Under the pieces are notes generated by a model. The model did not search any database. It was not told the DNA's origin and saw only the letters and a program-made list of their open reading frames with translations. Of a DNA stretch of 64,000 nt, positions 1 to 64,000 are shown one piece after another. Origin of the DNA: a phage; sequence record QB031382.1; one strand, written 5' to 3'. Every line of letters begins with the position of its first letter. Within the stretch, counting starts at the first letter, position 1. Made by a program: the position numbers and the translations under genes.

Positions 1-40
1 AACAACACAACCCTTGCAGAGTTTGTCTAGAGGAGGCAGA

Positions 41-412
41 ATGTTAGTAAAAGGTACCCACACAGTAAAGCAACGTATTGAAGTTGAGATCGATGATTGT
101 GAGCTGAAGCATATTTTGCGGTCATGCTCCAACGTTTTGCTCCTTAGTATTCTCCAGGAGCGAGCGGAGAACGAGTTCTTAAATGCACTGGCAGGCCGTC
201 CTGGGGACTTCTGTGTGCGTAAGCGTGAAGATCATAAGTCATGGTTGTGGGAAATCGATGCCGACTGGGATTACCACAAAAATGAGGGCATAGATGAGCC
301 TATTCGTGAATTGACAGATAAAGAGATTCAGATGTACAATGAAGTTTGTCATTGGGCAAAACGCCAACAAATTTACCTCGACCCTGTGTGGATGATTGAA
401 AATAGCCATTGA
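41..412 (+). CDS. hypothetical protein
   Basis: Track ORF 14..412 trimmed to ATG 41 preceded by AGGAGG (31-36); no motif recognised. Confidence 0.45.
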   Translation: MLVKGTHTVKQRIEVEIDDCELKHILRSCSNVLLLSILQERAENEFLNALAGRPGDFCVRKREDHKSWLWEIDADWDYHKNEGIDEPIRELTDKEIQMYNEVCHWAKRQQIYLDPVWMIENSH

Positions 413-437
413 CAAGAAGTAAGATTGGATATAAGAT
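409..437 (+). promoter_or_regulatory. sigma70-like promoter
   Basis: TTGACA 409-414, 17-bp spacer, TAAGAT 432-437, upstream of gene at 489. Confidence 0.45.
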
Positions 438-488
438 GCTTCACACAAACAGAGAGTTGATTTTTAAATAATTGAGGAGACTGCCAAG

Positions 489-743
489 ATGAAAATTACT
501 TTGAAGCCAGAATGCGTTGCAAATGACCGAGCTTTTAAAGATTGCACAGTCGGTGCAATTTATGAAGCAGAGTTTTGTGAGAACCCTCTGGTAAAAGCCC
601 TTCTGGAAGAAGGGGCCCCTTTATCACAAGAAGAGATTGATGAGCTGGAAAACTCAGCACAGTGCCTTACCTTTAAAGATGACGAAGGAGACTCTGTCTG
701 GTGCACTGTTAATGAAGTAGTTTTTGTAAAACCTGAACATTAA
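489..743 (+). CDS. hypothetical protein, paralog of 807..1079
   Basis: RBS GAGGAG upstream of ATG; shares DRAFKDCT and KDDEGD-type motifs with the next ORF. Confidence 0.6.
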   Translation: MKITLKPECVANDRAFKDCTVGAIYEAEFCENPLVKALLEEGAPLSQEEIDELENSAQCLTFKDDEGDSVWCTVNEVVFVKPEH

Positions 744-746
744 TAC

Positions 747-775
747 TTGACAACAGTGATGTGGCCTAATATAAT
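747..775 (+). promoter_or_regulatory. consensus sigma70 promoter
   Basis: TTGACA 747-752, 17-bp spacer, TATAAT 770-775. Confidence 0.7.
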
Positions 776-806
776 GGCCCTATCGAAACGGAAGGGGATC
801 ACAGCA

Positions 807-1079
807 ATGACCAAACAATATCAACGAATTAAAGCCAAGGTTAAGCCAGACTACTTGGAGAAGGACTCTGCTTTTCGGGACTGCACCGCAGACAAAGTTT
901 ACACAGGGGCCGTCCTGTTGAACGACGAATTTGAAGTGGATGTGCTGGGTAAAGAGGCTACTATCAAGGACGACCAGGGAGATTATGTTTGCTGCACCAC
1001 ACGCGAGCTAGAAATCTTAGAATACTTCGGTGAAATCTTCACCTCTCTTGATGATTACTTAGATGATGAGGCAGAGTGA
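807..1079 (+). CDS. hypothetical protein, paralog of 489..743
   Basis: Track ORF 747..1079 overlaps its own promoter; trimmed to in-frame ATG 807. Confidence 0.55.
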   Translation: MTKQYQRIKAKVKPDYLEKDSAFRDCTADKVYTGAVLLNDEFEVDVLGKEATIKDDQGDYVCCTTRELEILEYFGEIFTSLDDYLDDEAE

Positions 1080-1480
1080 TGAAAAACATTTGGGATATCA
1101 ATATCTTTGAAGCCTCTGAGCTTGACGGTGCCGATGGGGTTATTATAGTTTCTGATGGAAAGGCAACACTGACCTCTGGACTGACCTATGAGGACACTAC
1201 CTACGCATTGGGCGATCTTGCCTTGTTGAAATCAACAGGCGACTCTCTGGAAGAACGTCTGCAAGGATTTGCCTTTAAAGAAGGCACAAACACCACACTG
1301 ATGTGCACTACACGCACTGTTCAGTTGGGCAACGGGGTATATATGGTCATTGCAGTGTGCCCCAAATTCAGCAACATTAATAAAGATGATGCTGACGCTG
1401 TCAACGACGTGGTTGTCCTATTCGTGGGTGACGCTATGGCAGATCTGATGAATGCAGGAGAAGCAGCAAATGAAGACTGA
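1076..1480 (+). CDS. hypothetical protein
   Basis: Track ORF; start overlaps previous stop. Confidence 0.5.
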   Translation: MMKNIWDINIFEASELDGADGVIIVSDGKATLTSGLTYEDTTYALGDLALLKSTGDSLEERLQGFAFKEGTNTTLMCTTRTVQLGNGVYMVIAVCPKFSNINKDDADAVNDVVVLFVGDAMADLMNAGEAANED

Positions 1481-1772
1481 AAACATTACACCAGAAGGAT
1501 TCCTGAAAGTATACCGTGAACTATTGTATACCACAGAGGATAGTGTTCTAGAGTACCCAGAATATCTTTTGCTGTATAAGTATCTGCAGGAAGCTGGTGA
1601 AAATCTTCCAATTAGCGCAGAAGGTGGTCCAAACTGGGTCTACAGTGCATGGAGAAAGGTTGACATTCTCCCAGATCCCGGTAAAGATATGGTAGTTTGG
1701 CAGCTTATCAACAACATCGGGATTCCAATCTTTGATGAAGCTGTTAAAATCTATTTTGAACTTGACGATTAA
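1470..1772 (+). CDS. hypothetical protein
   Basis: Track ORF 1452..1772 trimmed to ATG 1470 preceded by GGAG. Confidence 0.5.
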   Translation: MKTENITPEGFLKVYRELLYTTEDSVLEYPEYLLLYKYLQEAGENLPISAEGGPNWVYSAWRKVDILPDPGKDMVVWQLINNIGIPIFDEAVKIYFELDD

Positions 1773-1789
1773 TATCAGGAGACCTTAAG

Positions 1790-2035
1790 ATGGCTGAAGT
1801 AGTTGCTCGTGCAGGACAGAAAGTGCGTTGTGTTGAAGTGGGTTTTGGTGGCAAAGGGTGTCAAAACTTGACTCAAGGTAAGGAATACACTGTTGTTTCT
1901 GGCGGTGGTGACGAAAGTATTGTGTTCGATGACCATATTCTGGATGTTGAAAACTTTGAAATAATTGATGATGATGGTGATCCGATCACCTGCCTGCTGA
2001 ACGGGAGTTGGGGTACTTTCGAAGTAATTGGCTAA
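1790..2035 (+). CDS. hypothetical protein
   Basis: Track ORF; RBS AGGAGA upstream. Confidence 0.55.
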   Translation: MAEVVARAGQKVRCVEVGFGGKGCQNLTQGKEYTVVSGGGDESIVFDDHILDVENFEIIDDDGDPITCLLNGSWGTFEVIG

Positions 2036-2117
2036 CAAATATCTGTTGTAATTTACAGAAGGAGATGCTAAAATGGTGTCTCCTTTATGTTGTTCAAATA
2101 AAATCGGAGATTCCATA

Positions 2118-2483
2118 ATGGAACAAATGAACGATCAAGCGTCGGTTGCGATGAACGAGCAAGAACAACCTCAAGAATTTTTCTTAGGGTTAAGCAAAGA
2201 TCAGGTGTCTCTCCTGCTAGTGCTCTCTTCTTTCATGGGGAGACTTCAGGAGCTCACACAACAACCAGAGGCTGAACAATTATTTCAGGCTCTGCGCGAA
2301 GAAGAAAAATATCGTCGTTTGGATTATGCCTTAGGTTGGGTAGCTCAGCAACGAGATATGCTAATGGCCCTTTCTGGGACGACAAGTTTTGCAATGGGCC
2401 TGTTGGCTCAAGTGCAGGACAAATTAATTCAAGCAGGGTTTGCACACACAGCAAACACCAACGAAGAACAAGGAGACAAATAA
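2118..2483 (+). CDS. hypothetical protein
   Basis: Track ORF 2073..2483 trimmed to ATG 2118 preceded by GGAG. Confidence 0.5.
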   Translation: MEQMNDQASVAMNEQEQPQEFFLGLSKDQVSLLLVLSSFMGRLQELTQQPEAEQLFQALREEEKYRRLDYALGWVAQQRDMLMALSGTTSFAMGLLAQVQDKLIQAGFAHTANTNEEQGDK

Positions 2484-3709
2484 TGAGCGTTATTCAACAA
2501 TTTGCCAACCCGATGAATCCGCGTGAAACTGTTTTACTGGCTCACGGCATGATTAAACGTGTCAGCATCAAACCTATCAAAGGTGCTGATCCTACAACAG
2601 GTATTAAAACCACTGTGTGGCAAGGTAAGAAAATCGAGTCCAGTCACACCATCTCTTTACTGATTTCTGAACTGGATTCTTCTGATAACCTACTTCAAGG
2701 TGGTGAAGAAGTTTGGATCAGTATGGGTGATAAATTGCTCAAACCTGGTCATCAAGATTCCGTCTCTGTTAAAATTGATGACAAGTGGGAAACAGTAACG
2801 CCAGGATGGATCGTAAATATCCCTTTAAAGGCAAATGAGCATAACGGTAAGACCTACTACAAAGGCTCATTGGCTAAAATGGTTAAGCTGGGGGCAGGAG
2901 AGGCTCCAGCAGCTCCACAGCAACAAAAACAGCAACAAGGCACACAATCACAAGGCCAGAAGCAGAAACCTCAGCAGAATGCCAATCAGGACGTTTTACG
3001 CATCTATGGTGATGTGACTCAGATTGTTGGTAACGTGGTTACTGTCAATGACCACAAGATTGGCGAAGGTGCTATGGTTGTCTCCGATGAGCAGCTTAAA
3101 GACCTGGTGGTTGGCGGTCGTGTTGCAGCTATTGTTGACAAAGACACCGGGAATATTATCAGCGGCTTCAAGGCCTACCCGCCTAAAGCAGAGAACGGTA
3201 CACAAGGTTCTGGTGGTAAGCGTAAATCCTCTTACGACCCCATTGGTGTAGAGACAGGGCACAGTATCAATGCGTTGCAGATCATTCTGGATCGCGGGTT
3301 TAAGATTGACAGCCCTTTAGATGTGGCTAAAACATTGCACGTGGTCACCATCGAGCTTAAGAAAGAGTACGCTCAAGCCACCAACCGGACTGAAGATGAA
3401 GTAGGTGCCAGTGTTGGTAACGCGGTATTGAATGCTTGTCGCCGTATTGACAAGAAAACGAAAGTTGATGATTTTGCAGCAGCAATTACTGCAGAGGCAA
3501 AAGATGTCTTGACTAATCTTGCTGAACCGTTGTACGATTGGATCAAGAATGGTGCGGGGACTACTGAGCATCAAGAACCTCAAGCTGCCAAACAGGAAGC
3601 CACTCCACAGCAAAACACTGTAGATGCCCCTCCTGTAGATGATGACGGAGATGACCCGATGGATCAGAATCCGGCACAATACGCCTTTGATGATGACATT
3701 CCTTTTTAA
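2483..3709 (+). CDS. SSB-like protein with Q-rich linker and C-terminal acidic DDDIPF tail
   Basis: Track ORF 2336..3709 trimmed to ATG 2483 after AAGGAG; protein ends DDDGDDPMDQNPAQYAFDDDIPF, matching the bacterial SSB C-terminal tip. Confidence 0.6.
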   Translation: MSVIQQFANPMNPRETVLLAHGMIKRVSIKPIKGADPTTGIKTTVWQGKKIESSHTISLLISELDSSDNLLQGGEEVWISMGDKLLKPGHQDSVSVKIDDKWETVTPGWIVNIPLKANEHNGKTYYKGSLAKMVKLGAGEAPAAPQQQKQQQGTQSQGQKQKPQQNANQDVLRIYGDVTQIVGNVVTVNDHKIGEGAMVVSDEQLKDLVVGGRVAAIVDKDTGNIISGFKAYPPKAENGTQGSGGKRKSSYDPIGVETGHSINALQIILDRGFKIDSPLDVAKTLHVVTIELKKEYAQATNRTEDEVGASVGNAVLNACRRIDKKTKVDDFAAAITAEAKDVLTNLAEPLYDWIKNGAGTTEHQEPQAAKQEATPQQNTVDAPPVDDDGDDPMDQNPAQYAFDDDIPF

Positions 3710-3724
3710 CATCTAGTTAACATA

Positions 3725-3754
3725 GCCCTGCCCGAAAGGGTGGGGCATTTTTGT
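3725..3754 (+). terminator. rho-independent terminator
   Basis: GCCCTGCCC-GAAA-GGGTGGGGC hairpin followed by ATTTTTGT. Confidence 0.75.
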
Positions 3755-3771
3755 ATAAGGAGATCTGAAAA

Positions 3772-4188
3772 ATGACATTAGAAGATATCATTGTTAAACC
3801 TGAGAACTATGACCAATACAATCTATCAACTCAATCTGTGGACCTTGGATGCGCCACTGCCAGTGCGTGGCTGGTTAACGGAAAAGAGCTGGATAAATGC
3901 TTAGAAGCTCACATGTCTATTAACAAGTTTCTGGATGAAAATACTCACTGGCTTGAGGGTGCAGGCGTATATGCTTCATGGTTGGAGAGTATGGGATTCG
4001 ACTACCAATCTGAAGAGGGGTGGTGGAGCTATTTAGCTATCTGTCCAGAGACGCTACAATGCTTCATGAAATATTCTGAAGATTTGGAGTACCGGGCGAT
4101 GGTTGATAGTGCTATTGCCCGTTATAGCCGTAAACCTTTTTCCCACGACATTAAAACTGTGGAAGAATTTGTTGAAGTTTTCTGTTGA
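3772..4188 (+). CDS. hypothetical protein
   Basis: Track ORF; RBS AAGGAG upstream. Confidence 0.55.
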   Translation: MTLEDIIVKPENYDQYNLSTQSVDLGCATASAWLVNGKELDKCLEAHMSINKFLDENTHWLEGAGVYASWLESMGFDYQSEEGWWSYLAICPETLQCFMKYSEDLEYRAMVDSAIARYSRKPFSHDIKTVEEFVEVFC

Positions 4189-4284
4189 CACAGATTGAAA
4201 GGTGTGCAATTATAACTTCATAGAACGGGAGGACGTGATGAACGAAGAAAACTGGGATGTATAACTAACAGGAGGCCACTGCCC

Positions 4285-4482
4285 ATGATTTATCGAATCC
4301 GTGTAAGAGAAGATGCACCAGGCTGTTACTTTGACTGGCGTGGGTGGTGGTTTCTCCACCCGATGGATGGACTCACAGATAGAATGCTGGATGCTGCCCT
4401 TTATACAGATACCGACATAGAATATAATCTCTATCTGAAGGACGGTATAGATAACGGTCTATTTGAAGCAATTCCTGTGTAA
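4285..4482 (+). CDS. hypothetical protein
   Basis: Track ORF; RBS AGGAGG upstream; TTGACA at 4185. Confidence 0.5.
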   Translation: MIYRIRVREDAPGCYFDWRGWWFLHPMDGLTDRMLDAALYTDTDIEYNLYLKDGIDNGLFEAIPV

Positions 4483-4550
4483 GAGGATGTGATAGCCATG
4501 TTTTATGATCTTCCTATAGCGCCACCACCTGTTGAACCCGGAGAACTAAG

Positions 4551-4976
4551 ATGACCTATGAAATGCCAAAACTGATTCGTGACGATGCCCAAAACGCTCA
4601 CACCATTATTATGGGCAAACGCATGGATATTATTTGTCATAAAGATTTCTGGGAAGGAAGTTACTTCACAGAGTATTTTGGTAAACTGGACAATGGTCTG
4701 CTGATCCAGTTCTACACCGATGCGGAAAACAACATTCACTGGGAGTTCGAAACTGAAGATATCCATAAACTTTTCACCTTCCTCGGTATTAAGGTTGAGG
4801 CCAAGTTTGAAGAAGGTGAGTGCGACGATTGTGGATTCTACGAGGTAACAGATTTCTATCTTCCGAGTGGTGAGAACCTTTACTATGAAAGCCACTTCGG
4901 TAACTCCAATATGCCACAGTGCTGGACTGAGTTTTTTGAAATTGTGGAAGAGGAGTTGGCATATCGTGATTATTGA
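4551..4976 (+). CDS. hypothetical protein, translationally coupled to macrodomain gene
   Basis: Track ORF; its TGA stop overlaps the GTG start of the next gene. Confidence 0.5.
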   Translation: MTYEMPKLIRDDAQNAHTIIMGKRMDIICHKDFWEGSYFTEYFGKLDNGLLIQFYTDAENNIHWEFETEDIHKLFTFLGIKVEAKFEEGECDDCGFYEVTDFYLPSGENLYYESHFGNSNMPQCWTEFFEIVEEELAYRDY

Positions 4977-5424
4977 TACTGTAGAGGGAGATTTAATCTC
5001 CCTTTTTAAGAGTGGTGCTGGTCACCTGATCCACGGTTGTAACTGCTTCCACACAATGGGCAAGGGTGTAGCAAAACAGATTGCCCGTGAGTTCCCTCAA
5101 GCATTGGCAGCTGACAAAACGACTACCTACGGTTGCCTAAGTAAGCTAGGTGCGTTCTCTCGGTGGGAGCACTTATCTCCGAAAGGTATTGTCTACGGAA
5201 TCAATCTATACACTCAGTTCTACCCAGGGCCTAATGCTGAATATTTCTCAATTCTGAAAGGCTTTGAACGAGTCAATGAGATATTCAAGGGATCTACTTT
5301 ACCATTCTACATCCCTAAGATTGGGTGCGGCATAGGCGGCTTGAAATGGGGACACGTAGAGGACGTTATTAACCTTGCCACTTTTGATATAGATATTATC
5401 GTGGTGGAGTACAAAGAGTGTTGA
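4966..5424 (+). CDS. macrodomain protein, TARG1/DarG-like ADP-ribose hydrolase candidate
   Basis: Track ORF 4867..5424 trimmed to GTG 4966 after GAGGAG; motifs EGDLISLF..HLIHGCNCFHTMGKGVAKQIAREFP and PKIGCGIGGLKWGHVEDVI resemble TARG1/OARD1-type macrodomains. Confidence 0.65.
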   Translation: MIIDTVEGDLISLFKSGAGHLIHGCNCFHTMGKGVAKQIAREFPQALAADKTTTYGCLSKLGAFSRWEHLSPKGIVYGINLYTQFYPGPNAEYFSILKGFERVNEIFKGSTLPFYIPKIGCGIGGLKWGHVEDVINLATFDIDIIVVEYKEC

Positions 5425-5449
5425 CAGCCGGATTTTAAGGTGGTATAGT
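5421..5449 (+). promoter_or_regulatory. sigma70-like promoter
   Basis: TTGACA 5421-5426, 17-bp spacer, TATAGT 5444-5449. Confidence 0.65.
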
Positions 5450-5477
5450 CACCACAACGATTAAGACAGGGGGCACT

Positions 5478-5678
5478 ATGGAGACTAAAATCTTAATTCT
5501 AGCTGTGATAGATACAACAGAAGGGGCTATATTTGAATCTGCAGGAGGGTATTTCTACCTGCCCTATGGAAAAAGAACTTCCGAGCCGAGTAAAGATTCA
5601 ATCCTCAAAGTGTTCCCGTGTTCTTTCTGGCTGGAGATTCTGGTAGAGGATTGCAAAGGATTGGAGAGACAATTATGA
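5478..5678 (+). CDS. hypothetical protein
   Basis: Track ORF downstream of promoter. Confidence 0.5.
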   Translation: METKILILAVIDTTEGAIFESAGGYFYLPYGKRTSEPSKDSILKVFPCSFWLEILVEDCKGLERQL

Positions 5679-5869
5679 GAAACAAGAAAGAGCTTTACTC
5701 TGGTGAGTGGATCAACGATCAACAGATCGGAGAGGTAACCTGCTTCCGATGTTTTACCAGGTACAATATTAAAACTGCACCAAAAAGTGTTCCAAAGACT
5801 GACGGTTATTACATAAAAGAACCTCATTGCCCAAAATGTAAATGCCGATTGTACTGGAGCAATCTGTAA
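5675..5869 (+). CDS. small zinc-ribbon protein
   Basis: Track ORF 5618..5869 trimmed to ATG 5675 after GGAGAG; CFRC and CPKCKC cysteine pairs. Confidence 0.5.
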   Translation: MRNKKELYSGEWINDQQIGEVTCFRCFTRYNIKTAPKSVPKTDGYYIKEPHCPKCKCRLYWSNL

Positions 5870-5873
5870 GAGG

Positions 5874-5901
5874 TTGACATCTGAAAACTGCAGTGTATAA
5901 T
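5874..5901 (+). promoter_or_regulatory. sigma70-like promoter
   Basis: TTGACA 5874-5879, 16-bp spacer, TATAAT 5896-5901. Confidence 0.65.
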
Positions 5902-5932
5902 ATACTCATAAACTAACAGAGAGCGATGTATT

Positions 5933-6124
5933 ATGGTAATTTTTAACCGGGATGGTATCATAGTTAGACAGCACCCGTTCCTTGAATACTATCAAATTGA
6001 GCAATGGTGCTACGGGGATTGCAGTCACTCCTATGGGCAAAGTTGGGGATATCGCACAGTTTTTGAATCAACAGACCTTGACAAAGTAAGACAGAAAGTT
6101 TTAGAACTTATTAACAACAAGTGA
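5933..6124 (+). CDS. hypothetical protein
   Basis: Track ORF downstream of promoter. Confidence 0.5.
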   Translation: MVIFNRDGIIVRQHPFLEYYQIEQWCYGDCSHSYGQSWGYRTVFESTDLDKVRQKVLELINNK

Positions 6125-6131
6125 GTATGAT

Positions 6132-6464
6132 ATGGTAACATTAGAAAGACGTAAAGCTATTGCCGCTACACTGGCAGACATCTTTTGGGATTGTAATTTA
6201 AAAGATACCCGATATTGCGGCGCATCTGTAGATGTATTATTCCCACGGCCCACCATTGTTGCAATGGGCAGTCTACTGGGCGTAGTTGCAGGTGCATGGG
6301 ATAAGGAAGGCGGTTTTTATATCTGGCAACCTGACTACGGTACCTGGAAAGAAGTAAGGGGTGCTGATGACTTTGGGCCTGCAGTTGCTAAGATGGATGG
6401 CTGGGAAATTTATGTTGGAAACGACATGAAGCTGAAAGGCGAGATTGTTTACTGGTTACCTTAA
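6132..6464 (+). CDS. hypothetical protein
   Basis: Track ORF. Confidence 0.45.
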   Translation: MVTLERRKAIAATLADIFWDCNLKDTRYCGASVDVLFPRPTIVAMGSLLGVVAGAWDKEGGFYIWQPDYGTWKEVRGADDFGPAVAKMDGWEIYVGNDMKLKGEIVYWLP

Positions 6465-6484
6465 GAAAGTGCAGGAGATAAAGT

Positions 6485-6730
6485 ATGAACAAAGGGTGGA
6501 CATTCGTAGACGGCGTTGAAAACATGCCTCTCGGAAAGTATATCGTAGCCATGGCTGACAAGAATGGCAATGTAGATTTCGGAGCTTGCGAGGTTGTTCT
6601 TGCAGGATCTGGTGGCTATGTGCACAAAACTGGGGTAATTAATGGTCAGTTCTACTTTGATCACAACCCTGTTGTAGCGTATATGGCTATGCCAGAGTTC
6701 AAGCTACCAAAGGAAGGTGCTGATGTTTAA
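6485..6730 (+). CDS. hypothetical protein
   Basis: Track ORF; RBS AGGAGA upstream. Confidence 0.55.
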   Translation: MNKGWTFVDGVENMPLGKYIVAMADKNGNVDFGACEVVLAGSGGYVHKTGVINGQFYFDHNPVVAYMAMPEFKLPKEGADV

Positions 6731-6956
6731 GCTTAAATCTGCATGGAACATTGCTGTAGGCGATGAGATCCGCATTCCGGGTGGGAAGACCGTTATGAAG
6801 ATATCCCGTATTGAATACGAAGGTGACCGTGTATTCCATATTTTTGCAGAAGATGGTCGAGAAATTTATATACAGGCGGGCTCACACATCTATATTCGTA
6901 AAGGGGATGACAAACGACAGAGATCATCATTTCAACTGCAGGGTATGTATTCCTGA
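6717..6956 (+). CDS. hypothetical protein
   Basis: Track ORF; start overlaps previous gene. Confidence 0.5.
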   Translation: MLMFKLKSAWNIAVGDEIRIPGGKTVMKISRIEYEGDRVFHIFAEDGREIYIQAGSHIYIRKGDDKRQRSSFQLQGMYS

Positions 6957-7288
6957 CAATCATTGCGCTGATCATCTTGGTGGTGGTGTATGGATTTGTT
7001 ATCCTGCCTATTCTTGAGACATTTAGTTTGTGTCGGTGTTGGAGAAAGGCTTACGGACCACAGCCGTGGAAAGACTGGCCTCATCTGTTACGCATAGCGT
7101 TCTCCTATGCCTATGATCACTCCAGCAGTGCATGCATAACTGGGTATCACGCCCACAACTGGAACTGGGAAGGGTTGGGGAGATGGAATGTTATAAAAAC
7201 TATACCTCTACGCATGTACAAGCCTAAAAACAAAGATAGTTGATACTTGAAAATCCCTGGCACATCAAACATAAGGAGGATTTCTAAA

Positions 7289-7543
7289 ATGGATTTCCTC
7301 CTTTTGATATTTTACCTGGCCGGATATTTTAAAATTCTTAGAAAATCAGAAAATGGATCGAAAACTAAAATGGATTTTTTCAAGACAGGCACGATAAGCT
7401 GTGCTAATCATCCTATCGTTCGCACCGTACTTCAAATCACCGTTCCAGATTTTCCGCACACACTCTCACCCTTCTACCAGAACTTTCCCAACTTACCTTC
7501 GGCCTTTTATGACAATAAGTTAATTATTATCAGTAAGTTTTGA
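7289..7543 (+). CDS. hypothetical small protein with hydrophobic N-terminus
   Basis: Track ORF 7247..7543 trimmed to ATG 7289 after AAGGAGGA; sits in repeat-rich AT-rich DNA so coding status is uncertain. Confidence 0.35.
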   Translation: MDFLLLIFYLAGYFKILRKSENGSKTKMDFFKTGTISCANHPIVRTVLQITVPDFPHTLSPFYQNFPNLPSAFYDNKLIIISKF

Positions 7544-7554
7544 TACATCTCTCT

Positions 7555-7745
7555 CAGTACTCGATCTGTTTTTCATTTCAAAGATTGGATTTTCTGAAAA
7601 TTTTTCTCGATAAATTTTTCGGTACTCGATCTGTTTTTCGTTTTCTGAATCGGATTTTCTTGAAATTGGTCCAGCACCAGATCTAAAATTTTTGGGAACG
7701 AAAGCGATTTTTCGTTTTCAGAAATGGATTTTTAAAATTTCTATA
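7555..7745. repeat. tandem direct repeats, about 65-bp unit, 2-3 copies
   Basis: GTACTCGATCTGTTTTTC exact at 7557-7574 and 7622-7639, each followed by GGATTTTCT-GAAA-type sequence; degenerate third copy near 7700. Confidence 0.7.
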
Positions 7746-7874
7746 TGGGAATATTTTATGAGGTATTATTTTATATAGAATTGTCACGGTAGGTAATTAG
7801 CATGCTAACTAAATTTATGAAATGCGAAAAGTTCTCATTTAGAATTTTGAATGATAATCATTCTCGTTTGCAGA

Positions 7875-7903
7875 ATAACGGGCACCCCCGGTGATTGTCT
7901 CCC
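7875..7903. repeat. 29-bp inverted-repeat arm A, partner at 15983..16011
   Basis: ATAACGGGCACCCCCGGTGATTGTCTCCC is the exact reverse complement of 15983-16011; degenerate tandem copy near 8012-8050. Confidence 0.85.
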
Positions 7904-8412
7904 GGCCCCTACTGCCCCGGCTTGCTATTATAGTATCACACAGGACAAAGAAAGCAAGGAGTTTTTGCATAAATTTTTAGACGATAATGATAATCGTTCT
8001 CATTTCATGCAGCGCCCATCCCCGGTGGTTGTCTCCCCCGTCACCGGTGCCTGCCGTCCTTTCGATATGTATATTGTGCCACCTGGCGGGGCCGCTGTCA
8101 ACACTTTTCAAAAATTTTTTTCTAACCTGATGCACTAACCGCTGCAACCTGGCGGGGCCAGCCTGGCAGGACCTAACTGACCAGGTGGGCCTATGCTATA
8201 GGATAGGTAACAATTGAAGAGGAGGTACAAAAAATGGAAGGTAATATGATCCCCTGGAAAATGTAGCTATTAATGACGCTGAGGCTATCGCCCTGGTTGA
8301 AAAGGCTATGGCGGGAGCGTTGGAACATAAAGAAGAGTACGAAAAAATTATGGTTAACCTGGCAGGGTCGGCGGCTGAGGAATTTTGCCCAAAAAATAAT
8401 TTTAACTAGTGG

Positions 8413-8441
8413 TTGACAGCTCGGACAGTTTTTGCTATTCT
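8413..8441 (+). promoter_or_regulatory. sigma70-like promoter
   Basis: TTGACA 8413-8418, 17-bp spacer, TATTCT 8436-8441. Confidence 0.5.
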
Positions 8442-8493
8442 TATCCTCGCAAGGTGAACAACACCACACTAATTAACAGAGAGGATAAAAATC

Positions 8494-8691
8494 ATGAACG
8501 CCTACGGAATCAAAGTACGTCGCAACACTCGCCAGGTGGTCACCAATCAAGTGATTTGCCGGGCGGATGTAACCATCAACAACGGGCAAGGCCTTTATAA
8601 ATTTCGTCGCGGTCATAGTTATACCCTGCAACAGCTTAATCGTTGCGCCCTGACAAAAGGCCAGATCAACCACTGGTTTAATAAAAAATAA
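8494..8691 (+). CDS. hypothetical protein
   Basis: Track ORF; RBS GAGGA upstream. Confidence 0.55.
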   Translation: MNAYGIKVRRNTRQVVTNQVICRADVTINNGQGLYKFRRGHSYTLQQLNRCALTKGQINHWFNKK

Positions 8692-8694
8692 GTA

Positions 8695-8723
8695 TTGACA
8701 TATAGCCTGACACAAAATACACT
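8695..8723 (+). promoter_or_regulatory. sigma70-like promoter
   Basis: TTGACA 8695-8700, 17-bp spacer, TACACT 8718-8723. Confidence 0.5.
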
Positions 8724-8755
8724 AAAAGCACAAAAGACACTAAGAGGATAAAATC

Positions 8756-9154
8756 ATGAAAACCACTACCTTTAATTTTGACAATGCGGACTTTTCTTTT
8801 TCTGATGTCAAGAACTGCCGCCGTGATCGTGGATTTTATAAGGCTTATAATCTGGTGGGCCTGGACGATGACAATAATTTGCACGAAGTAGCTGAGATCC
8901 GGTATTATGCCGCCGCCAGTGGGAACACTCACTACTGCGTTTTTTGGATACACGACAACAAGAACAATAAGTACGGCTATACTGGCGGCAAGGCGAGCGG
9001 TCACGGTTATGATAAAGCTAACGCAGCACTTGAGAGCGCATTAAATGCTATGGGGATCACTGCCGACGGCTGGATCTACGAAGAAGAGTTTTTGTCGGCA
9101 CTTGCTGACCGCCTGGGATATAAAAAGCACATTGTAACATGTGCCCACGAATAA
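8756..9154 (+). CDS. hypothetical protein
   Basis: Track ORF; RBS AAGAGGA upstream. Confidence 0.55.
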   Translation: MKTTTFNFDNADFSFSDVKNCRRDRGFYKAYNLVGLDDDNNLHEVAEIRYYAAASGNTHYCVFWIHDNKNNKYGYTGGKASGHGYDKANAALESALNAMGITADGWIYEEEFLSALADRLGYKKHIVTCAHE

Positions 9155-9165
9155 AAAAAAAATTA

Positions 9166-9193
9166 TTGACACGCTGCAAAATTCAAGTAAACT
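9166..9193 (+). promoter_or_regulatory. sigma70-like promoter
   Basis: TTGACA 9166-9171, 16-bp spacer, TAAACT 9188-9193, preceded by A-tract. Confidence 0.5.
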
Positions 9194-9241
9194 AGACACA
9201 AAAGGCGGGAATGTTTCCCGCCAACACAAAGGAAAAAGATC

Positions 9242-9646
9242 ATGAATAAGAACGTACGCCGCATCATGAACGAGTTGGCAAACGATGAAAAAATTATTGA
9301 CATGCATTTGATCAACATTTGCCGCCGTTGTGTAACATATAACAACCGCGCCGCAAAAGCGCGTGAGATGAACGCAAAAGGCACCTTAAAGCCATTCCAG
9401 GTGGTGGTAAAGGCCATTAAAAATGTAACTAATACGGCAAACCAGGTACAGGGGAACACCAACGAGAGTACCAATATTGATCCGGCTTACATCATGAAAC
9501 GGATCCGGACCTGTAAGAACAAAGAGCAAGTGTATAATGTTATAGACTGGTTGGATTCTATGGGCGACGTGGTGTACAATAGATTCTCGGCAGCTATTGA
9601 GATCCAGCTTGACAGGTTGGACGGTAAAGTACTGAAAACTTATTAA
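9242..9646 (+). CDS. hypothetical protein
   Basis: Track ORF; RBS AAGGAAA upstream. Confidence 0.5.
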   Translation: MNKNVRRIMNELANDEKIIDMHLINICRRCVTYNNRAAKAREMNAKGTLKPFQVVVKAIKNVTNTANQVQGNTNESTNIDPAYIMKRIRTCKNKEQVYNVIDWLDSMGDVVYNRFSAAIEIQLDRLDGKVLKTY

Positions 9647-9694
9647 GTTTATTTTTAGATGGCCTTGACTCCAGGGCCATCAATAAAGTAAACT
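9645..9694 (+). promoter_or_regulatory. repeated promoter-hairpin module, copy 1
   Basis: AT-rich tract, then GATGGCC..GGCCATC inverted repeat containing TTGACT, then TAAACT; near-identical copies at 10266 and 13992. Confidence 0.55.
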
Positions 9695-9846
9695 AGTCTC
9701 AACTAAGCGAAAAAGGGGGCTTTAAGATGAGCACTACACGCCAATACACAAAGGTAACTATTATCGTTTGCGTTGTCGGTTACATCCTGGCGCAAATGTT
9801 AATGAGTAGCGCCAACAGTTTTGCAAAATTTTTCTTAAATTTTTAA

Positions 9847-9874
9847 TTGACAAGCTAACCCAAATCAGTATACT
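9847..9874 (+). promoter_or_regulatory. sigma70-like promoter
   Basis: TTGACA 9847-9852, 16-bp spacer, TATACT 9869-9874. Confidence 0.55.
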
Positions 9875-9925
9875 TAAACACGTAAACGGGAAAACTTCCC
9901 AGAACACACAAAAGGAGAAAACACC

Positions 9926-10267
9926 ATGACTACTATGACCGCCGCAGAAAAAGCTATGCAGATCGCCGCGCTGAAAAAACAGATCGCAGACCTTGAGAAC
10001 AAGATCGATAACTTTGAAATCGACGAGGACAAGTACGACGAAAACTATAATGAATGGCTAGACGAGATCCACGGCGAAATTATGATCGGTAACATTTCTT
10101 TTCTTCCGTCGCGTATCCTCAAGGAGTTAGATCCTATCGCTTACCGCTGCGGATTTAGCGACTACATCGACAGCCTGGGCATTGAGGACGACGAAGACTA
10201 TCAAGAATTGCAGACAGAGTTGGAAGAAATGAAAGAGGAGCTTTCAAAGCTGGAAGAAAACGAGTAA
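9926..10267 (+). CDS. hypothetical coiled-coil acidic protein
   Basis: Track ORF; RBS AAGGAGA upstream. Confidence 0.55.
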   Translation: MTTMTAAEKAMQIAALKKQIADLENKIDNFEIDEDKYDENYNEWLDEIHGEIMIGNISFLPSRILKELDPIAYRCGFSDYIDSLGIEDDEDYQELQTELEEMKEELSKLEENE

Positions 10268-10317
10268 AATTTATTTTTAGATGGCCTTGACCCCAGGGCC
10301 ATCAATAAAGTAAACTT
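10266..10317 (+). promoter_or_regulatory. repeated promoter-hairpin module, copy 2
   Basis: TTTATTTTTAGATGGCCTTGACCCCAGGGCCATCAATAAAGTAAACT, near-identical to copies 1 and 3. Confidence 0.55.
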
Positions 10318-10353
10318 TACACTGTTACACTGAACTAATGAGGAGTTAAAACT

Positions 10354-10599
10354 ATGGCAGCACTAATCACAAAATATTATGCGCCCACCAACACCAAAAG
10401 CGCCCGTATCATGGTAAAAGGTTTCGGACGTAAAAAGGTCTACACCTGGGACTATTCCCTAGATATGGAAGACAATTATACCAACGTAATGACTGATTTT
10501 ATTAATGATCTGAATAAACAGATCCTAACCGACTACAAAGTGACCGATATTGTTTACATAGGTGAAGGCGGGATCTGTTTTGTAGGCATTGTGAAATAG
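10354..10599 (+). CDS. hypothetical protein
   Basis: Track ORF; RBS GAGGAG upstream. Confidence 0.55.
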   Translation: MAALITKYYAPTNTKSARIMVKGFGRKKVYTWDYSLDMEDNYTNVMTDFINDLNKQILTDYKVTDIVYIGEGGICFVGIVK

Positions 10600-10675
10600 T
10601 TATTTTTTCGGTGGTCCTGGTTGCAGGGGCCATCTATAAAGATAATTTATTAACACCATGAAAGGAGAAAGTAAC

Positions 10676-11029
10676 ATGATCAGCGGGGCCAGTTTTATTA
10701 TCGGCGCTATTGCTACGGCTTTAATTGTAAACAAGATCCAGGATAAAAAGGAAAGAGGAAGTACCGCCCTTGCAGAATATCCATTTTGGACATTCAACGA
10801 TAACGAAGATTATATTATAAAGTATAAAAATAAAGAAGGCGACCAAGTAACACCGCGACCGATCCCGGCTTACAAAATGCAGGAAACACTATACCGCCTT
10901 GAGGCGGGCGGCGCAAAAATTGTTGACTTTTGGGGATACGACCACACAGATCAGGAAGTTATAAAGCGCCGTATCCGGGCTATTCAGGCCAATATTGAGG
11001 TTAGCAAGAGGGGAATATATGAAAATTAA
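10676..11029 (+). CDS. hypothetical membrane protein
   Basis: Track ORF 10658..11029 trimmed to ATG 10676 after AAGGAGA; N-terminal hydrophobic helix. Confidence 0.5.
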   Translation: MISGASFIIGAIATALIVNKIQDKKERGSTALAEYPFWTFNDNEDYIIKYKNKEGDQVTPRPIPAYKMQETLYRLEAGGAKIVDFWGYDHTDQEVIKRRIRAIQANIEVSKRGIYEN

Positions 11030-11216
11030 TTTCGAGAAAATTGTAAAGCGCCCTCATGATTCCGAAGAGTTGCCAGAACGCCGCCAGCGCAACAATAAGC
11101 TGAATAAGCCAAAAAGGTTTGGGAAGATCTGGCGTAATCATTATGATCGTAAATTGCCCGGCCTACTTTTGGAACGTGAACGACAGGCAGAACGCTACCG
11201 CCATAAAGACAAATAA
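11019..11216 (+). CDS. hypothetical basic protein
   Basis: Track ORF 10995..11216 trimmed to ATG 11019; overlaps previous gene end. Confidence 0.45.
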   Translation: MKINFEKIVKRPHDSEELPERRQRNNKLNKPKRFGKIWRNHYDRKLPGLLLERERQAERYRHKDK

Positions 11217-11224
11217 CAACCAAC

Positions 11225-11253
11225 GCCCCGCCATTGTGCGGGGCTTTTTATTT
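11225..11253 (+). terminator. rho-independent terminator
   Basis: GCCCCGC-CATTGT-GCGGGGC hairpin followed by TTTTTATTT. Confidence 0.8.
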
Positions 11254-11373
11254 CTATCCTACGAATAGCGCCCCTGGTTGGCCCTGTAAGCGCCAAAAAG
11301 GCCCCCACCTATGCAATCGCCCCTTTAACCTGAAAACATCGCCCAGGGCCGTCCTATGGCGTTAAAAATATCA

Positions 11374-11401
11374 TTGACATCGTCAACAGGTTAGCTATAC
11401 T
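11374..11401 (+). promoter_or_regulatory. sigma70-like promoter
   Basis: TTGACA 11374-11379, 16-bp spacer, TATACT 11396-11401. Confidence 0.6.
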
Positions 11402-11433
11402 AACCACATCAAAGAGAGAAAGGAGTAAACGCC

Positions 11434-11694
11434 ATGCGTAAATTAAAAAATTTTGATAAAGTTGATGTTATCCTGAATAATTTTTACTACTGCAACAATA
11501 AAGCTATCTGGTGGCGGGATAGTTCCACCGATAAAGTCAAAGCGCGCTTTCTTCAAGGGCACTGGCAAGGCCGCCCAGTGATTAAAATCATGGGGCAATT
11601 GGTAGCGTTTAAAAATTGCCGCCGCGTTGATGACGTTGAGGAGATTTTAAACATTTTGCGCCACAATAATTTAAAAAATAGTGTTGACAAGTAG
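11434..11694 (+). CDS. hypothetical protein
   Basis: Track ORF; RBS AAGGAG upstream. Confidence 0.55.
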   Translation: MRKLKNFDKVDVILNNFYYCNNKAIWWRDSSTDKVKARFLQGHWQGRPVIKIMGQLVAFKNCRRVDDVEEILNILRHNNLKNSVDK

Positions 11695-11711
11695 ATCTCA
11701 ATAAGTATAAT
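11684..11711 (+). promoter_or_regulatory. sigma70-like promoter
   Basis: TTGACA 11684-11689, 16-bp spacer, TATAAT 11706-11711. Confidence 0.65.
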
Positions 11712-11768
11712 TAAACACACAGGCGGGAAAACTTCCCGCCACTAACAAAGAAAACAGGAGAAAATATC

Positions 11769-12392
11769 ATGACCACCGTTAACATTACCACAGGTTACAA
11801 TTTATCTTTCGACGTGCTGACCGACGAACAAAAAGAAAAAGCCATTGAAATGGTCCGCGAAAGAGAAGAACGTAGCGGGGACGATTTTTTCGCAGAAAAT
11901 GTAATTGAATACTATAAAGAACAAGTTTTTCCAGAGTACGGCCTTGAGGATACCGAAGTACATTGGTCCGGCTTTTGGTGTCAAGGCGATGGCGCATCGA
12001 TCAGTGCTGAAAATGTAGACTTAGAAAAATTCTTGCGTAAAGTCAAGGCCCTGACCAAGTTCAGATCAATTCGTCACTTGTTCGGCACAATGCACGATGG
12101 CGAACTATCCGCCAGTGTTGAACGCGACAAGTACAGCCATTACAGCCATGAAAACACTATAAGCGGGTACATTGATACCACTTGGATAGATCTGACCGCC
12201 AAACAAGAAAACAAAGTGGAAGACCTGGAAGAATTGATCACCGAGACGGTACGGGAGCTATCCCGCAAGGTTTACGTAGACCTTGAGGAGGCCTATCTAG
12301 AACAGTTCACCGCAGAAAACCTGATCGGCCTTATTCAGGCCAATGATTGGCGGTTTGATGTCGATGAATATGGTGAGATGACTTTTTCATAA
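11769..12392 (+). CDS. hypothetical protein
   Basis: Track ORF; RBS AGGAGA upstream. Confidence 0.55.
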   Translation: MTTVNITTGYNLSFDVLTDEQKEKAIEMVREREERSGDDFFAENVIEYYKEQVFPEYGLEDTEVHWSGFWCQGDGASISAENVDLEKFLRKVKALTKFRSIRHLFGTMHDGELSASVERDKYSHYSHENTISGYIDTTWIDLTAKQENKVEDLEELITETVRELSRKVYVDLEEAYLEQFTAENLIGLIQANDWRFDVDEYGEMTFS

Positions 12393-12485
12393 ATAAAGTG
12401 TTGCAATAACCTAAAAACCTGCTATATTAAAACTCAAGGGGGGCAAGACATTTGCCCGCCAACACAAAACAAAGAGGATAACATC

Positions 12486-12866
12486 ATGAAAAATACTACT
12501 AAGGCTATTGACACCGTTATGTTTAACCTGGTTACACTCCGTGAAGATATGAAAGATCTTCCGCGTGAAACAGTGTGCGACCATATCGAAAACTATCGCA
12601 AACTAATCAAAGAGTTGCCATTAAAACGAGATCAGTACGCGGCTAACGCTATGCTAAACGCCATGATCAAAAAGATGATCCAGTGTGATCTAACCCTGGC
12701 CTATGATTATGCAGGCGGTCGTTTTGCAGTATACAATCAGCCCGTGCCTGGTATGAGCACCACCGAAGAATTGCACGCGCTCAATCTAAAACAGGACGTG
12801 TGGGATAGTATGCCTCGCGTGGTGGTATGGGTAGAAAGCGGGAAGATTTACGGCGATAATTTTTAA
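12486..12866 (+). CDS. hypothetical protein
   Basis: Track ORF; RBS AGAGGA upstream. Confidence 0.55.
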   Translation: MKNTTKAIDTVMFNLVTLREDMKDLPRETVCDHIENYRKLIKELPLKRDQYAANAMLNAMIKKMIQCDLTLAYDYAGGRFAVYNQPVPGMSTTEELHALNLKQDVWDSMPRVVVWVESGKIYGDNF

Positions 12867-12876
12867 TCAGGTAGCA

Positions 12877-12902
12877 GGCGGCATAATTGCCGCCTTATTG
12901 TT
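12877..12902 (+). terminator. rho-independent terminator
   Basis: GGCGGC-ATAATT-GCCGCC hairpin followed by TTATTGTT. Confidence 0.65.
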
Positions 12903-12930
12903 GATCAGAACTGCAAAAGGGGTACATAGA

Positions 12931-13302
12931 ATGGAATTTATTATTTTGGCCGTATTGGTTGCCTTATTTAACGCCTGGATCGCTGGCAAGATGGGAAGAT
13001 CCGCCTTTTTATGGTTTATTATATCTATTTTCCTGGGGGTGGTTGCAACTATTGTACTGGTTATCCTTGCAATTGTTGACAAGGGGAATAATAGAAAGGG
13101 TAAAGTATTTTCAGACCTGTACGACGCTCAAACGTTTGTCAACGCCTATTACAGCGATCTTCCAGTCTCCCTACGTTGCAGCCTTGCACAACAGGTTTTT
13201 GATGAGGCTAAAACCAGAGATCACGCCCATGAGATTTGTTTAACTGAGGCGGATCGCTTATTTGAGAGGAATAGAAAATATGTGGGCCAGCCGTTTAAAT
13301 AA
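12931..13302 (+). CDS. hypothetical membrane protein
   Basis: Track ORF 12898..13302 trimmed to ATG 12931 after AAAGGGG; two hydrophobic helices. Confidence 0.5.
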   Translation: MEFIILAVLVALFNAWIAGKMGRSAFLWFIISIFLGVVATIVLVILAIVDKGNNRKGKVFSDLYDAQTFVNAYYSDLPVSLRCSLAQQVFDEAKTRDHAHEICLTEADRLFERNRKYVGQPFK

Positions 13303-13521
13303 TACCACGTTAATTAATCCATTTAGTGAAGATTTGAGGCCAGCCGCCTGGCGGAATGGATTCAATAACGAAAAATTTACTTTTAGGCCTGATCTTGAGG
13401 AATTTTATAACAATGGATCGAACAACGACAGAAATAATTTTTCTCGTAATGTGCGTGGCGATAATACTCCTGGGGGCCATTGTAAACCACGTCACTGCTA
13501 ACAGGAGGAAAGGGGGAGACG

Positions 13522-13641
13522 ATGACAACCAAGGATAAGCCCAGCACCGACAAGGCGCGCCGCGTTATGGTATGGCTTGAGATTATCGCCCTTGAAATAT
13601 TGTTAGGCGTAGGGATGTATTTTATCGCCGTACGTACCTGA
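13522..13641 (+). CDS. small hydrophobic protein, 39 aa, absent from track
   Basis: ATG 13522 preceded by AGGAGGAAAGGGGGAG; hand translation MTTKDKPSTDKARRVMVWLEIIALEILLGVGMYFIAVRT. Confidence 0.45.
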   Translation: MTTKDKPSTDKARRVMVWLEIIALEILLGVGMYFIAVRT

Positions 13642-13645
13642 TAAC

Positions 13646-13677
13646 GGCCCCCGATCCCTGGGGGCCTGACTTTTTTC
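13646..13677 (+). terminator. rho-independent terminator
   Basis: GGCCCCC-loop-GGGGGCC hairpin followed by TTTTTTC. Confidence 0.65.
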
Positions 13678-13705
13678 AAAAAAAAAAATTTTTTCTTCCG
13701 GGGTG

Positions 13706-13734
13706 TTGCAATCCGGTCCGGAATATGGATAATA
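13706..13734 (+). promoter_or_regulatory. promoter, family 2
   Basis: TTGCAA then conserved AATATGGATAATA; same architecture at 14524-14552. Confidence 0.45.
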
Positions 13735-13792
13735 ACAATCAACGGGGAGACACTCCCCACCACACAGACAAAGTTCCAAAAGGAGAAACAAA

Positions 13793-13993
13793 ATGAGCAA
13801 CAATATCCGCGTTATTAACTTCAAAAAAGAAGAAAAAATAGCTGTGCTGGTTGATGGTCAAGAAATATTCAAGGGGTATTACGAAGATCATCAGGCGGCG
13901 ATCAGTATTACCCGCGTAATTGGTTACCATAATTTTTACCCTCAAGGCGCTGAGGCAGCAGTAAAACGAATTAAGGAGATTGTAGGCCTGTAA
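13793..13993 (+). CDS. hypothetical protein
   Basis: Track ORF; RBS AAGGAGA upstream. Confidence 0.55.
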   Translation: MSNNIRVINFKKEEKIAVLVDGQEIFKGYYEDHQAAISITRVIGYHNFYPQGAEAAVKRIKEIVGL

Positions 13994-14043
13994 AATTTAT
14001 TTTTAGATGGCCTTGACCCCAGGGCCATCAAATAAAGTAAATT
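13992..14043 (+). promoter_or_regulatory. repeated promoter-hairpin module, copy 3
   Basis: TTTATTTTTAGATGGCCTTGACCCCAGGGCCATCAAATAAAGTAAAT. Confidence 0.55.
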
Positions 14044-14085
14044 TAAAACCTGTTAAAATAATCAGTGCAAAAAGGAGAAATGATC

Positions 14086-14385
14086 ATGTTTATACCCGCC
14101 AATGATCTTTATTTCTTTGATGGTCAGATCGTAGACGGCGTGGAAGTTGAGATCGCTGGATGTAAAGGCGGCCAGGTAATGATCTTCCGCAATAGTGCCT
14201 TTAACGATCATTTTATTACAATGACTGTGGAAGTTAAAAAGCTGGATGATAAGAAAACACTCATTGACTATTCCGTGAAAGATCATCCAGACTACCACAT
14301 GATCTATGGTGATTTGTGCATTGTTGACCGTGACAAGGTGGGCGGCATTGTGATCGCTATTGTGAACGATGTTTTCTCTGAATAA
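14086..14385 (+). CDS. hypothetical protein
   Basis: Track ORF 14065..14385 trimmed to ATG 14086, best spaced from AAGGAG. Confidence 0.5.
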   Translation: MFIPANDLYFFDGQIVDGVEVEIAGCKGGQVMIFRNSAFNDHFITMTVEVKKLDDKKTLIDYSVKDHPDYHMIYGDLCIVDRDKVGGIVIAIVNDVFSE

Positions 14386-14523
14386 TTCCGGCAAATGATG
14401 CAAAATAAGGCCCATGGCAGGGCCTGCAGCGATATAATCACACAAAGGCTATGCAGTTGCATGGCCTTTTTATTTTAGCGCTACAGCGGCCCCCAAGGCG
14501 TTTAAAAAATTTTTAAAAAGTAC

Positions 14524-14552
14524 TTGCATCAAGTCCGACAATATGGATAATA
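14524..14552 (+). promoter_or_regulatory. promoter, family 2
   Basis: TTGCAT then AATATGGATAATA. Confidence 0.45.
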
Positions 14553-14610
14553 GGACTTATCAGGGGGGGGCGGCCCCCAATCATTAACCGGATAGATGGG
14601 AGTTAAAATC

Positions 14611-14895
14611 ATGGCTATTGTTACCGTGGGCGATGTAGTAGAAATGGAAGCAAAATACTTAAAAGCGGGTATGCATATCCTACGCAACGATCTTGAACTA
14701 GTCCTGACAATGGTCGACTATAATCCCGGTCAGGATTATCCAAGCATCGACTACTTTTTCCAGTATGTTGACGAAGAATTAAAAGAAGATGACGCTTATC
14801 GTGGTGAATTTTGCAATTTCTTTTGCCCTGATGAGGTTGTAAAAGTTATCTATCAACCTGGCGTACCTTTCCCGTTGCACGCCATCAATAAATAA
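14611..14895 (+). CDS. hypothetical protein
   Basis: Track ORF 14596..14895 trimmed to ATG 14611 after GGGAG. Confidence 0.5.
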   Translation: MAIVTVGDVVEMEAKYLKAGMHILRNDLELVLTMVDYNPGQDYPSIDYFFQYVDEELKEDDAYRGEFCNFFCPDEVVKVIYQPGVPFPLHAINK

Positions 14896-15020
14896 GCCTG
14901 GCGGGGCCGAAAAAGGCCCCTCCTGAAACTATGAAAAAATAAAGATAGGTGAATCATCATGATGGAACAAATTAAACGCGCTGAGGCTATTAATGGCAAT
15001 GATGCCGCCAACATGACAGA

Positions 15021-15284
15021 ATGAAAAACATCATTTACAGATTGACAAAACGCAACATCATGATCGCCACCGTGATCGCTTGCCTTTTCGCTTTCGTGAG
15101 TAACGCAACGTTTAACGCCGTGGGCCGGGTGGTGTTTAATGCTGGCAGTGTTTCAACAGCTAACACAATAATCGATTGTTTGCAACTTTTCTTTTATGTT
15201 GCCTTTCGTTTAAAAATAGCTTGCAAGGTAGACCGTTTTGATTTACCTTTTATTTGTGGCGGCGTGATCGCTATCGTATGCTAA
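15021..15284 (+). CDS. hypothetical membrane protein
   Basis: Track ORF; hydrophobic segments. Confidence 0.45.
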   Translation: MKNIIYRLTKRNIMIATVIACLFAFVSNATFNAVGRVVFNAGSVSTANTIIDCLQLFFYVAFRLKIACKVDRFDLPFICGGVIAIVC

Positions 15285-15356
15285 CAGAGGATCAGAAGAA
15301 AAGTGTACGACATAGGGCGGGGCAATAAGGCAACGCCCATTAATGAGGGTGGAATC

Positions 15357-15461
15357 ATGTTAGAAAAAATTTTCACGGTTGTAGTAGTTGGCATGGCATT
15401 ATCGGTTGGAGTGGTTGCAACTATGGCTAACATGATCCTATCTTCCCACGGTATCGGGTAA
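15357..15461 (+). CDS. small hydrophobic protein, 34 aa, absent from track
   Basis: ATG 15357 after GAGGGTGG; hand translation MLEKIFTVVVVGMALSVGVVATMANMILSSHGIG. Confidence 0.4.
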   Translation: MLEKIFTVVVVGMALSVGVVATMANMILSSHGIG

Positions 15462-15471
15462 GGTGAAACAA

Positions 15472-15630
15472 ATGATCACGAACAAAACAGGAAAAACGGA
15501 ATTTTTACGCGGCTTGCAAATAGGTAAGCCTGAGATCTGGTATTGCACTAAAACACCACGTGACGAAATGAAAGATTTTACCGCCACGCTGAAGCGGGTA
15601 AAGATATCTATCACGCAGAAAAAGCCTTGA
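15472..15630 (+). CDS. small protein, 52 aa, absent from track
   Basis: ATG 15472 after AAGGTGA; hand-translated open frame to TGA 15628-15630. Confidence 0.4.
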   Translation: MITNKTGKTEFLRGLQIGKPEIWYCTKTPRDEMKDFTATLKRVKISITQKKP

Positions 15631-15776
15631 TAGTGGTGGAAGGTGAGATCCCTCAAGCCGTTGTTATAGTTGAGCGTACAGCATAGTTTAATCTATACCG
15701 TACGCCCCATTAACTAACAAAGCATAAGCAGGCGGCGGTGACCGCCTTGAACGCAACAGAAAGAGAATAGAAAAGC

Positions 15777-15911
15777 ATGAGAAAGGTAATTATCACCATA
15801 GGGATCGTGGCGGCAATGTTGGCGATCTTTCCCTTTATGGTTAGGTATGTGCTGATCAGTATTGTCCTGATAGTCAGTGGTCTATTGGAAACGGTTGGCA
15901 ACTGGTTTTAA
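15777..15911 (+). CDS. small hydrophobic protein, 44 aa, absent from track
   Basis: ATG 15777 after AAAGAGAA; followed by terminator hairpin. Confidence 0.4.
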   Translation: MRKVIITIGIVAAMLAIFPFMVRYVLISIVLIVSGLLETVGNWF

Positions 15912-15919
15912 GATAATAA

Positions 15920-15948
15920 ACAGGGCTTGCAATGGTCCTGTTTTTTGT
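15920..15948 (+). terminator. rho-independent terminator
   Basis: ACAGG-loop-CCTGT hairpin followed by TTTTTTGTT. Confidence 0.5.
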
Positions 15949-15982
15949 TATACTTATCTCACGGGTGGCACCTGGCGACGGG

Positions 15983-16011
15983 GGGAGACAATCACCGGGG
16001 GTGCCCGTTAT
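15983..16011. repeat. 29-bp inverted-repeat arm B, partner at 7875..7903
   Basis: GGGAGACAATCACCGGGGGTGCCCGTTAT, exact reverse complement of arm A. Confidence 0.85.
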
Positions 16012-16030
16012 ATAAAAACTATAAAAACAG

Positions 16031-16059
16031 TTGACATCTGCCAGGTGGTTAGGTAACAT
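16031..16059 (+). promoter_or_regulatory. sigma70-like promoter
   Basis: TTGACA 16031-16036, 17-bp spacer, TAACAT 16054-16059. Confidence 0.5.
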
Positions 16060-16113
16060 TTATCTTGAAGGGGCAAAAGTGCCCACACAACAACCAGAAG
16101 AGAGGAAAACATT

Positions 16114-16386
16114 ATGTCAAGCTGGATTAATCAAAAAGTTGAATCACGTTTTAATGCTATCTGGGATCTCATCGAAAAAGAGGACGGAACATCAAGCCCT
16201 TACCTCAATAATCTTGAATTCCATTTTGTGGAAGCGATGAACGCAGAACATGATCACAAAGGTGGCGCGGATGAGTTCGCTCAAGGGTATGGCTTCAACA
16301 ATGCCAACGAAATGATTGAAGCGGTTGTACTTCAGGCTGAGGAAGATTATCAATTAAAAACACTTGAATTTTGCCGCCGTAAGTAA
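16114..16386 (+). CDS. hypothetical protein
   Basis: Track ORF; RBS AGAGGAAAA upstream. Confidence 0.55.
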   Translation: MSSWINQKVESRFNAIWDLIEKEDGTSSPYLNNLEFHFVEAMNAEHDHKGGADEFAQGYGFNNANEMIEAVVLQAEEDYQLKTLEFCRRK

Positions 16387-16447
16387 TAAGATAATGACAC
16401 GGGCCAAAAGGCCCACCAAACCAGAACCCCATAAAGAGGAAAACATC

Positions 16448-16711
16448 ATGAAACGCCTTGATCAGCTCAAACTAGTTCAGTACATGGCCTACAAAGTTAT
16501 TGAAGTCCAAAAAGGTAGTAAAAAGGAGGTTTGCGAGAAAGCGTATAAGATCTTTACTCGTAAAAAAGATGATTGGATGTTACGCCAGACCAAAAAGGCT
16601 GATATCCTGGGGTACCTGGAAGAAGAGATCCGGCTTGAAGAGCAAGAAGAGATCCGCCGCAGTGAGGCAGATTATCAGGCAGCTTGGGAAAGCTGGATGA
16701 GAAACAAATAA
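16448..16711 (+). CDS. hypothetical protein
   Basis: Track ORF 16364..16711 trimmed to ATG 16448 after AAGAGGAAAA. Confidence 0.5.
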   Translation: MKRLDQLKLVQYMAYKVIEVQKGSKKEVCEKAYKIFTRKKDDWMLRQTKKADILGYLEEEIRLEEQEEIRRSEADYQAAWESWMRNK

Positions 16712-16723
16712 TAAACATTATCA

Positions 16724-16752
16724 AGGGGCTTAGGCCCCTTTCTTTTTGTTTG
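16724..16752 (+). terminator. rho-independent terminator, end of + block
   Basis: AGGGGC-TTAG-GCCCCT hairpin followed by TTCTTTTTGTTTG. Confidence 0.8.
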
Positions 16753-17364
16753 CTCTTTTCCTACCATAAACGGCCCTACCTGGCAAGTGGAATAATTGAC
16801 GAGCCATTAATCCCGCACACTGTACAAATATACATATAAAATAACTATTGCATAATCTTTCATCTTGTGGTAGCAGGGTCATTTTTACACGTTTTTCCTT
16901 CCAAAAATGCACGTAATGCAGCTATTGCACAAAATTTAACCTGATGCACATTTTCAGCATACTGTCAACAATTAAAAACCCTTATAAATCATACACTTAC
17001 ACAAACCAAAAAGCGTGTCCTACGTGAAAAATCGGGTGTAACTATAGCCGACAGATCTCAGAATCCACGTACGATCACCATTCTATAGCCTGCTAAGTAT
17101 TTATTCCAACCACAGAATAACGGAATAGTCAATACCTGTACAAAATAATTATTCGTATAAACTGCATAACATAAATTTTCTCATGTGTAAACATTTTTCG
17201 TAAACAGTCCGAAATTGTCACGATAGGTTACTATAATCAGAGAAATCTTTAGTCGTCTAATGTTTACTGCACATAACTATACTGACTGGAATCATTAGAT
17301 GACTAAGAGAAAGATAAGAAATAGTTAACAATGTAATTGTTTTACCTGTAACAATAAGGCAACT

Positions 17365-17642
17365 ATGCAAACGAATGTCATGGCGCGACGGAGTCGCGAC
17401 ATAATATAAAAGCAGTAACCATCACCCCCGTGATAGTTTATCTGCAAACTATTGATCAGATCATAGTTGCCTTAGATTTAGTTAATCATGACATAATAAG
17501 CAAGGCAACTATAGATCTGATAATAGTTGCCCTGCTTTTATATTATGTCATATATTATTAACCTGTTAATTGTCAGCTTATTGGCTGTTAGCTTGTCAAT
17601 TGTTAACTTGTTAATTGTTATCATGCAAACGAATGTCATGGC
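17365..17642. repeat. composite repeat element: 20-bp direct repeats flanking an 18-bp inverted-repeat pair
   Basis: ATGCAAACGAATGTCATGGC at 17365-17384 and 17623-17642; GACATAATATAAAAGCAG 17398-17415 is the reverse complement of 17532-17549; interior has repeated GGCAACTAT/ATAGTTGCC and a TGATCAGATCA palindrome. Confidence 0.8.
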
Positions 17643-17653
17643 TTATCATCTTT

Positions 17654-17765
17654 GTGTAAACTGTCAGGGTGTAGACTATTCAAGGTGTAAATTATTCAGA
17701 TGCAAACTATCCAGGCGTAAACAGTCTATGCGGGAACAATCTGCACGTGAACAATGAAACATGAA
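17654..17765. repeat. degenerate tandem array, about 16-bp period, about 7 units
   Basis: GTGTAAACTGTCAGG / GTGTAGACTATTCAAG / GTGTAAATTATTCAGA / TGCAAACTATCCAGGC and further units. Confidence 0.55.
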
Positions 17766-19254
17766 ATAATAACAGTCGTTATTGTATCGAAAGTGTATAA
17801 GGTGTCAGATTATGGCATATTGTGTGACATTGTGTCAGACAAGTTTTTCTCCTCTTTGTCAAGTGCTGCATGTAAAATTTACAAACTGGTATGGTAGCAT
17901 TTTTGCGGCCCTGTTTACATTCAGGAGTGTATGTATAACCCTTGTTGTGTGGGCGTTTAGACGTCTGGACGGTCAGAAGTCTGCAGGTTAATATCTAATC
18001 TATTGGTCGCTAACTATATCCCCACAAATAATAAGAAATGCAATTGTTATATGCGTAAACAGTAACTCATGTTATCAATCCCTGTATGTATCGCCAGTGG
18101 TGCGCATAATGGGTATTATGTTAAATTGCCCGTAATGATAACGATTCTCACAATGATAGGTATTCTCATTCACCCGCCCAGGATAGGTTGCAAATGTTGT
18201 GCCACTGTGTGAACGGCCTCGCCTATTAATTTGCCTCACTGCCCCGATATTTGAGAATTATTATAAGAATGAGAAGTATTCCCATTTCGTCCGCCTGGCA
18301 GCACTCCTGTAGGACAAGCACAAAATCGTGGCATAACTGTACCTGTTCAGATATTTCTGGCTGACTCTTCAGGTCTGTGTGGGAAAAGCCAACCTCTCCG
18401 GCGGCGGGGAGTGGGTCAATTAAAAAATTTACGTGGTGTATGAAGCGCTCTTCAGGTAAGGCAGGTATTATGGGATGAATCACTCTTCAGGTGATGATAT
18501 TTGTAGGTGTGATATTTGCTGGAAAGCCAGATATGACGGGACTCCCGGCGGGGCAGGGGTAGTACAGACAGGGAAAATGTGGAGAATGTGGTGGGTAAAT
18601 TGATCAAGCAGGTAGAGTATGGAATATGTTACAGGTATGTTAAATATGGAGGTAAGATATTTGTAAGATTTGTGTGTAAAATCAAAGACTTAAGTAGTGT
18701 TGTGGTATTTTCTATAAATAATTCAAGTTTAATAGGGAATATTTGCCTCTATCCACTTTGTATGGTAACTATATTCTAATTGAATTGGTTTACAAGTGTA
18801 TATAAAGTATACAAATTAAAGATACAAGAAACCCCCCTCCCCCTTCGGCTACCATTCACCTTTTCCTCTGACTGGTACTTAAACACTTATTCAGACTCTT
18901 CAGGTTATCACTCATATATCATATGGCAGTGACTGGTGTCCTCCGGCCCCTCTTTCGTCACCCGTCCGCTTCGCCATGCTAATGCCATAGCTAACTGTTC
19001 GGTTGTTCACCCTGTTCACTCAGGTGTATCTCCATACCCCTTCAAACCGAAGAGAACAGAAAACCCGAATTACTCGGTAAAAGAAAAGAGAAGAACTTAA
19101 TTTTATCAGGATAGGCAAGAATGTCAAGGCATGACTGCTCACTAAACAAGCAAACAGTCATGTGTGGGAGGTAAGTGATTGTGGTGGTAGGAAATTTAGT
19201 TGAAAGATGTGTTATAGGTGCTTCCAGCACTTTAGCCTGGCAGCTAATTGTGTG

Positions 19255-19470
19255 TCAGTCCAGCGGTTCATCCTCTACTTCACTGAAATCAATGTTCAGG
19301 GTCTCTTCCCAACCATCGATCTCAGCACAAGAGTGGAGTTCTTTAGGGTTTACTCCCAAAGCCTCAGCAACAGAGTCTATATTTAACACCTCTGGCAGGT
19401 ATGATTCATCGAATTCAAGGTAAATCAGGCCACGAGTGTTGTCAGCTCCACCAAATATTTCTATCTTCAT
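19255..19470 (-). CDS. hypothetical acidic protein
   Basis: Track ORF, last gene of minus-strand array. Confidence 0.5.
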   Translation of the reverse strand: MKIEIFGGADNTRGLIYLEFDESYLPEVLNIDSVAEALGVNPKELHSCAEIDGWEETLNIDFSEVEDEPLD

Positions 19471-19590
19471 AAAATCTCCTCTGGAAATGAGAGTGTGAAC
19501 AGGGTTATACGTTCCAATGCGCAGGAATTTATATACGTTTGCCTCTTCAGGCCATGCTTTAGCATGATAAACTTATGTGGGCTCGGTGCT

Positions 19591-19893
19591 TCATAGTCTG
19601 CCACCTCTGAACTCTTCGTGCTCGGGCAGGATAGAGAACCAGATGTCTAAGATGTCTTCCCACGTCAGGTCATCAGCCTCAGGGTCTAAGTTTTCCTCTA
19701 CGGTCACTTCTTCAGATGTCTCTTCAGATGCATGTGTGTTGGTCATGTTCCACCCGTTAGTATTCCGGCAACAGCCGCTATGGACGTAATGATCATCAGG
19801 ATCACCACTAAAACTTCGGACAATGTTTTCATTGCGTATTCCATATTCTTCAAACGATGTGAGGATACTATCACAGGAGCGGTAATGTGTCAA
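19591..19893 (-). CDS. hypothetical acidic protein
   Basis: Track ORF in minus-strand array. Confidence 0.5.
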   Translation of the reverse strand: MTHYRSCDSILTSFEEYGIRNENIVRSFSGDPDDHYVHSGCCRNTNGWNMTNTHASEETSEEVTVEENLDPEADDLTWEDILDIWFSILPEHEEFRGGRL

Positions 19894-20049
19894 CAGAAAC
19901 GCCGCGAGGGTTGGTTAAAATCCGAGCGTATGGTGATTTGGGTCAAAACGGACGTGCGTTCTCGCTACGCTCGAAATAGAGAGTTGTTTACAGGCCGCCC
20001 TTAAACGCTCTGTAATAAGATTATCCATCTAAGGTATGCAATCGTGCAC

Positions 20050-20080
20050 CAGATAAAGAAAAGGACGCCACAGAGCGTCC
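20050..20080 (-). terminator. rho-independent terminator
   Basis: GGACGC-CACAGA-GCGTCC hairpin; minus-strand transcript continues UUUUCUUUAUCU. Confidence 0.65.
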
Positions 20081-20105
20081 TAGGTGCCTTAAATTTGATA
20101 TTTTG

Positions 20106-20417
20106 CTATACCCATGAGGGCTTGTCCAGGTTGGAGTAACTGAAAGGGGTCAAAAGGTGACTGTCAAAATCTTTCAAACTGTCCAGATCTTTTTCCTCGT
20201 CCTGACACCATCTGTGTCTACATTTATTGTTGTAGTGCATGGAATGCATAGCGTTCTGCAACTTAATAGGCACAAGTGATTCAGGAGTAGATAGAATTGT
20301 TGGGTATGCCAGAACTATCTCAAACAATGGAAACACATCGAAACTAAAGTCTACCTCTGCAGAGGTTGATGGCATATAGGAGTATTTAGCCGCCCTTGTA
20401 GACATAATCCACCTCAC
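20106..20417 (-). CDS. hypothetical protein
   Basis: Track ORF. Confidence 0.5.
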   Translation of the reverse strand: MRWIMSTRAAKYSYMPSTSAEVDFSFDVFPLFEIVLAYPTILSTPESLVPIKLQNAMHSMHYNNKCRHRWCQDEEKDLDSLKDFDSHLLTPFSYSNLDKPSWV

Positions 20418-20644
20418 ACAGGTTTGATAATACCTTTACCGAATAACTCTTCGTATCTAATCTTATCCGGATCCCACTCCTGGATAATTTCGAAGACAAT
20501 ATCTAACCCAGGGATAATCACTTCTCCAGTATCAAGTTTGGCAAGAACAAAACCAGAAGGCTGAATGGTTTCCCAGTTGCGACGATTGGAATAGAAGACC
20601 TCAAAAATATCACCGACCTCGATCTGTTGATCAAGATGGTTCAA
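20414..20644 (-). CDS. hypothetical protein
   Basis: Track ORF; 4-nt overlap with downstream gene. Confidence 0.5.
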   Translation of the reverse strand: MNHLDQQIEVGDIFEVFYSNRRNWETIQPSGFVLAKLDTGEVIIPGLDIVFEIIQEWDPDKIRYEELFGKGIIKPV

Positions 20645-20761
20645 GATTCTCTTTCATACGGACGCAGCGGATTTTTCGTGCAGGCCATAGACCACCTGCA
20701 TCACGTTCATTCAACTCTTTTACAGTGATCGGTATACCCATCTCAAATCTCCTTCATAGAT

Positions 20762-20788
20762 AGTAAAAAGAGGGGCCCAAGCCCCTCT
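20762..20788 (-). terminator. rho-independent terminator
   Basis: AGAGGGGC-CCAA-GCCCCTCT palindrome followed on minus strand by TTTTACTA. Confidence 0.65.
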
Positions 20789-20796
20789 CTTTGTCA

Positions 20797-21102
20797 TTAT
20801 TCTACAGAGCGTTTGAACAGAATGTCTGCTTCAGACATGTGCTCAACCTCTTCTTCGATTTTAGCTCGACGTTTTTCAGCTTCGTAGCGGATATCGAACT
20901 CGGTAGCCACCAGAGATTTGATGAATTTAGGAGAATACAGATGATCCTGCTTCTCAACAAGAATGATATCTTTGATAGCATCTTTCAGATCTTTGATCTG
21001 AAGCTGGAGTTCCACCAGTTCTTCGATTGTTTTGCGAAGGCGATCACGTTCTGCAGTGTCAGAAGGAAGAGAGGTGAACAGTTCAACTTTAGATTTAGCC
21101 AT
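20797..21102 (-). CDS. hypothetical coiled-coil protein
   Basis: Track ORF. Confidence 0.55.
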   Translation of the reverse strand: MAKSKVELFTSLPSDTAERDRLRKTIEELVELQLQIKDLKDAIKDIILVEKQDHLYSPKFIKSLVATEFDIRYEAEKRRAKIEEEVEHMSEADILFKRSVE

Positions 21103-21130
21103 AGTAAAAGTCTCCTTATGTTGTTTTAAA

Positions 21131-21448
21131 TTAACGTTCTACAAAAATACCGTTCAGTTCAATAACCAGGAATTTCTGGTCTTCACTATCGTCTCGTGCC
21201 AGAACCTCACAGACGTATCGGTCATCCCCATCATCATCGCAGTCAAATACAAGACTGAGGACTTTATCATGGTAAACCTTCGCCACTACCGCCTCGTAAG
21301 TATTGCCGATTGTGAATCCAAGATAATCTCCGATGCATTTGACAACAACATGGTCGCCAGCATTTAAGTCAATCTTCGTCATTACTGTGCTCCTTGGGTG
21401 ATAATATGGTATGTAAAACTTTAACCAGAGATGTGAATAACGCCCCAA
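21131..21448 (-). CDS. hypothetical protein
   Basis: Track ORF. Confidence 0.5.
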   Translation of the reverse strand: MGRYSHLWLKFYIPYYHPRSTVMTKIDLNAGDHVVVKCIGDYLGFTIGNTYEAVVAKVYHDKVLSLVFDCDDDGDDRYVCEVLARDDSEDQKFLVIELNGIFVER

Positions 21449-21537
21449 AACACACAGATAGCGCTAAAACGGATAAGGCCATCATTAAAGCTTCAGTAAA
21501 ATCAGTCATTCCTCACCTCTTGTTAGTAACTATACTA

Positions 21538-21738
21538 TCATTTATCTTCGCCGTCAAGAACTTTTTTAAATCTCTCAGGAATATCTCCTGTTCTTAGATA
21601 GCTCATGACCTCCCAAGGTTTCCACTTGAACTTCTTGCACAGTAAGGCAGCCGAGATCGTCTCGTTGCGAAAAGAAAGGATATTAATATCCCACTCTGAG
21701 AACCCCAATTTCCGAAGAGTGGCTATAGAAATCCTCAC
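21538..21738 (-). CDS. hypothetical protein
   Basis: Track ORF. Confidence 0.45.
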   Translation of the reverse strand: MRISIATLRKLGFSEWDINILSFRNETISAALLCKKFKWKPWEVMSYLRTGDIPERFKKVLDGEDK

Positions 21739-21890
21739 AGCAACCTAACAAGAGAGGCACGCAACAAACGCCACTGCCACAACCCACATCAGGATGTTCA
21801 TACAGCCCCCTTAATGAAATACAAGACATAGTGCCAAGGTCACTATCCAGCAAATAATTAACAGTGCCGTTGCAACCTTGGCAAGATTTA

Positions 21891-22178
21891 TCATAGCGTC
21901 TCTAAAATTTCATACCCTTCGGGTCGGAAAACAAGCCACTCAGGTGCTCCATTTGGTCGATACGCTTTATACAGAACAACCTGATCTCGGCACATACACA
22001 TTGCTACATAGTTTTCATCCACACCTGCAGCCTGCATTGCATCTTCTTCTCCGGCAACCGCTTTGCTTACAACTTCCTTGGTAGGCAGGTGGGCGATCAG
22101 CTCGTCACCATCGTTAATTCCAAAATGGCTGAGTTCTCCATTGGTATCTTTAATCTTGATCTTAACCAAATCTTTCAT
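21891..22178 (-). CDS. hypothetical protein
   Basis: Track ORF. Confidence 0.5.
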   Translation of the reverse strand: MKDLVKIKIKDTNGELSHFGINDGDELIAHLPTKEVVSKAVAGEEDAMQAAGVDENYVAMCMCRDQVVLYKAYRPNGAPEWLVFRPEGYEILETL

Positions 22179-22507
22179 TAGTCTTCCCCCAAGTTCAAAG
22201 GTCCTAAGATTTCATATGCCAGATTAGAAGTTACCAGGGGATCTTCTGCATCTTTAGTATTATACCACCCGTGAATAACCAGAGTCCCACTTTGCTTCAT
22301 GTCTAACTGAAACTGTTCTGCCGTTTCCTCATCCATCTCCAAGATCTCCATGAGGTATTTGATGTTAGGAAGGTATGCAGCTGTTACAGTCCCCTCTACC
22401 AGGCCTTCAGGCCAACCTACATCCGGATGACAAGTAGGGACCAGAGAGGTCAGCTTGATAGTGTATGCTTTTTCTGCACGAGCCTTCAGTAACGGATCAA
22501 TTTTCAT
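22178..22507 (-). CDS. hypothetical protein
   Basis: Track ORF; 1-nt overlap with neighbours. Confidence 0.5.
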   Translation of the reverse strand: MKIDPLLKARAEKAYTIKLTSLVPTCHPDVGWPEGLVEGTVTAAYLPNIKYLMEILEMDEETAEQFQLDMKQSGTLVIHGWYNTKDAEDPLVTSNLAYEILGPLNLGED

Positions 22508-22857
22508 TATTCTTCCTCCTCTTCGGTGCCTGCTTCCAGTAGTAAGTTAAGAACATCTTCAGCAGAAGGTTCGTAGAACTCCTGGCCTTCGTTGTCGATG
22601 ATACGATAGTCATCACCACGAATAATCAGAGGATCGTTATCAAAACCTTCAAGACCTTTAACAACGACAACACGGTCGATTGCCATCATTGTAAGAACTT
22701 TATCAACATCTTCCTCTGCCACACCATACTGCAGTAGGATGTCTTTGGTAGGAGGAACAGCATCAACCACAACACCGTTACCAAAACCTTCCGGAAGTTT
22801 AGCTAAAATATCTTCCGGAACCGCATTCATATCAAAACCTGTGATCTCTACTTTCAT
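22507..22857 (-). CDS. hypothetical acidic protein, MKxE/MKxK family
   Basis: Track ORF; acidic C-terminal tail. Confidence 0.5.
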   Translation of the reverse strand: MKVEITGFDMNAVPEDILAKLPEGFGNGVVVDAVPPTKDILLQYGVAEEDVDKVLTMMAIDRVVVVKGLEGFDNDPLIIRGDDYRIIDNEGQEFYEPSAEDVLNLLLEAGTEEEEE

Positions 22858-23115
22858 TTACAGCACCTCTTCGTCAACTACTTCATAAAAATGGCTTGGG
22901 ATTGCAATAGCGTTCTCACCTTCACCTACAAACACGGTCCCGTCAAGGATCAACATCATAAGAATGTCTGTAATATCCTCTTCCGGAACGTTGCCAAAAC
23001 CTTTAATCAACTTATAGGTCGGGATATTCGCCTCTAAGATGTCGCCATCTTTAGAGCGGAAATCAACACCGTCCTGAATCTCTGCCGTTTCAAGGTTTTT
23101 CAATTTAATCTTCAT
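22858..23115 (-). CDS. hypothetical acidic protein, MKxK family
   Basis: Track ORF; ends YEVVDEEVL like 24283..24552. Confidence 0.5.
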   Translation of the reverse strand: MKIKLKNLETAEIQDGVDFRSKDGDILEANIPTYKLIKGFGNVPEEDITDILMMLILDGTVFVGEGENAIAIPSHFYEVVDEEVL

Positions 23116-23194
23116 TAATCAGTCTCCTGCCTTGTTAAGATGAAGGTATTATTGCACACAGGGTTGGTGTTGTCAACACCTGTGTGGCATAAAA

Positions 23195-23590
23195 TTACTG
23201 AAACAGTGCAGATAAATTACCTTCTGGTGGAAACTTATCTGCCAAGAACGGAGTCAGAACAGTGGCCTTCTGAAGATCTGGAGTCCACTCGTTGTTCAGA
23301 ACATCCCAGTAGTACGCAATGTTGCTGTGTGGGTGCCGCATTACGAACTTTTTCCCTTCGTAGTCAGTTGAAACCTCTACAGAAGAAATAACAACAGAAT
23401 CTTCAAGAGTTTCTTCATAGAAAGATCCACCCTCGAATTTCCAACGAGATGCAAGAGCTCCTGCCTTAAACGCTGCAGATAACGGACTGTCGGCAAGAAC
23501 ATACATTTCTTGCACTCTGTCGCTGCGATCTTTGCTTCTTACGTTGTATACAGTATCTGAGCTATACTCAACACGGTATAGACTTACCAT
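23195..23590 (-). CDS. hypothetical protein, paralog of 25400..25810
   Basis: Track ORF; shares HP.S....YW.....WTP motif with 25400..25810. Confidence 0.55.
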   Translation of the reverse strand: MVSLYRVEYSSDTVYNVRSKDRSDRVQEMYVLADSPLSAAFKAGALASRWKFEGGSFYEETLEDSVVISSVEVSTDYEGKKFVMRHPHSNIAYYWDVLNNEWTPDLQKATVLTPFLADKFPPEGNLSALFQ

Positions 23591-23949
23591 TACCGCACCT
23601 CCTCAATAACTTCCACATCTGAACCTACCACAAATGCAAAAGGACAGGTTTCATGAAAGACATCCGGATCGCCGCCAAGCTTGCTAACTATTTCTCCACC
23701 ACTGATAAACACAAGCTCACCAATATTCATCAGATTGCTGAAATAGTATCCATAATGGTTAAAGAATGCAGCAGGGTCAGGTAGACTGGTGGCCTCAAGC
23801 TCTACATCGGTTGAGATTACTTTCTTATCATACCCTCTGGCCTTTTGAGATGCAAGATCTGCAGAATCCTCAGGCGACCGAAGATGCACAGGAATTGTTT
23901 CACCAATAAAGCGTACTTTCATATTATCACCCAACAACCATAGCTTCAA
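23590..23949 (-). CDS. hypothetical protein
   Basis: Track ORF. Confidence 0.5.
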   Translation of the reverse strand: MKLWLLGDNMKVRFIGETIPVHLRSPEDSADLASQKARGYDKKVISTDVELEATSLPDPAAFFNHYGYYFSNLMNIGELVFISGGEIVSKLGGDPDVFHETCPFAFVVGSDVEVIEEVR

Positions 23950-24190
23950 AAGGGGTCATAAACGAATAAACAGCATCATCATCTGCTTCAGGAAATGCCC
24001 CCAAAGCCTTCATGTCTGAGCCTTTAACAAATACAAGGTTTTGATCAAAAGCTTCTTGTGGATCAATCCGGTACATATTTCGTAGGGTATCACTTACCTC
24101 ATCATCAAGAGGCGAGTATGCTGTGCACGTTTTTCCAATCAAGCTTTGAGAATCAGGGTATCCACCTGAAGTTTTAAAATAAACAATCAT
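23927..24190 (-). CDS. hypothetical protein, KGxDLxAAGA family
   Basis: Track ORF; FVKGSDMKALGAFPE motif. Confidence 0.5.
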   Translation of the reverse strand: MIVYFKTSGGYPDSQSLIGKTCTAYSPLDDEVSDTLRNMYRIDPQEAFDQNLVFVKGSDMKALGAFPEADDDAVYSFMTPFEAMVVG

Positions 24191-24282
24191 ATAGTCTCAC
24201 CTCTGGTAAGAGATGGGGATTCCTTTCCCACAAATAGTTACAAACCTTTCTTGTCGAGGAAAGTATGCTAACCCAAGCAGGA

Positions 24283-24552
24283 TTACTCTTCTACAACCTC
24301 ATACACATCCGGAGTTACAATCAACTCTTCTCCGTTACCCGGTGCAACAAACACCACCAGACCTTCAGGTGTGTGCTTTTTAGCCATTTCGATGACATCT
24401 TCTCGCAGAGCTGGCTCCATCAGATCAAAACCTTCACCCAGGGCATCACGAACCACCTTCATGTAGTCCACTGGTTGTGCTTCAACGATCATGCCTTCAA
24501 CCAGTCCACAGTTTTTGTCTGCCAGCTCAGTTTGGAATAATTTAATTTTCAT
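24283..24552 (-). CDS. hypothetical acidic protein, MKxK family
   Basis: Track ORF; ends VYEVVEE. Confidence 0.5.
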   Translation of the reverse strand: MKIKLFQTELADKNCGLVEGMIVEAQPVDYMKVVRDALGEGFDLMEPALREDVIEMAKKHTPEGLVVFVAPGNGEELIVTPDVYEVVEE

Positions 24553-24578
24553 TTAGAGGTCTCCTCAATTATTTGATA

Positions 24579-24680
24579 TTAATAGCCGTAACCTAACACA
24601 TTAACTACAACTGCGATTGCAAACATAATTTCAAAGCATGCAATCTCTACATTTGGGACTAATTTCTTAATCATGCCCAT
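24579..24680 (-). CDS. small hydrophobic protein, 33 aa, absent from track
   Basis: ATG at 24680 after GAGGTG; hand translation MGMIKKLVPNVEIACFEIMFAIAVVVNVLGYGY. Confidence 0.4.
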   Translation of the reverse strand: MGMIKKLVPNVEIACFEIMFAIAVVVNVLGYGY

Positions 24681-24695
24681 TGTAGCACCTCAATC

Positions 24696-25007
24696 TCAAA
24701 AGTCAATCTTTACTTTACCTTTTCCCTTACCTTTCTTTCCACCACATTTAGCCAACTGGCGTGCTGCAACATCTACCATACGGTCAGTTGCCTCGTAAGC
24801 ATCACTACCTTTAGCTTTGGCAATGACTTCTTTTCCAGAATTGTCAAAAATGAAAGCCATAACTTCCTGGTGATCATTTTCAACTTTTACACTCACACGT
24901 GCATAGTTGGCAGAGGGGTGCAAACGCTCCAGCTTAGACATTTTGTGGGAAATGAAAGACACCATACCTTCAGTGATTTCTACGTTGCCAGTGATTTCAA
25001 TTTGCAT
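24696..25007 (-). CDS. ribosome hibernation factor-like protein (HPF/RaiA fold candidate)
   Basis: MQIEITGNVEITEGMVSFISHKMSKLERL...ATDRMVDVAARQLAK parallels E. coli RaiA/HPF; Lys/Gly-rich C-terminal tail. Confidence 0.5.
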   Translation of the reverse strand: MQIEITGNVEITEGMVSFISHKMSKLERLHPSANYARVSVKVENDHQEVMAFIFDNSGKEVIAKAKGSDAYEATDRMVDVAARQLAKCGGKKGKGKGKVKIDF

Positions 25008-25091
25008 AACGTGCTCCTTTTAAGGAAGAGAGAATAACAACCATCTCTTGAAAACAATAATACTATAGCTGAAGCGTTGTGTCAACAGTTT

Positions 25092-25382
25092 TTACAGCTT
25101 ATTATCGATAGTATCTAAAATATCTACAGCAAGATCTGCCATTTTTCGAACATACTCTGCAAACTCAACAGGATCCTTGATCAAAGAATTCACAGGGTCG
25201 TACCCTAGAGCGTTCAAAATGGCTGCAGCATCTACAACCTTCTCATCATTTGCGAAGATCTCACCGTCAAACTTGTAGGTCCATTTTGAGTCAATCTTGG
25301 CATGGCAGGATTGGTCCATGCTTATTACACCATCTTTTTTAAACGATTCGGTGTTATCAGTGTCCAAAACTAAATCCATCAT
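25092..25382 (-). CDS. hypothetical protein
   Basis: Track ORF. Confidence 0.5.
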   Translation of the reverse strand: MMDLVLDTDNTESFKKDGVISMDQSCHAKIDSKWTYKFDGEIFANDEKVVDAAAILNALGYDPVNSLIKDPVEFAEYVRKMADLAVDILDTIDNKL

Positions 25383-25399
25383 GTAAGTACCCCACTATT

Positions 25400-25810
25400 T
25401 CAGCTTATCTTTTCTTCAACAACCCCATAGCTTGGGGCAGAGTCAAGAGCTTTCTGGTTTAAAAGTGGTGTAGCAGAATCTGCAAACGGTGTCCAGGTTT
25501 TTGTTCTGGCATTCCAGTAATGCTTCACTCTAGAATCAGGATGCACTATAATAAAAACTTTTTCACTTGTCAACACGTTAATTTCTTCCACACCCTTGCT
25601 GACAATTTCTCCGTCATAGCCTCCAGTCTGGTATCCTTCGTACCAGGTTCTTGCATAGGCATATCCAGCCTGCCAGCATGCAGCCTCTTCAGAGGTGGAG
25701 ACTACGTAGAAGTCTTTCTCAAACTCTGGGATACGCCCTTGCTTTACGCTCCAAGCTCCGCGAATTTTCATTGTAACTTTAAACAGTTTATTTTTCACAA
25801 CAGTCCCCAA
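25400..25810 (-). CDS. hypothetical protein, paralog of 23195..23590
   Basis: Track ORF; shared C-terminal motif. Confidence 0.55.
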   Translation of the reverse strand: MGTVVKNKLFKVTMKIRGAWSVKQGRIPEFEKDFYVVSTSEEAACWQAGYAYARTWYEGYQTGGYDGEIVSKGVEEINVLTSEKVFIIVHPDSRVKHYWNARTKTWTPFADSATPLLNQKALDSAPSYGVVEEKIS

Positions 25811-26065
25811 TCACGGCTCTAAAATATCTGCATCTGACCCTACCCCAAAGGCATAATACGAGTCCTCTCCGAAATAATATTCCGGAGCACCAGCCGCGAT
25901 CAGGTCTGATCCCAAAATGAACACCACATTGTGGCCTACATAGCTGTGATTTTGCCGCACAGGATCATCCCACGGCAACCCTTCGAAGTATACAGCAGGT
26001 ACTACCTTTCCCTTCAGGAATGATTGTCCCAAGTAGACGTTAGAGTCAAGAATTTTAACCTTCAT
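25811..26065 (-). CDS. hypothetical protein, KGxDLxAAGA family
   Basis: Track ORF; MKVKILDSN...LGSDLIAAGAPE. Confidence 0.55.
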   Translation of the reverse strand: MKVKILDSNVYLGQSFLKGKVVPAVYFEGLPWDDPVRQNHSYVGHNVVFILGSDLIAAGAPEYYFGEDSYYAFGVGSDADILEP

Positions 26066-26279
26066 AATCGTCCTCCACTATCTCCACATCCTCCCCTAGG
26101 GCAAAGTTGTAGGCCCACTGACTGTCAAAGCATTCCTGAGACGCGCCAGCGGCAATAAGATCTGCCCCTTTTATTTTTAAAAGGTCAGGATAATCTTCGT
26201 TAGGGATAGCGGTAAACACTTTTCCAACTAAAGGCTCTTGACCAATATAGAAGTTTGAATCTAAAACTTTCACTTTCAT
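26055..26279 (-). CDS. hypothetical protein, KGxDLxAAGA family
   Basis: Track ORF; MKVKVLDSN...KGADLIAAGASQ. Confidence 0.55.
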   Translation of the reverse strand: MKVKVLDSNFYIGQEPLVGKVFTAIPNEDYPDLLKIKGADLIAAGASQECFDSQWAYNFALGEDVEIVEDDYEG

Positions 26280-26563
26280 CAGCGGTCTCCATCGGGCGGT
26301 TGTGGAACGTAAACACTGTTACGAATCTCGTCAGCAGTGTAGTAACAAGTTTTCCCCTCTCTGTCTCTGGCAGCAATGTATTCAGCTATACCAATAAGTG
26401 CCATAGACTTGGTAGCGTATCTCTTAAGCTCGTTAGCTCCCCAGCAAAATCTCTGCCAAAACGGTATGAAACCGAATAGGTACACTTTCTGTTTTACTAT
26501 CCAATAAGTGCCTTTACAGATCACTTTAAACTCTGCAGCACTGTTGCTGACACCATTGCTCAT
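26279..26563 (-). CDS. hypothetical protein
   Basis: Track ORF. Confidence 0.5.
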   Translation of the reverse strand: MSNGVSNSAAEFKVICKGTYWIVKQKVYLFGFIPFWQRFCWGANELKRYATKSMALIGIAEYIAARDREGKTCYYTADEIRNSVYVPQPPDGDR

Positions 26564-26575
26564 TATCTTCTCCTT

Positions 26576-26860
26576 TTATTTTTCTGGGTTTGGTAGATAT
26601 TGCACATTGGCAGGAGGAACACCGGATAGCTCCCAAACAACCATAGTGCTGTACCCTGGCACACTTCTAACATTTAAAAGAGTAGGAGCACCAACACATT
26701 TAAACTTCCTTTTCCCAAATCCGTTCTCCATCATAACCCAGTATCCTGTATCCTGATCACCTGGAATTTGTGTTCCATCATCGTCCACCCAGCGGACGGT
26801 CCATTTCGATACAGCAACGGCTCGGTATTTAAACTTTTTAAACCACTCAAACAGTTTCAT
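26576..26860 (-). CDS. hypothetical protein
   Basis: Track ORF. Confidence 0.5.
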   Translation of the reverse strand: MKLFEWFKKFKYRAVAVSKWTVRWVDDDGTQIPGDQDTGYWVMMENGFGKRKFKCVGAPTLLNVRSVPGYSTMVVWELSGVPPANVQYLPNPEK

Positions 26861-26944
26861 AATTAGCCATAATAACTATAAACAGACAAATAATGAATCC
26901 GAATGCCACGCCACCCATAAACGTTAATATTGATGCGACCATAA

Positions 26945-27130
26945 TCAATCATCCTCGTTTGGCAGCTCTTCCATTTTGACATACCGGAAAGTGTTGCCGT
27001 AATAGTTGATCCATGACATCAGCTCGCTTTCTTGCTCTTCCTCTGGGATTGACTCTCGGATGCTGACAAGTTTTAAGAAAATCCAATCACAATCTGCACC
27101 CATCCTACCAGACAGGCAATAGTGCTTCAT
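26945..27130 (-). CDS. hypothetical protein
   Basis: Track ORF. Confidence 0.45.
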   Translation of the reverse strand: MKHYCLSGRMGADCDWIFLKLVSIRESIPEEEQESELMSWINYYGNTFRYVKMEELPNEDD

Positions 27131-27148
27131 AGAACCCTCCCGACTGGT

Positions 27149-27343
27149 TTAGAATATTGCTTCTTCCATTGCACCTGAGAGCAACAAAGAGGTAATATGG
27201 CTAACATTCATCTCAGACTCTACTTCCTCCCCTTTGAAAGGTTCGCGGCAGAATAGGACTGTTTCAGGACTTTTACTTCGAACAATATAATACAAATCAT
27301 TCAAAGTGTTGTAGTAATAAGTGTTAAAACGTAAGTTTTTCAT
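27149..27343 (-). CDS. hypothetical protein
   Basis: Track ORF. Confidence 0.45.
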   Translation of the reverse strand: MKNLRFNTYYYNTLNDLYYIVRSKSPETVLFCREPFKGEEVESEMNVSHITSLLLSGAMEEAIF

Positions 27344-27627
27344 TTTCTAGTCCCCTTCTTAGATTTTTGTGAAGAAACGCTTTCTGCAATACGAGACAGG
27401 CGTTCTTCTGAAGCTTTACCTACCCCAGGTTTCTTGAGCGGGTTATCTTTATGACCGCAATCCAATTGGATGCTAGATACCTCTCCAACCTTGTAAGTCA
27501 ATTCTAGCAAAAGGTTGTCGTCCTTGTCAAATGTTTTTACGATAAATTTTTTATCGTCCTCCTGAACTTCATACCTAGTACCTGCAGTATACAGCATGGT
27601 GCCATCAGTGTAGGATATCCAAATCAT
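27340..27627 (-). CDS. hypothetical protein
   Basis: Track ORF; 4-nt overlaps. Confidence 0.5.
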   Translation of the reverse strand: MIWISYTDGTMLYTAGTRYEVQEDDKKFIVKTFDKDDNLLLELTYKVGEVSSIQLDCGHKDNPLKKPGVGKASEERLSRIAESVSSQKSKKGTRK

Positions 27628-27971
27628 TGCACCTCCTTCTGCTGCAACAGCATTAACTCTTTGTTGGAAATCTTTACTACTGTCTTTATTGTTCCATCTT
27701 CACGGAACCACGACCAGAATTCTACAGTGTCACCACTATCAAGCAAGGCATGACCATGGTAAAAATCCTTGTCCTTAGACAGTTTCTCATCTATATCTGC
27801 ATCGACACATTCGTGATCCATAGCATTTTGCCTGAATGCATCGGTTATGCCAATGCATGCCTTGCTCTCAAGACTGGCATATCCGATATCTTTTAATTCA
27901 GTTTCCCAAACCCAGAACCCTATAAAAGCCACAACAGCTACCCACATTAATATCGATTTAATCTTTGACAT
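27624..27971 (-). CDS. hypothetical membrane-anchored protein
   Basis: Track ORF; N-terminal hydrophobic helix. Confidence 0.5.
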   Translation of the reverse strand: MSKIKSILMWVAVVAFIGFWVWETELKDIGYASLESKACIGITDAFRQNAMDHECVDADIDEKLSKDKDFYHGHALLDSGDTVEFWSWFREDGTIKTVVKISNKELMLLQQKEVQ

Positions 27972-28031
27972 TCTCTCTACCTCTTTCTTAATTTGTTTAA
28001 TTATGGCACATCCTTTGTGCCTTGTTGCACA

Positions 28032-28502
28032 CTACTTAGACAACAGTTCAAAATAGTGCAAAATTAACAGAAGTTGAATTACGCCTAGCACAACGGTAAG
28101 TATGTTAATCTTAGAATCAAAAAACTTCTTAACTTTTACTCTAAAAGGTTCCTTAATGTCCTTTACGATCCTATCTATAGATGACCTCATATCTCTGATT
28201 ACCATCCTGAACATTAAAGACGGATGCTCCCCCATCTCTGTAACGGAATCGAAAACATACTCTCTTCGGTCATAAGGGCCGCCAGCTCTGCGTATTAACC
28301 TCTCCACAGAGACCTCGAACGTCACACCTGTAACGTAATCATCTATAACAAGTCGTGACGGGTCTTTACCTTTACTATCAAGAGGTATCAAAGTTATCTT
28401 TCCAGATTTTGTTAAAATTTCTCCTTTTTCAAGCAAGGTGTACCAATGCTCTCTACCAAGATTGTTGAGGCACGTTTTTACATATTTAACAAACATCGTC
28501 AC
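28032..28502 (-). CDS. hypothetical protein with C-terminal hydrophobic helix
   Basis: Track ORF. Confidence 0.5.
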   Translation of the reverse strand: MTMFVKYVKTCLNNLGREHWYTLLEKGEILTKSGKITLIPLDSKGKDPSRLVIDDYVTGVTFEVSVERLIRRAGGPYDRREYVFDSVTEMGEHPSLMFRMVIRDMRSSIDRIVKDIKEPFRVKVKKFFDSKINILTVVLGVIQLLLILHYFELLSK

Positions 28503-28702
28503 CCCTTATCGCACGTCTGATATAACCATTCTATGAAATCTTGATACCACTCTCCCTCTGAGCGCTCCGTAGGCCAATAATCTTCCCCCTCTCTTGCATT
28601 AAAATCTGAGTATTCGACTTTCCACTCCTTTACCAGCTCGTGGAGAAGGTTTTCAGCCTGTTCTAAGGATTTATTTTTTGTCATTACTGTCCCCTTTTTC
28701 AA
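28499..28702 (-). CDS. hypothetical protein
   Basis: Track ORF. Confidence 0.5.
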   Translation of the reverse strand: MKKGTVMTKNKSLEQAENLLHELVKEWKVEYSDFNAREGEDYWPTERSEGEWYQDFIEWLYQTCDKG

Positions 28703-28904
28703 GATAATTATACATCAGTGCCGCGCCACCCAAAATGGCTACTAGCAGTAATACTCCAGAGAGCATTTCAATAAACATGGCTTGAAACATTAGAAGGCCC
28801 CCTCTAATTTCACGCACCATTTTAAATACATACTCTTTTCCCATGAAGATGCTAAACTAAGGTCTGTATAGAATGCAATCTCCCTAAGAACAGCATAAAC
28901 AGTT

Positions 28905-29141
28905 TCAGGCACTGTTACCATTCTTATCTGCCTCCTTCATTTTCCTGACGGTTTTACAGTGATCTACCAAGCACATAACCACAATGAAGAGAACAATAGG
29001 CCAAAAAGGTGCGGCAGTGATTATAGTTATAAAGTCGTCAAACTTAATTTTTCTACAAGATATGATGCAAAGAGTTGCTAAAACAACCATTGTCAGAAAG
29101 GTCAATGCGCAATACCAAACCAGCACAGTGTCTATAGTCAT
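28905..29141 (-). CDS. hypothetical membrane protein
   Basis: Track ORF; two hydrophobic helices. Confidence 0.5.
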   Translation of the reverse strand: MTIDTVLVWYCALTFLTMVVLATLCIISCRKIKFDDFITIITAAPFWPIVLFIVVMCLVDHCKTVRKMKEADKNGNSA

Positions 29142-29142
29142 A

Positions 29143-29670
29143 CTATATCTCCTGGTTCAAACTGTTAAGAAAGGATACCCTGTCTTCGCTATTTTTCTCT
29201 GTGATGTACCCTCCAAACATGGAAAGAATCACATGCTTCAAGTAATCTTTTTCTGGGTCGCTTAGATGATTGCGTGGCTTTATTTCCACATCATGGTAGT
29301 CATACAATCCACAATCATGATACCCCCAGTATCGACACACCTCAATACTGATCGGGAGTTTTTTGTCACACGAAACTTTCCAACGGGTTACGTTGTTACC
29401 AGGAGATAAATCCTCTCCCACCTTCACGAATGACAAATCATAATTCATAAACTTTTCGTACAGTTTAAGTACAAAACCTTCTACCTGTGGAGAAACACCA
29501 GCCACTAGCTGGGCGTATCTATATTTACTTTCAATAATTTTTCGGCGCTTTGCTGTAAGGTTTATTGCAGCAATTTGACTCTCCGAGTATCTCCAAGGCT
29601 TATATATAAATGCTTTCGGGTCTTTATCGCCATAAAAATCTTTCCAATCAACTAGCAGCATACCTGTCAC
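29143..29670 (-). CDS. hypothetical protein
   Basis: Track ORF. Confidence 0.5.
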   Translation of the reverse strand: MTGMLLVDWKDFYGDKDPKAFIYKPWRYSESQIAAINLTAKRRKIIESKYRYAQLVAGVSPQVEGFVLKLYEKFMNYDLSFVKVGEDLSPGNNVTRWKVSCDKKLPISIEVCRYWGYHDCGLYDYHDVEIKPRNHLSDPEKDYLKHVILSMFGGYITEKNSEDRVSFLNSLNQEI

Positions 29671-29900
29671 TCCTCCACAACTTCAAGGCCTTTGCCGCCT
29701 CGTTCTGGTAGATTACTTAAAGACAGGTAATACGTATAGTCAGGAGAGATCCTACCAGACTCTGCACCTGCAGATAGTAAATCTTTTCCCTTAACCATGA
29801 CAACATTATCGTTTGCAGATAGTCGTTTTGCTTCCACAGTTTTACCAACGCAGTCAACCAAGGAAGGGTACCCTAAATCTGTAAGAAATTTAACTTTCAT
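29667..29900 (-). CDS. hypothetical protein, KGxDLxAAGA family
   Basis: Track ORF; MKVKFL...VKGKDLLSAGAES. Confidence 0.55.
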   Translation of the reverse strand: MKVKFLTDLGYPSLVDCVGKTVEAKRLSANDNVVMVKGKDLLSAGAESGRISPDYTYYLSLSNLPERGGKGLEVVEE

Positions 29901-29939
29901 GCTACCTCCTACTTCTACCGTCCCTGGTAAGATAAATTA

Positions 29940-30338
29940 TTACTGAACAAAGCGCGGAGCTGGGAAGGATAACTCTTCTAAAGAGAAGATTTCATTCCCC
30001 ACAATCCATGTTGCCGGATCATCTGGGTTGACTGGATAGATAATCATCACCTCGTCCGGGTTACATACCCGCTTTTTACCTGTGGAGTTATCAGCAACCA
30101 GCATGCGCGGTTCTTCAGAAATGCACAGGTAGCCTCCTCGGCCCACTGTTCCTTCCACAGGGTCTTGTCCTTTGATCACGATGATTATCTTTTCACCTGA
30201 GGCGATATTACCTTGCACACTAACCGTTTGACCAACCTTAGATGTGCCAATCTTAGTGACTTCGAACATTGCATCCCGAATCACTGTTGCATAATCGCCA
30301 GACACTTTCTTACCTTCTTTAGTGATCTCAATCTTCAT
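29940..30338 (-). CDS. hypothetical protein
   Basis: Track ORF. Confidence 0.5.
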   Translation of the reverse strand: MKIEITKEGKKVSGDYATVIRDAMFEVTKIGTSKVGQTVSVQGNIASGEKIIIVIKGQDPVEGTVGRGGYLCISEEPRMLVADNSTGKKRVCNPDEVMIIYPVNPDDPATWIVGNEIFSLEELSFPAPRFVQ

Positions 30339-30574
30339 ACACTGGGCTCCTTAAATGAATCTATGTAATCAATTAAATCCCAAGCATCCCTATGACCTGT
30401 CAAAGGGTATACTTCTCCAAGAGGGATCATAGCAATAAGTCTATCAAAAACCCAGTCTGGACGCAACATTTTATGATGATATTCCCACTCACCTTCTACA
30501 GACTTTTTCTGAGTGATCAGAATCTCTGTGTAGTGTTTTGCCTGTCTTGAGTAGATTGAAAATGACTTGTACAT
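30335..30574 (-). CDS. hypothetical protein
   Basis: Track ORF. Confidence 0.5.
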   Translation of the reverse strand: MYKSFSIYSRQAKHYTEILITQKKSVEGEWEYHHKMLRPDWVFDRLIAMIPLGEVYPLTGHRDAWDLIDYIDSFKEPSV

Positions 30575-30611
30575 AGATGACCCCTCCTCTTGTTGAAAAC
30601 AAAATACACTA

Positions 30612-30896
30612 CTACCAGGTCACTGTCAAGTAGGCAACCGTGTTATTTTTCTCCGGAGAGATGCCAACAACATCCACCTGCAGACCTCCTGCCCTCAAAT
30701 CCCCAACGATGTGTGGGAAGTAGTCTGAGAGGTGCGATGGGAGATTTATCGAAAATCCGCATCCCAGAAAGCCTGCTAACGCTTTATTTTGTATCTCCCC
30801 TACAATCGCATCATAAATGGAGTTAAGCTCGTCAGGAAGAGTTACAGGACGTTTTAGCGCTAACTGGTGCAACTTGTCCTTAGCACTCATTTTCAT
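30612..30896 (-). CDS. hypothetical protein
   Basis: Track ORF 30612..30965 trimmed to ATG 30896, which forms an ATGA overlap with the upstream stop. Confidence 0.45.
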   Translation of the reverse strand: MKMSAKDKLHQLALKRPVTLPDELNSIYDAIVGEIQNKALAGFLGCGFSINLPSHLSDYFPHIVGDLRAGGLQVDVVGISPEKNNTVAYLTVTW

Positions 30897-31426
30897 TTCA
30901 GGTCTACCTCTGGAGGTGCCAACCACATAAATGGCGGCAGGTCTAAACGGTTCTTCTTGTCCCACACAAAATATGCATATGCTTGCCCGTCAGTTCTGCC
31001 ATTCGATTGGAATGATGGACGCTTAGATATTGTGATCACAGTGGTAGGTGCATTATCAAGCCACCATTCAAATCTGGCTTTGCTTTCCAGAAAATTAAGA
31101 CGCAAAAGCATAATAACTACGTCAGCATCTTTCAACGCCTTGTCTACAAACTCACGAGCCAGGCTGTACGGTGGGTTGGTGATAATACAGTCAACATGGT
31201 TGTATTCTGTATTCAGATAGTCAACACCTTCTTGGATTTCTCCCCATGCAGATCCTAATGGCATACGGGAGTAGAACACACCTGAGGCGCTGTTCCTGCA
31301 AGGCTCTAGGTAGGTCCAGTCTTCTGGGAACGGAATAAGGTCATACAGCCCTTCTGCACACCACTCCGGTGTCACATACTCGTCGTAAGCGTTACGTTGT
31401 TCATCAGGTTTTCTAGCACAAGTCAT
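30893..31426 (-). CDS. putative DNA methyltransferase (N6-adenine or N4-cytosine)
   Basis: DCIITNPPYS (motif IV NPPY) and upstream EPCRNSASGVF. Confidence 0.55.
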   Translation of the reverse strand: MTCARKPDEQRNAYDEYVTPEWCAEGLYDLIPFPEDWTYLEPCRNSASGVFYSRMPLGSAWGEIQEGVDYLNTEYNHVDCIITNPPYSLAREFVDKALKDADVVIMLLRLNFLESKARFEWWLDNAPTTVITISKRPSFQSNGRTDGQAYAYFVWDKKNRLDLPPFMWLAPPEVDLK

Positions 31427-31445
31427 GCAAATCTCCAGATCATAA

Positions 31446-31465
31446 AAGCCCTCCGAAGAGGGCTT
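31446..31465 (-). terminator. possible terminator
   Basis: AAGCCCTC-CGAA-GAGGGCTT hairpin just downstream of the ClpP-like gene; weak U-tract. Confidence 0.45.
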
Positions 31466-31477
31466 TAGAATTAATGT

Positions 31478-32527
31478 TTAAGCTTCTTCGACAATTCCTG
31501 CACCCAGGATTTTTTCATTGAGCTCTTTTGCTGTTTTAATAATATTGTCCACCAGACGCTTGCGGGTCTTATCTTTAACCTGAACTTCTTCACCTCCGTT
31601 CAGGGTGGTTTTCAATTGGGACAAAATGTCCTGAAGCTCTACCACAGAGAATCGCTGCAGATCTTCCGAGGTAATCTCACCCAGTGCAATCTTAACGGTC
31701 TCGCCACTCTCCATCTGCAGATTCAGGAACACAGTGTGAACATCACCTTTCACACCATTTGCTTTTGCAGACTCAACAGCATGAACCAGCTCGTCCAGAG
31801 ATGTGCATTGGTGAATCTCTGGCAGGCCTGCTTCACCTAGCACACCTTCTTCATCACTTTTTGCCAGAAGCTTTTTCGGTTTCTGTCCATTCTGAATGCG
31901 CTGAATGTTTTCATCGTCCAGAATAATAGCACCAGTTCGAGATGCCAGCTCTTCTCCATCTAACCACACTTCGCCGCCAGCTGTGATGGATGCGATCTCA
32001 TCTTCTGTTAGCACTCCACCGTAGTATTTTTCGATCAGGCGTTCAAAACGTTTCTTCCAGTAGTTGACCTGGGTATTCATGTTCACACCGTTACCATAGG
32101 TGCCACCTTGATAATAGTGGAACATAAATTCTGTGTCCGGAGCCACAGTTCGTTCTTTGCAACCCAGCCATAAGATTGTTCCTGCTGAACAGCACATCCC
32201 TTCAGCGTGTACAACAACGCTTGCCTGAGACTCGCGGAATGCCTGCAAATACGCCATAGCAATGTGAACGCAACCACCAGGGCTGTTAATGATTACACGG
32301 ATACTTTCTTCTGGCTGAGCCATACGAATCGTCTGTAGACGAGACATATGATCTTGCAGGTCGTCCAAATCGTCAATATAAAGAACGTGGTCAACAACAG
32401 GTGTTGGGTAGCTGTATGTTTCCATAATACCACCAGGCATACCAAACATTTTGTTACTCATAGGTTCGAAACCGTTCTGTTTTTCTTTCATGCCGTGTAC
32501 CATGGTGCTGCGAGGTGTTAAATTCAT
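31478..32527 (-). CDS. ClpP-like serine protease with C-terminal coiled-coil extension
   Basis: VIINSPGGCVH and GMCCSAGTILW resemble ClpP/S14 motifs. Confidence 0.55.
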   Translation of the reverse strand: MNLTPRSTMVHGMKEKQNGFEPMSNKMFGMPGGIMETYSYPTPVVDHVLYIDDLDDLQDHMSRLQTIRMAQPEESIRVIINSPGGCVHIAMAYLQAFRESQASVVVHAEGMCCSAGTILWLGCKERTVAPDTEFMFHYYQGGTYGNGVNMNTQVNYWKKRFERLIEKYYGGVLTEDEIASITAGGEVWLDGEELASRTGAIILDDENIQRIQNGQKPKKLLAKSDEEGVLGEAGLPEIHQCTSLDELVHAVESAKANGVKGDVHTVFLNLQMESGETVKIALGEITSEDLQRFSVVELQDILSQLKTTLNGGEEVQVKDKTRKRLVDNIIKTAKELNEKILGAGIVEEA

Positions 32528-32587
32528 GAGAAATCCTTAATATTGGAAGTTGAAAGCTATTTATTTAAACCTGATTCACATTTACCT

Positions 32588-32899
32588 TTATTTAGCAATC
32601 ACTATAGAATACTTACGATTGTCAGAAGCATCACAGCTCAATGATTGCCAGTCTACCACATACCACGTATCATTGTCAACAATTACTTTATCGCCTGTTC
32701 TGTAGCAGGTGCTGCTTTCAATAATCCGAGACTCGATAAAGAATCTGTGTCGGCGCTCACGTAGCAACGCTAAGTTGATTATATTACCACCACTGTCCTT
32801 GGTCCACACATTCTTGGATCCCTTATTTGCCAAAATTGTCTCGCCGTTATATACAAACAGGCAGTATATTTTATTCAGTCTCTCTTGTATTGTAGCCAT
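32588..32899 (-). CDS. hypothetical protein
   Basis: Track ORF; RBS AAGGAG; own promoter with -35 TTGACA (complement of 32965-32970). Confidence 0.55.
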   Translation of the reverse strand: MATIQERLNKIYCLFVYNGETILANKGSKNVWTKDSGGNIINLALLRERRHRFFIESRIIESSTCYRTGDKVIVDNDTWYVVDWQSLSCDASDNRKYSIVIAK

Positions 32900-32925
32900 A
32901 CTGTGCCCTTCTCCTTGTTTTGTTC

Positions 32926-32946
32926 AATAATAATAATAATAATAAT
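32926..32946. repeat. (AAT)7 microsatellite
   Basis: Seven perfect AAT units; on the minus strand they overlap the -10 and start of the 5-prime UTR of gene 32588..32899. Confidence 0.9.
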
Positions 32947-32988
32947 ATCTAAAGCTCACCTGTTTGTCAACAACTGTTTTAGATATTT

Positions 32989-33009
32989 AAGGGTGGAATA
33001 ACCACCCTT
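32989..33009 (-). terminator. rho-independent terminator after phoH
   Basis: AAGGGTGG-loop-CCACCCTT 8-bp stem; minus strand continues UUAAAUAUC. Confidence 0.6.
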
Positions 33010-33014
33010 CTGTA

Positions 33015-33803
33015 TTACTCGGAAACAGGAGTCCAAATATGATTTGCACGATCCTCAATAAGATTGAGTGCAATCTGACGGCCCAACCCGGAACGAACGA
33101 CATCGTCTGGACTATCAAAGCTAATCATTCCAACCTCAGGATCTGGATGACGAGTAAAGAAATCCGTCACCCATGCAAGGCCAGATTTACCAGGGATGTC
33201 ACGTTGGCTATTATCACCCATAATTACAAGGGTGGCCTGATCAGAGATCCTTGTGATGATTGACAACATTTCTTCAGGATTGGTTTGCTGTGCTTCATCA
33301 ATAAGGACAAAGCATCGTTCATCAAAACTACGACCACGAATGCTTTCAACCTCACAAATCTCGATACGGCTGTTCTGACCGTCCCCAAGCATTGCTGCAA
33401 AAGCACCTTTGCCAACACGACGACAAATAGTGTCCATCATGCTTCGAAGATAGGGCCACAGTTTCTGCATTGCATTTCCGGGTTTAAATCCTGAAGTCTT
33501 TCCTGTCTGAACGTAAGGACGTGCAACAATGATCTTATCAATCTCGTTCTTGCGCAGAAGATCACCTGCATATGCAGATGCCATGAATGTCTTACCGGAT
33601 CCAAACACACCGTTTACAATGATAATCTTACGCGACCCTAGATAATCAAGATACTTTTGCTGCTTTTTATTCATTGGTCGGAGAGCTGGAGCGGTGTGCT
33701 CTCGTTCGTCAGCAAATTTTTCAGCAGCCTTACGCAGGCGATCAGATTTGCGAGCCTCTCTAGCTTCATCACGCATGCGTTTTGTTTCTTTAGCTCGACC
33801 CAT
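33015..33803 (-). CDS. phoH: PhoH-like ATPase
   Basis: Walker A GVFGSGKTFMA and overall PhoH-like layout. Confidence 0.8.
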   Translation of the reverse strand: MGRAKETKRMRDEAREARKSDRLRKAAEKFADEREHTAPALRPMNKKQQKYLDYLGSRKIIIVNGVFGSGKTFMASAYAGDLLRKNEIDKIIVARPYVQTGKTSGFKPGNAMQKLWPYLRSMMDTICRRVGKGAFAAMLGDGQNSRIEICEVESIRGRSFDERCFVLIDEAQQTNPEEMLSIITRISDQATLVIMGDNSQRDIPGKSGLAWVTDFFTRHPDPEVGMISFDSPDDVVRSGLGRQIALNLIEDRANHIWTPVSE

Positions 33804-33842
33804 GTTGGGACTCCTTTCAGATTGAGATGTGCCAAGTACTTT

Positions 33843-34193
33843 TTACTGCAATAGTTTTTCAATAGCCGCTTCCATGCTGCTTGCAACAGCCTGAACTCGG
33901 ATATTCATCTCTTCTTGGTGGATCAGCTCCTTAAGCTCTTTAATGGTAAATTCTTTAGAGAAACCTTCCACCATAATCTTGTGTAAGGCTTCTTGCGTGT
34001 CTACCTGCAAGAACTTTTCCAGTTTGTTGGCAGAGGCTTCTAAATCAGCCCGAATACGAGGGTCATCTGTGCGATTCAGCATCAGGCGTAAGCCATCAAG
34101 ATTAGTAGAAATAGCGTCTGCATGTTGAGTAACTAATCGTGGCAAAATGAGATCTACAAACTTATTAGCCAAATCGATACGTTCTTGTGTCAC
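33843..34193 (-). CDS. hypothetical protein
   Basis: Track ORF; GTG start overlaps stop of upstream small ORF. Confidence 0.45.
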   Translation of the reverse strand: MTQERIDLANKFVDLILPRLVTQHADAISTNLDGLRLMLNRTDDPRIRADLEASANKLEKFLQVDTQEALHKIMVEGFSKEFTIKELKELIHQEEMNIRVQAVASSMEAAIEKLLQ

Positions 34194-34303
34194 TGTTGCA
34201 CCCCCTCTTCATCCTCATGATGTTTCTTTTCATGCTTGTGTTTTTTCTTAAGCTCAAGCGCAATCTCTTTTTTGTACGCCTTCTTCAAGGCCTTTTTAGC
34301 CAT
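34190..34303 (-). CDS. small lysine-rich basic protein, 37 aa, absent from track
   Basis: ATG at 34303 after GAGGAGG; hand translation MAKKALKKAYKKEIALELKKKHKHEKKHHEDEEGVQQ. Confidence 0.45.
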   Translation of the reverse strand: MAKKALKKAYKKEIALELKKKHKHEKKHHEDEEGVQQ

Positions 34304-34365
34304 TTGGCACCTCCTCTGCTTTCATTACGCTAATTATAACCAACTTAACAAGACTTTGTCAACAA

Positions 34366-34839
34366 TTAGTCAATCTGAACCCAACCGCCTGCTACCTTTT
34401 TAAACATTCTTTGGTTATCACTACCTCTGAAAGGTTTTTTGGTTGGTAAATCTTTTACATACTTTCCATCAATGACGATATCAGCCAGTTTAAGAACATC
34501 ACTAGAGATATGCTCAAATGTGAACCCAGTATACACAAGAATAGTTTTCTTGTCACCAAACTTTTCCTTAATTCTCCTCATAAGGTCAATAATACCTGGC
34601 TCATTATAAGTAGCCAAAGGCTCTCCACCAAGTAAAGAAATACCGCATACAGATTCATTGTCTAAATCCAACAAAATTTTCTGCAAATCTTCTTCGGTGA
34701 ACTCTCTTCCTTTATCTTTTGACCAAAATGCTTGATTAAAGCAACCGGGACAAGCGTGTGGGCACCCAGATACCCACAAAGCTGTCCTAATACCTGGCCC
34801 CTCGGTGTAAGATATCTCTGTATACCCGACAATATTCAT
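34366..34839 (-). CDS. nrdG: anaerobic ribonucleotide reductase activating protein
   Basis: GCPHACPGC cysteine motif; track ORF 34366..34857 trimmed to ATG 34839 (MNIVGYT), which forms an ATGA overlap with the upstream small ORF. Confidence 0.75.
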   Translation of the reverse strand: MNIVGYTEISYTEGPGIRTALWVSGCPHACPGCFNQAFWSKDKGREFTEEDLQKILLDLDNESVCGISLLGGEPLATYNEPGIIDLMRRIKEKFGDKKTILVYTGFTFEHISSDVLKLADIVIDGKYVKDLPTKKPFRGSDNQRMFKKVAGGWVQID

Positions 34840-34952
34840 ACATACTCCGCATCGCATTTAGGACAATGCCAAATAAAATCGTCCAGTGCCTTACACCAAC
34901 GAAGATTGCAATGACAACCACACTTGCAAATTTTATAAATACCTGTAGACAT
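34836..34952 (-). CDS. small Cys-rich zinc-ribbon-like protein, 38 aa, absent from track
   Basis: ATG at 34952 after GGAGGTG; hand translation MSTGIYKICKCGCHCNLRWCKALDDFIWHCPKCDAEYV. Confidence 0.45.
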   Translation of the reverse strand: MSTGIYKICKCGCHCNLRWCKALDDFIWHCPKCDAEYV

Positions 34953-35015
34953 GCTGCACCTCCTAGTTTACTGTGTGACAACAATATGCCACATCCTTGT
35001 GACTTTTGTCAAGTA

Positions 35016-36008
35016 TCAGCAACCACAACTTCCGTAGTGCTTAACCCGTTCTATAACCTCCGCTTGCTTACCTTTATTGTAAGGACGGGAGTTTGGACTG
35101 GACAGATACCCGGATACACGTCTAATCACACTGATCGTTCCCTCTTCATGGTTTCCACACTCTGGGCATACAAAGCCTTTAGCTGTTGCACTGAACTCAC
35201 CAGAGAATCCACACTTAAGACATTTATCCACAGGCTGGTTAATACCAAAATACATAATGTGTTTATATCCGAAATCAACAAGAGCTTCCAAAGCATCTAA
35301 GTTGTTTTTCAGATTTGGTGTCTCTATGTACCCAATGTTGCCACCAGAGGAGATCATAGCAAAACCTTCCTCATACTTCCACTTATCAAAAGGCGAGCTA
35401 TTGATCCATACTGGCTGATGGAAACTGTTGGTGAGGTATTCATGCTCGTGCTTCAACACTTCTGGGTATTCACGATCCAGACAGGTTGCAGCTTTATAGC
35501 ATAAACTCTCAGAAGGTGTGCCGTACAAGCTAAATGCTAGTCCACTTTCCTTCTTGTATCGCTCACAAGCATCTTTCATGTGCTGAAGGATTCCAAGAGC
35601 TAAAGCCTTGTCACCCTCTCTGCCCAAAATCTGACAGGTTTCATACACACCAATATACCCAATACTGATGGAAGCGTACCCGTCATAGAAGAGTTTATCG
35701 ATACTCTCTTCAGGATCCAGGCGAGCAAGAGCTCCTTCACACCACATGATAGGGTTATGCCCTGCCTTTGTTCCTTTTAGACGGTTAACTCTTACAAGGT
35801 GAGCCTCATATGCCAAATCCAAATATTCGTCAAGAACTGCAAAGAAATCAACACCTTCCGTTTTAGCTTTTGCCGCAATCATTGGTAGGTTAAGGCTAAC
35901 AACACCCAAGTTGAATCTGCCAAGGTATTTCTCCTCGCCTGTTACAGGATCGCTATATTTCGATAAGAAACTTCTACACATTATGTTCAAGGTGGTTCGC
36001 AAGGCCAC
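35016..36008 (-). CDS. nrdD: anaerobic ribonucleotide reductase, C-terminal part
   Basis: Ends CLKCGF...CPECG...RRVSGYL (Zn site plus glycyl-radical RxSGY motif); track start is a GTG, true 5-prime boundary unknown. Confidence 0.75.
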   Translation of the reverse strand: MALRTTLNIMCRSFLSKYSDPVTGEEKYLGRFNLGVVSLNLPMIAAKAKTEGVDFFAVLDEYLDLAYEAHLVRVNRLKGTKAGHNPIMWCEGALARLDPEESIDKLFYDGYASISIGYIGVYETCQILGREGDKALALGILQHMKDACERYKKESGLAFSLYGTPSESLCYKAATCLDREYPEVLKHEHEYLTNSFHQPVWINSSPFDKWKYEEGFAMISSGGNIGYIETPNLKNNLDALEALVDFGYKHIMYFGINQPVDKCLKCGFSGEFSATAKGFVCPECGNHEEGTISVIRRVSGYLSSPNSRPYNKGKQAEVIERVKHYGSCGC

Positions 36009-36128
36009 CCCCGCACCATTACGTGCTGCTGCATGTCCCCATGCAGATCAGACTATATCTTCACACTTAGTGTGTCTACCATTTCGAGTGTCATCAGCTT
36101 ACACCCTACACCGCTACATTCATCACGG

Positions 36129-36638
36129 TTAGTCGTTAGGCATTTCGTAACAGAACTCGTAATCATAGTTATTAGGTGCACCACGTTTCAGGATAGCAGA
36201 TATTCTTTTTCTATCTATTCCTAAAACATCAGCACAACATCTCAGACTCTTAAAGTGAATAACCACACCAGTTAATTTGTGGGTGGCTTTCACCCCGTGA
36301 CATCTTGTGTAAAAAGCATAACAGTTGTTGTCGTATCCTTCTTGAGTATTGTCTGGGCAAGCTCCCCACTCAAGGTTGTATACGCTGTTATCTTTCCTGT
36401 TGTCACCTTTGTGCTTAACATATGGTAAATTGTCTGGATTTGGTAAAAACGCTTCAGCAACAAGTCTGTGAACCCTTAGGCAAACAGTCTTTTTGTTCTT
36501 GCGTATCCTGACAAGACGGTAACCTGTGTTTATCTCTTCCCACGAATGAATAATTCTTTCATTTTCGTATCGGGTGCAATAAACATTGCCCATCTCGTCA
36601 ATTTCATAACCTTCAAAATCACGAATTTGTTTTCTCAT
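36129..36638 (-). CDS. HNH homing endonuclease inserted in nrdD
   Basis: Track ORF 36129..36680 trimmed to ATG 36638 after AGAGGAG; GYEIDEMGNVY..RLVAEAF..HKGDNRKDNSVYNLEW resembles HNH homing endonucleases. Confidence 0.65.
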   Translation of the reverse strand: MRKQIRDFEGYEIDEMGNVYCTRYENERIIHSWEEINTGYRLVRIRKNKKTVCLRVHRLVAEAFLPNPDNLPYVKHKGDNRKDNSVYNLEWGACPDNTQEGYDNNCYAFYTRCHGVKATHKLTGVVIHFKSLRCCADVLGIDRKRISAILKRGAPNNYDYEFCYEMPND

Positions 36639-36731
36639 TTCAGGACTCCTCTTAGTCAGGAGTTCTGTTACGTTTAGCACGGGATTGTCCGTTCTGGAGT
36701 TTCCCCGTTTAGATAGATTTTACATGAGCAG

Positions 36732-37901
36732 TTATAGTTTACCCATGCTTGTTACTTTGCCGTCTGTTGAACCTGTCACTTTACGATTTAGCGGAACAGA
36801 AACAAAGTCAGGATAAATCCGCTCTGCAGAGCATTCTAAGGCCAATCGTTTCAAATCATAGTTAGGATCCCCAGGGTTCATGTTGACACCCTCCTCTAAG
36901 AAGAACAACACTTTAGGGAACACAGGTGTGATCCGTTCTTCACCAAGACCCATTTTGTGAACTTTCAAGTAGTTTTTGGTAATCATTCTACCAAAGACCG
37001 AAGTATCCAGCCCTAAACTTAATGTGATGAATGGGGTTTGCCCGTTGACAGAAGTTAACGTATTGATTTGGTAGAGCAAAGTTTGCATACTATCAAACAC
37101 GTCTTTATCTGTCATTTGCATTGCAACAGTCTCAGCATCTGGCAACCAATGTTCCTGACAAAATTTAAGGTTCTTCTCATAAGTTGCTTCAGCATACTGT
37201 GCCAAATAATGATCAATATGACTCATGGTCTGACCGCCATATTGAGCACTAGCTACTGCACTAGAGATTTGGCTAAGGATTGTTGTTGCAACCCCTATTG
37301 ACTTCGGCTTACTGACATGGGCGTTGCCAATGTTGAATCCGTTTTCCAGCATATCCGGATAATTTACCAAACAACAGTTTGTTAACGGACTGATCAGGTA
37401 GTCAAGATCATGCACATGGATGAAGCCTTTGTTGTGCTCTTCAGAGACACGGTCTGGCAGGATCTGTGTTGATGCAAGATGTTTGCTAAGGATGCCTGCA
37501 AGCAGGTCACGATGAGTATGCACATGATTAGTAGGCTTATTTGCGTTTTCTTTTGTAAATTCATCACAAGTACGATCCAAGAATCCGCTAATATCTGCAA
37601 GCAGTTTTCCACCTGCCTCTCTGTTATTATCTCTTGTCTGTCTATACTGGATGTATCCTCTGGCTGCACATTTTAAACCCATATCCATAAGAGCATCTTC
37701 AACAAGGATATGGATATTTTTTACAGAGATCGTGCACTGGTCGGTTGGCAGATTGTTGGCAACAACTTCATTAACCGCGCAGGCAATCCGGTAAGCTTCT
37801 TCTTCAGTATGTCCAGACTCAAGTAAGGCGGACTCTGCCGCCTTGATCACCTTAATTCCGTTATAAAACTCTTCTCTACCGTCCCGTTTTACAACTTTCA
37901 C
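36732..37901 (-). CDS. nrdD: anaerobic ribonucleotide reductase, N-terminal part
   Basis: N-terminal ATP-cone-like VKRDGREEFYNGIKV; frame closes at TAA 36732-36734 just before the HNH insertion. Confidence 0.7.
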   Translation of the reverse strand: MKVVKRDGREEFYNGIKVIKAAESALLESGHTEEEAYRIACAVNEVVANNLPTDQCTISVKNIHILVEDALMDMGLKCAARGYIQYRQTRDNNREAGGKLLADISGFLDRTCDEFTKENANKPTNHVHTHRDLLAGILSKHLASTQILPDRVSEEHNKGFIHVHDLDYLISPLTNCCLVNYPDMLENGFNIGNAHVSKPKSIGVATTILSQISSAVASAQYGGQTMSHIDHYLAQYAEATYEKNLKFCQEHWLPDAETVAMQMTDKDVFDSMQTLLYQINTLTSVNGQTPFITLSLGLDTSVFGRMITKNYLKVHKMGLGEERITPVFPKVLFFLEEGVNMNPGDPNYDLKRLALECSAERIYPDFVSVPLNRKVTGSTDGKVTSMGKL

Positions 37902-38176
37902 TTTTTCTCTCCAAAACCATTCTTAACAAAAGAGATGAAATCGTCAGCACCACCTATGTGGATACTGTCAAGGTTGCTTTCCAAGAAGATCTGAGGCAAC
38001 GTTCTGGGAACAAATGGGCTACACTTCTCGATAAGCTCTTCTTTTGTGTATCCTTCACCTAGCGTCTTGTATACGAAAGGTATGCCTTTGCTGACTGCAA
38101 ATTCTTTTGCTCTTACACAATGTGGGCAGTTATCCTTACCGTAAATGATGATGAAAAAAGATTTTTCGCAGCTCAT
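37898..38176 (-). CDS. glutaredoxin/NrdH-like redoxin
   Basis: CPHC active-site motif near N-terminus; 92 aa; sits between nrdB and nrdD. Confidence 0.7.
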   Translation of the reverse strand: MSCEKSFFIIIYGKDNCPHCVRAKEFAVSKGIPFVYKTLGEGYTKEELIEKCSPFVPRTLPQIFLESNLDSIHIGGADDFISFVKNGFGEKK

Positions 38177-38179
38177 ATA

Positions 38180-39268
38180 TTAAAACTCCCAAATTTCTTC
38201 TTCAGCGTCGTTAACAGTTGTGTTGACGCGGTAGTCAGTGTTCGACATTTCTTGGTTCGCCGTCTGTTGCAATGAAGGTTTCATCCACACCTGCATAAAC
38301 GGTAGCGGGTCCTTTGTTGGCGGCACAAAGTCTTTGTCGATGTCGTAATAATCATAAATCGGTGAGCAGTTATAGTCAACCCATTCTTTAAGCAACGGTG
38401 AATTAAGACCTATAATCGCTCTTCCTTCGCTGAAAATATAGTCACTCCAACCGTACTCCTTGGTCCGCACTTCGTCAAGAATTTCTTTTAACTCACCCTT
38501 AATCTCAAGAAAGCTTTGCTCCCATGCAGGATCATCAAGCAGAATATCGATGATAGCAAAATCACCTTTCGAATGCAGCATTTCGTCAAGCATAATTTTT
38601 TGAACAAGTTGCGCCACTTGAACAAAAATACCTTGCTCAGCTACTGCGAACGTACATGCAAAACTTGCAATAAACTCAATACTTTCTAGAGCTAAAAGTG
38701 CAAAAAGTGCTCTAAGGATACATTTCCGTACAACATCTTCTTCAACACTGGAAGGATCCAGTCGGTATTTTGCACCAATAACCTCAAGCTCTTGCATATA
38801 TTTGACAATAACTCCAGATCTGCTCAGCACGTTCTGGTTTTCCTGAATCTCTTCTATAATCTCACGAGCATTAGGAAGGCATTGTCTAACAATCTCTGAG
38901 TAAGTTAGTGCATGAAGAACCTCAATCTCAGACTGCTTCATCAACAAGGTGAAAAGCTCACTATTGGTGATAAATGGTGAAAACAGACAAATGATAGATC
39001 TTGCTGCAACACTGTCTGCCTCCCATTGCCACATCAGTGTCTGCACCATCACATCGTAAGTTGACTTTGAGCATGTTACGAAATCCGAAATAGACTGTGA
39101 CAAATCTACTTCGTCCTCTGCCCAATCTTGTTCTTTTTGTTTTTTGTATAGTTCAAACAGCTGTGGATACTTTTTGTTAATAGAGTCGTACATCCCCATC
39201 TGCTGTCCTAGAAACAGCGGATAATCACCAGTTTTATGAGCAGTGTTCTCAGTATTAAATACGGACAT
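38180..39268 (-). CDS. nrdB: ribonucleotide reductase class I beta subunit
   Basis: 362 aa directly downstream of nrdA; helical iron-site region LESIEFIASFACTFAVAEQG. Confidence 0.8.
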   Translation of the reverse strand: MSVFNTENTAHKTGDYPLFLGQQMGMYDSINKKYPQLFELYKKQKEQDWAEDEVDLSQSISDFVTCSKSTYDVMVQTLMWQWEADSVAARSIICLFSPFITNSELFTLLMKQSEIEVLHALTYSEIVRQCLPNAREIIEEIQENQNVLSRSGVIVKYMQELEVIGAKYRLDPSSVEEDVVRKCILRALFALLALESIEFIASFACTFAVAEQGIFVQVAQLVQKIMLDEMLHSKGDFAIIDILLDDPAWEQSFLEIKGELKEILDEVRTKEYGWSDYIFSEGRAIIGLNSPLLKEWVDYNCSPIYDYYDIDKDFVPPTKDPLPFMQVWMKPSLQQTANQEMSNTDYRVNTTVNDAEEEIWEF

Positions 39269-39285
39269 TATTCTACCTCTAAAAT

Positions 39286-39299
39286 GGGGCCGAAGCCCC
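39286..39299 (-). terminator. possible attenuator hairpin between nrdA and nrdB
   Basis: GGGGC-CGAA-GCCCC hairpin; only 4 U downstream on minus strand. Confidence 0.4.
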
Positions 39300-39306
39300 T
39301 TTTAAA

Positions 39307-41622
39307 TTACAGTGCACAACTTTCGCAATACGGATCTTCAACTGAACTATCTGCAATCAAAGGATAGTTCTTTCTGGTTTCATCTTCAGCCTGTTTCTTC
39401 GCGTGAAGCTCCTCTGTCAAAGAGTCACCAGCACCAACCCGAGAGTTTAAGTAATACCATGTCTTCATCCCGAATTTAGTAGCACGGATAAGATACCCAA
39501 GCTGCTCCTTCATTGAAATTTTACCATCTTTCAACTTGGTGTAATCAATATATAGGTCAGCACTGATTGCCTGTCCTGTGAATTTTTGAATCACAGCATA
39601 CATATCAATCATGTCGTTAGTATCAACGTCCCAAGCCGAGGTATAATACTCTTTCAGTTCATCATATTCAGGAACGATAAACAGCACCTGCCCTTGTGGC
39701 GACTTTTTAAAGATAATGTGCTCACGGACAGGATAAACCCCGTTAGTTGTGTTTGTTGCCAACGAAGAGCTTTCATTAGGCATATATGCTTCAAGAACGC
39801 TATTACGTAGTCCACCGTTTTCAATAATTTCTTTACGTAACCCTTCCCAATCCTGCTTAAGAGAAGGATCTTTCACCACACTATCGACCTCTTTGTTATA
39901 AGTGTCGATTGGTAACCAACCATCTGGGTATTTTGTTTTATGCATCCACTCGCAGACACCACGCTCTTTTGCCAATCGTAAACTTGCCTTATGCAAGCTG
40001 TAGCTGTGAAGCTCTGCAAGATCGTGAACAAGCTGTTTACTTTCAGGAGACCCGTAAGCAACCTTGTGGCTGGCAATAAAATGTGCAATATTGGTAAGGC
40101 CAACCCCGATGGATCTGCGTTTTTTAACAGTGCTCTCCATATTTTCATACGGATATGTCATGATTTCCATAACATTGTCAATCATAAGCACAGTGTAGTA
40201 TGCAACATCCTCATACTCCTCTGGGGTAACCCTTCCAGCTACAAGGGATGATAGGAAGCACAATGCAACCTCACCATCATCAGCATCGTACTTGAAGATA
40301 TTACGCATATCTGAATAGCCTTTTGTCGGAAGAGCTATCTCTGCACACAGATTACTTGAATAGATTACATCTTTAAAAGGTGTATGTCTATTCATCTCAT
40401 CTGTCCAGTACACATACAGTCTGCCCACCTCGGTACGCTGCGTGATCAGTTCAACAGCAAGGTCTCTAGCACGGATCCATGTTTTAGGAATGCTGTCATC
40501 TTTAGCGATACGATCAACCTCTGCATCAAACTCCTCCATAGACATGGTGAAGATACCCTCGTGCAGTTGAGGCGCGTGCTTATAGGAAACAAGCATCCAA
40601 TCTAAATTCTTAGCCACACGGTTGATAAATGACCTATTAATACCTATAGAGTAGTCCATAGTGTTGATTCTTTTTGAAGCAACAGTCATAGGGTTTCTCA
40701 AACGGATCAGTTCATCAATCTGTGGGTCTAGCGCAAGGAATGATACCGTTGCCGAACCTCCGCGTGATTGTTGTCTATTCTCCTTAACCCCGGCATCAAT
40801 GCCTCGATAATATGGAAGCTTACCCATATGTTTAATAGTGTTACCACGAACACCATCACCTGCAGATCTTGATGATAGATAGTAGCCAATACCTGCTTGG
40901 TTAACCGTCATTGTGTACGCAACTTCACGTGCCACGCCAATAGATTTTGCTGTATCGTCCGCTTTTATTACGCAACAAGATGCATACCCTGTCTTACCTG
41001 TGCGTAGACCGTTTAAGTACGGTGTCGGGGCATTAATCTTCAAGTCCGACAGATAAGTGTATAATTTTACAACATCGTCAATACGGCGTTCTTTAGGCAT
41101 ATTCTTCATGACAGCCATTGCTATCCCCATAAACATCATCTGGGGAGATTCAAACAGGGTGTCTTTAAGAGTATCCTTGATCCCGTATTTGTCGCGAAAC
41201 TGTTTAAGGACTGCATAGCCATAACCGAGATCTTTACTGTGATCAATAACAGCGTCTAAAGTGTTTAACTCGGTAAAGCTATAACCCATATCCTCCCAAT
41301 ACCCTTTATCAACCATGGTATTGTAAAATGAGGGTAAGGAAGGGATCTTTGTAAATCCTCCAAAAGCCTCTTTATAAATCTGACCAATAAGAACACGACC
41401 AGCCATGCGGGAATGTGCTTCGTCTTTACGGCTAACACAGGAGTCTATGATAGCTTGGTTAACTTCTTTTGTTGTACATCCATCATACAGCCGTTTGTAT
41501 GCATCGAGTGCAATATGTGACCAATTTCCGTTACCGTCGTCACCGAAAATAGCTGCCTTATTTAAACGTTCTGGATCGAATGTCACTTCACATCCGTTGC
41601 TTTTAATTACCTTGGTGATCAA
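39307..41622 (-). CDS. nrdA: ribonucleotide reductase class I alpha subunit
   Basis: 771 aa; ATP-cone start VIKSNGCEVTF; active-site SNLCAEIALPT; TTG start overlapping upstream stop, preceded by GGAGG. Confidence 0.9.
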   Translation of the reverse strand: MITKVIKSNGCEVTFDPERLNKAAIFGDDGNGNWSHIALDAYKRLYDGCTTKEVNQAIIDSCVSRKDEAHSRMAGRVLIGQIYKEAFGGFTKIPSLPSFYNTMVDKGYWEDMGYSFTELNTLDAVIDHSKDLGYGYAVLKQFRDKYGIKDTLKDTLFESPQMMFMGIAMAVMKNMPKERRIDDVVKLYTYLSDLKINAPTPYLNGLRTGKTGYASCCVIKADDTAKSIGVAREVAYTMTVNQAGIGYYLSSRSAGDGVRGNTIKHMGKLPYYRGIDAGVKENRQQSRGGSATVSFLALDPQIDELIRLRNPMTVASKRINTMDYSIGINRSFINRVAKNLDWMLVSYKHAPQLHEGIFTMSMEEFDAEVDRIAKDDSIPKTWIRARDLAVELITQRTEVGRLYVYWTDEMNRHTPFKDVIYSSNLCAEIALPTKGYSDMRNIFKYDADDGEVALCFLSSLVAGRVTPEEYEDVAYYTVLMIDNVMEIMTYPYENMESTVKKRRSIGVGLTNIAHFIASHKVAYGSPESKQLVHDLAELHSYSLHKASLRLAKERGVCEWMHKTKYPDGWLPIDTYNKEVDSVVKDPSLKQDWEGLRKEIIENGGLRNSVLEAYMPNESSSLATNTTNGVYPVREHIIFKKSPQGQVLFIVPEYDELKEYYTSAWDVDTNDMIDMYAVIQKFTGQAISADLYIDYTKLKDGKISMKEQLGYLIRATKFGMKTWYYLNSRVGAGDSLTEELHAKKQAEDETRKNYPLIADSSVEDPYCESCAL

Positions 41623-41849
41623 TTTGCTTCCTCCACTTCATCAACGTATTTATCAAGGCAGGTATCAGTATCTTGTTGGATAAAGGTATCCTCTTCTACG
41701 GAGATATTTATAATTTTACCTGTATACTCGTCATAATAAACATCATCATACATTTTAATATCGTTTGTCAGACCGTTGAACCAAAGCCAACCAACATATT
41801 CTGCCCGACTTGCAAAACCAAGATCCTTCCACTTGGAGTTATGACTCAT
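41619..41849 (-). CDS. hypothetical protein
   Basis: Track ORF 41619..41927 trimmed to ATG 41849 after AAGGTGG. Confidence 0.45.
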   Translation of the reverse strand: MSHNSKWKDLGFASRAEYVGWLWFNGLTNDIKMYDDVYYDEYTGKIINISVEEDTFIQQDTDTCLDKYVDEVEEAN

Positions 41850-41859
41850 CTTCACCACC

Positions 41860-42360
41860 TTAGCTTTCAATACCGAATAATTTTTCCAGGCGATGCAGAT
41901 CTTCAAAATTGAAAGGTTCATCAACAATATGAATATCTTCAGCCTTTTCAGATTGTTTTGTATACTTTCTTACATTAACACGATCTTCTACAGGGATATC
42001 ATAGGGGAGATCTTGAACAAGCATTGCCTCATCGGGTGCTTTATCTACATCTAAAATATCTACACCGTTATACATTTGCGGGTATCTAAAGTCTGCACGC
42101 ATGACACCAGCAAATACATCTGCCTTTCTATAATGTGTCGGCTTATTTTTGCATCGAACGTTTTTTCCACGAAGAACATCAATATTTTTTAAATCAAACC
42201 CTACAGCAAAGAGTGCAGCTCGGAGACCGTTTCGTGTGCGAACGTTAAATCCGGGAACAGTAGATAGGAAATCTAAAGTAACTGAAATAAATGTCTTTTT
42301 AGGAATCATAACATTACTCATATCTGTCTCCATTTCTGGCTCACCAACAAAGTGAGCCAT
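41860..42360 (-). CDS. hypothetical protein
   Basis: Track ORF. Confidence 0.5.
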   Translation of the reverse strand: MAHFVGEPEMETDMSNVMIPKKTFISVTLDFLSTVPGFNVRTRNGLRAALFAVGFDLKNIDVLRGKNVRCKNKPTHYRKADVFAGVMRADFRYPQMYNGVDILDVDKAPDEAMLVQDLPYDIPVEDRVNVRKYTKQSEKAEDIHIVDEPFNFEDLHRLEKLFGIES

Positions 42361-42419
42361 TATTATAGATTATCTAATACTATTAGTCAACACAAAAGTT
42401 ACCTATCGCTGTAATAGGA

Positions 42420-43403
42420 TTAACCTTTCATGAAGTGGTTATTAAGCAGCTGTCTGTGCTGAACCCACCCACAAAAGTTGGCAGACCAGAATTTACCATC
42501 ACGGTCTTGATGGGTTACACCTTCCTGCCAAACACAGCTGTCCTGTGTGATTTCACATGAAGACAGGTAGTAGTTTAAACGTTCCATTGCGTTATCGTGA
42601 TCCATAGGTGTTGCCTGGTGCTCGTAAGGGCTTGCATGAATACGATCCCCACCAATCAATTTTTTAGCCACACTGTCTGCCTTTTCAAACGTGCTGTCAA
42701 TATTTCGATAAGATACCTGTGCACAGCAACTAGCACTAATAGACAGAGCTTCTTTAGTATCGAGAATGCAGAGCTTTCCTTCTGTGTCACGTACAGCGTA
42801 GTTAAACTCTCCGTCCAAATAAACGTGCTCTACATATGGGGTGTGCCATTGACCCGGTTTAAGGATTTCAGGAGTGCTATTCCCAAGAGCCTCCCACATA
42901 CAATTAGCCAACATCTGAATTGTAGGATCCGCATCGTGCCAGCAACGGAGGTGGAAAAAATTATTCCACTCGGTGCTTGTTACAACTGTTTTCATGCGTT
43001 GAAAAGGTTCCACTAAGCGGTTACATACTTGCTTATGGTAACCAGCAAGGGCGAACTTCTCTGCATGCCAAGCGGCGTTTTTTGCAGCTTCTTTCCAAAA
43101 CTCTTCAGGGGTCATCTCCATGTCAGTGTATTCTACACGGATCTTTTGATCGTGTTCCCCTCCATCTTCCATTCCTCGCTTATTTACACCGAAGCGAACT
43201 GGCATTGCCGGATTCTCCACAATCTGCTGCAGCATCTTGCTGACAGGCACTGCACGAGAAGACATAGCGTTTCGGCTGAACATTCGATGTGTCATAAGCT
43301 CTGAGTGAATAATTCGAGGATATTCTAGCTCAAAAGTAGTGATACGCTTACCTTTCTCGGAAATGCTGTCGGCAATAATCTTTGCAGTGCACAGTTTTAG
43401 CAT
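42420..43403 (-). CDS. thyX: flavin-dependent thymidylate synthase
   Basis: THRMFSRNAMSSRA fits the ThyX RHR-x7-S signature; C-terminal HASPYEH. Confidence 0.65.
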   Translation of the reverse strand: MLKLCTAKIIADSISEKGKRITTFELEYPRIIHSELMTHRMFSRNAMSSRAVPVSKMLQQIVENPAMPVRFGVNKRGMEDGGEHDQKIRVEYTDMEMTPEEFWKEAAKNAAWHAEKFALAGYHKQVCNRLVEPFQRMKTVVTSTEWNNFFHLRCWHDADPTIQMLANCMWEALGNSTPEILKPGQWHTPYVEHVYLDGEFNYAVRDTEGKLCILDTKEALSISASCCAQVSYRNIDSTFEKADSVAKKLIGGDRIHASPYEHQATPMDHDNAMERLNYYLSSCEITQDSCVWQEGVTHQDRDGKFWSANFCGWVQHRQLLNNHFMKG

Positions 43404-43603
43404 TATTTAGCTCTCCTTGTTTTAATTTTGGAAATTTCGTCTGGGTTTATGTTGGCCTTAAATGCAAGGTATCTGTTAAACATATCGGAGCACATATCTT
43501 GGGTGATCCTAGAGGCATACACCAGCTTACCGCCCAGATCATACACCTCTATCCAGTCACCGTATCTGACTACAGGATCGCCACCTTTAGAACATCTACC
43601 CAT
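43403..43603 (-). CDS. hypothetical protein
   Basis: Track ORF. Confidence 0.45.
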   Translation of the reverse strand: MGRCSKGGDPVVRYGDWIEVYDLGGKLVYASRITQDMCSDMFNRYLAFKANINPDEISKIKTRRAK

Positions 43604-43604
43604 T

Positions 43605-44198
43605 TCAAATACCTTCTAAAAACTTCCCTATTTTATACCAGCTGTTAGCGGTATAGTCAACACTAACCTTCAACTCCTCGAATTGCTCGTAAGGAGTGTC
43701 TTTTAAGATTTTAATAACTTCAGGGCGTGAAGCGAATTGGTTCAGGTATTCATGCCTGTCGTCAATTATAACGTCTACAGCCACATTACCTTTGAAATGT
43801 GTGGCGTAGAAGCCGTGACCCTGGGTGTGATCGTCCAGATCCATAAAATCGCTGGTCCAACGCTTTAAGAACCTTGATTTAGATGCAAGGTGACCTTTCT
43901 TACATACAGAGATAAATGCAAGCTTGTGACCACGAGCCACCAAATCTTTCATAACCTCAATAGCCCCATCTTCAGGCTTAAGAAAGTCGTAGAGGAACGG
44001 GTCACTCCAGAAATCAAAAGGCCCTATGATGTTTTCTTTGGGGCGATCAGGCCAATATTTTGACAGATCGTAATACATCAGTCCGTTAGAAGGTTTAGCG
44101 ACTGTCTTGCTGGCTGGACCATATAAACGCTCTAGCCACTCCCACCATGCTGTTCCTGAGTCTACCAGTGTTAAATCTACATCAATTCCGATCAGCAT
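43605..44198 (-). CDS. HAD-family 5-prime(3-prime)-deoxyribonucleotidase-like
   Basis: N-terminal IDVDLTL (DxDxT) HAD motif. Confidence 0.55.
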   Translation of the reverse strand: MLIGIDVDLTLVDSGTAWWEWLERLYGPASKTVAKPSNGLMYYDLSKYWPDRPKENIIGPFDFWSDPFLYDFLKPEDGAIEVMKDLVARGHKLAFISVCKKGHLASKSRFLKRWTSDFMDLDDHTQGHGFYATHFKGNVAVDVIIDDRHEYLNQFASRPEVIKILKDTPYEQFEELKVSVDYTANSWYKIGKFLEGI

Positions 44199-44203
44199 TG
44201 TTC

Positions 44204-44806
44204 TCAGCCCTCTTTAGCATCAATATACTTGCACACAATCTCAGACGCGCACTCCCAAGGAGCTCCCTCAGGGTTAACAACATCAAACTCAATACCTTTT
44301 ATCCCGTTCTTCTCTAGGCTAAGGTAAGTTCTGGAATCATTTCCCCAATCATATCCTGCACGGTGGATACGGAACAGTAGAAGATCGCCACCTGTGCTGT
44401 ATGCGTACTCGCCAAGGCATGCCAGCTCCTCTTTGAAGCCACCATCGGAGTAAACAACAACCCCTTTACCTTCAGGGAAATCTTTCTTCAAGGATGCGAC
44501 TGCGGCCTTACCGAAAGCATCTTCACCAAAGATAGGTTTAATCAGATTTTCACTACAATGGATCATCCATTCTCGCGGAGAAACATGCTTGCCGTCTATC
44601 ATTAAGAACGGGCACGGTTCTTCTTTGTAGCGGCGATCATAAAGTGCATTCCACAACTGTGGTGAAATACCAGCTGCCTTAATTGCCACACTGAATAGCA
44701 TTTCCTTTACCTCGCGGTGATGCGAGTTTGGAATGGCTTCCAACAAAAGATCTGCGATATGGTCTTTTCCAGAACTTGGTGGAGCATTAAGAACAATAAT
44801 ATCCAT
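44204..44806 (-). CDS. deoxynucleoside monophosphate kinase-like
   Basis: N-terminal P-loop IIVLNAPPSSGKDHIADLL resembles T4 gp1 dNMP kinase. Confidence 0.55.
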   Translation of the reverse strand: MDIIVLNAPPSSGKDHIADLLLEAIPNSHHREVKEMLFSVAIKAAGISPQLWNALYDRRYKEEPCPFLMIDGKHVSPREWMIHCSENLIKPIFGEDAFGKAAVASLKKDFPEGKGVVVYSDGGFKEELACLGEYAYSTGGDLLLFRIHRAGYDWGNDSRTYLSLEKNGIKGIEFDVVNPEGAPWECASEIVCKYIDAKEG

Positions 44807-45009
44807 TAAAAACCTCCGTGGTATTCTTCAACTGCATCAATAATACTTTTACACTTATCTACCAGCTCGTTAGCTACTACAGCATCGTCTTCCCAAACAG
44901 CCTCCTCAATCTGATCAAGCAGTGATCGCATCTTCTTCATCATTTCTGGGATAAAGCTTTCTGAAAAGCTGTCTGGAATTGTTAACTCTGGTGTCATTGC
45001 GGTCTCCAA
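44806..45009 (-). CDS. hypothetical protein
   Basis: Track ORF. Confidence 0.45.
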   Translation of the reverse strand: METAMTPELTIPDSFSESFIPEMMKKMRSLLDQIEEAVWEDDAVVANELVDKCKSIIDAVEEYHGGF

Positions 45010-45024
45010 TCATACTGCACGTTA

Positions 45025-45483
45025 TTAGAAGTTTGTTTTTACACGTCTCTTTTCATCTACTTCGTTGTTAGCTAAAAGCGTTACAAAGTCTGTAAAACGA
45101 ACATGAAGAACTCTTTTCTTATCCAGGTATCCTAAAGCCACACCTGAGAAATTTAGCATTAAAGGGGCTAAAGAAGCTCTAGCACTGAGATGCTGCTGTT
45201 CAACTCTTCCAACACCCTTAGTATAAGAAGGGTTGAGATTGTAAGTTCTGAATCCAAGTTTTGTTGGAGCTTTAGAATTAAAAACAACTTTATAACGTTT
45301 CTTACTCAGCTTATGTTCCAGAATAAGCATTCCCTTTTCGCCACGGATAAGCTGAAAATCTGTAAAATGCTCTTTTAAGACAAAAGGTAGTGCCAGCCCC
45401 ATAGCCTGTCCCCTTTGCACAGCTGTCTCACCAAAAGCCTTTGCATCAGTAAGCTCTTTAGTCAAGTCTATACTTTTGATCAT
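45025..45483 (-). CDS. hypothetical protein
   Basis: Track ORF. Confidence 0.5.
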   Translation of the reverse strand: MIKSIDLTKELTDAKAFGETAVQRGQAMGLALPFVLKEHFTDFQLIRGEKGMLILEHKLSKKRYKVVFNSKAPTKLGFRTYNLNPSYTKGVGRVEQQHLSARASLAPLMLNFSGVALGYLDKKRVLHVRFTDFVTLLANNEVDEKRRVKTNF

Positions 45484-46264
45484 ACCTGGTCTCCAAAATG
45501 TATTGTAGTTCTTTCTTGCCTATACTCTTCATTCCAGCAGTCTTACCTGCTTCTTCTTGAAAAGAAGAATAGCATTCAGCAAACACTCTGTCAACACCAT
45601 CAACTAAAGATTTTATGAAATATGTTGATTCTTCAGATTTTGGGTCATCCTCCCCCAATACTTTTCCAGCATTATACCCGACACGTCTTATGCAGAAGTC
45701 GTAGTCATCTGGTGTGCTAAAAGAAAATAACTTATTCTCCCCAATCTCTACAGGATTCCTATTGCACACCTTTTTCTCCCAAATTTGGAAAACACATGGC
45801 ACGTCATAAGGTTTGCCGTTAAGTAAAAACGAGTTCTTGGGGCACCTTTCGCTGTAAATAAGGTGCATCGACATGTCAAGCCTGTTTGCAAAAAATATTT
45901 TTTCAAATGTCCGTGGCAAGATGAAGGCTATAGCCCCACCAGGCTCTAGCAATGATGCACAGTGGTTAAAGAACTTGCAAGCTAAAGACGAATTTTTGCC
46001 GAATGGAGGATTGCCTATGAAGACATCAGCCTTAGGGTACACCTCTAAGAAGTTTGCCTTAATACACGGTGTTGGGCCTTCAAATTCAGGATCTGGTACC
46101 AAATCGTACGACAGTATCTCTGAAAATAGTTTTGAAAAAGAACCCTTTCCAGCAGAAGGCTCAACGTATGCACAATTCCCATACCTAACTTTTACTTTAC
46201 CAACAAGATATTCTGCATACTCAGGGTCTGTGTAATATTTGTCGTTGGACTCTTTCTTGCTCAA
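45458..46264 (-). CDS. DNA N6-adenine methyltransferase-like
   Basis: YYTDP start, EPSAGKGSF (motif I-like), FIGNPPFG (motif IV). Confidence 0.65.
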   Translation of the reverse strand: MSKKESNDKYYTDPEYAEYLVGKVKVRYGNCAYVEPSAGKGSFSKLFSEILSYDLVPDPEFEGPTPCIKANFLEVYPKADVFIGNPPFGKNSSLACKFFNHCASLLEPGGAIAFILPRTFEKIFFANRLDMSMHLIYSERCPKNSFLLNGKPYDVPCVFQIWEKKVCNRNPVEIGENKLFSFSTPDDYDFCIRRVGYNAGKVLGEDDPKSEESTYFIKSLVDGVDRVFAECYSSFQEEAGKTAGMKSIGKKELQYILETRYDQKYRLD

Positions 46265-46269
46265 GGTGC

Positions 46270-46302
46270 CTCCAAAATGAAAAGGGGAGGCGCAAGCCTC
46301 CC
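46270..46302 (-). terminator. rho-independent terminator
   Basis: GGGGAGGC-GCAA-GCCTCCC hairpin; minus strand continues CUUUUCAUUUUGG. Confidence 0.7.
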
Positions 46303-46310
46303 TCTACTTG

Positions 46311-47294
46311 TCAGATTATCTGAATCAGGGTGTTTTTCATCTCTTCTCGGGTACGGATGTTGTTACGATCACGAACAACAGATCCACAACCTTCGCAGCG
46401 GTAGGTTTTAAATGCACTCAGTTGAGTATACGCCAAAGCCTCTTCCTCGTGAAGGTGTTCTCCACCACAACGTGGGCAACGAACTTTTGACTCCTCATCT
46501 TGGTAGTACAACGACATGTTGGGGTGCTGCTTAGCAAACGGACGCGCCAGCAAATACAGACCTTCCAGAGACAAGATGTCCCCAACATTATACTCCCGCA
46601 TCTGTTTAAACGCCTCAAGATCACCATGAACACACTTGATCCACATTTCAAATGTGTGGGCAATTAGTTTCTGTCTGGCCAGTTGGAAGTATTTACATGC
46701 ATACTCTAACGTGTTTGCATTCAAACGGAATGCCTTTTTAATCATCTTGAGGGTGTCAACCTCTTTGTATGGGCTTGTTGGCGGCAAACCGTGAAATGCA
46801 AATCGTTGGTTGGCCCACCCACAGTCAAAACCAGAGTTGTGCGCTACTGCGATATCGCATTTATCCAGATAATACCACAAATCTTGAATCAGTTCAAGAT
46901 CGTTGTGGATATCCTCGTCCCACATTTTGTAATCAGGAAGAGCACAGTCAACCACGCTAGGACTGTCTAACCATTTACCTGCGAAAGTTAGCATATATGG
47001 CATAATTTCAATACCGCAGGTTTGAATGTTGGTCTTATAATGCCCAAAGAACCAGCCGTTTGTTGGAGATGTCTCTGTATCATACACCCAAACTTTGGCA
47101 CCTTTGTGTTCTTCAAGGAAGCGCTCCGTTGCCTCTCCTACAATCTCTGACATATTCTCTTGTGCACGTTTAAGCTGTAGTCGGATCCAGCTCTCACGTG
47201 ACTCACGACCTAAAAATTCACGAGCAATTTGTCTATTAGTGTATCCCTGTTGCTTCAGTGTTAAAATTTGCTCAAGAGTTAACTTTGTCATCAT
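46311..47294 (-). CDS. DEDD-type 3-prime-5-prime exonuclease with N-terminal HTH and C-terminal zinc ribbon
   Basis: VYDTETS (exo I), AHNSGFDCGW (exo II), YNVGD (exo III), CPRCGG...CEGCG. Confidence 0.55.
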   Translation of the reverse strand: MMTKLTLEQILTLKQQGYTNRQIAREFLGRESRESWIRLQLKRAQENMSEIVGEATERFLEEHKGAKVWVYDTETSPTNGWFFGHYKTNIQTCGIEIMPYMLTFAGKWLDSPSVVDCALPDYKMWDEDIHNDLELIQDLWYYLDKCDIAVAHNSGFDCGWANQRFAFHGLPPTSPYKEVDTLKMIKKAFRLNANTLEYACKYFQLARQKLIAHTFEMWIKCVHGDLEAFKQMREYNVGDILSLEGLYLLARPFAKQHPNMSLYYQDEESKVRCPRCGGEHLHEEEALAYTQLSAFKTYRCEGCGSVVRDRNNIRTREEMKNTLIQII

Positions 47295-47306
47295 CGTTAA
47301 GATTCC

Positions 47307-47528
47307 TTAGTAAAACTGAAGAATGTCTTTTAAAGCGAAGTCACGATATTCGCCCTTGTCTACATCAAATGCATGCATCAACCACTGCTCTTCTTTATGA
47401 TACTCTGTAGAGCCAAACCATAAATTGGGCTCAGTAACGCAGCGATCTGCAACAACACCTTTCCAGTTACGGTATTTCATCCTGATCAGGACTGAATCGC
47501 AAGGATTGAATACCTTTTTCATCCCCAT
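47307..47528 (-). CDS. hypothetical protein
   Basis: Track ORF. Confidence 0.45.
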   Translation of the reverse strand: MGMKKVFNPCDSVLIRMKYRNWKGVVADRCVTEPNLWFGSTEYHKEEQWLMHAFDVDKGEYRDFALKDILQFY

Positions 47529-48072
47529 AGAAATCTCTCTCCTCAGTTTTCTTTATAAACTCCTGCATGTAGGCCTCAATAGCCTCATGCTTGGTGTACT
47601 CTGAATTAATGACAAGATCAAGATCCGATTCTGCCCGTGCAATAATCGTAGCTTTAGAGCATCTCCTCAAGAACTTTGTCATATCGTCCCTGTAGTTTTT
47701 GTGGAGCGGGAAGTCGCTGTAGTCTTTCTCCAGATAGTCAGCCATCCGGCGCAACGCCTCTGATAAACTGCAATCTGTGTACTCGTTACAGTATTTCATC
47801 CAGTATTTAAGCACATACCCCTCGAAGGTATTAGTGCATTGGGACAAAACACCCCTGCAACGACCAGTCAGATGATCATGATCTAAACAAGGCTTACGAA
47901 GTGGTTCACACAAGATCGGATCAAGACCATCCTGCTCTTCTGACAATTCTTTTCGAAAGTTGGCTATGTCCTTAGAATCTTTTAGCCACCCGCTATGAAC
48001 GGGGGCTTTGACAGCTTTCTTTCTTATTTTACGCTTTGCGATAATCCCTCCAGATGCGCCCTGCCTATCCAA
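47467..48072 (-). CDS. endonuclease VII-like nuclease
   Basis: CLDHDHLTGRCRGVLSQCTN matches the T4 endonuclease VII HLDHDH...RGLLC..CN zinc/active-site region. Confidence 0.6.
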   Translation of the reverse strand: MDRQGASGGIIAKRKIRKKAVKAPVHSGWLKDSKDIANFRKELSEEQDGLDPILCEPLRKPCLDHDHLTGRCRGVLSQCTNTFEGYVLKYWMKYCNEYTDCSLSEALRRMADYLEKDYSDFPLHKNYRDDMTKFLRRCSKATIIARAESDLDLVINSEYTKHEAIEAYMQEFIKKTEERDFYGDEKGIQSLRFSPDQDEIP

Positions 48073-48653
48073 TAAGCATCTGCGAGATCGGCCTTACCTT
48101 GTACCAAATTGATCCCATCTAGGAACCCAGGTTCAGATACTTCGCAGGCCTTAACCATCAACTTTTTATCCATTGTAACAGGTTTCTTCACAGTATGCTC
48201 TTTACCTGTCTTTTTGTCAAGCTTTTTCTTCTCCTCGAAAGCAAGTTCCTCAGGAAGATGACTACGAGCAAACTTTTTGGCAGTTGTTGGTGTCACTGTG
48301 TGGACCTTAAACAGGCCGTCATTTTCACAATCAGCTAAGGCATCCCAAAGCATAACTTCAAGACCGTAAAACAACCCAGCCAGTTCACGTGTGGCATCAC
48401 CGCGTGATCCAAAGGAAAGCCCTTCCATAACTACGGTGTCAACGCCGTGCGTGTGGATATAATATCTGACCTGTTTGCAGATCCAGTCAATACGCTCAGC
48501 AGCTGTTGCAAAAGAAACCGTCCCTGGTTTCTTCTCTTTTGCAGATGAGCTTTGAGTTCGTAACACAACCTTATGAACAGGCTTTCCATCGTCCCATACA
48601 ACGCAAGCTGTGTGTGTCAACGACTGGTCTATGGATAATAGACGCTCTCTCAT
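48024..48653 (-). CDS. RuvC-like resolvase candidate
   Basis: SIDQSLTHT, VVMEGLSFG and ADAYWIG resemble RNase H-fold resolvase acidic motifs. Confidence 0.45.
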   Translation of the reverse strand: MRERLLSIDQSLTHTACVVWDDGKPVHKVVLRTQSSSAKEKKPGTVSFATAAERIDWICKQVRYYIHTHGVDTVVMEGLSFGSRGDATRELAGLFYGLEVMLWDALADCENDGLFKVHTVTPTTAKKFARSHLPEELAFEEKKKLDKKTGKEHTVKKPVTMDKKLMVKACEVSEPGFLDGINLVQGKADLADAYWIGRAHLEGLSQSVK

Positions 48654-48985
48654 GCTTCCTCATCCCCCTCTCCTTCATCAGGAGCATAAGCCTTATCTTT
48701 GAACAAGACGAGAGAGCAAAGCTTAACATCTGTTTCCACACTGGTGAACATGCATAACCGCTCGCCCTCAATCAGCTCACAATCCTCTTTTAAAACAGCA
48801 GACCATACACGGTCATCTGCGTAATCATCCGTGTACAGGATGTATGAAATGGTGTCATCTTCATACAACCGCCACATACCTGTGGCAACAACGAATGTGT
48901 TTTTTGTTTTAAGTGTCCCTGTTGTATGATCATCCTCAAAAACAGCTTCCATAATTGCGTTATCTACAGCATTTTTAGTCATCAA
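48650..48985 (-). CDS. hypothetical protein
   Basis: Track ORF. Confidence 0.5.
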   Translation of the reverse strand: MMTKNAVDNAIMEAVFEDDHTTGTLKTKNTFVVATGMWRLYEDDTISYILYTDDYADDRVWSAVLKEDCELIEGERLCMFTSVETDVKLCSLVLFKDKAYAPDEGEGDEEA

Positions 48986-50121
48986 ATTGCTCCAACATTT
49001 CTAAGAACGTTAACAAGTTTTGTTTGATCATTGAATGTTCGCTTCATATACAAACAGTCAAAAATTATACTCATCCATTGACCTACGGAAATTCTGCGAT
49101 CAATACCATTGAAGTCAGTATACTTAACAACACCTTTCGGGAACCACTTCTTGTACTGATCAATAATAGCCACCCACATCTCCTTTGGAGTGCTGCACTG
49201 AGACAGTAGGTAGAATGCTGAGGCATCCCCGAACTTACCCTTACCGATAAGTCCTTGATACGGCTTGATATTGTCAGCAGAGTCACCACACAGCATTTGG
49301 TATCCGAAGAACAGCATCCCGTAACCACCAACCTCTCCATTAGGCTTCATGAAGATGTTCCCCATACCGTTGTCGATCAGCATAGGGGTTTCCCTTACAA
49401 AATCTCCCTTATCGTTTCGCATGGGATCGAACACAAGCCCCGGTAGTGTTCTTTGGTCCTTATCAATAGAGATAATAAACTTGTTGAACTTACCTGTTTT
49501 TTGGTAGTGGTTCCAACCTTCAAATTGCTGGATAGCTAACCAGTCGTCAGCCTCGATACCGTTGATCACTTGAGCATTATACTGCTTTTGGAGATACTGT
49601 CTTGCATCTCCAAGCAGCAGTGGTCGAAGAGTATTGTTACGGTTGGCTTTATATCTTTCCGGCATGGGAAGATCTAGTCTGAAATTACCTGTGCCTCCAA
49701 GTACCCCCACGCACCGATCTTCCGGAATACCGAGATAATTAAGGACTGCATTAGCTTTACACTTAATTGTGTGCAAGCAGTTCTCTACAGGATCAGGGGT
49801 TTGGATATCCAAGACATCGAAATCTTCTCGTGTCCACGGAATAAACTCCTTGCCAGCCTTTTTACATGCAGCTTCACGGTTGGTATTCTCAGCTTTTAAC
49901 CAACCACCAACGGTGTTCTTCTGCCTCCCCCAGAACTCTGTTCGTGTTTTAAACATCTTCTTACGTCCGGAGGCTTTGTGTGTTACCTCAATTGTCCTTT
50001 TTTCACAACTTGCTGCAGCTTGATATGCAACCTGATCGAAGTCATAATAAACTATAGCGTCAGGTTCAAGAAGATCAGCCAGACAATCTATGGACTCAAT
50101 AAGTGGATATTCTCTACTCAA
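48982..50121 (-). CDS. FEN-family 5-prime-3-prime exonuclease / flap endonuclease
   Basis: GIEADDWLA, ISIDKD and LCGDSADNIKPYQGLIGKGKF parallel T5 D15 exonuclease motifs; TTG start after AGGAGGG. Confidence 0.65.
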   Translation of the reverse strand: MSREYPLIESIDCLADLLEPDAIVYYDFDQVAYQAAASCEKRTIEVTHKASGRKKMFKTRTEFWGRQKNTVGGWLKAENTNREAACKKAGKEFIPWTREDFDVLDIQTPDPVENCLHTIKCKANAVLNYLGIPEDRCVGVLGGTGNFRLDLPMPERYKANRNNTLRPLLLGDARQYLQKQYNAQVINGIEADDWLAIQQFEGWNHYQKTGKFNKFIISIDKDQRTLPGLVFDPMRNDKGDFVRETPMLIDNGMGNIFMKPNGEVGGYGMLFFGYQMLCGDSADNIKPYQGLIGKGKFGDASAFYLLSQCSTPKEMWVAIIDQYKKWFPKGVVKYTDFNGIDRRISVGQWMSIIFDCLYMKRTFNDQTKLVNVLRNVGAI

Positions 50122-50136
50122 AGACCCTCCTGTTAG

Positions 50137-50421
50137 TTATTCTGCAAGATGGTTGGATGCTGTAATGGAATGCATCATCACTCTCTGCAATAAGTGACTC
50201 AACATCCCAATACTTTTCAAAAAGGAACGGATTAGACCCCAGTGGTGGGTTATTTTCATCAAGGAGTCTGGTATCAGATAGCCACAGATCTTAATTACAT
50301 CGCCAGGTTGAATTGTATTTTCATGAAGGTTGCTTGCCTTCTTCAGGATCATACCTTTATGATTCTCGTTTGCATACAACTGGACAATATCTTTATCTTC
50401 AACAATAAAAATTTTAAGCAT
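50137..50421 (-). CDS. hypothetical protein
   Basis: Track ORF; RBS AGGAGA. Confidence 0.45.
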   Translation of the reverse strand: MLKIFIVEDKDIVQLYANENHKGMILKKASNLHENTIQPGDVIKICGYLIPDSLMKITHHWGLIRSFLKSIGMLSHLLQRVMMHSITASNHLAE

Positions 50422-50480
50422 ACCTAGTTCTCCTGGTTTATAAATATCTGACTGATAATATCAGATTAATAACACTTTTG

Positions 50481-50777
50481 TCAAGACTTTTTAGTCTTCC
50501 TTGGAGAGCTTTTTGTTGATCTTTTCCTTTTGTGGTAGATTCCAAGTGCAGCGTTTTCTTGGGCGCACGTTTTAACAGTTCTCAGACAAGAGCTTTCAGC
50601 TTTAGGCAGGTTTAGCTCCCACCAACCAAGCCAGTAAAGTTCTGATTCAGACAACTGCTCTGATTCAGCCTTTCTATACAATGATTGCATACCTCTAATA
50701 ATGTCGTCCAGAGGTGTATCGAATACAAAAGCTGTCTTATCAAATTTCTCTTTTACAGGTTTCTTAGCCACACTCAC
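50481..50777 (-). CDS. hypothetical basic protein
   Basis: Track ORF. Confidence 0.45.
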   Translation of the reverse strand: MSVAKKPVKEKFDKTAFVFDTPLDDIIRGMQSLYRKAESEQLSESELYWLGWWELNLPKAESSCLRTVKTCAQENAALGIYHKRKRSTKSSPRKTKKS

Positions 50778-51666
50778 CTCTCACACAATCATCCACTGAC
50801 TTAATGAACTCTTGCACCCAAAGTGCCCCTATTTGCGGAACTATAGCGTTACCGAAGCCTTTGTGGCGAGACAATCCCATTGGGGTGGATAGCCCATCAA
50901 CCAACAAGGGAATGCCGGGTTCAGGAAGTTTACGCCATTTTCCGTCTCGGCATAGACACTGTCCTGTATGCTCCCACACCCGTAATACATCCTCACCTGC
51001 TCCCACAGATTCCCAGGACTTAATGACTTCCTGCCAGTTGCTAAGCGTTGTTGCTTGCGCCTCTCCATCGCCTCCTGAGATCTGCACCCTACCTGAGTTA
51101 CCGTAGGGGTTAACCATGTTGCTAACTGCCCCGAAGTAAAGTCGTTCGCGGCGGTGCGGGGCGTTGAGGATTGCAGCATTAAGTATGGAAGCCCCGAAGC
51201 TGTAACCAGCGTTTTCCATTTCATCCTGCATATCGTCGAGCCATCCAGATTCAGTCGCTTTTGCAACCTGCTCTCCAAACATGAACTCAGGTCTAAGCTG
51301 TTTAACGATCCGGAGGTATGTTGGTGCGAGATGTCTTGGGTCAAATTTTCCACGTTGCTTACCTGCCTGAGAGAAAGGTTGGCAGCACGGAGATCCTGTG
51401 CATACCGACCAAGTTTCTGGAATGCCAGCAAGTTTCAAGGCCAAAGGCCATCCACCTATGCCAGCGAAGAAGTGCCACTGTGTGAAACCTTTAAGATCTT
51501 CTACAGTAACCTCTGTGATAGAACGATCATCAACCTCGCCTTGAGGAAGTAGCCCTAAAGATATTAGGTTCTTCAACCAAGCAACGGCATCTTTATCATT
51601 ATCGTTATAGTATACCACACTCAACTCTCCAAATACTGATGTATCCAAGAAAAGTCTGTTTCCCAT
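50764..51666 (-). CDS. DNA cytosine-5 methyltransferase-like
   Basis: HFFAGIGG (motif I), SPCCQPFSQAG (motif IV PCQ), HRRERLYF (motif VIII), GNAIVPQ (motif X); unusually short I-IV spacing. Confidence 0.55.
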   Translation of the reverse strand: MGNRLFLDTSVFGELSVVYYNDNDKDAVAWLKNLISLGLLPQGEVDDRSITEVTVEDLKGFTQWHFFAGIGGWPLALKLAGIPETWSVCTGSPCCQPFSQAGKQRGKFDPRHLAPTYLRIVKQLRPEFMFGEQVAKATESGWLDDMQDEMENAGYSFGASILNAAILNAPHRRERLYFGAVSNMVNPYGNSGRVQISGGDGEAQATTLSNWQEVIKSWESVGAGEDVLRVWEHTGQCLCRDGKWRKLPEPGIPLLVDGLSTPMGLSRHKGFGNAIVPQIGALWVQEFIKSVDDCVRGECG

Positions 51667-52085
51667 TCTGGAACCTTGCTGAGCTCACGCCACTCTGCAA
51701 AGCAGTCTCGGTAATAAGCCTCTGCCATACCTTTAGTGATCTTATTCACCTTAGCCAACTGATTAACTGCCTGAGCATACTTTCCACGGATATTTGCTAA
51801 CCCAGGATGCACCGATGTGTGACAATCTGGGCACAACGCTATCAGTCCGACAAGCCGGATCACCCCCTCTTCGAAGGTGTAAAGTTCATGACACTCCACA
51901 GGGTGTTTGCTACCTTTGCCGCCGCACACCTCGCAAGTGTAGTTGGCCTCTCTGTAGCACTTCTTACGGATCTTATCCCACTCACTCTTCTTCACAGCGT
52001 TTCGGAGGTTATTATACCAAGCTGTTTCTGGGATCAGTTGCACAATAAGCCTGCGTTCAGACTTCATTAAACGTCCGTCTTCCAC
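51621..52085 (-). CDS. HNH endonuclease
   Basis: CEVCGG...H...CPDCHTSVH zinc-finger HNH pattern. Confidence 0.55.
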   Translation of the reverse strand: MEDGRLMKSERRLIVQLIPETAWYNNLRNAVKKSEWDKIRKKCYREANYTCEVCGGKGSKHPVECHELYTFEEGVIRLVGLIALCPDCHTSVHPGLANIRGKYAQAVNQLAKVNKITKGMAEAYYRDCFAEWRELSKVPEWETDFSWIHQYLES

Positions 52086-52094
52086 GTATCCTCC

Positions 52095-52301
52095 TCATTC
52101 AAAGAAATGGGTGCGAGGGCAGGAACCTGCCTCACCTTGTTTCACAAGCTCATATAGCTCACCTTGGCTTGTCTCATAAAGGCAAATACGTTTACCATTG
52201 TCCCGATATACATCTACAAGGTACGCTGTCTCACCTGCAAACACGACACCACAGACAAGGCATGCTGCCATGAACAAAATTGCCAACAGAAAATCTTTCA
52301 T
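52095..52301 (-). CDS. small secreted/lipoprotein candidate
   Basis: N-terminal signal-like LLAILFMAACLVCG with possible lipobox. Confidence 0.4.
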   Translation of the reverse strand: MKDFLLAILFMAACLVCGVVFAGETAYLVDVYRDNGKRICLYETSQGELYELVKQGEAGSCPRTHFFE

Positions 52302-52364
52302 GGTTAAACCCTCCTGAACATTCTATGAGGCAACAATACCACATCCGTGTGGTTATGTCAATGA

Positions 52365-52835
52365 TTAATCCAGGACAACGCCGCCTGACTTTTTAAACAC
52401 CTCGATCAACTTTTCGATCTTCTGTTCGTGCTGACCGTACCCTGCACCTGGGAGGCTTGCCCATCGGGATCTGCAAAGATGGATGGCCTGGTGAATACGA
52501 CCTTCATCAATATTATCGAGCGCCTTACACTCACGGATCAGTTGCAACGCAATCTTGTCCTGACTGGTAGGGCCAAAATCTGGTAATCCTAACTGTTTCA
52601 TATAGTGTTTAGCAAACTTCTCCAGAATCTGGTAACGCCCAGCAGCAGAGGAGGTAAGTTTAGCATTTAGTTTAACGTAAACACCTGGATGCTTACTGTA
52701 ATCGCTAAACAGCTTGCCCCCGACTATGACATCGTAGCCCCGATCCTTGGTAGGTTGTCTACCATTATCTGTACCTTCTGAATATGCGATCATATCCAAG
52801 AAAGCTTTTCGTTGAACATTTTTATCAAGTTTCAT
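52365..52835 (-). CDS. endolysin, lambda R-like lytic transglycosylase
   Basis: QRKAFLDMIAYSEGTDNGRQ...GYDVIVGG...WASLPGAGYGQ is nearly collinear with phage lambda R. Confidence 0.85.
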   Translation of the reverse strand: MKLDKNVQRKAFLDMIAYSEGTDNGRQPTKDRGYDVIVGGKLFSDYSKHPGVYVKLNAKLTSSAAGRYQILEKFAKHYMKQLGLPDFGPTSQDKIALQLIRECKALDNIDEGRIHQAIHLCRSRWASLPGAGYGQHEQKIEKLIEVFKKSGGVVLD

Positions 52836-52959
52836 TTTTCATACTCTCCAGTTTACTCATAACTAACCAGATCAACAACACTGCATAATGTGGTTATGTA
52901 GGTGCCAATTGAAAAACCATCATTCAATTGGCTACCGTTATCTACTAAACATCTCTACA

Positions 52960-54243
52960 TTATTCCAGCACCTCCCAAGTGTCTGGATTAACATTTCGGA
53001 CGCAGATACCGACAGGGAATTGGTAGTTGTTGTCTTCTGTCCTTGCTTGATATTTGAAGGTGACAAACTTGCCGATCATTTCCTGCATCCTGTCATAGCT
53101 ACGCTCCTCGTGCGTACCTTTCATCTTCATTTTAACAACAATACCTTCCTTGTCAACACAGATAAGAACACCTTCATCATTCTTATCTTTCTCAACGTCA
53201 ATAACTTTCACCTCTGCGTCGTTGAACTTTTTCCATTTCAATGCTTCAGATGTTCGCTGACCATACTCATATTTACCACAGAAGTTACGCATGATAGTAC
53301 CTTCATACCCTTCGGACATGAATACACCAACAGACTCTTCGCAATGATCAACTGTGTACGCAATCTCTGCGTCAACAACCTTGATATGGTCAAGCATCAG
53401 AGTGGTAATGGTATCTTCTGCATCCATAAGATCCTTGCAGCGTCCAGACTCTGTTTCTGGATCCCACCACACCTTGTCACTAGGGATATCAAAAATGTGA
53501 TACTCTAGATCATAGCTGCAGTACCCTCCGTAACGCAAATCATCACGAACAGGCTCAACATCGACAGGAATATCTACCTTATTGAAGTTTTTGTATGTTG
53601 ATAAGCCTGCCTTAATTGCGGCATGACGGCGTTTTTTATCTGCCTCGTAGTCTTTATCGATCTCGGCCTGAATCTCTTCCTGTGTGCGCCACCGTTTAGC
53701 AAGAGACACTATTTTCTGCAGAGGCAGGCCATGAATATAGATCTCTCCGTCGAGCTGTTTAATCCCGGTGGTGAAGTGGAAAGAACGAAGTTGCTCCAGA
53801 AGCTTTCCTTGAATAGGGTAGGACTTATTACCACGGGAAATAAATTTAGGCTCACCATTTTGGAAAACAACAAGTAGACGAAGGCCATCTAACTTACGCA
53901 AGATCCAGCAAGGTAATTTAAGTGCCTTTCCACGCTTCAGGTAGTCATGCACCAGCATGGGTAAAAGGTCAACACCCTGCTCGCAATCTTCCATATTTTC
54001 AACATACCCCAGACGGACTTGTTTTTCCCACTTACTGATCGCTTCCAGCTCAGCCTGTTGCTCAGCTGTAGTTTCATTGGCACGACCAACGTTCTTAGGT
54101 GTGCAGATCGTCTCTTTGTATTGCAGTTTACCATCAAGCTTGCCAAACTCTACGATAACCTTATCACCATCCGTGAATACTTTCCACTGTTGGTAGCTGC
54201 CATCTTTGTTCAGTACGTACAGTGTTGTTTTGATCTGATGCAT
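52960..54243 (-). CDS. ATP-dependent DNA ligase
   Basis: Motif I KLDGLR, motif III DGEIYIHG, motif IV EGTIMRN, motif V LKWKK. Confidence 0.8.
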   Translation of the reverse strand: MHQIKTTLYVLNKDGSYQQWKVFTDGDKVIVEFGKLDGKLQYKETICTPKNVGRANETTAEQQAELEAISKWEKQVRLGYVENMEDCEQGVDLLPMLVHDYLKRGKALKLPCWILRKLDGLRLLVVFQNGEPKFISRGNKSYPIQGKLLEQLRSFHFTTGIKQLDGEIYIHGLPLQKIVSLAKRWRTQEEIQAEIDKDYEADKKRRHAAIKAGLSTYKNFNKVDIPVDVEPVRDDLRYGGYCSYDLEYHIFDIPSDKVWWDPETESGRCKDLMDAEDTITTLMLDHIKVVDAEIAYTVDHCEESVGVFMSEGYEGTIMRNFCGKYEYGQRTSEALKWKKFNDAEVKVIDVEKDKNDEGVLICVDKEGIVVKMKMKGTHEERSYDRMQEMIGKFVTFKYQARTEDNNYQFPVGICVRNVNPDTWEVLE

Positions 54244-54512
54244 TACTCAGCCTCTTCCTTAAAAATTTTAAACATCTCTTCTTTGCTCATTACCAACCAG
54301 TCTCCCATAAAGTCAACTAACCAATCCCCTTGGTACAAGACAAGGTTACCAAACGGCTCGACAAGCTCACACATGCGAAGAATATCTCTGGTTCGAACAG
54401 GTGACGATGTAAACACACCTGTATCAATCCACCGTTGCAGATCAGATACTGATGAAGAGCTTCCGTCAAACTGGTGTGCTTCTACAGGTTTAGCAAGATT
54501 AAATAACGGCAT
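54243..54512 (-). CDS. hypothetical protein
   Basis: Track ORF. Confidence 0.5.
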   Translation of the reverse strand: MPLFNLAKPVEAHQFDGSSSSVSDLQRWIDTGVFTSSPVRTRDILRMCELVEPFGNLVLYQGDWLVDFMGDWLVMSKEEMFKIFKEEAE

Positions 54513-54807
54513 TGCAGTCCTCCTTCTCTAATAGGTCTTTTATCGGGTAAACAAGTAGGTGCGGATCGTAATAACTTATAGTTCTATTCTGCCACACTAT
54601 GAACTTAATTACAACTAAATTTACTACATCCTTATCCCCATGTAGTCCAACACACAAATTTGTCCATATCTTGTGGTTGAATACTTTACTGTCGATGTAG
54701 ATTTTAGTGTCAAACTTATCCTCTATCCTGCCTATTAGTTTAACCAATTCTTTCATCTGATCTCCAAACACAGCATCATTTTCAAGATCTCTGGAGTGCT
54801 TGTACAT
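54499..54807 (-). CDS. hypothetical protein
   Basis: Track ORF. Confidence 0.5.
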   Translation of the reverse strand: MYKHSRDLENDAVFGDQMKELVKLIGRIEDKFDTKIYIDSKVFNHKIWTNLCVGLHGDKDVVNLVVIKFIVWQNRTISYYDPHLLVYPIKDLLEKEDCNAVI

Positions 54808-54870
54808 AACTATCTACCTCACTTGCATACTTTCCACAACAAGTAAAGCCGGGATCGCCCGGCTATGTTG

Positions 54871-55584
54871 TTAAATATACTCTGTTACATCCTTGAAGCT
54901 TGAAGGCTTCATGATCTTGCCTTTACTGTCAAGGAATATGATAACTTTATTACCGTTGTAGAATTCCTCTTTAGCAACAAAACCTTCATAGCGACCATCA
55001 AAGCGTCGCTCAAGATCTTTAATCTCCAACTCGATGAGTTGTTCAGCAGGCATATCTGCACTGGCACCGTGTGAATACCGCAGATGGTTGACCCGTGCAA
55101 ACTTGCTGTCATTAGATTTTAGAACCTTCCGCATCATCCCGCACACATCACCGCGAAGCTGGAACAGTAAAGCCGTTGACAGCTCTACTAAGCGGTAAGC
55201 AGACGCTCTTTGCTTAGAGGTATTTTTCGCAGCGATCAGTGTATCATAAAATTCACCGATCTTAAACTTAAGACCTCGCGGGTTATCAAACAGGTTTGAC
55301 CACTTTTCATGGTTATCGTTAACAAGATAAGCGGCATAACTTGTGACAACGTGAAGATCGCAGGCCTCTTTTAGGAGATGATCCCCACCATCACCTTTCT
55401 CCAACTCTTCCAAAACTTCATTGAACTCTTCCTCAATGAAACTCAGCTGAAGTTCGAATGGTGTGTATGATTTTTTCACTTTAGCTGCTACACGGTTCCA
55501 ATTTTCCACCCAGTTGGCAGACCAAAGGTAGTTTTCAGGCTGAGACAGTTTTTCCAGGTTGTCGATCAGTTTAGTATTCAGCAT
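54871..55584 (-). CDS. hypothetical protein, possible MazG-like NTP pyrophosphohydrolase
   Basis: Glu-rich helix SFIEEEFNEVLEELEKGDGGDHLLKE; weak call. Confidence 0.3.
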   Translation of the reverse strand: MLNTKLIDNLEKLSQPENYLWSANWVENWNRVAAKVKKSYTPFELQLSFIEEEFNEVLEELEKGDGGDHLLKEACDLHVVTSYAAYLVNDNHEKWSNLFDNPRGLKFKIGEFYDTLIAAKNTSKQRASAYRLVELSTALLFQLRGDVCGMMRKVLKSNDSKFARVNHLRYSHGASADMPAEQLIELEIKDLERRFDGRYEGFVAKEEFYNGNKVIIFLDSKGKIMKPSSFKDVTEYI

Positions 55585-55598
55585 TAAAAGGCCTCCGC

Positions 55599-56360
55599 TT
55601 ACAGTTCCATAAAGTTTTCTACGATGTCAATAAATGTTTTATCAGAGAAAGCGTCAACCGCCCCGTTAAACCAAACTGGGATGCCGCGATCCTCATACTG
55701 GTAAATGTCACTACGTGAAATGCCATTCTCCCCTAAATGCTGTGAGTCGTATTTGTTAACGATTAGTAGTTTAGTCCCCTTATTACAGGCAGGAAACAGC
55801 TCCCAGTTAAAATTGATAACTGTATTGGAGCACCCTACAAGAATAACCATATCATTGCTAGTCAGAGAAGTCAACAAGTCATACATGTCTGTATACTTTG
55901 GGGCTACTTCTCCGAAGAATACTACATTAGGCTTAACCCAAATATACTTGCTTGTATCTACCTCAGAGTATCCAATGTCTTTAATGACGTCATTCCCTTC
56001 ATCATCCTCATAAACTATTTCTGGCAAATACCCGTGGACATGTAAAATATCTTCATGTTTTACACCAGCACGCTCCAGCAAATCATCTACATTGGTGGTC
56101 AGGTTGATCACACGACCAGACCAGCGGGAATACCACTCAGCTATCCGGAGATGTGCAAGGTTAGGATCAACACTGCCCAGAGCTACACGCCGTGCATTAT
56201 AAAAGTCATGCACCTTATAGTAGTTCTTGGCAAAGGTGTGGATGTTACACACCTCATCGATGCTGAAATTCTCCCACATTGCAGTGCCACCAGATCGGAA
56301 AGTTGGGATACCAGATTCAGCGCTCAAACCAGCACCAGAGATAATGATCAGTCGTCGCAT
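55599..56360 (-). CDS. Sir2-family NAD-dependent deacylase / ADP-ribosyltransferase
   Basis: GAGLSAESGIPTFR, TTNVDDL, HVHG, VVFFGE, VGCS sirtuin motifs; no zinc-finger cysteines seen. Confidence 0.7.
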   Translation of the reverse strand: MRRLIIISGAGLSAESGIPTFRSGGTAMWENFSIDEVCNIHTFAKNYYKVHDFYNARRVALGSVDPNLAHLRIAEWYSRWSGRVINLTTNVDDLLERAGVKHEDILHVHGYLPEIVYEDDEGNDVIKDIGYSEVDTSKYIWVKPNVVFFGEVAPKYTDMYDLLTSLTSNDMVILVGCSNTVINFNWELFPACNKGTKLLIVNKYDSQHLGENGISRSDIYQYEDRGIPVWFNGAVDAFSDKTFIDIVENFMEL

Positions 56361-56368
56361 AAGTGTCC

Positions 56369-56719
56369 TCAGTAGATGTTTTGTTTAATCTCTATTCCAA
56401 ACTTTTTAAACGAGTCAGCAGCAAGCATGAATTTACGAGCCGCTGATGGGTTAGAAGTATGCACGAAAATCTTCACGTTGTCAACTACAGGAGGCTTACC
56501 AAATACAAATTTTTCTTCCAGCATAGATAGGCAATCGTACCCTTCAAATACCTCTCCAAGGTCGTTGTCCATGTGCCACTCAGAAACGCGCCTATAGAGC
56601 TTTCCCTTATCGTTAATAAAATCCATAAACTCAGAGGAATTCTTTAGCCAAAGAGCATCTGGGAGCCCATAATTTGACGGATCTCTCAAGTCATCCAGCC
56701 ACACAATCAACTTCTTCAT
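56369..56719 (-). CDS. hypothetical protein, coupled to RNA ligase gene
   Basis: Track ORF; 4-nt overlap with RNA ligase gene. Confidence 0.5.
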   Translation of the reverse strand: MKKLIVWLDDLRDPSNYGLPDALWLKNSSEFMDFINDKGKLYRRVSEWHMDNDLGEVFEGYDCLSMLEEKFVFGKPPVVDNVKIFVHTSNPSAARKFMLAADSFKKFGIEIKQNIY

Positions 56720-57651
56720 TGCATATAGTCCTCGTTGTGGAAATAGCAGTCAAGTATCTCACGGCGTTCCTGCTCCAAGAGGCAATTCCACACATCTTCT
56801 GTGTAGTTTCTACGAATGAAGTTTACCATGCCGTAAAACTCTTCGTCAACACGTTTAAAGATATCATTATCCCAAATCTTCCAAGCTTTACCCCTCATTA
56901 CGGCCTTCCGTGCCAAATAGTATGGAGACTTGATCTTCAGCTGCAGATCATAAGGATAGTAAGGCTTACGAATCATATACCCTTCACCTCTTGTTTCTGC
57001 AGCTAATTCTTTTGCATAGCTGAACGGAATTTCACGCACAGTGTGAGGACGTTTTGCACCAAGGTATTTGGCAATCCCATCTAAAGCTGCTTCTGGTAGC
57101 ATTATTCCAGAATCATTATATCTGCAACCTATCAAATATGCGCCATGATCTTCCTGAACAATATGCGGATCTGAAGGGTGACAAATTTCAAACATGAATG
57201 TCATGTTTTCATGGCCCATAACCTTCTTGATAAGATCTAAATTACCACATTGCTCCTGGATTGTTTCCTTTGCAAGGTTACAATATGGAGAATCAAGAGA
57301 CCCGGTTGTTGAGAACAACAGTTCACCTTTGTGAGATGATACCACACCAAGGAATCCGTTCTTTTTCTCTACCGCCGTCACAAGTTTATTGTCAGGCAGG
57401 TTTGTGGAATTTTCTCCCAAGTTAAACACTTTTGTGAAGGGCCATGCCACAACATTTCCTTCATTACCAACAACAATTCCTCGGCACTCTGGTAAACGCG
57501 GAGACAAATGCCATAAATTGTTGTAGAATACTTTTCTGGCATATTTGTAGATCTTTAATCCAAGATCTGGGTAATACCGACTGGTTACAAGACCTTTATC
57601 CACTAAATCATCTGCATTAAAATACTTCATCATACATTCCTCGTTTGTCAT
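56716..57651 (-). CDS. RNA ligase-like nucleotidyltransferase
   Basis: EKKNGF (KxNG variant of lysine motif I), FMFEI (III), GEGYMIRK (IV), LKIKS (V). Confidence 0.55.
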   Translation of the reverse strand: MTNEECMMKYFNADDLVDKGLVTSRYYPDLGLKIYKYARKVFYNNLWHLSPRLPECRGIVVGNEGNVVAWPFTKVFNLGENSTNLPDNKLVTAVEKKNGFLGVVSSHKGELLFSTTGSLDSPYCNLAKETIQEQCGNLDLIKKVMGHENMTFMFEICHPSDPHIVQEDHGAYLIGCRYNDSGIMLPEAALDGIAKYLGAKRPHTVREIPFSYAKELAAETRGEGYMIRKPYYPYDLQLKIKSPYYLARKAVMRGKAWKIWDNDIFKRVDEEFYGMVNFIRRNYTEDVWNCLLEQERREILDCYFHNEDYMQ

Positions 57652-57665
57652 TTTGTCACTCTATC

Positions 57666-57691
57666 TTGACACACAAATAAACTCGTGTCAA
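57666..57691. promoter_or_regulatory. inverted repeat in divergent promoter region
   Basis: TTGACAC 57666-57672 and GTGTCAA 57685-57691, perfect 7-bp arms. Confidence 0.6.
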
Positions 57692-57694
57692 CAC

Positions 57695-57723
57695 TTGAAA
57701 TGAACAAAAGAGTTATGTATACT
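57695..57723 (+). promoter_or_regulatory. sigma70-like promoter for kinase operon
   Basis: TTGAAA 57695-57700, 17-bp spacer, TATACT 57718-57723. Confidence 0.55.
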
Positions 57724-57751
57724 ACCATTAAAATTAAAACGGAGGATTACT

Positions 57752-58162
57752 ATGTCTAAAATGCTATATATCGTGCGTGGTCTACCAGGTTCTGGCAAAT
57801 CAACACTGGCAAATGCACTATCTTTAGAGGGGCTGTACCCACATTTTGAGAACGACATGTTCTGGTACGACGACGATGGAAATTACAACTGGGATGCAAG
57901 TAAAGTAACACTTGCAGCAAAATGGTGCAAAGATAACGTAGAAGATATGATACGTATGGGATACGACCGTGTCGTGGTAAGTAATACGTTTACAAAAGAA
58001 AAACATGTGCAAGAATATGTTGACATGGCAATCAGTCATGGGTATAGTTATACTGTGATCGTGGTTGAAAACCGCCACGGTAATAAGAGCATTCATGATG
58101 TTCCAAATAGGGTTGTGGACCGTATGGAGCGTGAGCTTAAAAACTGCATTAAACTAAAATGA
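57752..58162 (+). CDS. P-loop kinase, polynucleotide kinase-like
   Basis: GLPGSGKST Walker A, VVVSNTF; size and layout like the T4 Pnk kinase domain; RBS GGAGG. Confidence 0.5.
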   Translation: MSKMLYIVRGLPGSGKSTLANALSLEGLYPHFENDMFWYDDDGNYNWDASKVTLAAKWCKDNVEDMIRMGYDRVVVSNTFTKEKHVQEYVDMAISHGYSYTVIVVENRHGNKSIHDVPNRVVDRMERELKNCIKLK

Positions 58163-58169
58163 GGGATGT

Positions 58170-58724
58170 ATGAAATATTTTGTAACAAGCGATACACACT
58201 TTCTCCACCAGCGAGTCATGGAGTTTGATTCATGTCAAAAACACAGATCTCAGTATGATCGCAATCTTGACAGTATGAATGCAGGAATCATCGCCGAGTG
58301 GAACTCTGTTGTGTCACCGGAAGACACTGTGTTTCACTTGGGCGATATTGCATGCACTAAGGATAAGAATATCAACAAATTTCTCCCAGATGTTCTAAAT
58401 ATGTTGAACGGACATATTATTCTTGTTCGTGGTAACCATGACACAAGGACGACTGTCAGAATTATGAAAGAGTTCGGTCATGAGGTTGTAGATTATTACG
58501 AGCTTCGCCACAACAAGAATTTGATCTGTATGAGCCATTACCAGTTTGCAAAGTGGAACAGAAAGCCTCACGGATCAGTCCAACTGTTCGGTCATGCTCA
58601 CGGAACCACACAGCAGTTGTTTGGCAGGCAGTTTGATGTCGGTTGGGATGTGTGGGGGAGACTCTTACCATTAGAAGAGGCATACCGTATTGCAATGAGT
58701 CTTGCTATTGACAGCGGGGAGTAA
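58170..58724 (+). CDS. calcineurin-like metallophosphoesterase
   Basis: TSDTH, GDIA, VRGNHD, GHAHG metal-binding motifs. Confidence 0.65.
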   Translation: MKYFVTSDTHFLHQRVMEFDSCQKHRSQYDRNLDSMNAGIIAEWNSVVSPEDTVFHLGDIACTKDKNINKFLPDVLNMLNGHIILVRGNHDTRTTVRIMKEFGHEVVDYYELRHNKNLICMSHYQFAKWNRKPHGSVQLFGHAHGTTQQLFGRQFDVGWDVWGRLLPLEEAYRIAMSLAIDSGE

Positions 58725-58771
58725 TCCCTGCTATTTTAAAGAAAATTGCCACACAAGGAGAATCAGGAGAT

Positions 58772-59122
58772 ATGAAAGATGGGGATAAGCTACTATATCT
58801 TAAAGTCCCCCTTGAAATACTGTCTATGTCAAAAGTTTTGAATGACACAACCGGGGAGGTTGTTGTTCTTGACTTATATGACAAGATCGTATACTGCTAC
58901 CTGCACAACTGGTATAAGCTTGGAGGAAATTCACGCTTCACACCCAGCACAAGGAAAATTGCAGCAGATGTTGGGATAAAGAAAACAAAAGCAGCAGCGT
59001 GCGTTAAAACTTTAGAATGTGCAGGAGTGGTTGAAATATCCACACAAGGGAGAGGTAAAAGATGTACATTTTCCAAAGTTTTGCCGCCAGAGGAAGTTAT
59101 TCGAATGGCAACAACTGGTTAG
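58772..59122 (+). CDS. putative winged-helix DNA-binding protein
   Basis: Track ORF; STRKIAADVGIKKTKAAACVKTLECAGVVE looks like an HTH; directly upstream of palindromic operator array. Confidence 0.4.
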   Translation: MKDGDKLLYLKVPLEILSMSKVLNDTTGEVVVLDLYDKIVYCYLHNWYKLGGNSRFTPSTRKIAADVGIKKTKAAACVKTLECAGVVEISTQGRGKRCTFSKVLPPEEVIRMATTG

Positions 59123-59197
59123 ACCAGTAAAAACTTAAATATCTGTACTATAAAGGTTCGTATGTTTTATGTTCACTTTGGAGCTAAGATTATTAAC

Positions 59198-59257
59198 TGT
59201 CCGCCACGCGGACACATCTGCCCGTAATACGGACACTAACTGTCCGCAATACGGACA
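59198..59257. promoter_or_regulatory. array of palindromic operator-like sites
   Basis: TGTCCGC-CAC-GCGGACA 59198-59214, TGTCCG-CAATA-CGGACA 59241-59257, partial site between, centres about 21 bp apart. Confidence 0.65.
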
Positions 59258-59762
59258 CATAAAGAATATAACTAAAATAACTAAATAATAAAAATAAAAG
59301 ATCTAGTACTTATGGTACTAAAGTACATATACTTAACTTATGTAGAATATACTAGATCCTAAGTACCATGTTTTAAATTTATTACTTATTATGGGTAGTG
59401 TCGGCCCCTCATTGGCACTCGCCTACGAGGGGGCGAGATGCCGGGCCTCCATAGTGCACACAATAACAGGAGTGCATACATGCAGGACTGTTAACATGTG
59501 TGGGAGCGAAGCGATAGCGCAGGCCAAAGGCCGAGCACTAATGTGGACCACCGACGAAAGCTTGCCAGCGCCGTAAGGAGTCGGTTGAGAGACTCCCGCG
59601 CGAGTTTGGTTAAAGTTTATGTGTGGAAACGGACAAGAAGGCTCCTAAATCTCACCACAGCTGTGTAAACTCTACCAAGTAAGGCAATCGCACCAGTTTG
59701 ATAGAAAAGCTCGTTACAAAGCGATACAGTGAGTTTTTCTATAACTTGAAGAGGAGGCAGCT

Positions 59763-60341
59763 ATGAGTTCACGCAAAGATGACCGCGAAAAGATTGCAAA
59801 ACGTTATCAGAATGAAGAACAGATGGAGAAAACTTTCAAGTGGAAGCCAGGTTTCCAGCGTAATCATTCTAACGCTAGTGATCGTAAGCATCCGGATAAG
59901 TGGCTAACACCGCCAAATGATGGCATGCAGGTTGGTGATGAGAAGGAGCTATCGCCTGGAAAAGATGGCAACTACATTCGCACTAAGGACGCTGGTCCAA
60001 AGGATGACAGCTATCTTGTAGATAAAGTTCTTGATGGTATTGATGTAGATGTTGACACTACACGGAACTTTTTTCTTGGGTGGTATCGCACAGGTTTTTT
60101 CGACATCAAGGCCATTCGTCGTGTTTGTGATATTAAAAAGTCTGCATATGATGACGACTCGTTACATCGCACCCTGAGACAATATTCAGAAAGATATGGT
60201 CATCCGGTTATCACTCTTGACGATGTTAACGAAGTGATGTATCATGCAGAGGTTGTTGCAGGAAGATTTGGTGATGCATATCTGGATATCCTTTCTGCAA
60301 AGGATGAGGTAATGTTAAATAAGATTTACTATGAACGCTGA
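59763..60341 (+). CDS. hypothetical protein
   Basis: Track ORF; RBS GAGGAGG. Confidence 0.6.
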   Translation: MSSRKDDREKIAKRYQNEEQMEKTFKWKPGFQRNHSNASDRKHPDKWLTPPNDGMQVGDEKELSPGKDGNYIRTKDAGPKDDSYLVDKVLDGIDVDVDTTRNFFLGWYRTGFFDIKAIRRVCDIKKSAYDDDSLHRTLRQYSERYGHPVITLDDVNEVMYHAEVVAGRFGDAYLDILSAKDEVMLNKIYYER

Positions 60342-60353
60342 GAGGGGAGATTA

Positions 60354-60542
60354 ATGAATAATCCAGTAGCAAAGAACTGCAATAAGTTCAACAAGTCTGC
60401 AATTCACACTGACAGGAAAAAGAGCTGGTCGCCAGACATTGATGAGGAGCTTGAGAATTACTTTGAAGATCTGGTTACCAATGCAGGTGAGGTTGCGATT
60501 AAAGAATACACAGACAGGAGGTATAAGGCCGGAATCTGTTGA
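60354..60542 (+). CDS. hypothetical protein
   Basis: Track ORF; RBS GGGGAG. Confidence 0.45.
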   Translation: MNNPVAKNCNKFNKSAIHTDRKKSWSPDIDEELENYFEDLVTNAGEVAIKEYTDRRYKAGIC

Positions 60543-60618
60543 CAAAAATAATGTTACCTGATAAGATCTGCAATATGATGTGATACAATTTTAACTTACG
60601 AGGTCTACAGGTAATGCT

Positions 60619-60861
60619 ATGTTTAAGGTTAAGCTCGTTTTCCGTTCCATGAATGAGGATTATTTAGAAGATGAAGGTGAATTTCGTGCACTAGATGATG
60701 CAATAGATTTTGCCAACGACTTAGCTTGTATGAATACGGGTTATGGTTTATGTTGTTGGGATGGTGGTGTTCAGATTGGTGATAGCAAGATCTTCTACTT
60801 CTACCCTGAGCCCGATAACAAACAAATTAAGTATGTTTTATTTATTTGTGCTTTACAATGA
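60619..60861 (+). CDS. hypothetical protein
   Basis: Track ORF. Confidence 0.45.
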   Translation: MFKVKLVFRSMNEDYLEDEGEFRALDDAIDFANDLACMNTGYGLCCWDGGVQIGDSKIFYFYPEPDNKQIKYVLFICALQ

Positions 60862-61149
60862 GGTTGTTTTCGTGTATCATGATGAATATCCAATTTAAAG
60901 ATGAGTTTGATGGCTTTATCTCCGGATGCTTTGAAACAGGGTTCGGAGAAGTCTGAGTTCCCCTTAGAGGGCTTGATAGTGCACCACACTTAAAATGGTA
61001 GGGGCAGCCAGCACATGACGATGTGACCCCAGCCAACCTGTAATAAGGTCGAGCCAAAGCGCGGTAATGGGTCTCTGGTAACCCACTTGTTGGGTCTTGC
61101 TGGTCCAGGACGCTGGGCAAGTCGCAGGGAATACCACCCTGCGGCGAAC

Positions 61150-61178
61150 TTGACAATCAGTATTTGCCGTGATAAAAT
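61150..61178 (+). promoter_or_regulatory. sigma70-like promoter with downstream palindrome
   Basis: TTGACA 61150-61155, 17-bp spacer, TAAAAT 61173-61178; TATCACGTGATA at 61184-61195. Confidence 0.6.
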
Positions 61179-61206
61179 CCACCTATCACGTGATAATGGA
61201 GGAAAC

Positions 61207-61545
61207 ATGGCGGATACAACTAAAAAGCGTCGCCGTAGAGGCAGACCTCTGAAAGAGGAGTCCAACGCCATTCAGCTAGAGAAGAACATTCTTGATATGA
61301 AGGAATCTTTTATAGCAATGGTTCCAGAAGCTCACAAAGTTTTAAGAGAGCTGATGTTGGATCCGAAAACCAAGCAAAATATTCGTCAAAGCATTGCAGA
61401 GTATGTTCTTGATAAGGCAGACCGAATGCAGGAAGAATATGATGAGATGTTTGGTGAAGAGGAAGAGGTGGTAGTAGAAGAGGCTGAAAAACCAGCACCT
61501 TTTATGCCGTTTACCACAGAAATACAGCCTGTTGGCAATAGTTAA
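61207..61545 (+). CDS. hypothetical DNA-binding protein (RGRP AT-hook-like), possible small terminase subunit
   Basis: Track ORF 61087..61545 trimmed to ATG 61207 after GGAGG; N-terminal KKRRRRGRPLKEE. Confidence 0.35.
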   Translation: MADTTKKRRRRGRPLKEESNAIQLEKNILDMKESFIAMVPEAHKVLRELMLDPKTKQNIRQSIAEYVLDKADRMQEEYDEMFGEEEEVVVEEAEKPAPFMPFTTEIQPVGNS

Positions 61546-61641
61546 AATATTTTCTTGACAAACTTTGCTTAACAGTGTAATATTGTAAACATGGTCTCCC
61601 ACCTTTTCTGGCGGCTCAGGTGTAAAAGAAAGCCACCCAGT

Positions 61642-61716
61642 GCCCTGTTAGCTTAGTGGATAAAGCAGCGGCCTTCTAAGCCGTTGACACTGGTTCGAGT
61701 CCAGTACGGGGTGCCA
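61642..61716 (+). tRNA. tRNA-Arg(UCU): tRNA-Arg (anticodon UCU)
   Basis: Hand-folded cloverleaf: acceptor GCCCTGT/ACGGGGT, loop CTTCTAA, T-loop TTCGAGT, encoded CCA. Confidence 0.8.
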
Positions 61717-61720
61717 AATT

Positions 61721-61807
61721 GGGGAGTTATCCCGTAGAGGTAGCGGTGTAGACTGTAAATCTATTGTCATTGCGACTCGGGTGGTTCGACTCCACCACTC
61801 CCCACCA
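61721..61807 (+). tRNA. tRNA-Tyr(GUA): tRNA-Tyr (anticodon GUA), long variable arm
   Basis: Acceptor GGGGAGT/ACTCCCC, loop CTGTAAA, T-loop TTCGACT, encoded CCA. Confidence 0.75.
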
Positions 61808-61921
61808 AATTTATATTTTTAAATGCATAAATCATACAGATAATGACATTGATATTTATCGTCGTTTATACTAGTCACTAACTGCTCGAAAATCAGTGTC
61901 ATTATCAGTGTAATTTATAAA

Positions 61922-62012
61922 GGAGGGTAGGGAGCAATGGTGCTCAAGCGGTCTTGAAAACCGTCCCGTTGAGGATGACTCGATGATGGTTCGATTCCAT
62001 TACTCTCCGCCA
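61922..62012 (+). tRNA. tRNA-Ser(UGA): tRNA-Ser (anticodon UGA), long variable arm
   Basis: Acceptor GGAGGGT/ACTCTCC with one GU, loop CTTGAAA, T-loop TTCGATT, encoded CCA. Confidence 0.75.
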
Positions 62013-62110
62013 CATTGTTGACCTTGTAATTAAGCGAAAGCCGGAAGCAGAACCGGATTATCAAATGTTACAGTCGTCATCGCCGACTAGCCACATGGTC
62101 AACATATTGC

Positions 62111-62207
62111 GCTAGGTAAGCCCTTTGGCAAGGGCGAGGATTTTTAATCCTGAAAATAGACGCGGTAGTCGTTGAATACATAGGTGGTTCGATTCCATCA
62201 CCTAGCA
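62111..62207 (+). tRNA. atypical tRNA-like gene, identity unresolved
   Basis: Perfect acceptor GCTAGGT/ACCTAGC, D-arm and T-arm (TTCGATT), but the anticodon region is a 6-bp hairpin AGGATT/AATCCT with UUU loop and about 30 extra nt; 97 nt. Confidence 0.4.
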
Positions 62208-62214
62208 CCTTTTT

Positions 62215-62290
62215 GCTGATGTAGCACAATCGGTAGTGCAATTGATTTGTAATCAATAGGTTGCAGGTTCAAGTCCTGCCATCAGCACCA
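62215..62290 (+). tRNA. tRNA-Thr(UGU): tRNA-Thr (anticodon UGU)
   Basis: Acceptor GCTGATG/CATCAGC, stem ATTGA/TCAAT, loop TTTGTAA, T-loop TTCAAGT, encoded CCA. Confidence 0.8.
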
Positions 62291-62291
62291 T

Positions 62292-62366
62292 GGCCCTGTA
62301 GCTGGAAGGTTCAAGCAAGCGACTCATAATCGCCAGACGGTGGTTCAATTCCACCCAGGGCCACCA
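62292..62366 (+). tRNA. tRNA-Met(CAU): tRNA-Met or tRNA-Ile2 (anticodon CAU)
   Basis: Acceptor GGCCCTG/CAGGGCC, loop CTCATAA, T-loop TTCAATT, encoded CCA. Confidence 0.75.
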
Positions 62367-62377
62367 AATTATAAATA

Positions 62378-62454
62378 CTCCGCGTAGCTCAGCTTGGTAG
62401 AGCGCCTGATTTGGGATCAGGAGGTCGAGTGTTCGAATCACTCCGTGGAGACCA
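62378..62454 (+). tRNA. tRNA-Pro(UGG): tRNA-Pro (anticodon UGG)
   Basis: Acceptor CTCCGCG/CGTGGAG, D-arm GCTCAGCTTGGTAGAGC, loop TTTGGGA, T-loop TTCGAAT, encoded CCA. Confidence 0.75.
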
Positions 62455-62500
62455 CCTTTAGTTATACTTTAAACATATATACACAAAAGGAACCTTTAAA

Positions 62501-62770
62501 ATGTATACACTTAAAATTGTAGAGCGTGTAAATCCAACCCATACTGTAGATTTTCGTGACGATTTCAATCCTCTGGCTGTAAATCTTCGAGAGTCATATC
62601 ATGAACTCAGCTGCGATGCAGTGGTGGTCTTTTTTGAAGACAACTCTGAAGGGGCGGTAGCTTGTGTTGTTGATAGTGAGCAGAAGTTTTATATTTACAG
62701 AGATGTAGATGCATACTTGATGAATGAAAATGCAGTTACTGTTAGAATCATCCACCGAGTGCCTCGATAA
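62501..62770 (+). CDS. hypothetical protein
   Basis: Track ORF; followed by strong terminator. Confidence 0.5.
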   Translation: MYTLKIVERVNPTHTVDFRDDFNPLAVNLRESYHELSCDAVVVFFEDNSEGAVACVVDSEQKFYIYRDVDAYLMNENAVTVRIIHRVPR

Positions 62771-62826
62771 GTATTAGTCTCCTTTTAGTTAGTTTCGATC
62801 TATTTAGGTTACTCAATTTTAACCCG

Positions 62827-62860
62827 CCCCGTTAGCTGTATAGCTGCGGGGTTTTTTCGT
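62827..62860 (+). terminator. rho-independent terminator
   Basis: CCCCG..AGCTG-TA-TAGCT..CGGGG extended hairpin followed by TTTTTTCGTTTC. Confidence 0.8.
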
Positions 62861-62875
62861 TTCTGGAGCCTTAAA

Positions 62876-63274
62876 ATGATTTCAGTTTTAACATGGCTGA
62901 GTAGGTATAGAGGGATCATAAAAGGTTTAGTTTTTGCAGCTGCTCTAGGCACAGCATACCTGGGGGCCGTGTATTGGTTTAACTCTAAGCTTAACGCTGC
63001 TTATCAGGAAGGTGTAACAGCAACAGAGTTGAAGTGGGAGCAGATCCTTGACCAGCAACAAAAGCGAGCCGACAGGATTAAAATGGGACATGCCGAGGAG
63101 GTGAAAAACCTTGAAAAATCCCTTTCTGACTTACAGGATAAGCTGGAGGCAGCTAAGATGGCAGGTAAAGAAAAGCAGATTATCTACCTTCAGTCGCCTG
63201 AGGGTAAGAAGTCAACACTACCTGACCAGCTTATAGATATTTATAACGAGAGCATTAATCAGGAGGGTAGATGA
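62876..63274 (+). CDS. i-spanin candidate
   Basis: N-terminal TM helix LVFAAALGTAYLGAVYWF then coiled-coil; 4-nt overlap with downstream lipoprotein gene. Confidence 0.55.
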   Translation: MISVLTWLSRYRGIIKGLVFAAALGTAYLGAVYWFNSKLNAAYQEGVTATELKWEQILDQQQKRADRIKMGHAEEVKNLEKSLSDLQDKLEAAKMAGKEKQIIYLQSPEGKKSTLPDQLIDIYNESINQEGR

Positions 63275-63558
63275 GAGCCGCCGTATTGTTAGTTACTTGC
63301 TTGCTGCTGTGCGGATGTGCGACAAGTGTCGAAAAAGAATATAAGATTGATCCTCCGGATGTGGGAAGATTGATTGTTAAACCGCCCGAAGGTGCTATGA
63401 AGCCTCCTGCTAAAGCTATACCTTTAAAGAAAGGTGCGCCTGATGCTGTGAATTCTGGCATTATGAGGGATAATAACCTGTCTTGCAGTAATGATAGGGC
63501 TAAATTGATCATTTTGCAAGACTATATTAGAACACTGTTTCCAAAGGAGAGAGGTTAA
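63271..63558 (+). CDS. o-spanin candidate
   Basis: Signal peptide with lipobox LLCGCA, Pro-rich mature region. Confidence 0.55.
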   Translation: MRAAVLLVTCLLLCGCATSVEKEYKIDPPDVGRLIVKPPEGAMKPPAKAIPLKKGAPDAVNSGIMRDNNLSCSNDRAKLIILQDYIRTLFPKERG

Positions 63559-63986
63559 TGTCTAAGATTTACGGACCGTGTTCTGAAAAGCAGAAGATGA
63601 TCCTTGAAAACGATGCAGACATTCTTGTCATTGGTGGTGCGGCTGGGTCAGGTAAGTCGTTCCTCCTGCAGTTGATGCCGCTTAAAATTATTGATGACCC
63701 ACACAGCTCTGTGGTTATGTTCCGAAGAACAACTCCACAGTTGGAAGGTGAGGGTGGGCTATGGCCTAAAGCAGTAGCTATTTACAGTGATCTGCCTGAA
63801 AACATTAAACCAAAGTTCAGAGAGAAGGATCATAAGTTTATTTTTCCACGGTTTGATCCGAGCACTGGTAAGTGGGACAGGAGCAAAAAAGGCGCTGTTG
63901 TAAAATACTGTCACATGGAATATGTCCAAGATAAGCTCAACCATCAAGGGCTTGAGTACACCATGGTTTGCTTCGATGAGGGTTAA
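63558..63986 (+). CDS. terminase large subunit, N-terminal ATPase segment only
   Basis: Walker A GGAAGSGKS and Walker B MVCFDE; frame closes at TAA 63984-63986 directly after Walker B, 14 nt before window end. Confidence 0.65.
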   Translation: MSKIYGPCSEKQKMILENDADILVIGGAAGSGKSFLLQLMPLKIIDDPHSSVVMFRRTTPQLEGEGGLWPKAVAIYSDLPENIKPKFREKDHKFIFPRFDPSTGKWDRSKKGAVVKYCHMEYVQDKLNHQGLEYTMVCFDEG

Positions 63987-64000
63987 TTTGTAGCTCTCGT

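Follow-up and report, generated by a model that had tools for sequence, protein, structure and literature searches.

A repeated intercistronic hairpin in the early region of an rV5-like phage: resemblance to T7 RNase III sites and possible promoter function

Stem-loops between phage early genes

In T7, the early polycistronic mRNAs transcribed by host polymerase contain intercistronic RNase III processing sites (R0.3, R0.5, R1, R1.1, and R1.3), in which about 20 bp are divided into two stacked helices by an internal loop. RNase III substrates are typically two helical turns long, a "distal box" of UA/UG has been described as optimal for binding, and internal loops confine cleavage to one strand, leaving a protective 3′ hairpin (PMC1540722). 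A G-C pair beside the cut is of a kind reported to slow catalysis (PMC1540722).

A second class of intercistronic stem-loop is found in the T4-like phages RB49, phi1, PST, and nt-1, where it is known as the promoter-early stem-loop, or PeSL (PMC2839356, PMC4122927). In RB49 and phi1, a stop codon in AT-rich DNA is followed by a sigma-70 promoter, a stem-loop, and then a Shine-Dalgarno (SD) sequence and ATG; the stem-loop may overlap the -35 and has G-T pairs, and lacZ fusions have demonstrated both promoter and stem-loop activities (PMC2839356). Here we describe a repeated element of a Vequintavirus, an rV5/FV3-like E. coli phage, that shares features with both classes.

Copies of the element and their transcription units

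The window analyzed is a 64,000-nt stretch (QB031382.1) of this phage, a 137-kb myovirus unrelated to T7. Four copies of a 50-base element, or module, lie between small early genes, all on the gene strand, and every copy starts at the stop codon of the upstream gene:

9646..9694, + strand: M1; upstream stop codon 9644-9646
10268..10316, + strand: M2; upstream stop codon 10265-10267
13994..14043, + strand: M3; upstream stop codon 13991-13993
10598..10647, + strand: M4, the diverged copy; stop codon TAG 10597-10599

A sequence-only reading had proposed at least three near-identical copies, and this was borne out: the 24-nt core GATGGCCTTGACYCCAGGGCCATC has exactly three matches, all on the + strand (9658-9681, 10280-10303, and 14006-14029), with none expected in shuffled sequence. 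The repeat of its 50-nt string was likewise real, but the string begins 3-4 nt downstream of the positions given for it, at 9648, 10270, and 13996. M3 has one extra A (CAAATAAAG), and TAAATT replaces TAAACT. A diverged copy had been suspected near 10598; a covariance model of the module located it at 10595-10650 (E about 4e-12) and returned no fifth copy in the 64-kb window.

Each of the modules is internal to a transcription unit: a promoter-proximal gene precedes it, the next gene follows, and no terminator intervenes. The features that define these units are as follows:

9166..9222, + strand: consensus sigma-70 promoter TTGACA-16-TAAACT with 5′-UTR hairpin (9204-9222)
9847..9899, + strand: consensus promoter TTGACA-16-TATACT with 5′-UTR hairpin GGGAAAACTTCCC; repeat family D4
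10354..10599, + strand: 81-aa ORFan gene (phrog_3199, function unknown), with M2 and M4 on either side
13706..13762, + strand: promoter-like site TTGCAA-16-GATAAT with 5′-UTR hairpin (13740-13762)

The first promoter, the positional counterpart of P194 in Table S4 of the rV5 paper, drives gene 9242-9646, and its transcript must enter M1. The second heads a unit comprising 9926-10267, M2, 10354-10599, M4, 10658-11029, 11019-11216, and a terminator at 11225-11244. The promoter-like site drives a unit made up of 13793-13993, M3, 14086-14385, and a terminator at 14444-14469.

Fold and conservation of the hairpin

All four copies fold into the same 20-bp interrupted hairpin. The whole unit is one extended structure in which a UA/AAU internal loop separates lower and upper stems of 10 bp each, capped by a tetraloop:

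M1, + strand: lower stem 9646-9655/9685-9694; upper stem 9658-9667/9672-9681; internal loop 9656-9657 (UA) and 9682-9684 (AAU); terminal loop 9668-9671 (ACUC)
M2, + strand: lower stem 10268-10277/10307-10316; upper stem 10280-10289/10294-10303; internal loop 10278-10279 and 10304-10306; terminal loop 10290-10293 (ACCC)
M3, + strand: lower stem 13994-14003/14034-14043; upper stem 14006-14015/14020-14029; internal loop 14004-14005 and 14030-14033 (AAAU, the extra A in this genome); terminal loop 14016-14019
M4, + strand: lower stem 10598-10607/10638-10647; upper stem 10610-10619/10624-10634, with G10627 bulged; internal loop 10608-10609 (UC) and 10635-10637 (UAU); terminal loop 10620-10623 (GUUG)

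Folding energies are -23.3 to -25.1 kcal/mol for M1-M3 (z -5.8 to -7.3) and -18.6 kcal/mol for M4, z ranging from -3.8 to -7.3 across all four copies. Despite a G+C content of about 33%, the copies place 7th, 13th, and 20th among the roughly 25,600 windows of 60 nt in the 64 kb; the antisense strands of M1 and M2 reach just -17 and -21 kcal/mol. The 7-bp inverted repeat noted earlier is present, but as the core of a longer 10-bp stem, GAUGGCCUUG/CAGGGCCAUC, with one U.G pair; the C/T difference among copies falls within its loop, ACYC. An "AT-rich upstream tract" AGUUUAUUUU and a "-10" AAAGUAAACU had been treated as separate parts, a division that does not hold: they are mutually complementary and form the second 10-bp stem.

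A stable G/C-rich stem right after a stop codon could suggest an intrinsic (rho-independent) terminator for the upstream gene's transcript, a function to which we give almost no credence. Neither helix is followed by a U-tract on either strand, the upper stem being followed by AAUAAAG, and a consensus scan and two annotated records, which call canonical terminators at 11225, 12876, 13646, and 14444, never call the module.

In relatives, each intact Vequintavirus locus yields exactly four matches to the module model, always on the gene strand, and M4 is retained in 21 of 21 genomes. Across 45 distinct sequences from 21 genomes, in an alignment that was itself fitted to the covariance model, 97.9% of pair cells are paired, vs. 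39-54% with partners slid. Compensatory changes, mostly one old split between M4 and M1-M3 plus changes among M4 orthologues, altered four lower-stem pairs on both sides (44 cells); upper-stem changes all proceed via G.U. There are 117 G.U/U.G cells and 11 A.C/C.A cells, an excess which indicates that pairing is maintained on the sense strand and points to RNA. The module is less diverse (nucleotide diversity 0.064) than the coding DNA on either side (0.088-0.092) or the 25 nt just downstream of it (0.149). M4, which lacks a -35, retains the structure, with compensatory changes both relative to M1-M3 and among its orthologues. Together, these data point to a hairpin that is evolutionarily maintained as sense-strand RNA.

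The loops behave differently from one another. In M4 the loop drifts freely, varying at three positions, while in M1-M3 the A and C of TTGAC hardly ever change and the next base takes all four values. Pairing offers no explanation for this constancy; a real -35 or a loop-binding protein would.

The sequence-only reading had placed a palindromic operator (GATGGCC/GGCCATC) over the -35 of a promoter and suggested co-regulation of the genes by one factor; in such a model, a dimeric early protein would bind the operator of a sigma-70 promoter and co-regulate the downstream genes. The perfect 7-bp inverted arms around TTGAC in M1-M3 and the near-identity of these three copies fit such an arrangement. 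However, the arms lie 17 bp apart center to center, a distance that would not put two half-sites on one helix face, and the inverted symmetry runs across all 50 nt, "-10" included. Where the arms vary, they do so by transitions on one side that preserve G.U pairing in a single strand, and M4 is conserved and covarying even though its arms are asymmetric (GGTGGTC vs. GGCCATC) and it has no -35. The palindrome is only the upper part of a structure whose two helices also take in the "UP tract" and the "-10", and the excess of G.U over A.C is an RNA pattern rather than one of symmetric protein half-sites. We regard the operator as decidedly improbable, and co-regulation by one palindrome-binding factor is unlikely.

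Comparison with T7 RNase III sites

The module resembles the T7 RNase III sites, especially R1, with covariance-model matches that are reciprocal. A model built solely from the five T7 early sites ranks M1, M2, M4, and M3 1st, 2nd, 5th, and 10th in the 64-kb window. Scores are 20.3 bits for M1 (E 0.0023), 17.9 bits for M2 (E 0.015), and 11.1 bits for M3, compared with a maximum of 17.1 bits in 93 kb of unrelated phage DNA; the E-values are rough and modest (0.002 to 2.7), and because M1-M3 are mutually non-independent the comparison rests on effectively two sequences. In the reverse search, of T7 820-6560, the best match of the module model is R1, in an alignment that spans both helices and the same UA/AAU internal loop.

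Predicted folds are also alike. In T7 R1.1 and R0.5, an internal loop separates a lower stem of 9-10 bp from a 10-bp upper stem, which has G.U pairs and ends in a loop of 4-5 nt; their energies, -22.9 to -24.2 kcal/mol, are close to those of the module. R1.3 has a similar energy (-24.8 kcal/mol), but its upper stem extends to 13 bp and its lower stem is short. Promoters adjoin T7 sites too. Several differences should be noted. The lower stem of the module is almost pure A/U, its internal loop measures just 2 x 3 nt, against 4 x 5-6 nt in R1.1 and R0.5, its copies are far more similar to one another than the T7 sites are, and the two sets of sequences cannot be aligned by BLAST. Moreover, the T7 sites are RNase III processing sites, whereas cleavage of the module is a prediction. 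The T7 cleavage coordinates we used, 3138 and 5887, are attributed to Dunn and Studier (1983). In the R1.1 cleavage register, the cut-adjacent pair of the module would be G-C, which counts against RNase III. Below the loop-closing pair, the module has U-A and then U.G, in the same order as R1.1, thus matching the "distal box" UA/UG (PMC1540722).

We consider it about an even chance that, in the early polycistronic mRNAs of rV5-like phages, the module acts as a structured RNA signal between cistrons, serving RNase III-type processing or stability. RNA polymerase would start at a strong upstream promoter, transcribe the first gene, and read through the module, whose 50-nt RNA would fold into the A/U-rich lower stem, UA/AAU loop, G/C-rich upper stem, and tetraloop. 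The most likely effector would be host RNase III, with putative cuts in the 3′ strand of the internal loop (following 9684 in M1, 10306 in M2, 14033 in M3, and 10637 in M4). Such a cut would give the upstream cistron a protective, presumably stabilizing 3′ hairpin and part it from the downstream cistron, a scheme that would parallel processing at R0.3 to R1.3. A search of the literature found no transcriptome study of the rV5-like phage group.

The hairpin could instead bind a phage or host RNA-binding protein other than RNase III, for example one that regulates translation, acts in antitermination, or blocks RNase E or exonucleases, and its likeness to T7 sites would then be purely architectural. 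The conserved sense-strand structure would suit such a protein, as would sequence conservation in M1-M3 well beyond the needs of pairing, including the loop ACNC and the U.G pair (preserved in 44 of the 45 distinct sequences), and flanking genes without known function leave room for a partner. Nevertheless, no candidate protein was identified, the downstream SD, 15-40 nt away, is not sequestered by the hairpin, and the reciprocal best matches with T7 sites would have to be coincidence. We judge this reading improbable.

Promoter sequences and comparison with PeSLs

Three copies also contain promoter-like hexamers, of the form TTGACN-18-TAAACT/TAAATT and matching the sigma-70 consensus at 9 of 12 positions:

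9665-9670 and 9689-9694, + strand: TTGACT and TAAACT of M1
10287-10292 and 10311-10316, + strand: TTGACC and TAAACT of M2
14013-14018 and 14038-14043, + strand: TTGACC and TAAATT of M3; spacer 19 (18 in most relatives)

M4 has no TTGAC and no -35 at usable spacing. Sigma-70 sites matching at 9/12 or better number 55 in 13 kb, vs. 28.8 expected, so that such a match alone is at noise level. The earlier claim of a promoter module is therefore upheld in part: the hexamers of M1-M3, the T-rich UP-element-like tract, and the position agree with it, while the strength of the match and the -35-less M4 do not. Promoter activity is possible, judging from sequence. Three of the four copies could be read as moderate sigma-70 promoters and may restart transcription for the next gene, so that the module possibly doubles as a promoter.

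Like PeSLs, the module is a repeated intergenic cassette in AT-rich DNA that starts at the upstream stop codon and belongs to a plastic early region. It has a sigma-70-like -35/-10 and a stem-loop that contains G-T pairs and may overlap the -35, and it precedes a small ORFan with its SD and ATG. In contrast, it numbers four per genome rather than about 50, its promoter match is weaker than the consensus-like promoters of PeSLs, and its 50-nt two-helix stem-loop engulfs the whole promoter, whereas PeSLs have a short GGGG/CCCC stem. One module copy lacks a promoter, the phage is not T4-like, and the promoter activity, terminator activity, and mini-circles associated with PeSLs would be hypothetical for the module.

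A PeSL-type cassette might nonetheless have the promoter as its main function. The downstream ORFan would then be expressed by sigma-70 RNA polymerase initiating 6-8 nt past TAAACT, the stem-loop would do no more than attenuate or insulate transcription from upstream, and RNase III would be uninvolved. TTGACN (5/6), the 18-nt spacer, and TAAACT/TAAATT with the key A2 and T6 are consistent with this, and the upstream AATTTATTTTT fits the distal UP-element pattern. From 8.4 to 14.5 kb, where consensus promoters are placed right after the previous stop codon, each non-overlapping gene is preceded by a consensus promoter or a module, with similar gaps. The almost invariant loop A and C of M1-M3, set against the variable M4 loop, agree as well; the record of phage Gotham annotates two of three copies as PhagePromoter predictions, and PeSLs of RB49 and phi1 share the module's anatomy (PMC2839356). 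On the other hand, the hexamer match is at noise level in this DNA, the module is absent from the promoter table of the rV5 paper, M4 is conserved without a usable -35, the window's M3 has a 19-nt spacer, and natural variants (TTTACT, TTGATT, and TTGATAAC) occur. With no U-tract after the hairpin, efficient termination is unexpected, and terminator predictors made no call. The sense-strand G.U signature needs transcription through the element, for which a promoter alone is insufficient. This remains a serious but rather unlikely account; the hairpin probably acts mainly at the RNA level, with the promoter-like appearance of three copies perhaps a secondary matter.

Recombination and loss

In phage 241Ecol014PP, the 81-aa gene (10354..10599) is precisely absent and a chimeric module remains, its left half M2 and its right half M4. 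This is one natural module-to-module deletion, as reported for PeSL cassettes, in which inter-copy recombination deletes the intervening gene and leaves a chimeric cassette; it also favors a PeSL-type reading. Because of their near-identity, the copies also provide homology for recombination events in which intervening small genes are removed or moved.

Alternatively, the module might have no regulatory function itself, being a small palindrome that is selfish or mobile, or simply a recombination linker. The ORFans flanked by near-identical copies are unrelated, two copies are joined in one deletion, and public assemblies break at copies. Copies can also decay, as in the M1 of Gotham (a 5-nt deletion) and the M3 of C7 (a replaced 3′ arm), and rV5_ev146, presumably a laboratory-evolved rV5 derivative from its name, is without M1 and M3. 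Correia repeat elements of Neisseria are likewise small palindromic repeats: their transcripts form hairpins that RNase III cleaves, and they can provide promoter hexamers as well. However, they are bacterial and mobile, measure 100-150 bp, and occur in hundreds of copies with target-site duplications. Across about 120 genomes, the module is confined to four copies whose orthologous positions are fixed, with none found elsewhere in those genomes or in E. coli and no target-site duplications visible. We find a mobile element or linker highly improbable, as compensatory changes and a diversity below that of coding DNA indicate selection on the structure.

Genomic Setting and Copies of the Module

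The 4.9 kb around the module, a repeated 50-nt intergenic element, matches 123 records, all of them rV5/FV3-like Vequintavirus and several deposited as 'Campylobacter' phages; Escherichia phage VB-EcoM-WM is 97.6% identical over this region. The module lies in a run of small + strand genes whose functions are unknown, except for a homologue of T7 gp1.1. The relevant features are:

9646-9694, + strand: module copy M1
10268-10316, + strand: module copy M2
10354-10599: gene for an 81-aa ORFan, between M2 and M4
10598-10647, + strand: diverged module copy M4
11019-11216, + strand: T7 protein 1.1-like gene
13994-14043, + strand: module copy M3

The T7 protein 1.1-like gene is the last in the operon that holds M2 and M4, and its 65-aa product matches Pfam PF08200 (bacteriophage T7 protein 1.1) above the curated cut-off (E 2.6e-11).

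The sequence-only reading had described three near-identical copies and a diverged fourth near 10598, and both observations hold. The 24-nt core GATGGCCTTGACYCCAGGGCCATC occurs exactly three times, on the + strand only, where none is expected by chance; a repeat finder returned a 61-nt family with three copies, and a covariance model recovered the diverged copy. The string quoted in that reading is present, but begins 3-4 nt further downstream than reported. M3 carries one additional A, and TAAATT. In BLAST searches, a single copy matched 121 phage records, all Vequintavirus, at about three detectable places per record, and complete E. coli genomes held no match to the module. The copies begin with the final base or bases of the preceding stop codon, and their 3′ edge lies 10-45 nt before the next start codon.

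Some public assemblies start or end inside a module copy, among them MG065666.1, which starts within one (L020, 1-26), and the 4,641-bp record OR845160.1. This suggests that assemblies of these phages are broken or misplaced by the repeat.

A Two-Helix Hairpin on the Sense Strand

The AT-rich tract, the palindrome and the -10-like hexamer had been listed as separate features of the module; folding shows instead that they are parts of one structure. In the lower helix AGUUUAUUUU pairs with AAAGUAAACU, so that the supposed AT-rich tract is the partner of the supposed -10, and in the upper helix GAUGGCCUUG pairs with CAGGGCCAUC. A UA/AAU internal loop separates the two helices, and ACYC closes the hairpin. 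The sense strands of M1-M3 fold at -23.3 to -25.1 kcal/mol (z -5.8 to -7.3), and M4 adopts the same architecture. The antisense strand reaches only -17 and -21 kcal/mol, because the U.G pair in each helix becomes A.C on that strand. When 60-nt windows are ranked by stability, the copies fall within the top 20 of about 25,600 in the 64 kb. A scan of 7-17 kb against Rfam 15 gave nothing near threshold, the best overlapping match scoring 24 bits against a gathering threshold of 55 (E 1.5).

Comparison with the same region from 20 further Vequintavirus genomes supports this structure. With the covariance model, each intact locus gave four sites, all of them on the gene strand, and the window contained no further one. 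Among 45 distinct sequences, in an alignment fitted to the model, 97.9% of pair cells hold standard pairs, as against 39-54% with partners shifted by 1-3 columns. Two-sided changes occur at four lower-stem pairs (G-C/A-U/G.U; U-A/C-G; U-A/A-U/G.U/G-C; A-U/U-A), much of this covariation being the old split between M4 and M1-M3, and changes in the upper stem are all one-sided, via G.U. Cells with G.U outnumber those with A.C by 117 to 11, corresponding to nine pair positions versus two; pairing has therefore been preserved on the sense strand, which is what would be expected of an RNA. Nucleotide diversity is lower in the module (0.064) than in flanking coding DNA (0.088-0.092), and far lower than in the 25 nt downstream (0.149).

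The palindrome over the -35 had been interpreted as a shared operator. Symmetry, however, spans all 50 nt rather than the palindrome, the G.U pattern is strand-specific, and the palindrome arms are asymmetric in M4, where 2/7 positions differ by transitions that keep G.U pairing; the module is probably not an operator. Nor is it an intrinsic terminator: no U-tract lies 3′ of either helix on either strand, and a scan and the annotators of two records call four canonical terminators nearby and never the module. The rV5 genome paper gives no terminator at its position.

Beyond Vequintavirus, an IMG/VR search anchored on the 113-aa protein of a neighbouring gene recovered a single close relative, along with seven distant loci. 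In none of the seven did the module model detect a copy; some have repeated promoters of their own. One distant phage encoding a homologue of the 113-aa protein (L005) carries a promoter unit repeated at 10491-10528, 12183-12220 and 17918-17955, in which GGTAT-N6-ATACC, an inverted repeat, is flanked by a -35-like CTTGTG and an extended -10, TGTATAAT; here too, a repeated early promoter contains a hairpin. The AT-rich arms, with any filler, were also searched for in viral, metagenome and genome collections. Most matches outside Vequintavirus were unstructured chance matches in AT-rich DNA, and six were real hairpins, in unrelated AT-rich uncultured phage contigs (L029, 901-946; L032, 20-70, minus strand; L037, 823-872; L047, 1019-1073; L051; L066). 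These six have the exact module arms TTTATTTTTAG...CAATAAAGTAAA, with different, perfectly paired upper stems that lack TTGAC. They too begin just 3′ of a stop codon and end shortly upstream of the next gene, which in L029 is HNH endonuclease-like. Either homology or convergence may relate them to the module.

Similarity to T7 RNase III Sites

RNase III substrates span about two helical turns, and internal loops limit cleavage to one strand, leaving a protective 3′ hairpin (PMC1540722). The module matches the roughly 20-bp hairpin of T7-type sites with 10 + 10 bp in all four copies. Its UA/AAU internal loop lies exactly 10 bp below the tetraloop, as compared with about 10-11 bp below the hairpin loop in T7-type sites, and at least 11 bp are required between cut and tetraloop (PMC1540722). 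When folded, the T7 early RNase III sites R1.1 and R0.5 have a lower stem of 9-10 bp, an internal loop, an upper stem of 10 bp that contains G.U pairs and a loop of 4-5 nt (-22.9 to -24.2 kcal/mol). R1.3 is similar in energy (-24.8 kcal/mol), but combines a 13-bp upper stem with a lower stem that is only short. The internal loop of R1 is UA/AAU, identical to that of the module, whereas that of R1.1 is larger. A UA/UG 'distal box' is optimal for RNase III (PMC1540722), and the other sequence determinant of T7-type sites is a proximal box free of inhibitory G-C pairs. Directly under the loop-closing pair, M1-M3 have U-A then U.G, as in R1.1; in M4, U-A is followed by C-G, an order shared with R0.5 and R1.3.

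The five sites R0.3, R0.5, R1, R1.1 and R1.3 were the sole input to a model that was searched against the whole window with filters off (128 kb searched). M1 ranked first (20.3 bits, E 0.0023, E-values in this comparison being rough), M2 second (17.9 bits), M4 fifth and M3 tenth, all as full-length + strand matches. Unrelated phage DNA (93 kb) gave a background maximum of 17.1 bits, the next score being 13.6. In the reverse search, the best match of the module model in T7 820-6560 was R1, with both helices aligned (16.9 bits, at a similarly rough E of 0.06).

T7 RNA is reportedly cleaved at GAAU^AGG in R1 and at UUAU^GAU in R1.1 (Dunn and Studier 1983). By analogy with these two sites, the module is predicted to be cut after the AAU of its internal loop. 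In the R1.1 register that we infer, a G-C pair would adjoin the predicted cut. Such a pair is reported to be a catalytic antideterminant that slows catalysis in a model substrate (PMC1540722), which argues the other way, against RNase III cleavage at that site.

Possible Promoter Activity of the Module

Whether M1-M3 are active as promoters is a matter of roughly even odds. A sigma-70 promoter has its -35 and -10 separated by 16-18 nt. The hexamers proposed in the sequence-only reading are indeed present in M1-M3, as TTGACN-18-TAAACT/TAAATT below a T-rich upstream tract. Modules also take the position that consensus promoters have at other genes: from 8.4 to 14.5 kb, each non-overlapping gene is preceded by either a module or TTGACA-16/17-TAnnnT, right after the previous stop codon. 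Of the TTGAC bases that lie in the loop, A and C hardly vary, whereas the base that follows them can be any of the four; the M4 loop drifts at three positions. PhagePromoter predicted two copies in one record. However, a 9/12 match with an 18-nt spacer is at noise level and does not rise above shuffled background (55 sites of at least 9/12 found versus 28.8 expected), and the spacer of M3 in the window is 19 nt. M4 has no -35 at usable spacing, yet it is conserved; natural variants exist with TTTACT, TTGATT and TTGATAAC; and the stringent promoter list of the rV5 genome paper omits the module. A literature search for rV5-group transcriptomes or mapped transcription starts found nothing usable, and it yielded no data on transcript ends.

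Just 3′ of M3, TGTTAAAAT (14049-14060) resembles an extended -10. In phage C7 (L017, 8571-8606), the 3′ arm of M3 is replaced by GTGGTAAAATAAC, which fits TggTAaAAtA, a motif proposed in the rV5 paper as a late promoter.

Similarity to PeSLs and Recombination Between Copies

Promoter-early stem-loops (PeSLs) of phages RB49 and phi1 begin at a stop codon in AT-rich DNA and combine a sigma-70 promoter with a stem-loop that contains G-T pairs and may overlap the -35; ORFans in plastic regions lie downstream of them, and the cassettes recombine among themselves (PMC2839356). The module matches them in placement, being intergenic in an AT-rich, plastic early region and reaching from a stop codon to the SD/ATG of a small ORFan. 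It also matches in its stem-loop, whose upper stem shares bases with the -35 and whose two helices contain one U.G pair each. Where PeSLs have a strong sigma-70-like promoter, M1-M3 have the 9/12 hexamers, a match at noise level, and M4 has none. PeSLs occur in many copies in a T4-like phage, unlike the module with its four copies per genome in a phage of the Vequintavirinae.

Recombination is matched by one case. Phage 241Ecol014PP lacks the 81-aa gene that M2 and M4 flank; a chimeric junction remains, its left part from M2 and its right part from M4, and the crossover falls within GGCCATC/ATAAAG. This junction was found in only 1/105 matching records, and is therefore a recent deletion between two copies; module copies demonstrably serve as recombination homology. 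No other indel of the region is bounded by modules. Neither the rV5_ev146 deletions (window 9236-9738 and 11165-15989) nor the MiataMamis insertion (about 11380-11395) has a module at its ends, and M3 does not border alternative downstream genes, the downstream gene being homologous (88.7%) and only about 25 nt of 5′ UTR differing. Copies can also decay or vanish: M1 of Gotham has a 5-nt deletion, M3 of C7 lacks its 3′ arm, and rV5_ev146 lacks both M1 and M3.

Function and Significance

The best-supported role for the module is at the RNA level, as an intercistronic hairpin in read-through early transcripts. RNase III is its most likely effector, a step that we infer at about even odds, and would give T7-like processing and 3′-end protection. 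The three copies M1-M3 may also fire as promoters, which would make the element a PeSL-like composite. Unlikely is a dual-level reading in which the same 50 nt would be a sigma-70 promoter as DNA and an RNase III site in read-through RNA, as well as a portable linker for swapping early ORFans. RNase III would then cut within about 10-20 nt of the promoter's own transcript start, so that transcripts from upstream would end in a protective hairpin near the site where new ones begin. As part of this improbable reading, the element would be a cross between T7 R-sites and T4-type PeSLs, occurring in a third lineage of phages. We found no published description of it, and it belongs to known kinds rather than to a new one.

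Phages related to rV5 are widely isolated and used in E. coli biocontrol and therapy, and their early expression has so far been described only through promoter and terminator predictions. If the hairpins are RNase III sites, T7-like mRNA processing would extend to a large myovirus, the differing expression levels of adjacent early ORFans would be explained, and four positions would be marked for loss or exchange of small genes, which is useful in genome engineering. The element also carries a warning for annotation: promoter predictors call it a promoter, while the comparative signal is that of RNA structure.

Other Features of the Window

Several further elements were noted:

9166-9222, 9847-9899, 11684-11740, 12401-12460 and 13706-13762: second repeated module
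7540-7780: AT-rich stretch without an obvious gene, with three 65-74-nt direct repeats TCGGTACTCGATCTGTTTTTCGTTTT...GGATTTTC and several GATC sites
7688-7725: A/T-rich hairpin of 17 pairs
15661-15720 and 17491-17550, minus strand: very stable long hairpins (-26.5 and -26.4 kcal/mol; 14-15 perfect pairs)
about 59196-59455: strongly structured G/C-rich repeats upstream of the tRNA cluster
61642-62454: seven tRNA genes (Arg, Tyr, Ser, one odd 4-base anticodon call, Thr, Met, Pro)

The two very stable long hairpins are not terminators for the + strand genes. The stretch at 7540-7780 looks like an iteron or origin-like region, and may be the 'non-coding' box of the rV5 genome map. In the second repeated module, the consensus-like sigma-70 promoter TTGACA/TTGCAA-16-TAnnnT lies about 10 nt before a G/C-rich hairpin, GGGAAAACTTCCC or a variant of it; among PeSLs, this module corresponds to the subclass whose stem-loop follows the -10. 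Its hairpin would be at the 5′ end of the transcript, and may stabilize the mRNA.

Follow-up and report, generated by a model that had tools for sequence, protein, structure and literature searches.

The region at positions 16753-19254 of the window, by which the whole 64-kb stretch of phage DNA analysed here is meant, most probably represents a cis-acting packaging and terminus region, that is, the concatemer junction of a linear chromosome with a short direct terminal repeat (DTR), and this reading is given a probability of roughly 0.88. The repeat itself is assigned, at the same level and from sequence comparison, to the 458 bp at 17838-18295, which would make the phage one of the T7 packaging type. 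Sequence analysis found the region to be devoid of protein-coding signal, AT-rich and crowded with repeats, and gene blocks on the + and the − strand converge on it. Packaging sequences had been one of the candidates of the first-pass annotation, and this candidate is upheld, as the virion DNA ends map to the middle of the gap. Chromosome ends as the plain explanation had not been on that list.

Position and composition of the region

The borders of the region and the base-composition tracts at its edges are as follows.

16723..16740, + strand: intrinsic terminator, AAGGGGCTTAGGCCCCTT then TCTTTTTGTT, a 7-bp GC-rich stem with a T-run, which closes the + strand block
16753..17330, + strand: outer left flank, AT-rich, with C exceeding G on the + strand (C 0.21, G 0.14); conservation 80-93%
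18580..18740, + strand: strongly C-depleted tract (3-4 C in every 80 nt), whose transcript from the − strand would be C-rich and G-poor
19166..19254, − strand: tail after the last − strand gene, C-poor on the + strand (6 C versus 25 G in 19140-19219)

The last + strand open reading frame before the gap ends at 16711 and is followed by the terminator, which is also annotated at the matching position in the Murica and Gotham records, while the right border is set by the stop, at 19255, of the last − strand frame, encoding 71 aa. Nearly all frames of at least 100 aa lie on the + strand within 1-16711 or on the − strand between 20797 and a point beyond 41 kb, and the interval separating the two sets contains none. 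The coordinates and the description as a repeat-rich zone of convergence given by the first-pass annotation were therefore correct, and the AT-richness that it placed at 16.9-18.2 kb is reflected in a GC content of 0.34-0.37 over 16.7-18.0 kb, compared with 0.42-0.46 in the flanks. In 80-nt windows from 16740 to 17220 the C/G ratio ranges from 1.2 to 3.0, and the outer left flank might conceivably act as a back-up termination zone of the Rho type. A scan for intrinsic terminators in the tail at 19166-19254 behind the last − strand gene returned none.

Probable terminal repeat and chromosome ends

17838..18295, − strand: DTR, 458 bp; present in a single copy here, as the assembly collapses the two virion copies
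18296..18340, no strand assigned: conserved TGGCAGCACTCC immediately beyond the other cut site, with an indel hotspot (cassettes of 0-70 bp) after it

The phage belongs to the genus Vequintavirus (rV5-like myoviruses, phages of E. coli), and the whole gap is matched at 86-94% identity by about 100 genomes of this genus and by no other genus. In the Gotham record (MT682716), repeat regions are annotated at 1-459 and 136567-137025, which align identically to each other and also align to 17838-18295 of the window, and circularisation of Gotham reproduces the order seen in the window. Query position 1086 (equal to 17838) is where the records of ECP2303, Gotham and HdK5 stop, and query position 1543 (equal to 18295) is where those of bov10K2 and bov22_2 start, so that the records of four independent sequencing projects end exactly at these two positions. 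Since relatives with mapped ends start or stop precisely there, 17838-18295 is taken as the DTR. By the mapped relatives, the virion left end would be 18295, reading downwards as GGCGGACG..., and the right end 17838 (...CTTGTC), both ends being carried over to the present phage from relatives of about 94% identity, not read from its own sequencing data. The repeat occurs once in the 64 kb without a second match; its conservation among relatives is 92-98%, and hypervariable or indel-rich DNA lies directly outside both boundaries. Indirectly, this evidence points to fixed, sequence-specific termini and not to a circularly permuted chromosome.

A terminal repeat has already been reported for close relatives, and the elements that flank it have not been described. 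Gotham, EdH4/HdK5 and other Vequintavirus records share about 90-94% identity with the present DNA and carry a repeat of 458-459 bp, also between converging gene blocks. In the rV5 paper, the stretch was drawn as a 'non-coding' box without ORFs, the proposed transcriptional units converged between genes 163 and 164, and the termini were not found (PMC3606486); the RefSeq record likewise places the gap between ORF 163 and ORF 164. For BpE1AUH, another Vequintavirus, headful packaging with partial permutation was inferred with PhageTerm (PMC13211470). The published accounts of the Vequintavirinae consulted here give the repeat length or the 'non-coding' box only, and mention neither the arrays beside the repeat nor the inverted repeat, orphan promoter and invariant block described below.

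Beyond the genus, a counterpart was found in the Klebsiella phage KPP-1 (Mydovirus, MT438396), for which a 514-bp repeat and T7-type packaging were determined by PhageTerm (PMC9862379). This repeat sits in a 1.8-kb gap between converging gene blocks and is weakly homologous to the DTR (global z = 5.4, with the reverse-complement control at the shuffle mean). It is collinear with that of Gotham, both end motifs included, where the KPP-1 coordinates derive from coverage and the comparison of end motifs may shift by a few bases. KPP-1 differs in its far shorter right flank (334 bp), which lacks the element termed block B below. Relatives outside the genus were revealed neither by blastn of the entire gap in 'distant' mode nor by tblastn with the flanking 71-aa protein, and an IMG/VR scan with the same protein gave three loci, all of them vequintaviruses. 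The degenerate end motif CTTGACAAN{0,2}GGAGANANANTTGT gave 16 matches in IMG/VR, 15 of which were the promoter, RBS and GTG start of an unrelated phage group, at a gap setting that passes over the vequintaviruses themselves.

Injection control, also among the earlier candidates, gained no evidence when considered in the style of T5, and T5-style injection-stop signals were dropped because the repeat measures 458 bp instead of about 10 kb and contains no genes. The idea of a RecBCD decoy is unsupported, as the Chi site is absent from the flanks.

Left flank

17355..17549, no strand assigned: block A, a conserved composite inverted repeat (~150 nt) with 91-100% identity in 15-17 genomes
17365..17384, + strand: 20-bp box ATGCAAACGAATGTCATGGC, copy 1, conserved in all genomes, with an exact second copy at 17623-17642
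17550..17622, no strand assigned: variable cassette with alternative alleles between phages; here TTGTTAA/TTGTCAA 7-bp repeats
17623..17642, + strand: 20-bp box ATGCAAACGAATGTCATGGC, copy 2, directly ahead of the repeat-unit array
17654..17765, + strand: tandem array of 15-16-bp repeat units, consensus RYGTRAAYARTnAnn
17781..17837, + strand: TGWCA repeats spaced at a helical period of 10-11 bp, with a final TGTCA that abuts the terminal-repeat boundary

The several repeat systems announced by the first-pass annotation are real and far above chance in number, as illustrated by GGCAACTAT, which occurs four times against 0.59 expected and nowhere else in the 64 kb. All four copies are half-sites of block A in alternating orientation. 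Block A also holds a pair of small hairpins and two 28-bp palindromes, which are separated by 60 bp and have GATC within their spacers, and its outer inverted repeat (17398-17415 / 17532-17549) is perfect over 18 bp. Its predicted folding gives z = -9.2 as single-stranded DNA and -9.75 as RNA. Consensus folding of 17 genomes predicted 63 pairs, which are nearly all invariant with one compensatory change; a single double change seen in the spacers of the palindromes turns C:G into A.C and does not compensate. Comparison with related phages, suggested earlier as a check of conservation and covariation, was informative in the former respect, with about 100 genomes matching the gap; usable covariation was not obtained for block A in the 17 genomes, as its pairs are invariant. 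In rV5 and phita32 a 33-bp insertion is placed exactly in the apical loop of block A.

The 15-16-bp array varies in copy number among phages from 3 to 9 strict copies. Tandem Repeats Finder reported a period of 15 with 4.5 copies, and across 15 genomes 56 of the 68 repeat-unit spacings are 15-16 bp, the others being multiples. For the TGWCA repeats, 21 of 41 spacings are 10-11 bp, and the distance from the last TGTCA to the DTR boundary is 0 in 15/15 genomes. On the − strand the TGWCA repeats form overlapping −35/−10-like hexamers. The further repeat systems observed in the region comprise the 20-bp direct repeat, the 18-bp perfect inverted repeat and the 7- and 15-bp tandem arrays.

Right flank

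18365..18492, + strand: three of four CTCTTCAGGT motifs, at 18365, 18448 and 18483, the fourth at 18896
18815..19093, − strand: segment with hardly any variation behind the orphan promoter, a putative RNA of ~275 nt, with G5AG6 and then a T-rich run at its end
19100..19127, − strand: near-consensus orphan sigma-70 promoter, TTGACA-16-TGaTAAAAT, aimed at the terminal repeat, with no ORF downstream
19128..19165, no strand assigned: invariant palindrome CATGACTG-N17-CAGTCATG, directly upstream of the promoter −35

The motif CTCTTCAGGT occurs in four exact copies, all on the + strand and all in the gap region, and is conserved in nearly all genomes. The orphan promoter is the best match of the promoter scan (11/12 with an extended −10) and is unchanged in 14/15 genomes. 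Promoters of this class number 19 in the window against 1.5 expected, and 19/19 are co-oriented with the local genes, which suggests that the orphan promoter is probably real. It stands at the start of block B (18815-19165, ~350 bp), which is almost invariant; the segment 18815-19093 shows 8-11 variable columns per 150 nt versus 33-50 elsewhere, and no coding periodicity was detected within it.

A discrete RNA of ~275 nt might be made from the orphan promoter. A possible, if doubtful, explanation is that block B is the gene for an early non-coding RNA of this length, synthesised by host RNA polymerase and acting in trans as a regulator unrelated to packaging. The limits of its conservation do coincide with the promoter and upstream palindrome at one end and with the G-run and T-run at the other, variability within the block is about a fifth of that in the neighbouring DNA and also below that of the adjacent gene, the promoter comes close to consensus and belongs to a class clearly real in this genome, and a coding signal is absent. 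Nevertheless, Rfam searches gave no match at E ≤ 5 over 16000-20000, a best E of 5.4 over 18780-19260 (13.8 bits, the gathering score being 45), and tRNAs only over the whole window at gathering thresholds. The folding of block B is no better than that of shuffled sequences on either strand (z = -1.05 and +0.09), so that the long structured RNA considered in the first-pass annotation is not borne out by these results, and covariation is unavailable because the sequence is invariant. Moreover, a canonical intrinsic terminator is absent and no homologue was found beyond the genus: block B has no match in E. coli genomes, and an exact 20-mer from it met a single IMG/VR contig, one already in the comparison set. 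Searches of the literature on the Vequintavirinae returned no transcriptome, origin mapping or link to Fur.

Proposed packaging model and comparison with known junctions

In the packaging reading, the concatemer, like the assembly, would hold one copy of the DTR between right-end unique DNA (18296-19254) and left-end unique DNA (17837 down to 16753). The terminase would cut sequence-specifically at TGTCA^GACAAG and at CGTCCGCC^TGGCAG, its guides being conserved motifs at the ends and, next to one of the cuts, the phased TGWCA repeats and the array of 15-16-bp units, which would act as terminase-binding arrays do in lambda cosB, P1 pac and T7 pacB, and the DTR might be duplicated via nicking and strand-displacement synthesis, as proposed for T7. 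Transcription would be held off the junction by the flanks, namely by the terminator at 16723-16740 and by the C-rich, G-poor RNA tracts that face each incoming transcript. Block A and the orphan early promoter (19127-19100, towards the DTR) may serve junction processing and/or replication priming, by analogy with phiOR/phiOL. As terminase sites the arrays are putative, and origins are just as typically marked by repeat units combined with an extensive inverted repeat. The conserved DNA, about 1 kb per side, far exceeds the needs of known pac or cos sites.

The junction of T7 and T3 contains pacB, the short repeat arrays SRL/SRR beside the repeat and the orphan promoters phiOL/phiOR near the ends. 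Its terminal repeat reportedly measures 160/230 bp (Dunn & Studier 1983; Chung & Hinkle 1990). The present region shares with it a short direct terminal repeat that is exact and has fixed ends, short-repeat arrays that directly adjoin this repeat and a promoter behind the last gene that fires through the junction. In contrast, the present phage is a myovirus of ~137 kb that relies on host sigma-70 promoters and has no phage RNA polymerase promoters, its genes converge on the ends whereas T7 genes run from left to right, and its non-coding flanks of about 1 kb each are far longer; the likeness concerns layout, and sequence similarity would not be expected.

Among other packaging sites, lambda cosB consists of R1-R3 and an IHF site, and P1 pac of TGATCA/G hexamer repeats regulated by Dam. 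Both resemble the present region in having several short phased direct repeats beside the cleavage site, and P1 pac also in the block A palindromes with conserved GATC and in the TGATCA of this phage. The ends here, however, are a 458-bp duplication and not 12-nt cohesive ends or headful cuts, and GATC is not enriched overall.

Possible replication origin

A replication origin could be sought in the left flank at 17355-17837 (block A, 20-bp boxes and array) or in the orphan promoter and the G-rich RNA that would start from it (19127-18815), the DTR merely adjoining it, and such an origin would be compatible with a packaging role; on balance it is considered rather unlikely. Iteron-type origins (lambda ori, plasmids P1, F and R6K) have in common with the gap tandem direct repeats, nearby inverted repeats and an AT-rich context. 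For the three or more initiator-bound tandem direct repeats expected of such origins, the repeat-unit array, variable in copy number, is a candidate; also present are the conserved 150-nt element able to form a hairpin or cruciform (z about -9) and palindromes holding conserved GATC sites. The strong gene-less promoter would yield a G-rich RNA ending in G5AG6 and a U-tract, similar to the transcripts that form primers in ColE1 and at mitochondrial CSBII, and phiOL/phiOR of T7 are linked to secondary origins. A further point on this side is that skew analysis by the rV5 authors failed to locate an origin (PMC3606486).

Against this stand the 15-16-bp period, shorter than the usual 17-22 bp, and the hypervariability of the array in copy number and sequence even between near-identical phages. 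Host-factor sites and Dam sites likewise lack the clustering of the iteron type: with a single DnaA box and a single IHF consensus at 18673-18692, the former do not exceed chance, and GATC is under-represented, with 6 sites versus about 14 expected. An initiator gene does not adjoin the region, and KPP-1 lacks the block B element. The gene blocks point towards the chromosome ends, as expected for a replication terminus, and co-directional replication and transcription would fit a terminus better than an origin.

A related and more speculative proposal, judged improbable and built on analogy, regards block B as a unit for R-loop or primer formation or for junction processing. From the promoter at 19127-19100 (−), a G-rich RNA of ~275 nt would run to a stop at the CSBII-like G5AG6-U about 520 bp from the DTR, where it would prime synthesis towards the repeat or license terminase processing, and together with the Fur-like sites the unit would couple replication or packaging at the chromosome end to host physiology. 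It would correspond to T7 phiOR or to mitochondrial LSP-CSBII, with sigma-70 driving the transcription. As in ColE1 RNA II and LSP-CSBII, a strong promoter is followed by a non-coding G-rich transcript with a G5AG6 run and a U-tract (18845-18815, − strand), and the RNA GAAGGGGGAGGGGGGUUU closely resembles CSBII RNA, a matter of resemblance only; the transcriber would be host RNA polymerase and not a T7-like polymerase.

Coding capacity

The gap is truly non-coding. Across 15 aligned genomes, 3-nt periodicity of variable columns was absent from every 150-nt window of 16760-19254 (p > 0.05), while the flanking genes, used as control, gave [7,4,28] and [7,3,31], and one base out of frame [7,50,14], which is a strong bias. 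The claim that the region is ORF-free holds in so far as no frame behaves as coding, and needs qualifying, as mechanical ORFs of 30-85 aa do exist. The view, taken over from some GenBank records, that several very small proteins are encoded is scarcely credible: although 12-16 ORFs of 30-60 aa are annotated in the gap by records such as NHEP1, MiataMamis and Mangalyan and the ORF at 18936-19100 is uninterrupted in 13/14 relatives, it was rejected because the substitutions lack the periodicity so strong in the flanking genes and the majority of the candidate ORFs are broken or frameshifted in relatives, while the intact ones sit within stretches that are invariant in any case, and the annotations conflict in number (0 to 16), position and strand, the careful ones listing none.

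Implications

Many GenBank records add spurious tiny ORFs in this region or linearise the genome arbitrarily, both of which the chromosome-end reading would correct, in phages that are widely used for therapy and typing. For engineering, it would mark about 2.5 kb to be preserved and locate the true ends for genome rebooting or in vitro packaging. In addition, the fine structure offers candidates for end recognition and processing, and perhaps for the start of replication, in a large terminal-repeat myovirus, namely the arrays that end exactly at one cut site, the 150-nt inverted repeat, the promoter-led invariant block and the Fur-box-like motifs.

Fur-box-like motifs

18134..18168, + strand: two tandem Fur-box-like 17-mers (AATGATAACGATTCTCA, AATGATAGGTATTCTCA) inside the terminal repeat
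18268..18284, + strand: third 17-mer copy, 11 bp from the virion left end

The 17-nt motif occurs in three copies within the DTR and in six in the window, against 0.07 expected. In most relatives its first copy reads TGATAATGATTCTCA, a form that agrees at 13 of 14 specified positions with the 7-1-7 Fur consensus. The Fur-box test consisted of a match to GATAATGATAATCATTATC or to the 7-1-7 consensus TGATAATnATTATCA, overlapping a promoter. With at most two mismatches, seven Fur-like sites were counted in the window against 0.58 expected, four of them in the gap, and five in the terminal gap of KPP-1 against 0.04, the AT-rich context inflating the chance rate. The Fur-box-like sites within the terminal repeat are conserved in relatives.

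Probable chromosome ends and the terminal repeat

The 2.5-kb gene-free gap at window 16753-19254 matched 122 phage records, ~100 of which span it whole at 86-94% identity. All of the matches belong to Vequintavirus, a genus of rV5-like E. coli myoviruses with genomes of ~137 kb; a more sensitive blastn search gave no match to the gap beyond this genus, to which the flanking 71-aa gene is also confined. In the RefSeq record of rV5 the gap sits between ORF 163 and ORF 164, and the rV5 genome paper presented a grey "non-coding" box without ORFs, the proposed transcriptional units converging between genes 163 and 164 (PMC3606486). Terminal repeats of 459 bp, with a start sequence identical in all virions, were described for Gotham (PMC7471380), and those of EdH4 and HdK5 measure 458 bp (PMC6563267). 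The Gotham record was deposited as the linear molecule between its two physical ends and annotates the repeat at 1-459 and 136567-137025; when both ends were aligned to the window, the terminal repeat fell at 17838-18295 in reverse orientation. Both repeat boundaries are confirmed by independent records: those of ECP2303, Gotham and HdK5 end at 17838, and those of bov10K2 and bov22_2 begin at 18295. Since the relatives' mapped virion ends fall at these two positions inside the gap, the gap is very probably the concatemer junction, and the packaging sequences listed as a candidate function in the first-pass annotation are supported.

Within the junction, a single repeat copy separates the unique flank of the right end (19254 to 18296, read downwards) from that of the left end (17837 to 16753); the window assembly has merged the two virion copies into one. 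With the ends of the phage under study placed, as we infer, by homology to the relatives' records, it is highly probable (roughly 0.88) that the region represents the cis-acting terminus and packaging region of a T7-type phage, with short direct terminal repeats and fixed ends. Contrary to this, headful packaging was inferred for another Vequintavirus (PMC13211470). For close relatives, both the repeat and the "non-coding" box can already be found in publications and in GenBank, so the core explanation is known; as a genome feature the gap is ordinary, if important. The internal architecture, comprising arrays that run up to the cut site, block A, a promoter-led invariant block, Fur-box-like motifs and cross-genus conservation of the repeat ends, is not described in the literature consulted, and its elements are leads rather than demonstrated functions.

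Features of the gap and its borders (window positions)
16711, + strand: last ORF, end of the + strand block
16723-16740, + strand: intrinsic terminator closing the + strand block
16760-17330: outer left flank, 80-93% conserved, C>G on the + strand
17355-17549: block A, composite inverted repeat, 91-100% conserved
17550-17837, module 1: variable cassette
17550-17837, module 2: second copy of the 20-bp box ATGCAAACGAATGKCATGGC
17550-17837, module 3: tandem repeat units RYGTRAAYARTnAnn, 15-16-bp period, 3-9 or more copies
17550-17837, module 4: TGWCA repeats, 10-11-bp period
17838-18295: terminal repeat, 92-98% conserved, with three copies of a 17-nt Fur-box-like motif
Just outside the other repeat boundary: conserved TGGCAGCACTCC, then an indel hotspot
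18340-18800: G-rich and very C-poor on the + strand
18815-19165: block B, almost invariant
19255, - strand: end of the - strand block

In phage I29 (ON286975, 1501-4559) the gap measures 3.06 kb owing to a duplication of the 543 bp that correspond to window 18079-18621 and span one of the repeat boundaries, with a short inverted piece at the joint; the rearrangement may be real or may be an artefact of assembly at the genome end. Nineteen "Campylobacter phage" records (host C. jejuni) also contain the E. coli vequintavirus gap region at ~86-93% identity, which points to contamination by coliphages, or to their misassignment, within that data set.

Comparison with Klebsiella phage KPP-1

KPP-1, a Mydovirus of the same subfamily, possesses a 514-bp repeat classed as T7-type by PhageTerm (PMC9862379), which lies within a 1.8-kb gap flanked by converging gene blocks. 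This repeat is collinear with that of Gotham: the global alignment scored 5.4 SD higher than shuffled sequences, the reverse-complement control equalled the shuffle mean, and ATTAC..GCcATTTAACATAAaACaCgTTATaCGCAC is the best local island. The two phages are similar at the left repeat end (GTGCT..A|G.CGGAC) and at the right one (TGTAAATTT...CTTGACAA.GGAGA.A.A.TTGT|). The short right flank of KPP-1 (locus L020, 2840-2900) has CCGTAAACAGG and a run of CCCCCCTTCCCCC, similar to the GTAAACAG repeat-unit core and the C6TC5 run of the vequintaviruses (window 18828-18853, 17716, 18054), although with respect to the repeat they lie on the opposite strand; the KPP-1 repeat also includes CCTCTTCAGG. The likeness may reflect shared binding motifs or coincidence.

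Right flank, block B and promoters

Three of the four CTCTTCAGGT motifs fall within the G-rich tract, the fourth being at 18896. Block B shows 8-11 variable columns per 150 nt versus 33-50 elsewhere; it starts with a palindrome (CATGACTG-N17-CAGTCATG) and a near-consensus promoter on the - strand (TTGACA-16-TGaTAAAAT), and ends with G5AG6 followed by a T-rich run. The promoter fires towards the terminal repeat with no ORF downstream. Throughout the window, 19 near-consensus sigma-70 promoters (at least 11/12 matches) were found versus 1.5 expected by chance, all co-oriented with local genes (+ at 1-16.7 kb, - at 19-53 kb, + at 58-61 kb), which indicates heavy use of host RNA polymerase across these gene blocks; from this excess and co-orientation, the block B promoter is probably real. 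The conservation boundaries of block B fit a transcription unit, here that of a trans-acting small RNA, an explanation that is possible but doubtful, given that block B lacks an Rfam match, a significant fold and a terminator hairpin; the structured RNA suggested at first pass is likewise not supported, on the first two of these counts.

Left flank, block A and arrays

When the gap was divided into blocks by its conservation profile, block A was found to carry four GGCAACTAT half-sites, arranged as two 28-bp palindromes with GATC in the spacers and 60 bp between them; an 18-bp perfect inverted repeat frames the whole. Its single strand is predicted to fold into one long three-way hairpin (z = -9.2 as DNA, -9.75 as RNA), with variation located in the predicted loops and, in rV5 and phita32, a 33-bp insertion exactly at the apex. 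The comparison with related genomes proposed earlier did map conservation, but covariation cannot confirm the fold, since almost all of the 63 predicted pairs are invariant. The adjoining 17550-17837 is hypervariable yet modular in every genome aligned, and the last TGWCA repeat adjoins the terminal-repeat boundary in 15/15 genomes (TGTCA|GACAAG). The several repeat systems claimed for the gap are real. Repeat units, the large inverted repeat and a G-rich, primer-like predicted transcript would suit an origin of replication, which is compatible with a packaging role; it is nevertheless rather unlikely, as DnaA and IHF sites are at chance level, GATC is under-represented, no initiator gene is present and genes converge on the gap. 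A literature search found no transcriptome or origin data for Vequintavirinae.

Gene layout and absence of coding

ORFs of at least 100 aa lie nearly all on the + strand up to 16.7 kb and on the - strand from 20.8 kb on, with zero between, and GC drops to 0.34-0.37 across 16.7-18.0 kb, in agreement with the converging gene blocks and AT-richness first reported. Mechanical short ORFs are present, and GenBank annotates 0 to 16 tiny ones on inconsistent strands, but they are not genes, and the gap is ORF-free in that sense: in a 15-genome alignment, no 150-nt window of the gap showed 3-nt periodicity of variable columns, three flanking genes displayed strong third-position bias, and the majority of the short ORFs are broken in relatives. 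A small-protein reading, rejected on periodicity and breakage, is scarcely tenable.

A 420-bp ORF (rV5 ORF 164), noted in the Murica record as 'contains Rel homology domain', lies between a 264-bp ORF and the gap in many relatives, loci L001, L009, L010 and L011 among them, and is missing from the window (16712-16752), HMD-6, APCEc02 and slur12; gene content beside the chromosome end is thus variable.

Proposed end processing

On the packaging reading, the terminase would recognise the end motifs, which are conserved, together with the phased arrays next to one of the cut sites, and would cut at both repeat boundaries; as in the model proposed for T7, processing would also duplicate the repeat. 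At either boundary the sequence passes abruptly from conserved repeat to hypervariable DNA, a pattern consistent with functional cut sites and with ends prone to recombination. Transcription may be excluded from the junction by the intrinsic terminator and by tracts that would yield C-rich, G-poor RNA along each incoming transcript. The orphan promoter and block A may serve junction processing or replication priming, in the manner of T7 phiOR and phiOL.

Other features of the window

A second ORF-poor stretch, 7250-8235, consists of two similar units, each with a strong Fur-box-like site overlapping a -10-like GATAAT:
7983: GATAATGATAATCGTTCTC, 17/19 to consensus
7847: TTGAATGATAATCATTCTC, 15/19 to consensus
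A C-rich leader of ~240 nt, probably structured, extends to a gene with a strong RBS at 8235, and the stretch may mediate iron/Fur-responsive phage transcription. Inside the tRNA cluster, ARAGORN called a 99-nt tRNA at 62111-62209 with a 4-base anticodon (atcc) and assigned it no identity; its Rfam tRNA score is weak (35.5 bits), and it could be intron-containing, of the frameshift-suppressor type or degenerate.

Follow-up and report, generated by a model that had tools for sequence, protein, structure and literature searches.

At the concatemer junction of phage T7, an array of about 10 units of 13 nt (positions 174-341) lies at the inner edge of a direct terminal repeat of 160 bp, and further cis elements follow just past the array. 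The T7 promoter phiOL is associated with a secondary origin. The inverted terminal repeat (ITR) of parvoviruses such as AAV is a T-shaped branched hairpin of about 125-150 nt, in which an outer stem surrounds small internal palindromes, and short repeated motifs bound by proteins are joined in it to a structure that serves priming or resolution as well as packaging. Iteron-type origins (lambda ori and the oriV of P1, R6K and pSC101) have a helically phased period of about 20-22 bp. In T7-type processing, duplication of the terminal repeat is required and a hairpin intermediate has been shown (PMC4281155); for T7, this hairpin processing intermediate is attributed to Chung, Nardone and Hinkle (1990), as cited in PMC4925675. 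The 'injection stop signal' regions of phage T5 are large untranslated regions close to the genome end with nested repeats, palindromes and a tandem array, whose order is conserved across relatives while the neighbouring genes vary, and whose function was deduced (Davison, bioRxiv 10.1101/866236).

In this study, we analysed a 64,000-nt stretch of phage DNA (record QB031382.1, hereafter the window), in which a first-pass annotation had singled out a nested repeat element at 17365-17642. The region matches 120 phage records with an identity of 86-95%, every one of them rV5-like, and the window is evidently an rV5-like E. coli phage (Vequintavirus). The rV5-like phages (Vequintavirinae) are among the commonest isolated and most used therapeutic coliphages, and to our knowledge no packaging signals or origins are known for them. 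In the literature, we found no publication describing the element and no transcriptome or functional study of the region; the repeats are unmentioned in the rV5 genome paper (PMC3606486). The comparisons presented here point with high confidence to a conserved, one-sided cis element close to the direct terminal repeat (DTR), which appears to be selected for palindromic pairing and lies beside fast-evolving iteron arrays. This partly supports the earlier reading of the locus, which is a conserved, non-coding, cis-acting repeat cluster. The element is best filed with the terminal-repeat-adjacent cis signals of DTR phages, to which it apparently makes an unusual addition, namely a covarying, ITR-like composite palindrome that is common to the phage subfamily.

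The locus resembles the T7 junction in its short DTR and T7-type termini, in the short-unit array of non-helical period at the inner edge of the terminal repeat (in the window, 13 units of 15-16 nt at 17563-17760, plus TGTCA repeats) and in the presence of further cis elements just past the array. However, the T7 region has no sequence similarity to the window element and no composite palindrome, its best inverted-repeat arms being imperfect and 10-12 nt long. T7 also has promoters for its own RNA polymerase (phiOL and phiOR), whereas these myoviruses are without a phage RNA polymerase, and its arrays lie on both flanks, whereas the right flank in the window has another motif, CTCTTCAGGT, in four copies. 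With the T5 regions, the window element shares the end-proximal, untranslated position, the nested repeats, palindromes and tandem array, the conserved order next to varying genes and a function that is deduced. The T5 regions differ in that they are situated within a 10-kb terminal repeat or at its edge and are tied to two-step injection, which is not known from rV5-like phages; moreover, 8 DnaA boxes have been proposed for them, whereas none was found in the window element.

Position and anatomy of the element

Direct terminal repeats of 458-459 bp have been reported for three Vequintavirus phages, Gotham (PMC7471380) and EdH4 and HdK5 (PMC6563267). The Gotham record (MT682716) annotates a repeat_region, 1-459 = 136567-137025, whose 459 bp are identical at both record ends, and homology mapping places this repeat at 17838-18295 of the window. 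The ECP2309 and YN3 records begin exactly at the base equivalent to 18295, which, if the sequence is oriented as in the Gotham record, is the outer terminus on the left. Therefore, the window is a circular or concatemer-style assembly in which the DTR has collapsed to one copy, and the element at 17365-17642 lies 196-473 bp inside the left virion end. T7-type termini with a short exact DTR are assigned to the window via its homology to the Gotham DTR and the published termini.

In Gotham, all genes of the left 37 kb read towards the left end, and the genes at about 98.5-135.6 kb read towards the right end. The genome ends are therefore flanked by non-coding DNA, of about 1.1 kb on the left (16741-17837), within which the element is located, and of about 1 kb on the right. 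The plus-strand genes upstream of the element end at 16711, and a strong terminator is present at 16723-16740, about 650 bp from the element. Replication genes are located in the same genome arm, and the 17-18 kb bin has the lowest GC content of the window (0.36). The gene adjoining the element encodes a charged protein of 87 aa, which carries an FtsK label, as putative only, in one record. The 87-aa neighbour genes were considered as an anchor across genera and as candidate binders and were rejected, the proteins of Vequintavirus and of the Klebsiella phage KPP-1 being unrelated. Small open reading frames across the module were ruled out as coding because relatives have 1-nt indels there, and a believable gene is annotated across the region in none of the 120 matching records. 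A terminator is marked in the region in the Murica record, and the isim record contains two unexplained repeat_regions.

The features reported at 17365-17642 are present, but this interval covers only part of the element: the array runs on to about 17760, and TGTCA-type repeats extend beyond it to 17837, the DTR boundary. The individual parts are (strand given where one applies):

17355-17367: lone half-site TAAGGCAACTATG, a perfect complement of 17462-17474, overlapping DR1 by two bases
17365-17384: DR1, distal copy of the 20-bp direct repeat, ATGCAAACGAATG(T/G)CATGGC; a single copy is retained in FV3
17385-17397: GC-rich mini-hairpin GCGAC-GGA-GTCGC, aligning with CGCTCGCTACGCTCGCGC, a GC-rich stretch just past the distal arm of the KPP-1 type
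17386-17562, minus strand: whole palindromic module, matched end to end by the covariance model of the sister genera
17398-17415: IR-L, distal arm of the 18-bp inverted repeat, GACATAATATAAAAGCAG, invariant in 12 of 13 relatives
17417-17438: dyad 0, AACCATCAC-CCCC-GTGATAGTT; on the minus strand, a terminator-like hairpin and then a T-run
17443-17471: dyad 1, GCAAACTAT-N11-ATAGTTGCC, with a variable spacer holding one conserved GATC
17488-17498: third, partial copy of the inverted-repeat arm, ATGACATAATA
17504-17531: dyad 2, GGCAACTAT-N10-ATAGTTGCC, with invariant half-sites and a variable spacer; "terminator" in the Murica and Alma records
17532-17549: IR-R, DTR-proximal arm of the 18-bp inverted repeat
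17563-17622: array 1, four 15-nt units of the TTGTTAATTGTYARC type
17623-17642: DR2, proximal copy of the 20-bp direct repeat; it keeps the phase of the arrays and is itself a unit of the array
17654-17760: array 2, seven 15-16-nt units of the (R)TGTAAACWRTC type
17761-17837: array 3, short TGTCA-type repeats up to the conserved boundary between TGTGTCA and GACAAGTTTTT
17838-18295: direct terminal repeat, 458 bp, single copy in the window (Gotham MT682716, ECP2309 and YN3 record starts, PMC7471380, PMC6563267)

All repeats listed in the first-pass annotation were recovered exactly where it had placed them and are far beyond chance. Both copies of the 20-bp direct repeat ATGCAAACGAATGTCATGGC (17365-17384 and 17623-17642) are perfect, no third copy occurs in the 64 kb with up to 3 mismatches allowed, and the 20-mer was matched in 0 of 100 shuffled sequences. 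The 18-bp inverted repeat (IR18; 17398-17415 and 17532-17549) is perfect as well. In a scan of the whole window for inverted repeats of at least 15 nt within 500 bp, it is the only one with separated arms; the scan otherwise listed just a 16-nt overlapping palindrome at 20350-20369. The GCGAC-GGA-GTCGC hairpin was likewise found. The motif that had been noted in alternating orientation is GGCAACTAT, which occurs at 17358, 17463, 17504 and 17523 (orientation +,-,+,-) and nowhere else in the window; 0.59 copies are expected, and four copies were reached in 0 of 100 shuffles. The iteron-like direct repeats are real, the lag-15 identity of the array being 0.55 (z = 8.5). The reported palindrome with two GATC sites, TGATCAGATCA (17453-17463), does contain these sites but is not a true palindrome. 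Its first GATC is restricted to the window and YP-6, with TAATCAGATCA in most relatives, and GATC is over-represented throughout the genome (about 1 per 190 bp). Therefore, the GATC content is unremarkable, and a significance of Dam sites was rejected.

The core of the element (17398-17549) is a composite palindrome of 152 nt, in which the 18-bp perfect inverted repeat is arranged around three AACYAT-N10-ATAGTT dyads (17417-38, 17443-71 and 17504-31) with centres about 30 and about 60 bp apart. Since dyads 1 and 2 are alike, the 152 nt also fold as one long imperfect palindrome, with a folding energy of -46 kcal/mol as single-stranded DNA (z = -9.0) and a z of -10.3 as RNA. Of the two strands of the module, the minus strand, directed from the DTR towards the genome interior, folds better. 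The whole core is flanked by the 20-bp direct repeat, the 15-nt iteron-like array is situated between core and DTR, and the proximal arm lies 289 bp from 17838. A common GCAAACTAT/GTAAACTGT core is found in the units of array 2 and in the dyad half-sites; in Gotham, a degenerate pattern of this core has 4 matches within about 250 bp at this locus, compared with 20 in the remaining 274 kb, counting both strands. The palindrome, the 20-mer and IR18 are each unique in a complete 137-kb phage genome.

Conservation and variation within Vequintavirus

When the repeats were searched for in other phages and in hosts, the conserved module was detected in 118 of the 120 relatives, once per genome and always at the same locus, and in none of 5,426 E. 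coli genomes. The sole plasmid match is a record of 137.5 kb, evidently a mis-filed Vequintavirus genome. For a detailed comparison, 13 relatives were sampled. Both flanks are 90-100% identical among them and the interval between the flanks measures 207-560 bp. No other non-coding segment varies as little as the core. Twelve of the 13 relatives have an invariant module, DR1 and set of four GGCAACTAT sites, and the lone half-site TAAGGCAACTATG is invariant in 13; variable columns are few and are found in the dyad spacers and loops. The nucleotide diversity (pi) is 0.011-0.036 in the module; it rises to 0.19-0.36 in the arrays, where many indels occur, and values of 0.08-0.13 and 0.04-0.11 were obtained for the left non-coding flank and for most of the DTR, respectively.

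The gap between IR-R and DR2 takes values of 13, 28, 43/46, 73/76, 93 and 154 bp among the relatives, equivalent to 0 to about 6 units of array 1, a series that arises because 15-nt units are gained and lost. Array 2 has roughly 5-13 units in the relatives. The distance between the palindrome and the DTR boundary varies from 98 to 339 bp; thus, no fixed geometry is required. Small GC-rich hairpin inserts are also gained and lost among the relatives.

Phage FV3 has exactly one 20-mer, with the left context of DR1 and the right context of DR2, and the palindrome and everything between the two copies are missing. Such a state is typically left behind when direct repeats on either side of a palindrome slip or recombine. 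Because FV3 does without everything between the 20-mers, the module would be dispensable or redundant, and its sequence thus indicates that the module is not strictly essential, unless the record has a cloning or assembly deletion. In V18, DR2 and most of the arrays are missing, and the record contains a suspicious poly-T run. Among IMG/VR contigs that end inside the module no fold-back was seen; therefore, these ends are just assembly breaks. A scan of IMG/VR with the palindrome pattern gave 9 loci, of which just 2 were from Vequintavirus, and the other 7, being unrelated and by estimate about the number expected by chance, were discarded.

The module of Mydovirus and Seunavirus

The Klebsiella phage KPP-1 (Mydovirus) has a DTR of 514 bp of the T7 type, as verified by PhageTerm (PMC9862379), and the same 514-bp repeat_region is annotated in the record of phage DP. 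In both phages, a perfect 21-bp inverted repeat closes a module of 206 nt, on the same side and in the same orientation as in the window. The KPP-1 module is located 309 bp past the DTR boundary and has a multi-hairpin fold (z = -10.7); the arrays are missing from the KPP-1 type. The non-coding region of this type is about 80% conserved across Mydovirus and Seunavirus phages, the hosts of which include Klebsiella, Proteus, Salmonella, Cronobacter, Escherichia and others. The sister-module family was defined from KPP-1, Mydo, PVP-SE1, EspYZU15, AV124, KNP2 and DP. All 11 unique sister modules have perfectly complementary arms of 18-21 bp, which represent 6 arm haplotypes.

Covariation was tested on an alignment of 10 sister-clade sequences, with 62 predicted pairs and 500 shuffles. 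Both sides have changed in 14 of the 62 pairs, with 97.9% of cells paired, and the observed pairing, the count of double changes and the covariation score were each reached by 0 of the 500 shuffles. Sliding the partners against each other lowered the pairing to 22-46%. Significant covariation was found in five helices of the sister-clade element. This strong compensatory covariation indicates that intrastrand pairing is under selection in the sister clade and, since several helices of unrelated sequence covary, it argues for base pairing over the operator of one protein. The covariation fits single-stranded DNA and RNA alike.

A direct BLAST comparison of the window with the KPP-1 regions gave only a 37-nt match inside the DTR and left the modules unmatched. 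A covariance model was built only from the sister-clade elements and used in unfiltered searches, the default filters giving no match. It aligned with the window at 17386-17562 on the minus strand over model positions 1-227 (21.1 bits, E about 9e-4 in 64 kb), which is the sole significant match in the 64 kb, followed by an unrelated one of 8.2 bits. Among 12 other Vequintavirus loci, 9 match the model on the same strand with 19-30 bits. As the arms by themselves contribute about 9 of the 21 bits and the E-value calibration is rough, the covariance match is moderate evidence. The window arm GACATAATATAAAAGCAG and the KPP-1-type arm GACACAATAACACGGGAG agree at 12 of 18 positions, and each of the other 6 positions has a compensated change; the GC-rich stretch past the distal arm can be aligned between the two as well. 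The Vequintavirus stems are invariant within the genus, leaving covariation assessable between the clades (6 of 18 arm positions) and within the sister clade.

The layout is also shared. In the window, the perfect IR18 closes 152 nt, compared with multi-hairpin segments of 150-260 nt in the family, and the module has the same orientation relative to the DTR and is located near its inner boundary, on the flank where the genes point to the genome end. In all 10 sister-clade and all 13 Vequintavirus sequences, folding is better on the strand whose 5' to 3' direction leads inward from the DTR, and wobble pairs (G·U-type) are found on this strand only (38 versus 0). On the other DTR flank, no comparable inverted repeat was found in either clade. 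On the basis of these comparisons, the sister genera are shown to carry a homologous module in the same place and orientation.

Possible functions of the element

We tentatively favour a function of the element as a T7-like signal for concatemer-junction processing and packaging, a reading that we rate as quite possible. It is put forward because T7 has an array with a 13-nt period right after its terminal repeat and further cis elements beyond, because T7-type maturation must duplicate the repeat and a hairpin intermediate has been seen, a requirement that the window phage would share, and because synthesis entering from the DTR would displace the very strand that folds better. Replication would generate concatemers in which neighbouring genomes share one DTR, and processing would also have to duplicate this DTR. 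The repeated units might form a recognition platform for a phage protein beside the cut site, potentially the small subunit of the terminase or an accessory factor. On the displaced strand, 5' to 3' from the DTR inward, the palindrome would fold into a stable multi-hairpin or cruciform, and this structure would limit, prime or mark the processing reaction. From the analogy to T7, we infer the link between the element and packaging or processing, as well as the identity of any binding protein. Points against this reading are the loss in FV3, the variable distance to the DTR, the missing arrays in the KPP-1 type and the fact that T7 has no long inverted repeat. In any case, the analysis places a strongly constrained cis element by the genome end, homologous across genera and adjoining rapidly evolving arrays. 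If it is an end-processing or packaging signal, packageable plasmids or cosmids could be designed, these phages could be engineered more safely, the orientation of database genomes could be corrected and hairpin models for terminal-repeat duplication could be tested directly.

It is also possible, although we regard it as doubtful, that a folded nucleic-acid element common to the whole subfamily acts as a cis device by which DTRs are duplicated and resolved. Such a device could be ITR-like, with a hairpin of single-stranded DNA formed by the strand that is displaced from the terminal repeat, or pRNA-like, with an RNA encoded at the genome end. As in the AAV ITR, an outer stem surrounds small palindromes and repeated motifs are combined with structure. 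However, AAV has an ITR at each end of a single-stranded genome, right at the terminus, whereas the window element is located 290-440 bp inside a double-stranded genome with DTRs, at one end only, and evidence for a Rep-like nickase was not found for it. If this reading is true, the element would provide a handle on how T7-type terminal repeats are regenerated from concatemers.

One of the readings named in the annotation was an iteron-type origin. In such an origin, the 15-nt units and dyads would bind a phage initiator and the AT-rich palindrome region would melt or extrude; potentially, the T7-like primase-helicase and the polymerase of the left arm would start there, akin to the end-proximal secondary origins of T7. 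We consider this rather unlikely. As in iteron-type origins, direct repeats, dyads and AT-rich DNA are clustered in a non-coding stretch; the direct units are strongly periodic and have their core in common with the inverted dyads, and both the GC minimum of the window and the replication genes of the same arm fit an origin, as does the position of phiOL just beyond the left-end array of T7. However, the period of 15-16 bp is not helically phased, the copy number of the arrays is hypervariable, with no arrays in the KPP-1 type, and FV3 is without the palindrome. Furthermore, no recognisable initiator gene is found beside the element, and neither DnaA boxes (TTWTNCACA) nor the IHF consensus (WATCAANNNNTTR) occur within 16741-18295, and hence not in the module or arrays. 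The skew switches in this region were ascribed by the rV5 authors to transcription direction (PMC3606486).

A structured non-coding RNA of about 150-260 nt, read from the minus strand inward from the left end and closed by the 18-21-bp inverted repeat, is an unlikely candidate. The covariation in five sister-clade helices, the strand bias of the wobble pairs, the preference for the same strand in both clades and the very low folding energies (z about -9 to -11) would all agree with an RNA, and sigma-70-like sites are present on the minus strand at 17838-17809, 17808-17781 and 17569-17542, together with the terminator-like hairpin at 17438-17417. These candidate promoters are, however, unconserved, array 1 being replaced in the Murica and rV5 types, and the case for a small RNA from the promoter at 17569-17542 is weakened by the replacement of the -35 region in many relatives. 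The terminator-like feature is unconserved in the KPP-1 type, where no plus-strand promoter-like site is found just upstream of the module either. A search of Rfam 15 gave no family match at E <=1 in window positions 15500-20000 and chance-level matches only in the KPP-1 region, none of them on the module. Moreover, all sequences have closing stems with 100% Watson-Crick pairing, as would be more usual for a DNA palindrome. If an RNA is made, it would represent a new phage non-coding RNA family.

A transcriptional element, either a bidirectional terminator or insulator that would stop transcription from reaching the genome end or an operator cluster for a dimeric repressor at the GGCAACTAT dyads, seems improbable. 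Each arm of IR18 gives a T-run after a hairpin, whichever strand is read, and the annotators of Murica and Alma called a terminator at dyad 2; however, the T-runs are unconserved in the homologous KPP-1-type module, and the upstream operon already has its own strong terminator about 650 bp away. The invariant half-sites with variable spacers would suit a dimeric binding protein, but there is no downstream gene to regulate, and covariation across helices of different sequence favours base pairing over one operator.

Finally, the suggestion of a small non-autonomous mobile element (MITE-like) or of a site-specific recombination cassette that has the 20-bp repeats as its borders, FV3 then representing the empty site, can be dismissed as highly improbable: the single 20-mer of FV3 with nothing between the copies and the terminal-ish inverted repeats of the segment would fit it, but the element is present as one copy per genome and at a fixed locus in 118 of 120 relatives, is absent from the E. 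coli genomes, from real plasmids and from the rest of a complete phage genome, and has its homologue in the same location in other genera. Nor are the 20-mers directly adjacent to the inverted repeats (gaps of 13 bp between DR1 and IR-L and of 13-154 bp between IR-R and DR2), and DR2 belongs to the array as one of its units. A dedicated recombination site is not indicated; FV3 shows that the 20-mers can recombine or slip with deletion of the palindrome, and palindrome-stimulated slippage between the flanking direct repeats accounts for its state.

Repeated motifs at the right-end side and within the DTR

On the right-end side of the direct terminal repeat (DTR), across from the palindromic module, the decamer CTCTTCAGGT occurs four times, against 0.11 copies expected. 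Within the window it is confined to this non-coding flank, and it is a repeated motif of the right-end side, distinct from the left-end ones. The same flank carries the sole DnaA-box consensus near the genome ends, approximately 380 bp outside the DTR.

18365-18374, 18448-18457, 18483-18492 and 18896-18905, plus strand: CTCTTCAGGT
18673-18692, minus strand: match to the DnaA-box consensus (TTTTACACA), overlapping an IHF consensus match (AATCAAAGACTTA)
18134-18168: direct repeat AATGATAACGATTCTCA / AATGATAGGTATTCTCA
17199-17209: lone array unit CGTAAACAGTC/A, approximately 150 bp beyond the module
18054-18064: lone array unit CGTAAACAGTC/A, within the DTR

Inside the DTR, a 50-bp stretch (18091-18140) is near-invariant across relatives (pi 0.009) and is overlapped by the AATGATAACGATTCTCA/AATGATAGGTATTCTCA repeat. 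GAGAAT-type motifs are also present in the DTR of the sister-genus phage KPP-1. The near-invariant stretch, the repeat and the GAGAAT-type motifs are candidates for signals that terminase recognises or cuts at.

Variation around the module in relatives

KPP-1 possesses an 18-bp direct repeat, CCACGATWACGCGAACGA, at 3479-3496 and 3565-3582 of its locus (L028). One copy lies directly past the distal GC-rich stretch, which is the relative place of DR1, a copy of the 20-bp direct repeat around the window module. Therefore, the flanking direct repeat may be ancestral as well.

In rV5, a GC-rich hairpin insert separates dyads 1 and 2 of the module, extending the dyad spacing from 60 to 93 bp. Such inserts (33-53 bp) were observed at positions in the non-coding region that differ from relative to relative, and they may have arisen by slippage or be very small insertion sequences.

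L016 (rV5), 1404-1423: GC-rich hairpin insert
L020 (YP-6), 1515-1534: GC-rich hairpin insert
L021 (SYGMH1), 1577-1596: GC-rich hairpin insert
L029 (Mydo), ~1104-1156: GC-rich hairpin insert
Loci L002, L016, L019 and L021: GC-rich hairpin inserts past IR-R, the DTR-proximal inverted-repeat arm

Two KPP-1-type metagenomic contigs from IMG/VR are broken within the palindromic module, at most approximately 55 nt from its centre, L035 at its end and L037 at its start. No fold-back sequence was found at the breakpoints of these two contigs, and the palindrome probably caused the breaks during assembly.

Other records and repeats

In the PLSDB entry CP057073.1, a 'plasmid' of E. coli recovered from cattle faeces (pooled), positions 6053-6346 match the module at 85%. 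With 137,565 bp the entry is as large as a Vequintavirus genome, and a phage genome or carrier-state phage has probably been deposited here as a plasmid. Moreover, 18 GenBank 'Campylobacter phage' records (MG0656xx, e.g., MG065644, MG065662 and MG065690) share 88-91% identity with this rV5-like E. coli phage region over the full length. C. jejuni is given as host in 16 of them, and the host labels look doubtful.

Elsewhere in the window, an intergenic tandem repeat lies approximately 1.5 kb past the coding-strand switch (around 57.7 kb), each unit holding a small hairpin.

59194-59258: TAACTGTCCGCAATACGGACAC, 22 nt, three copies
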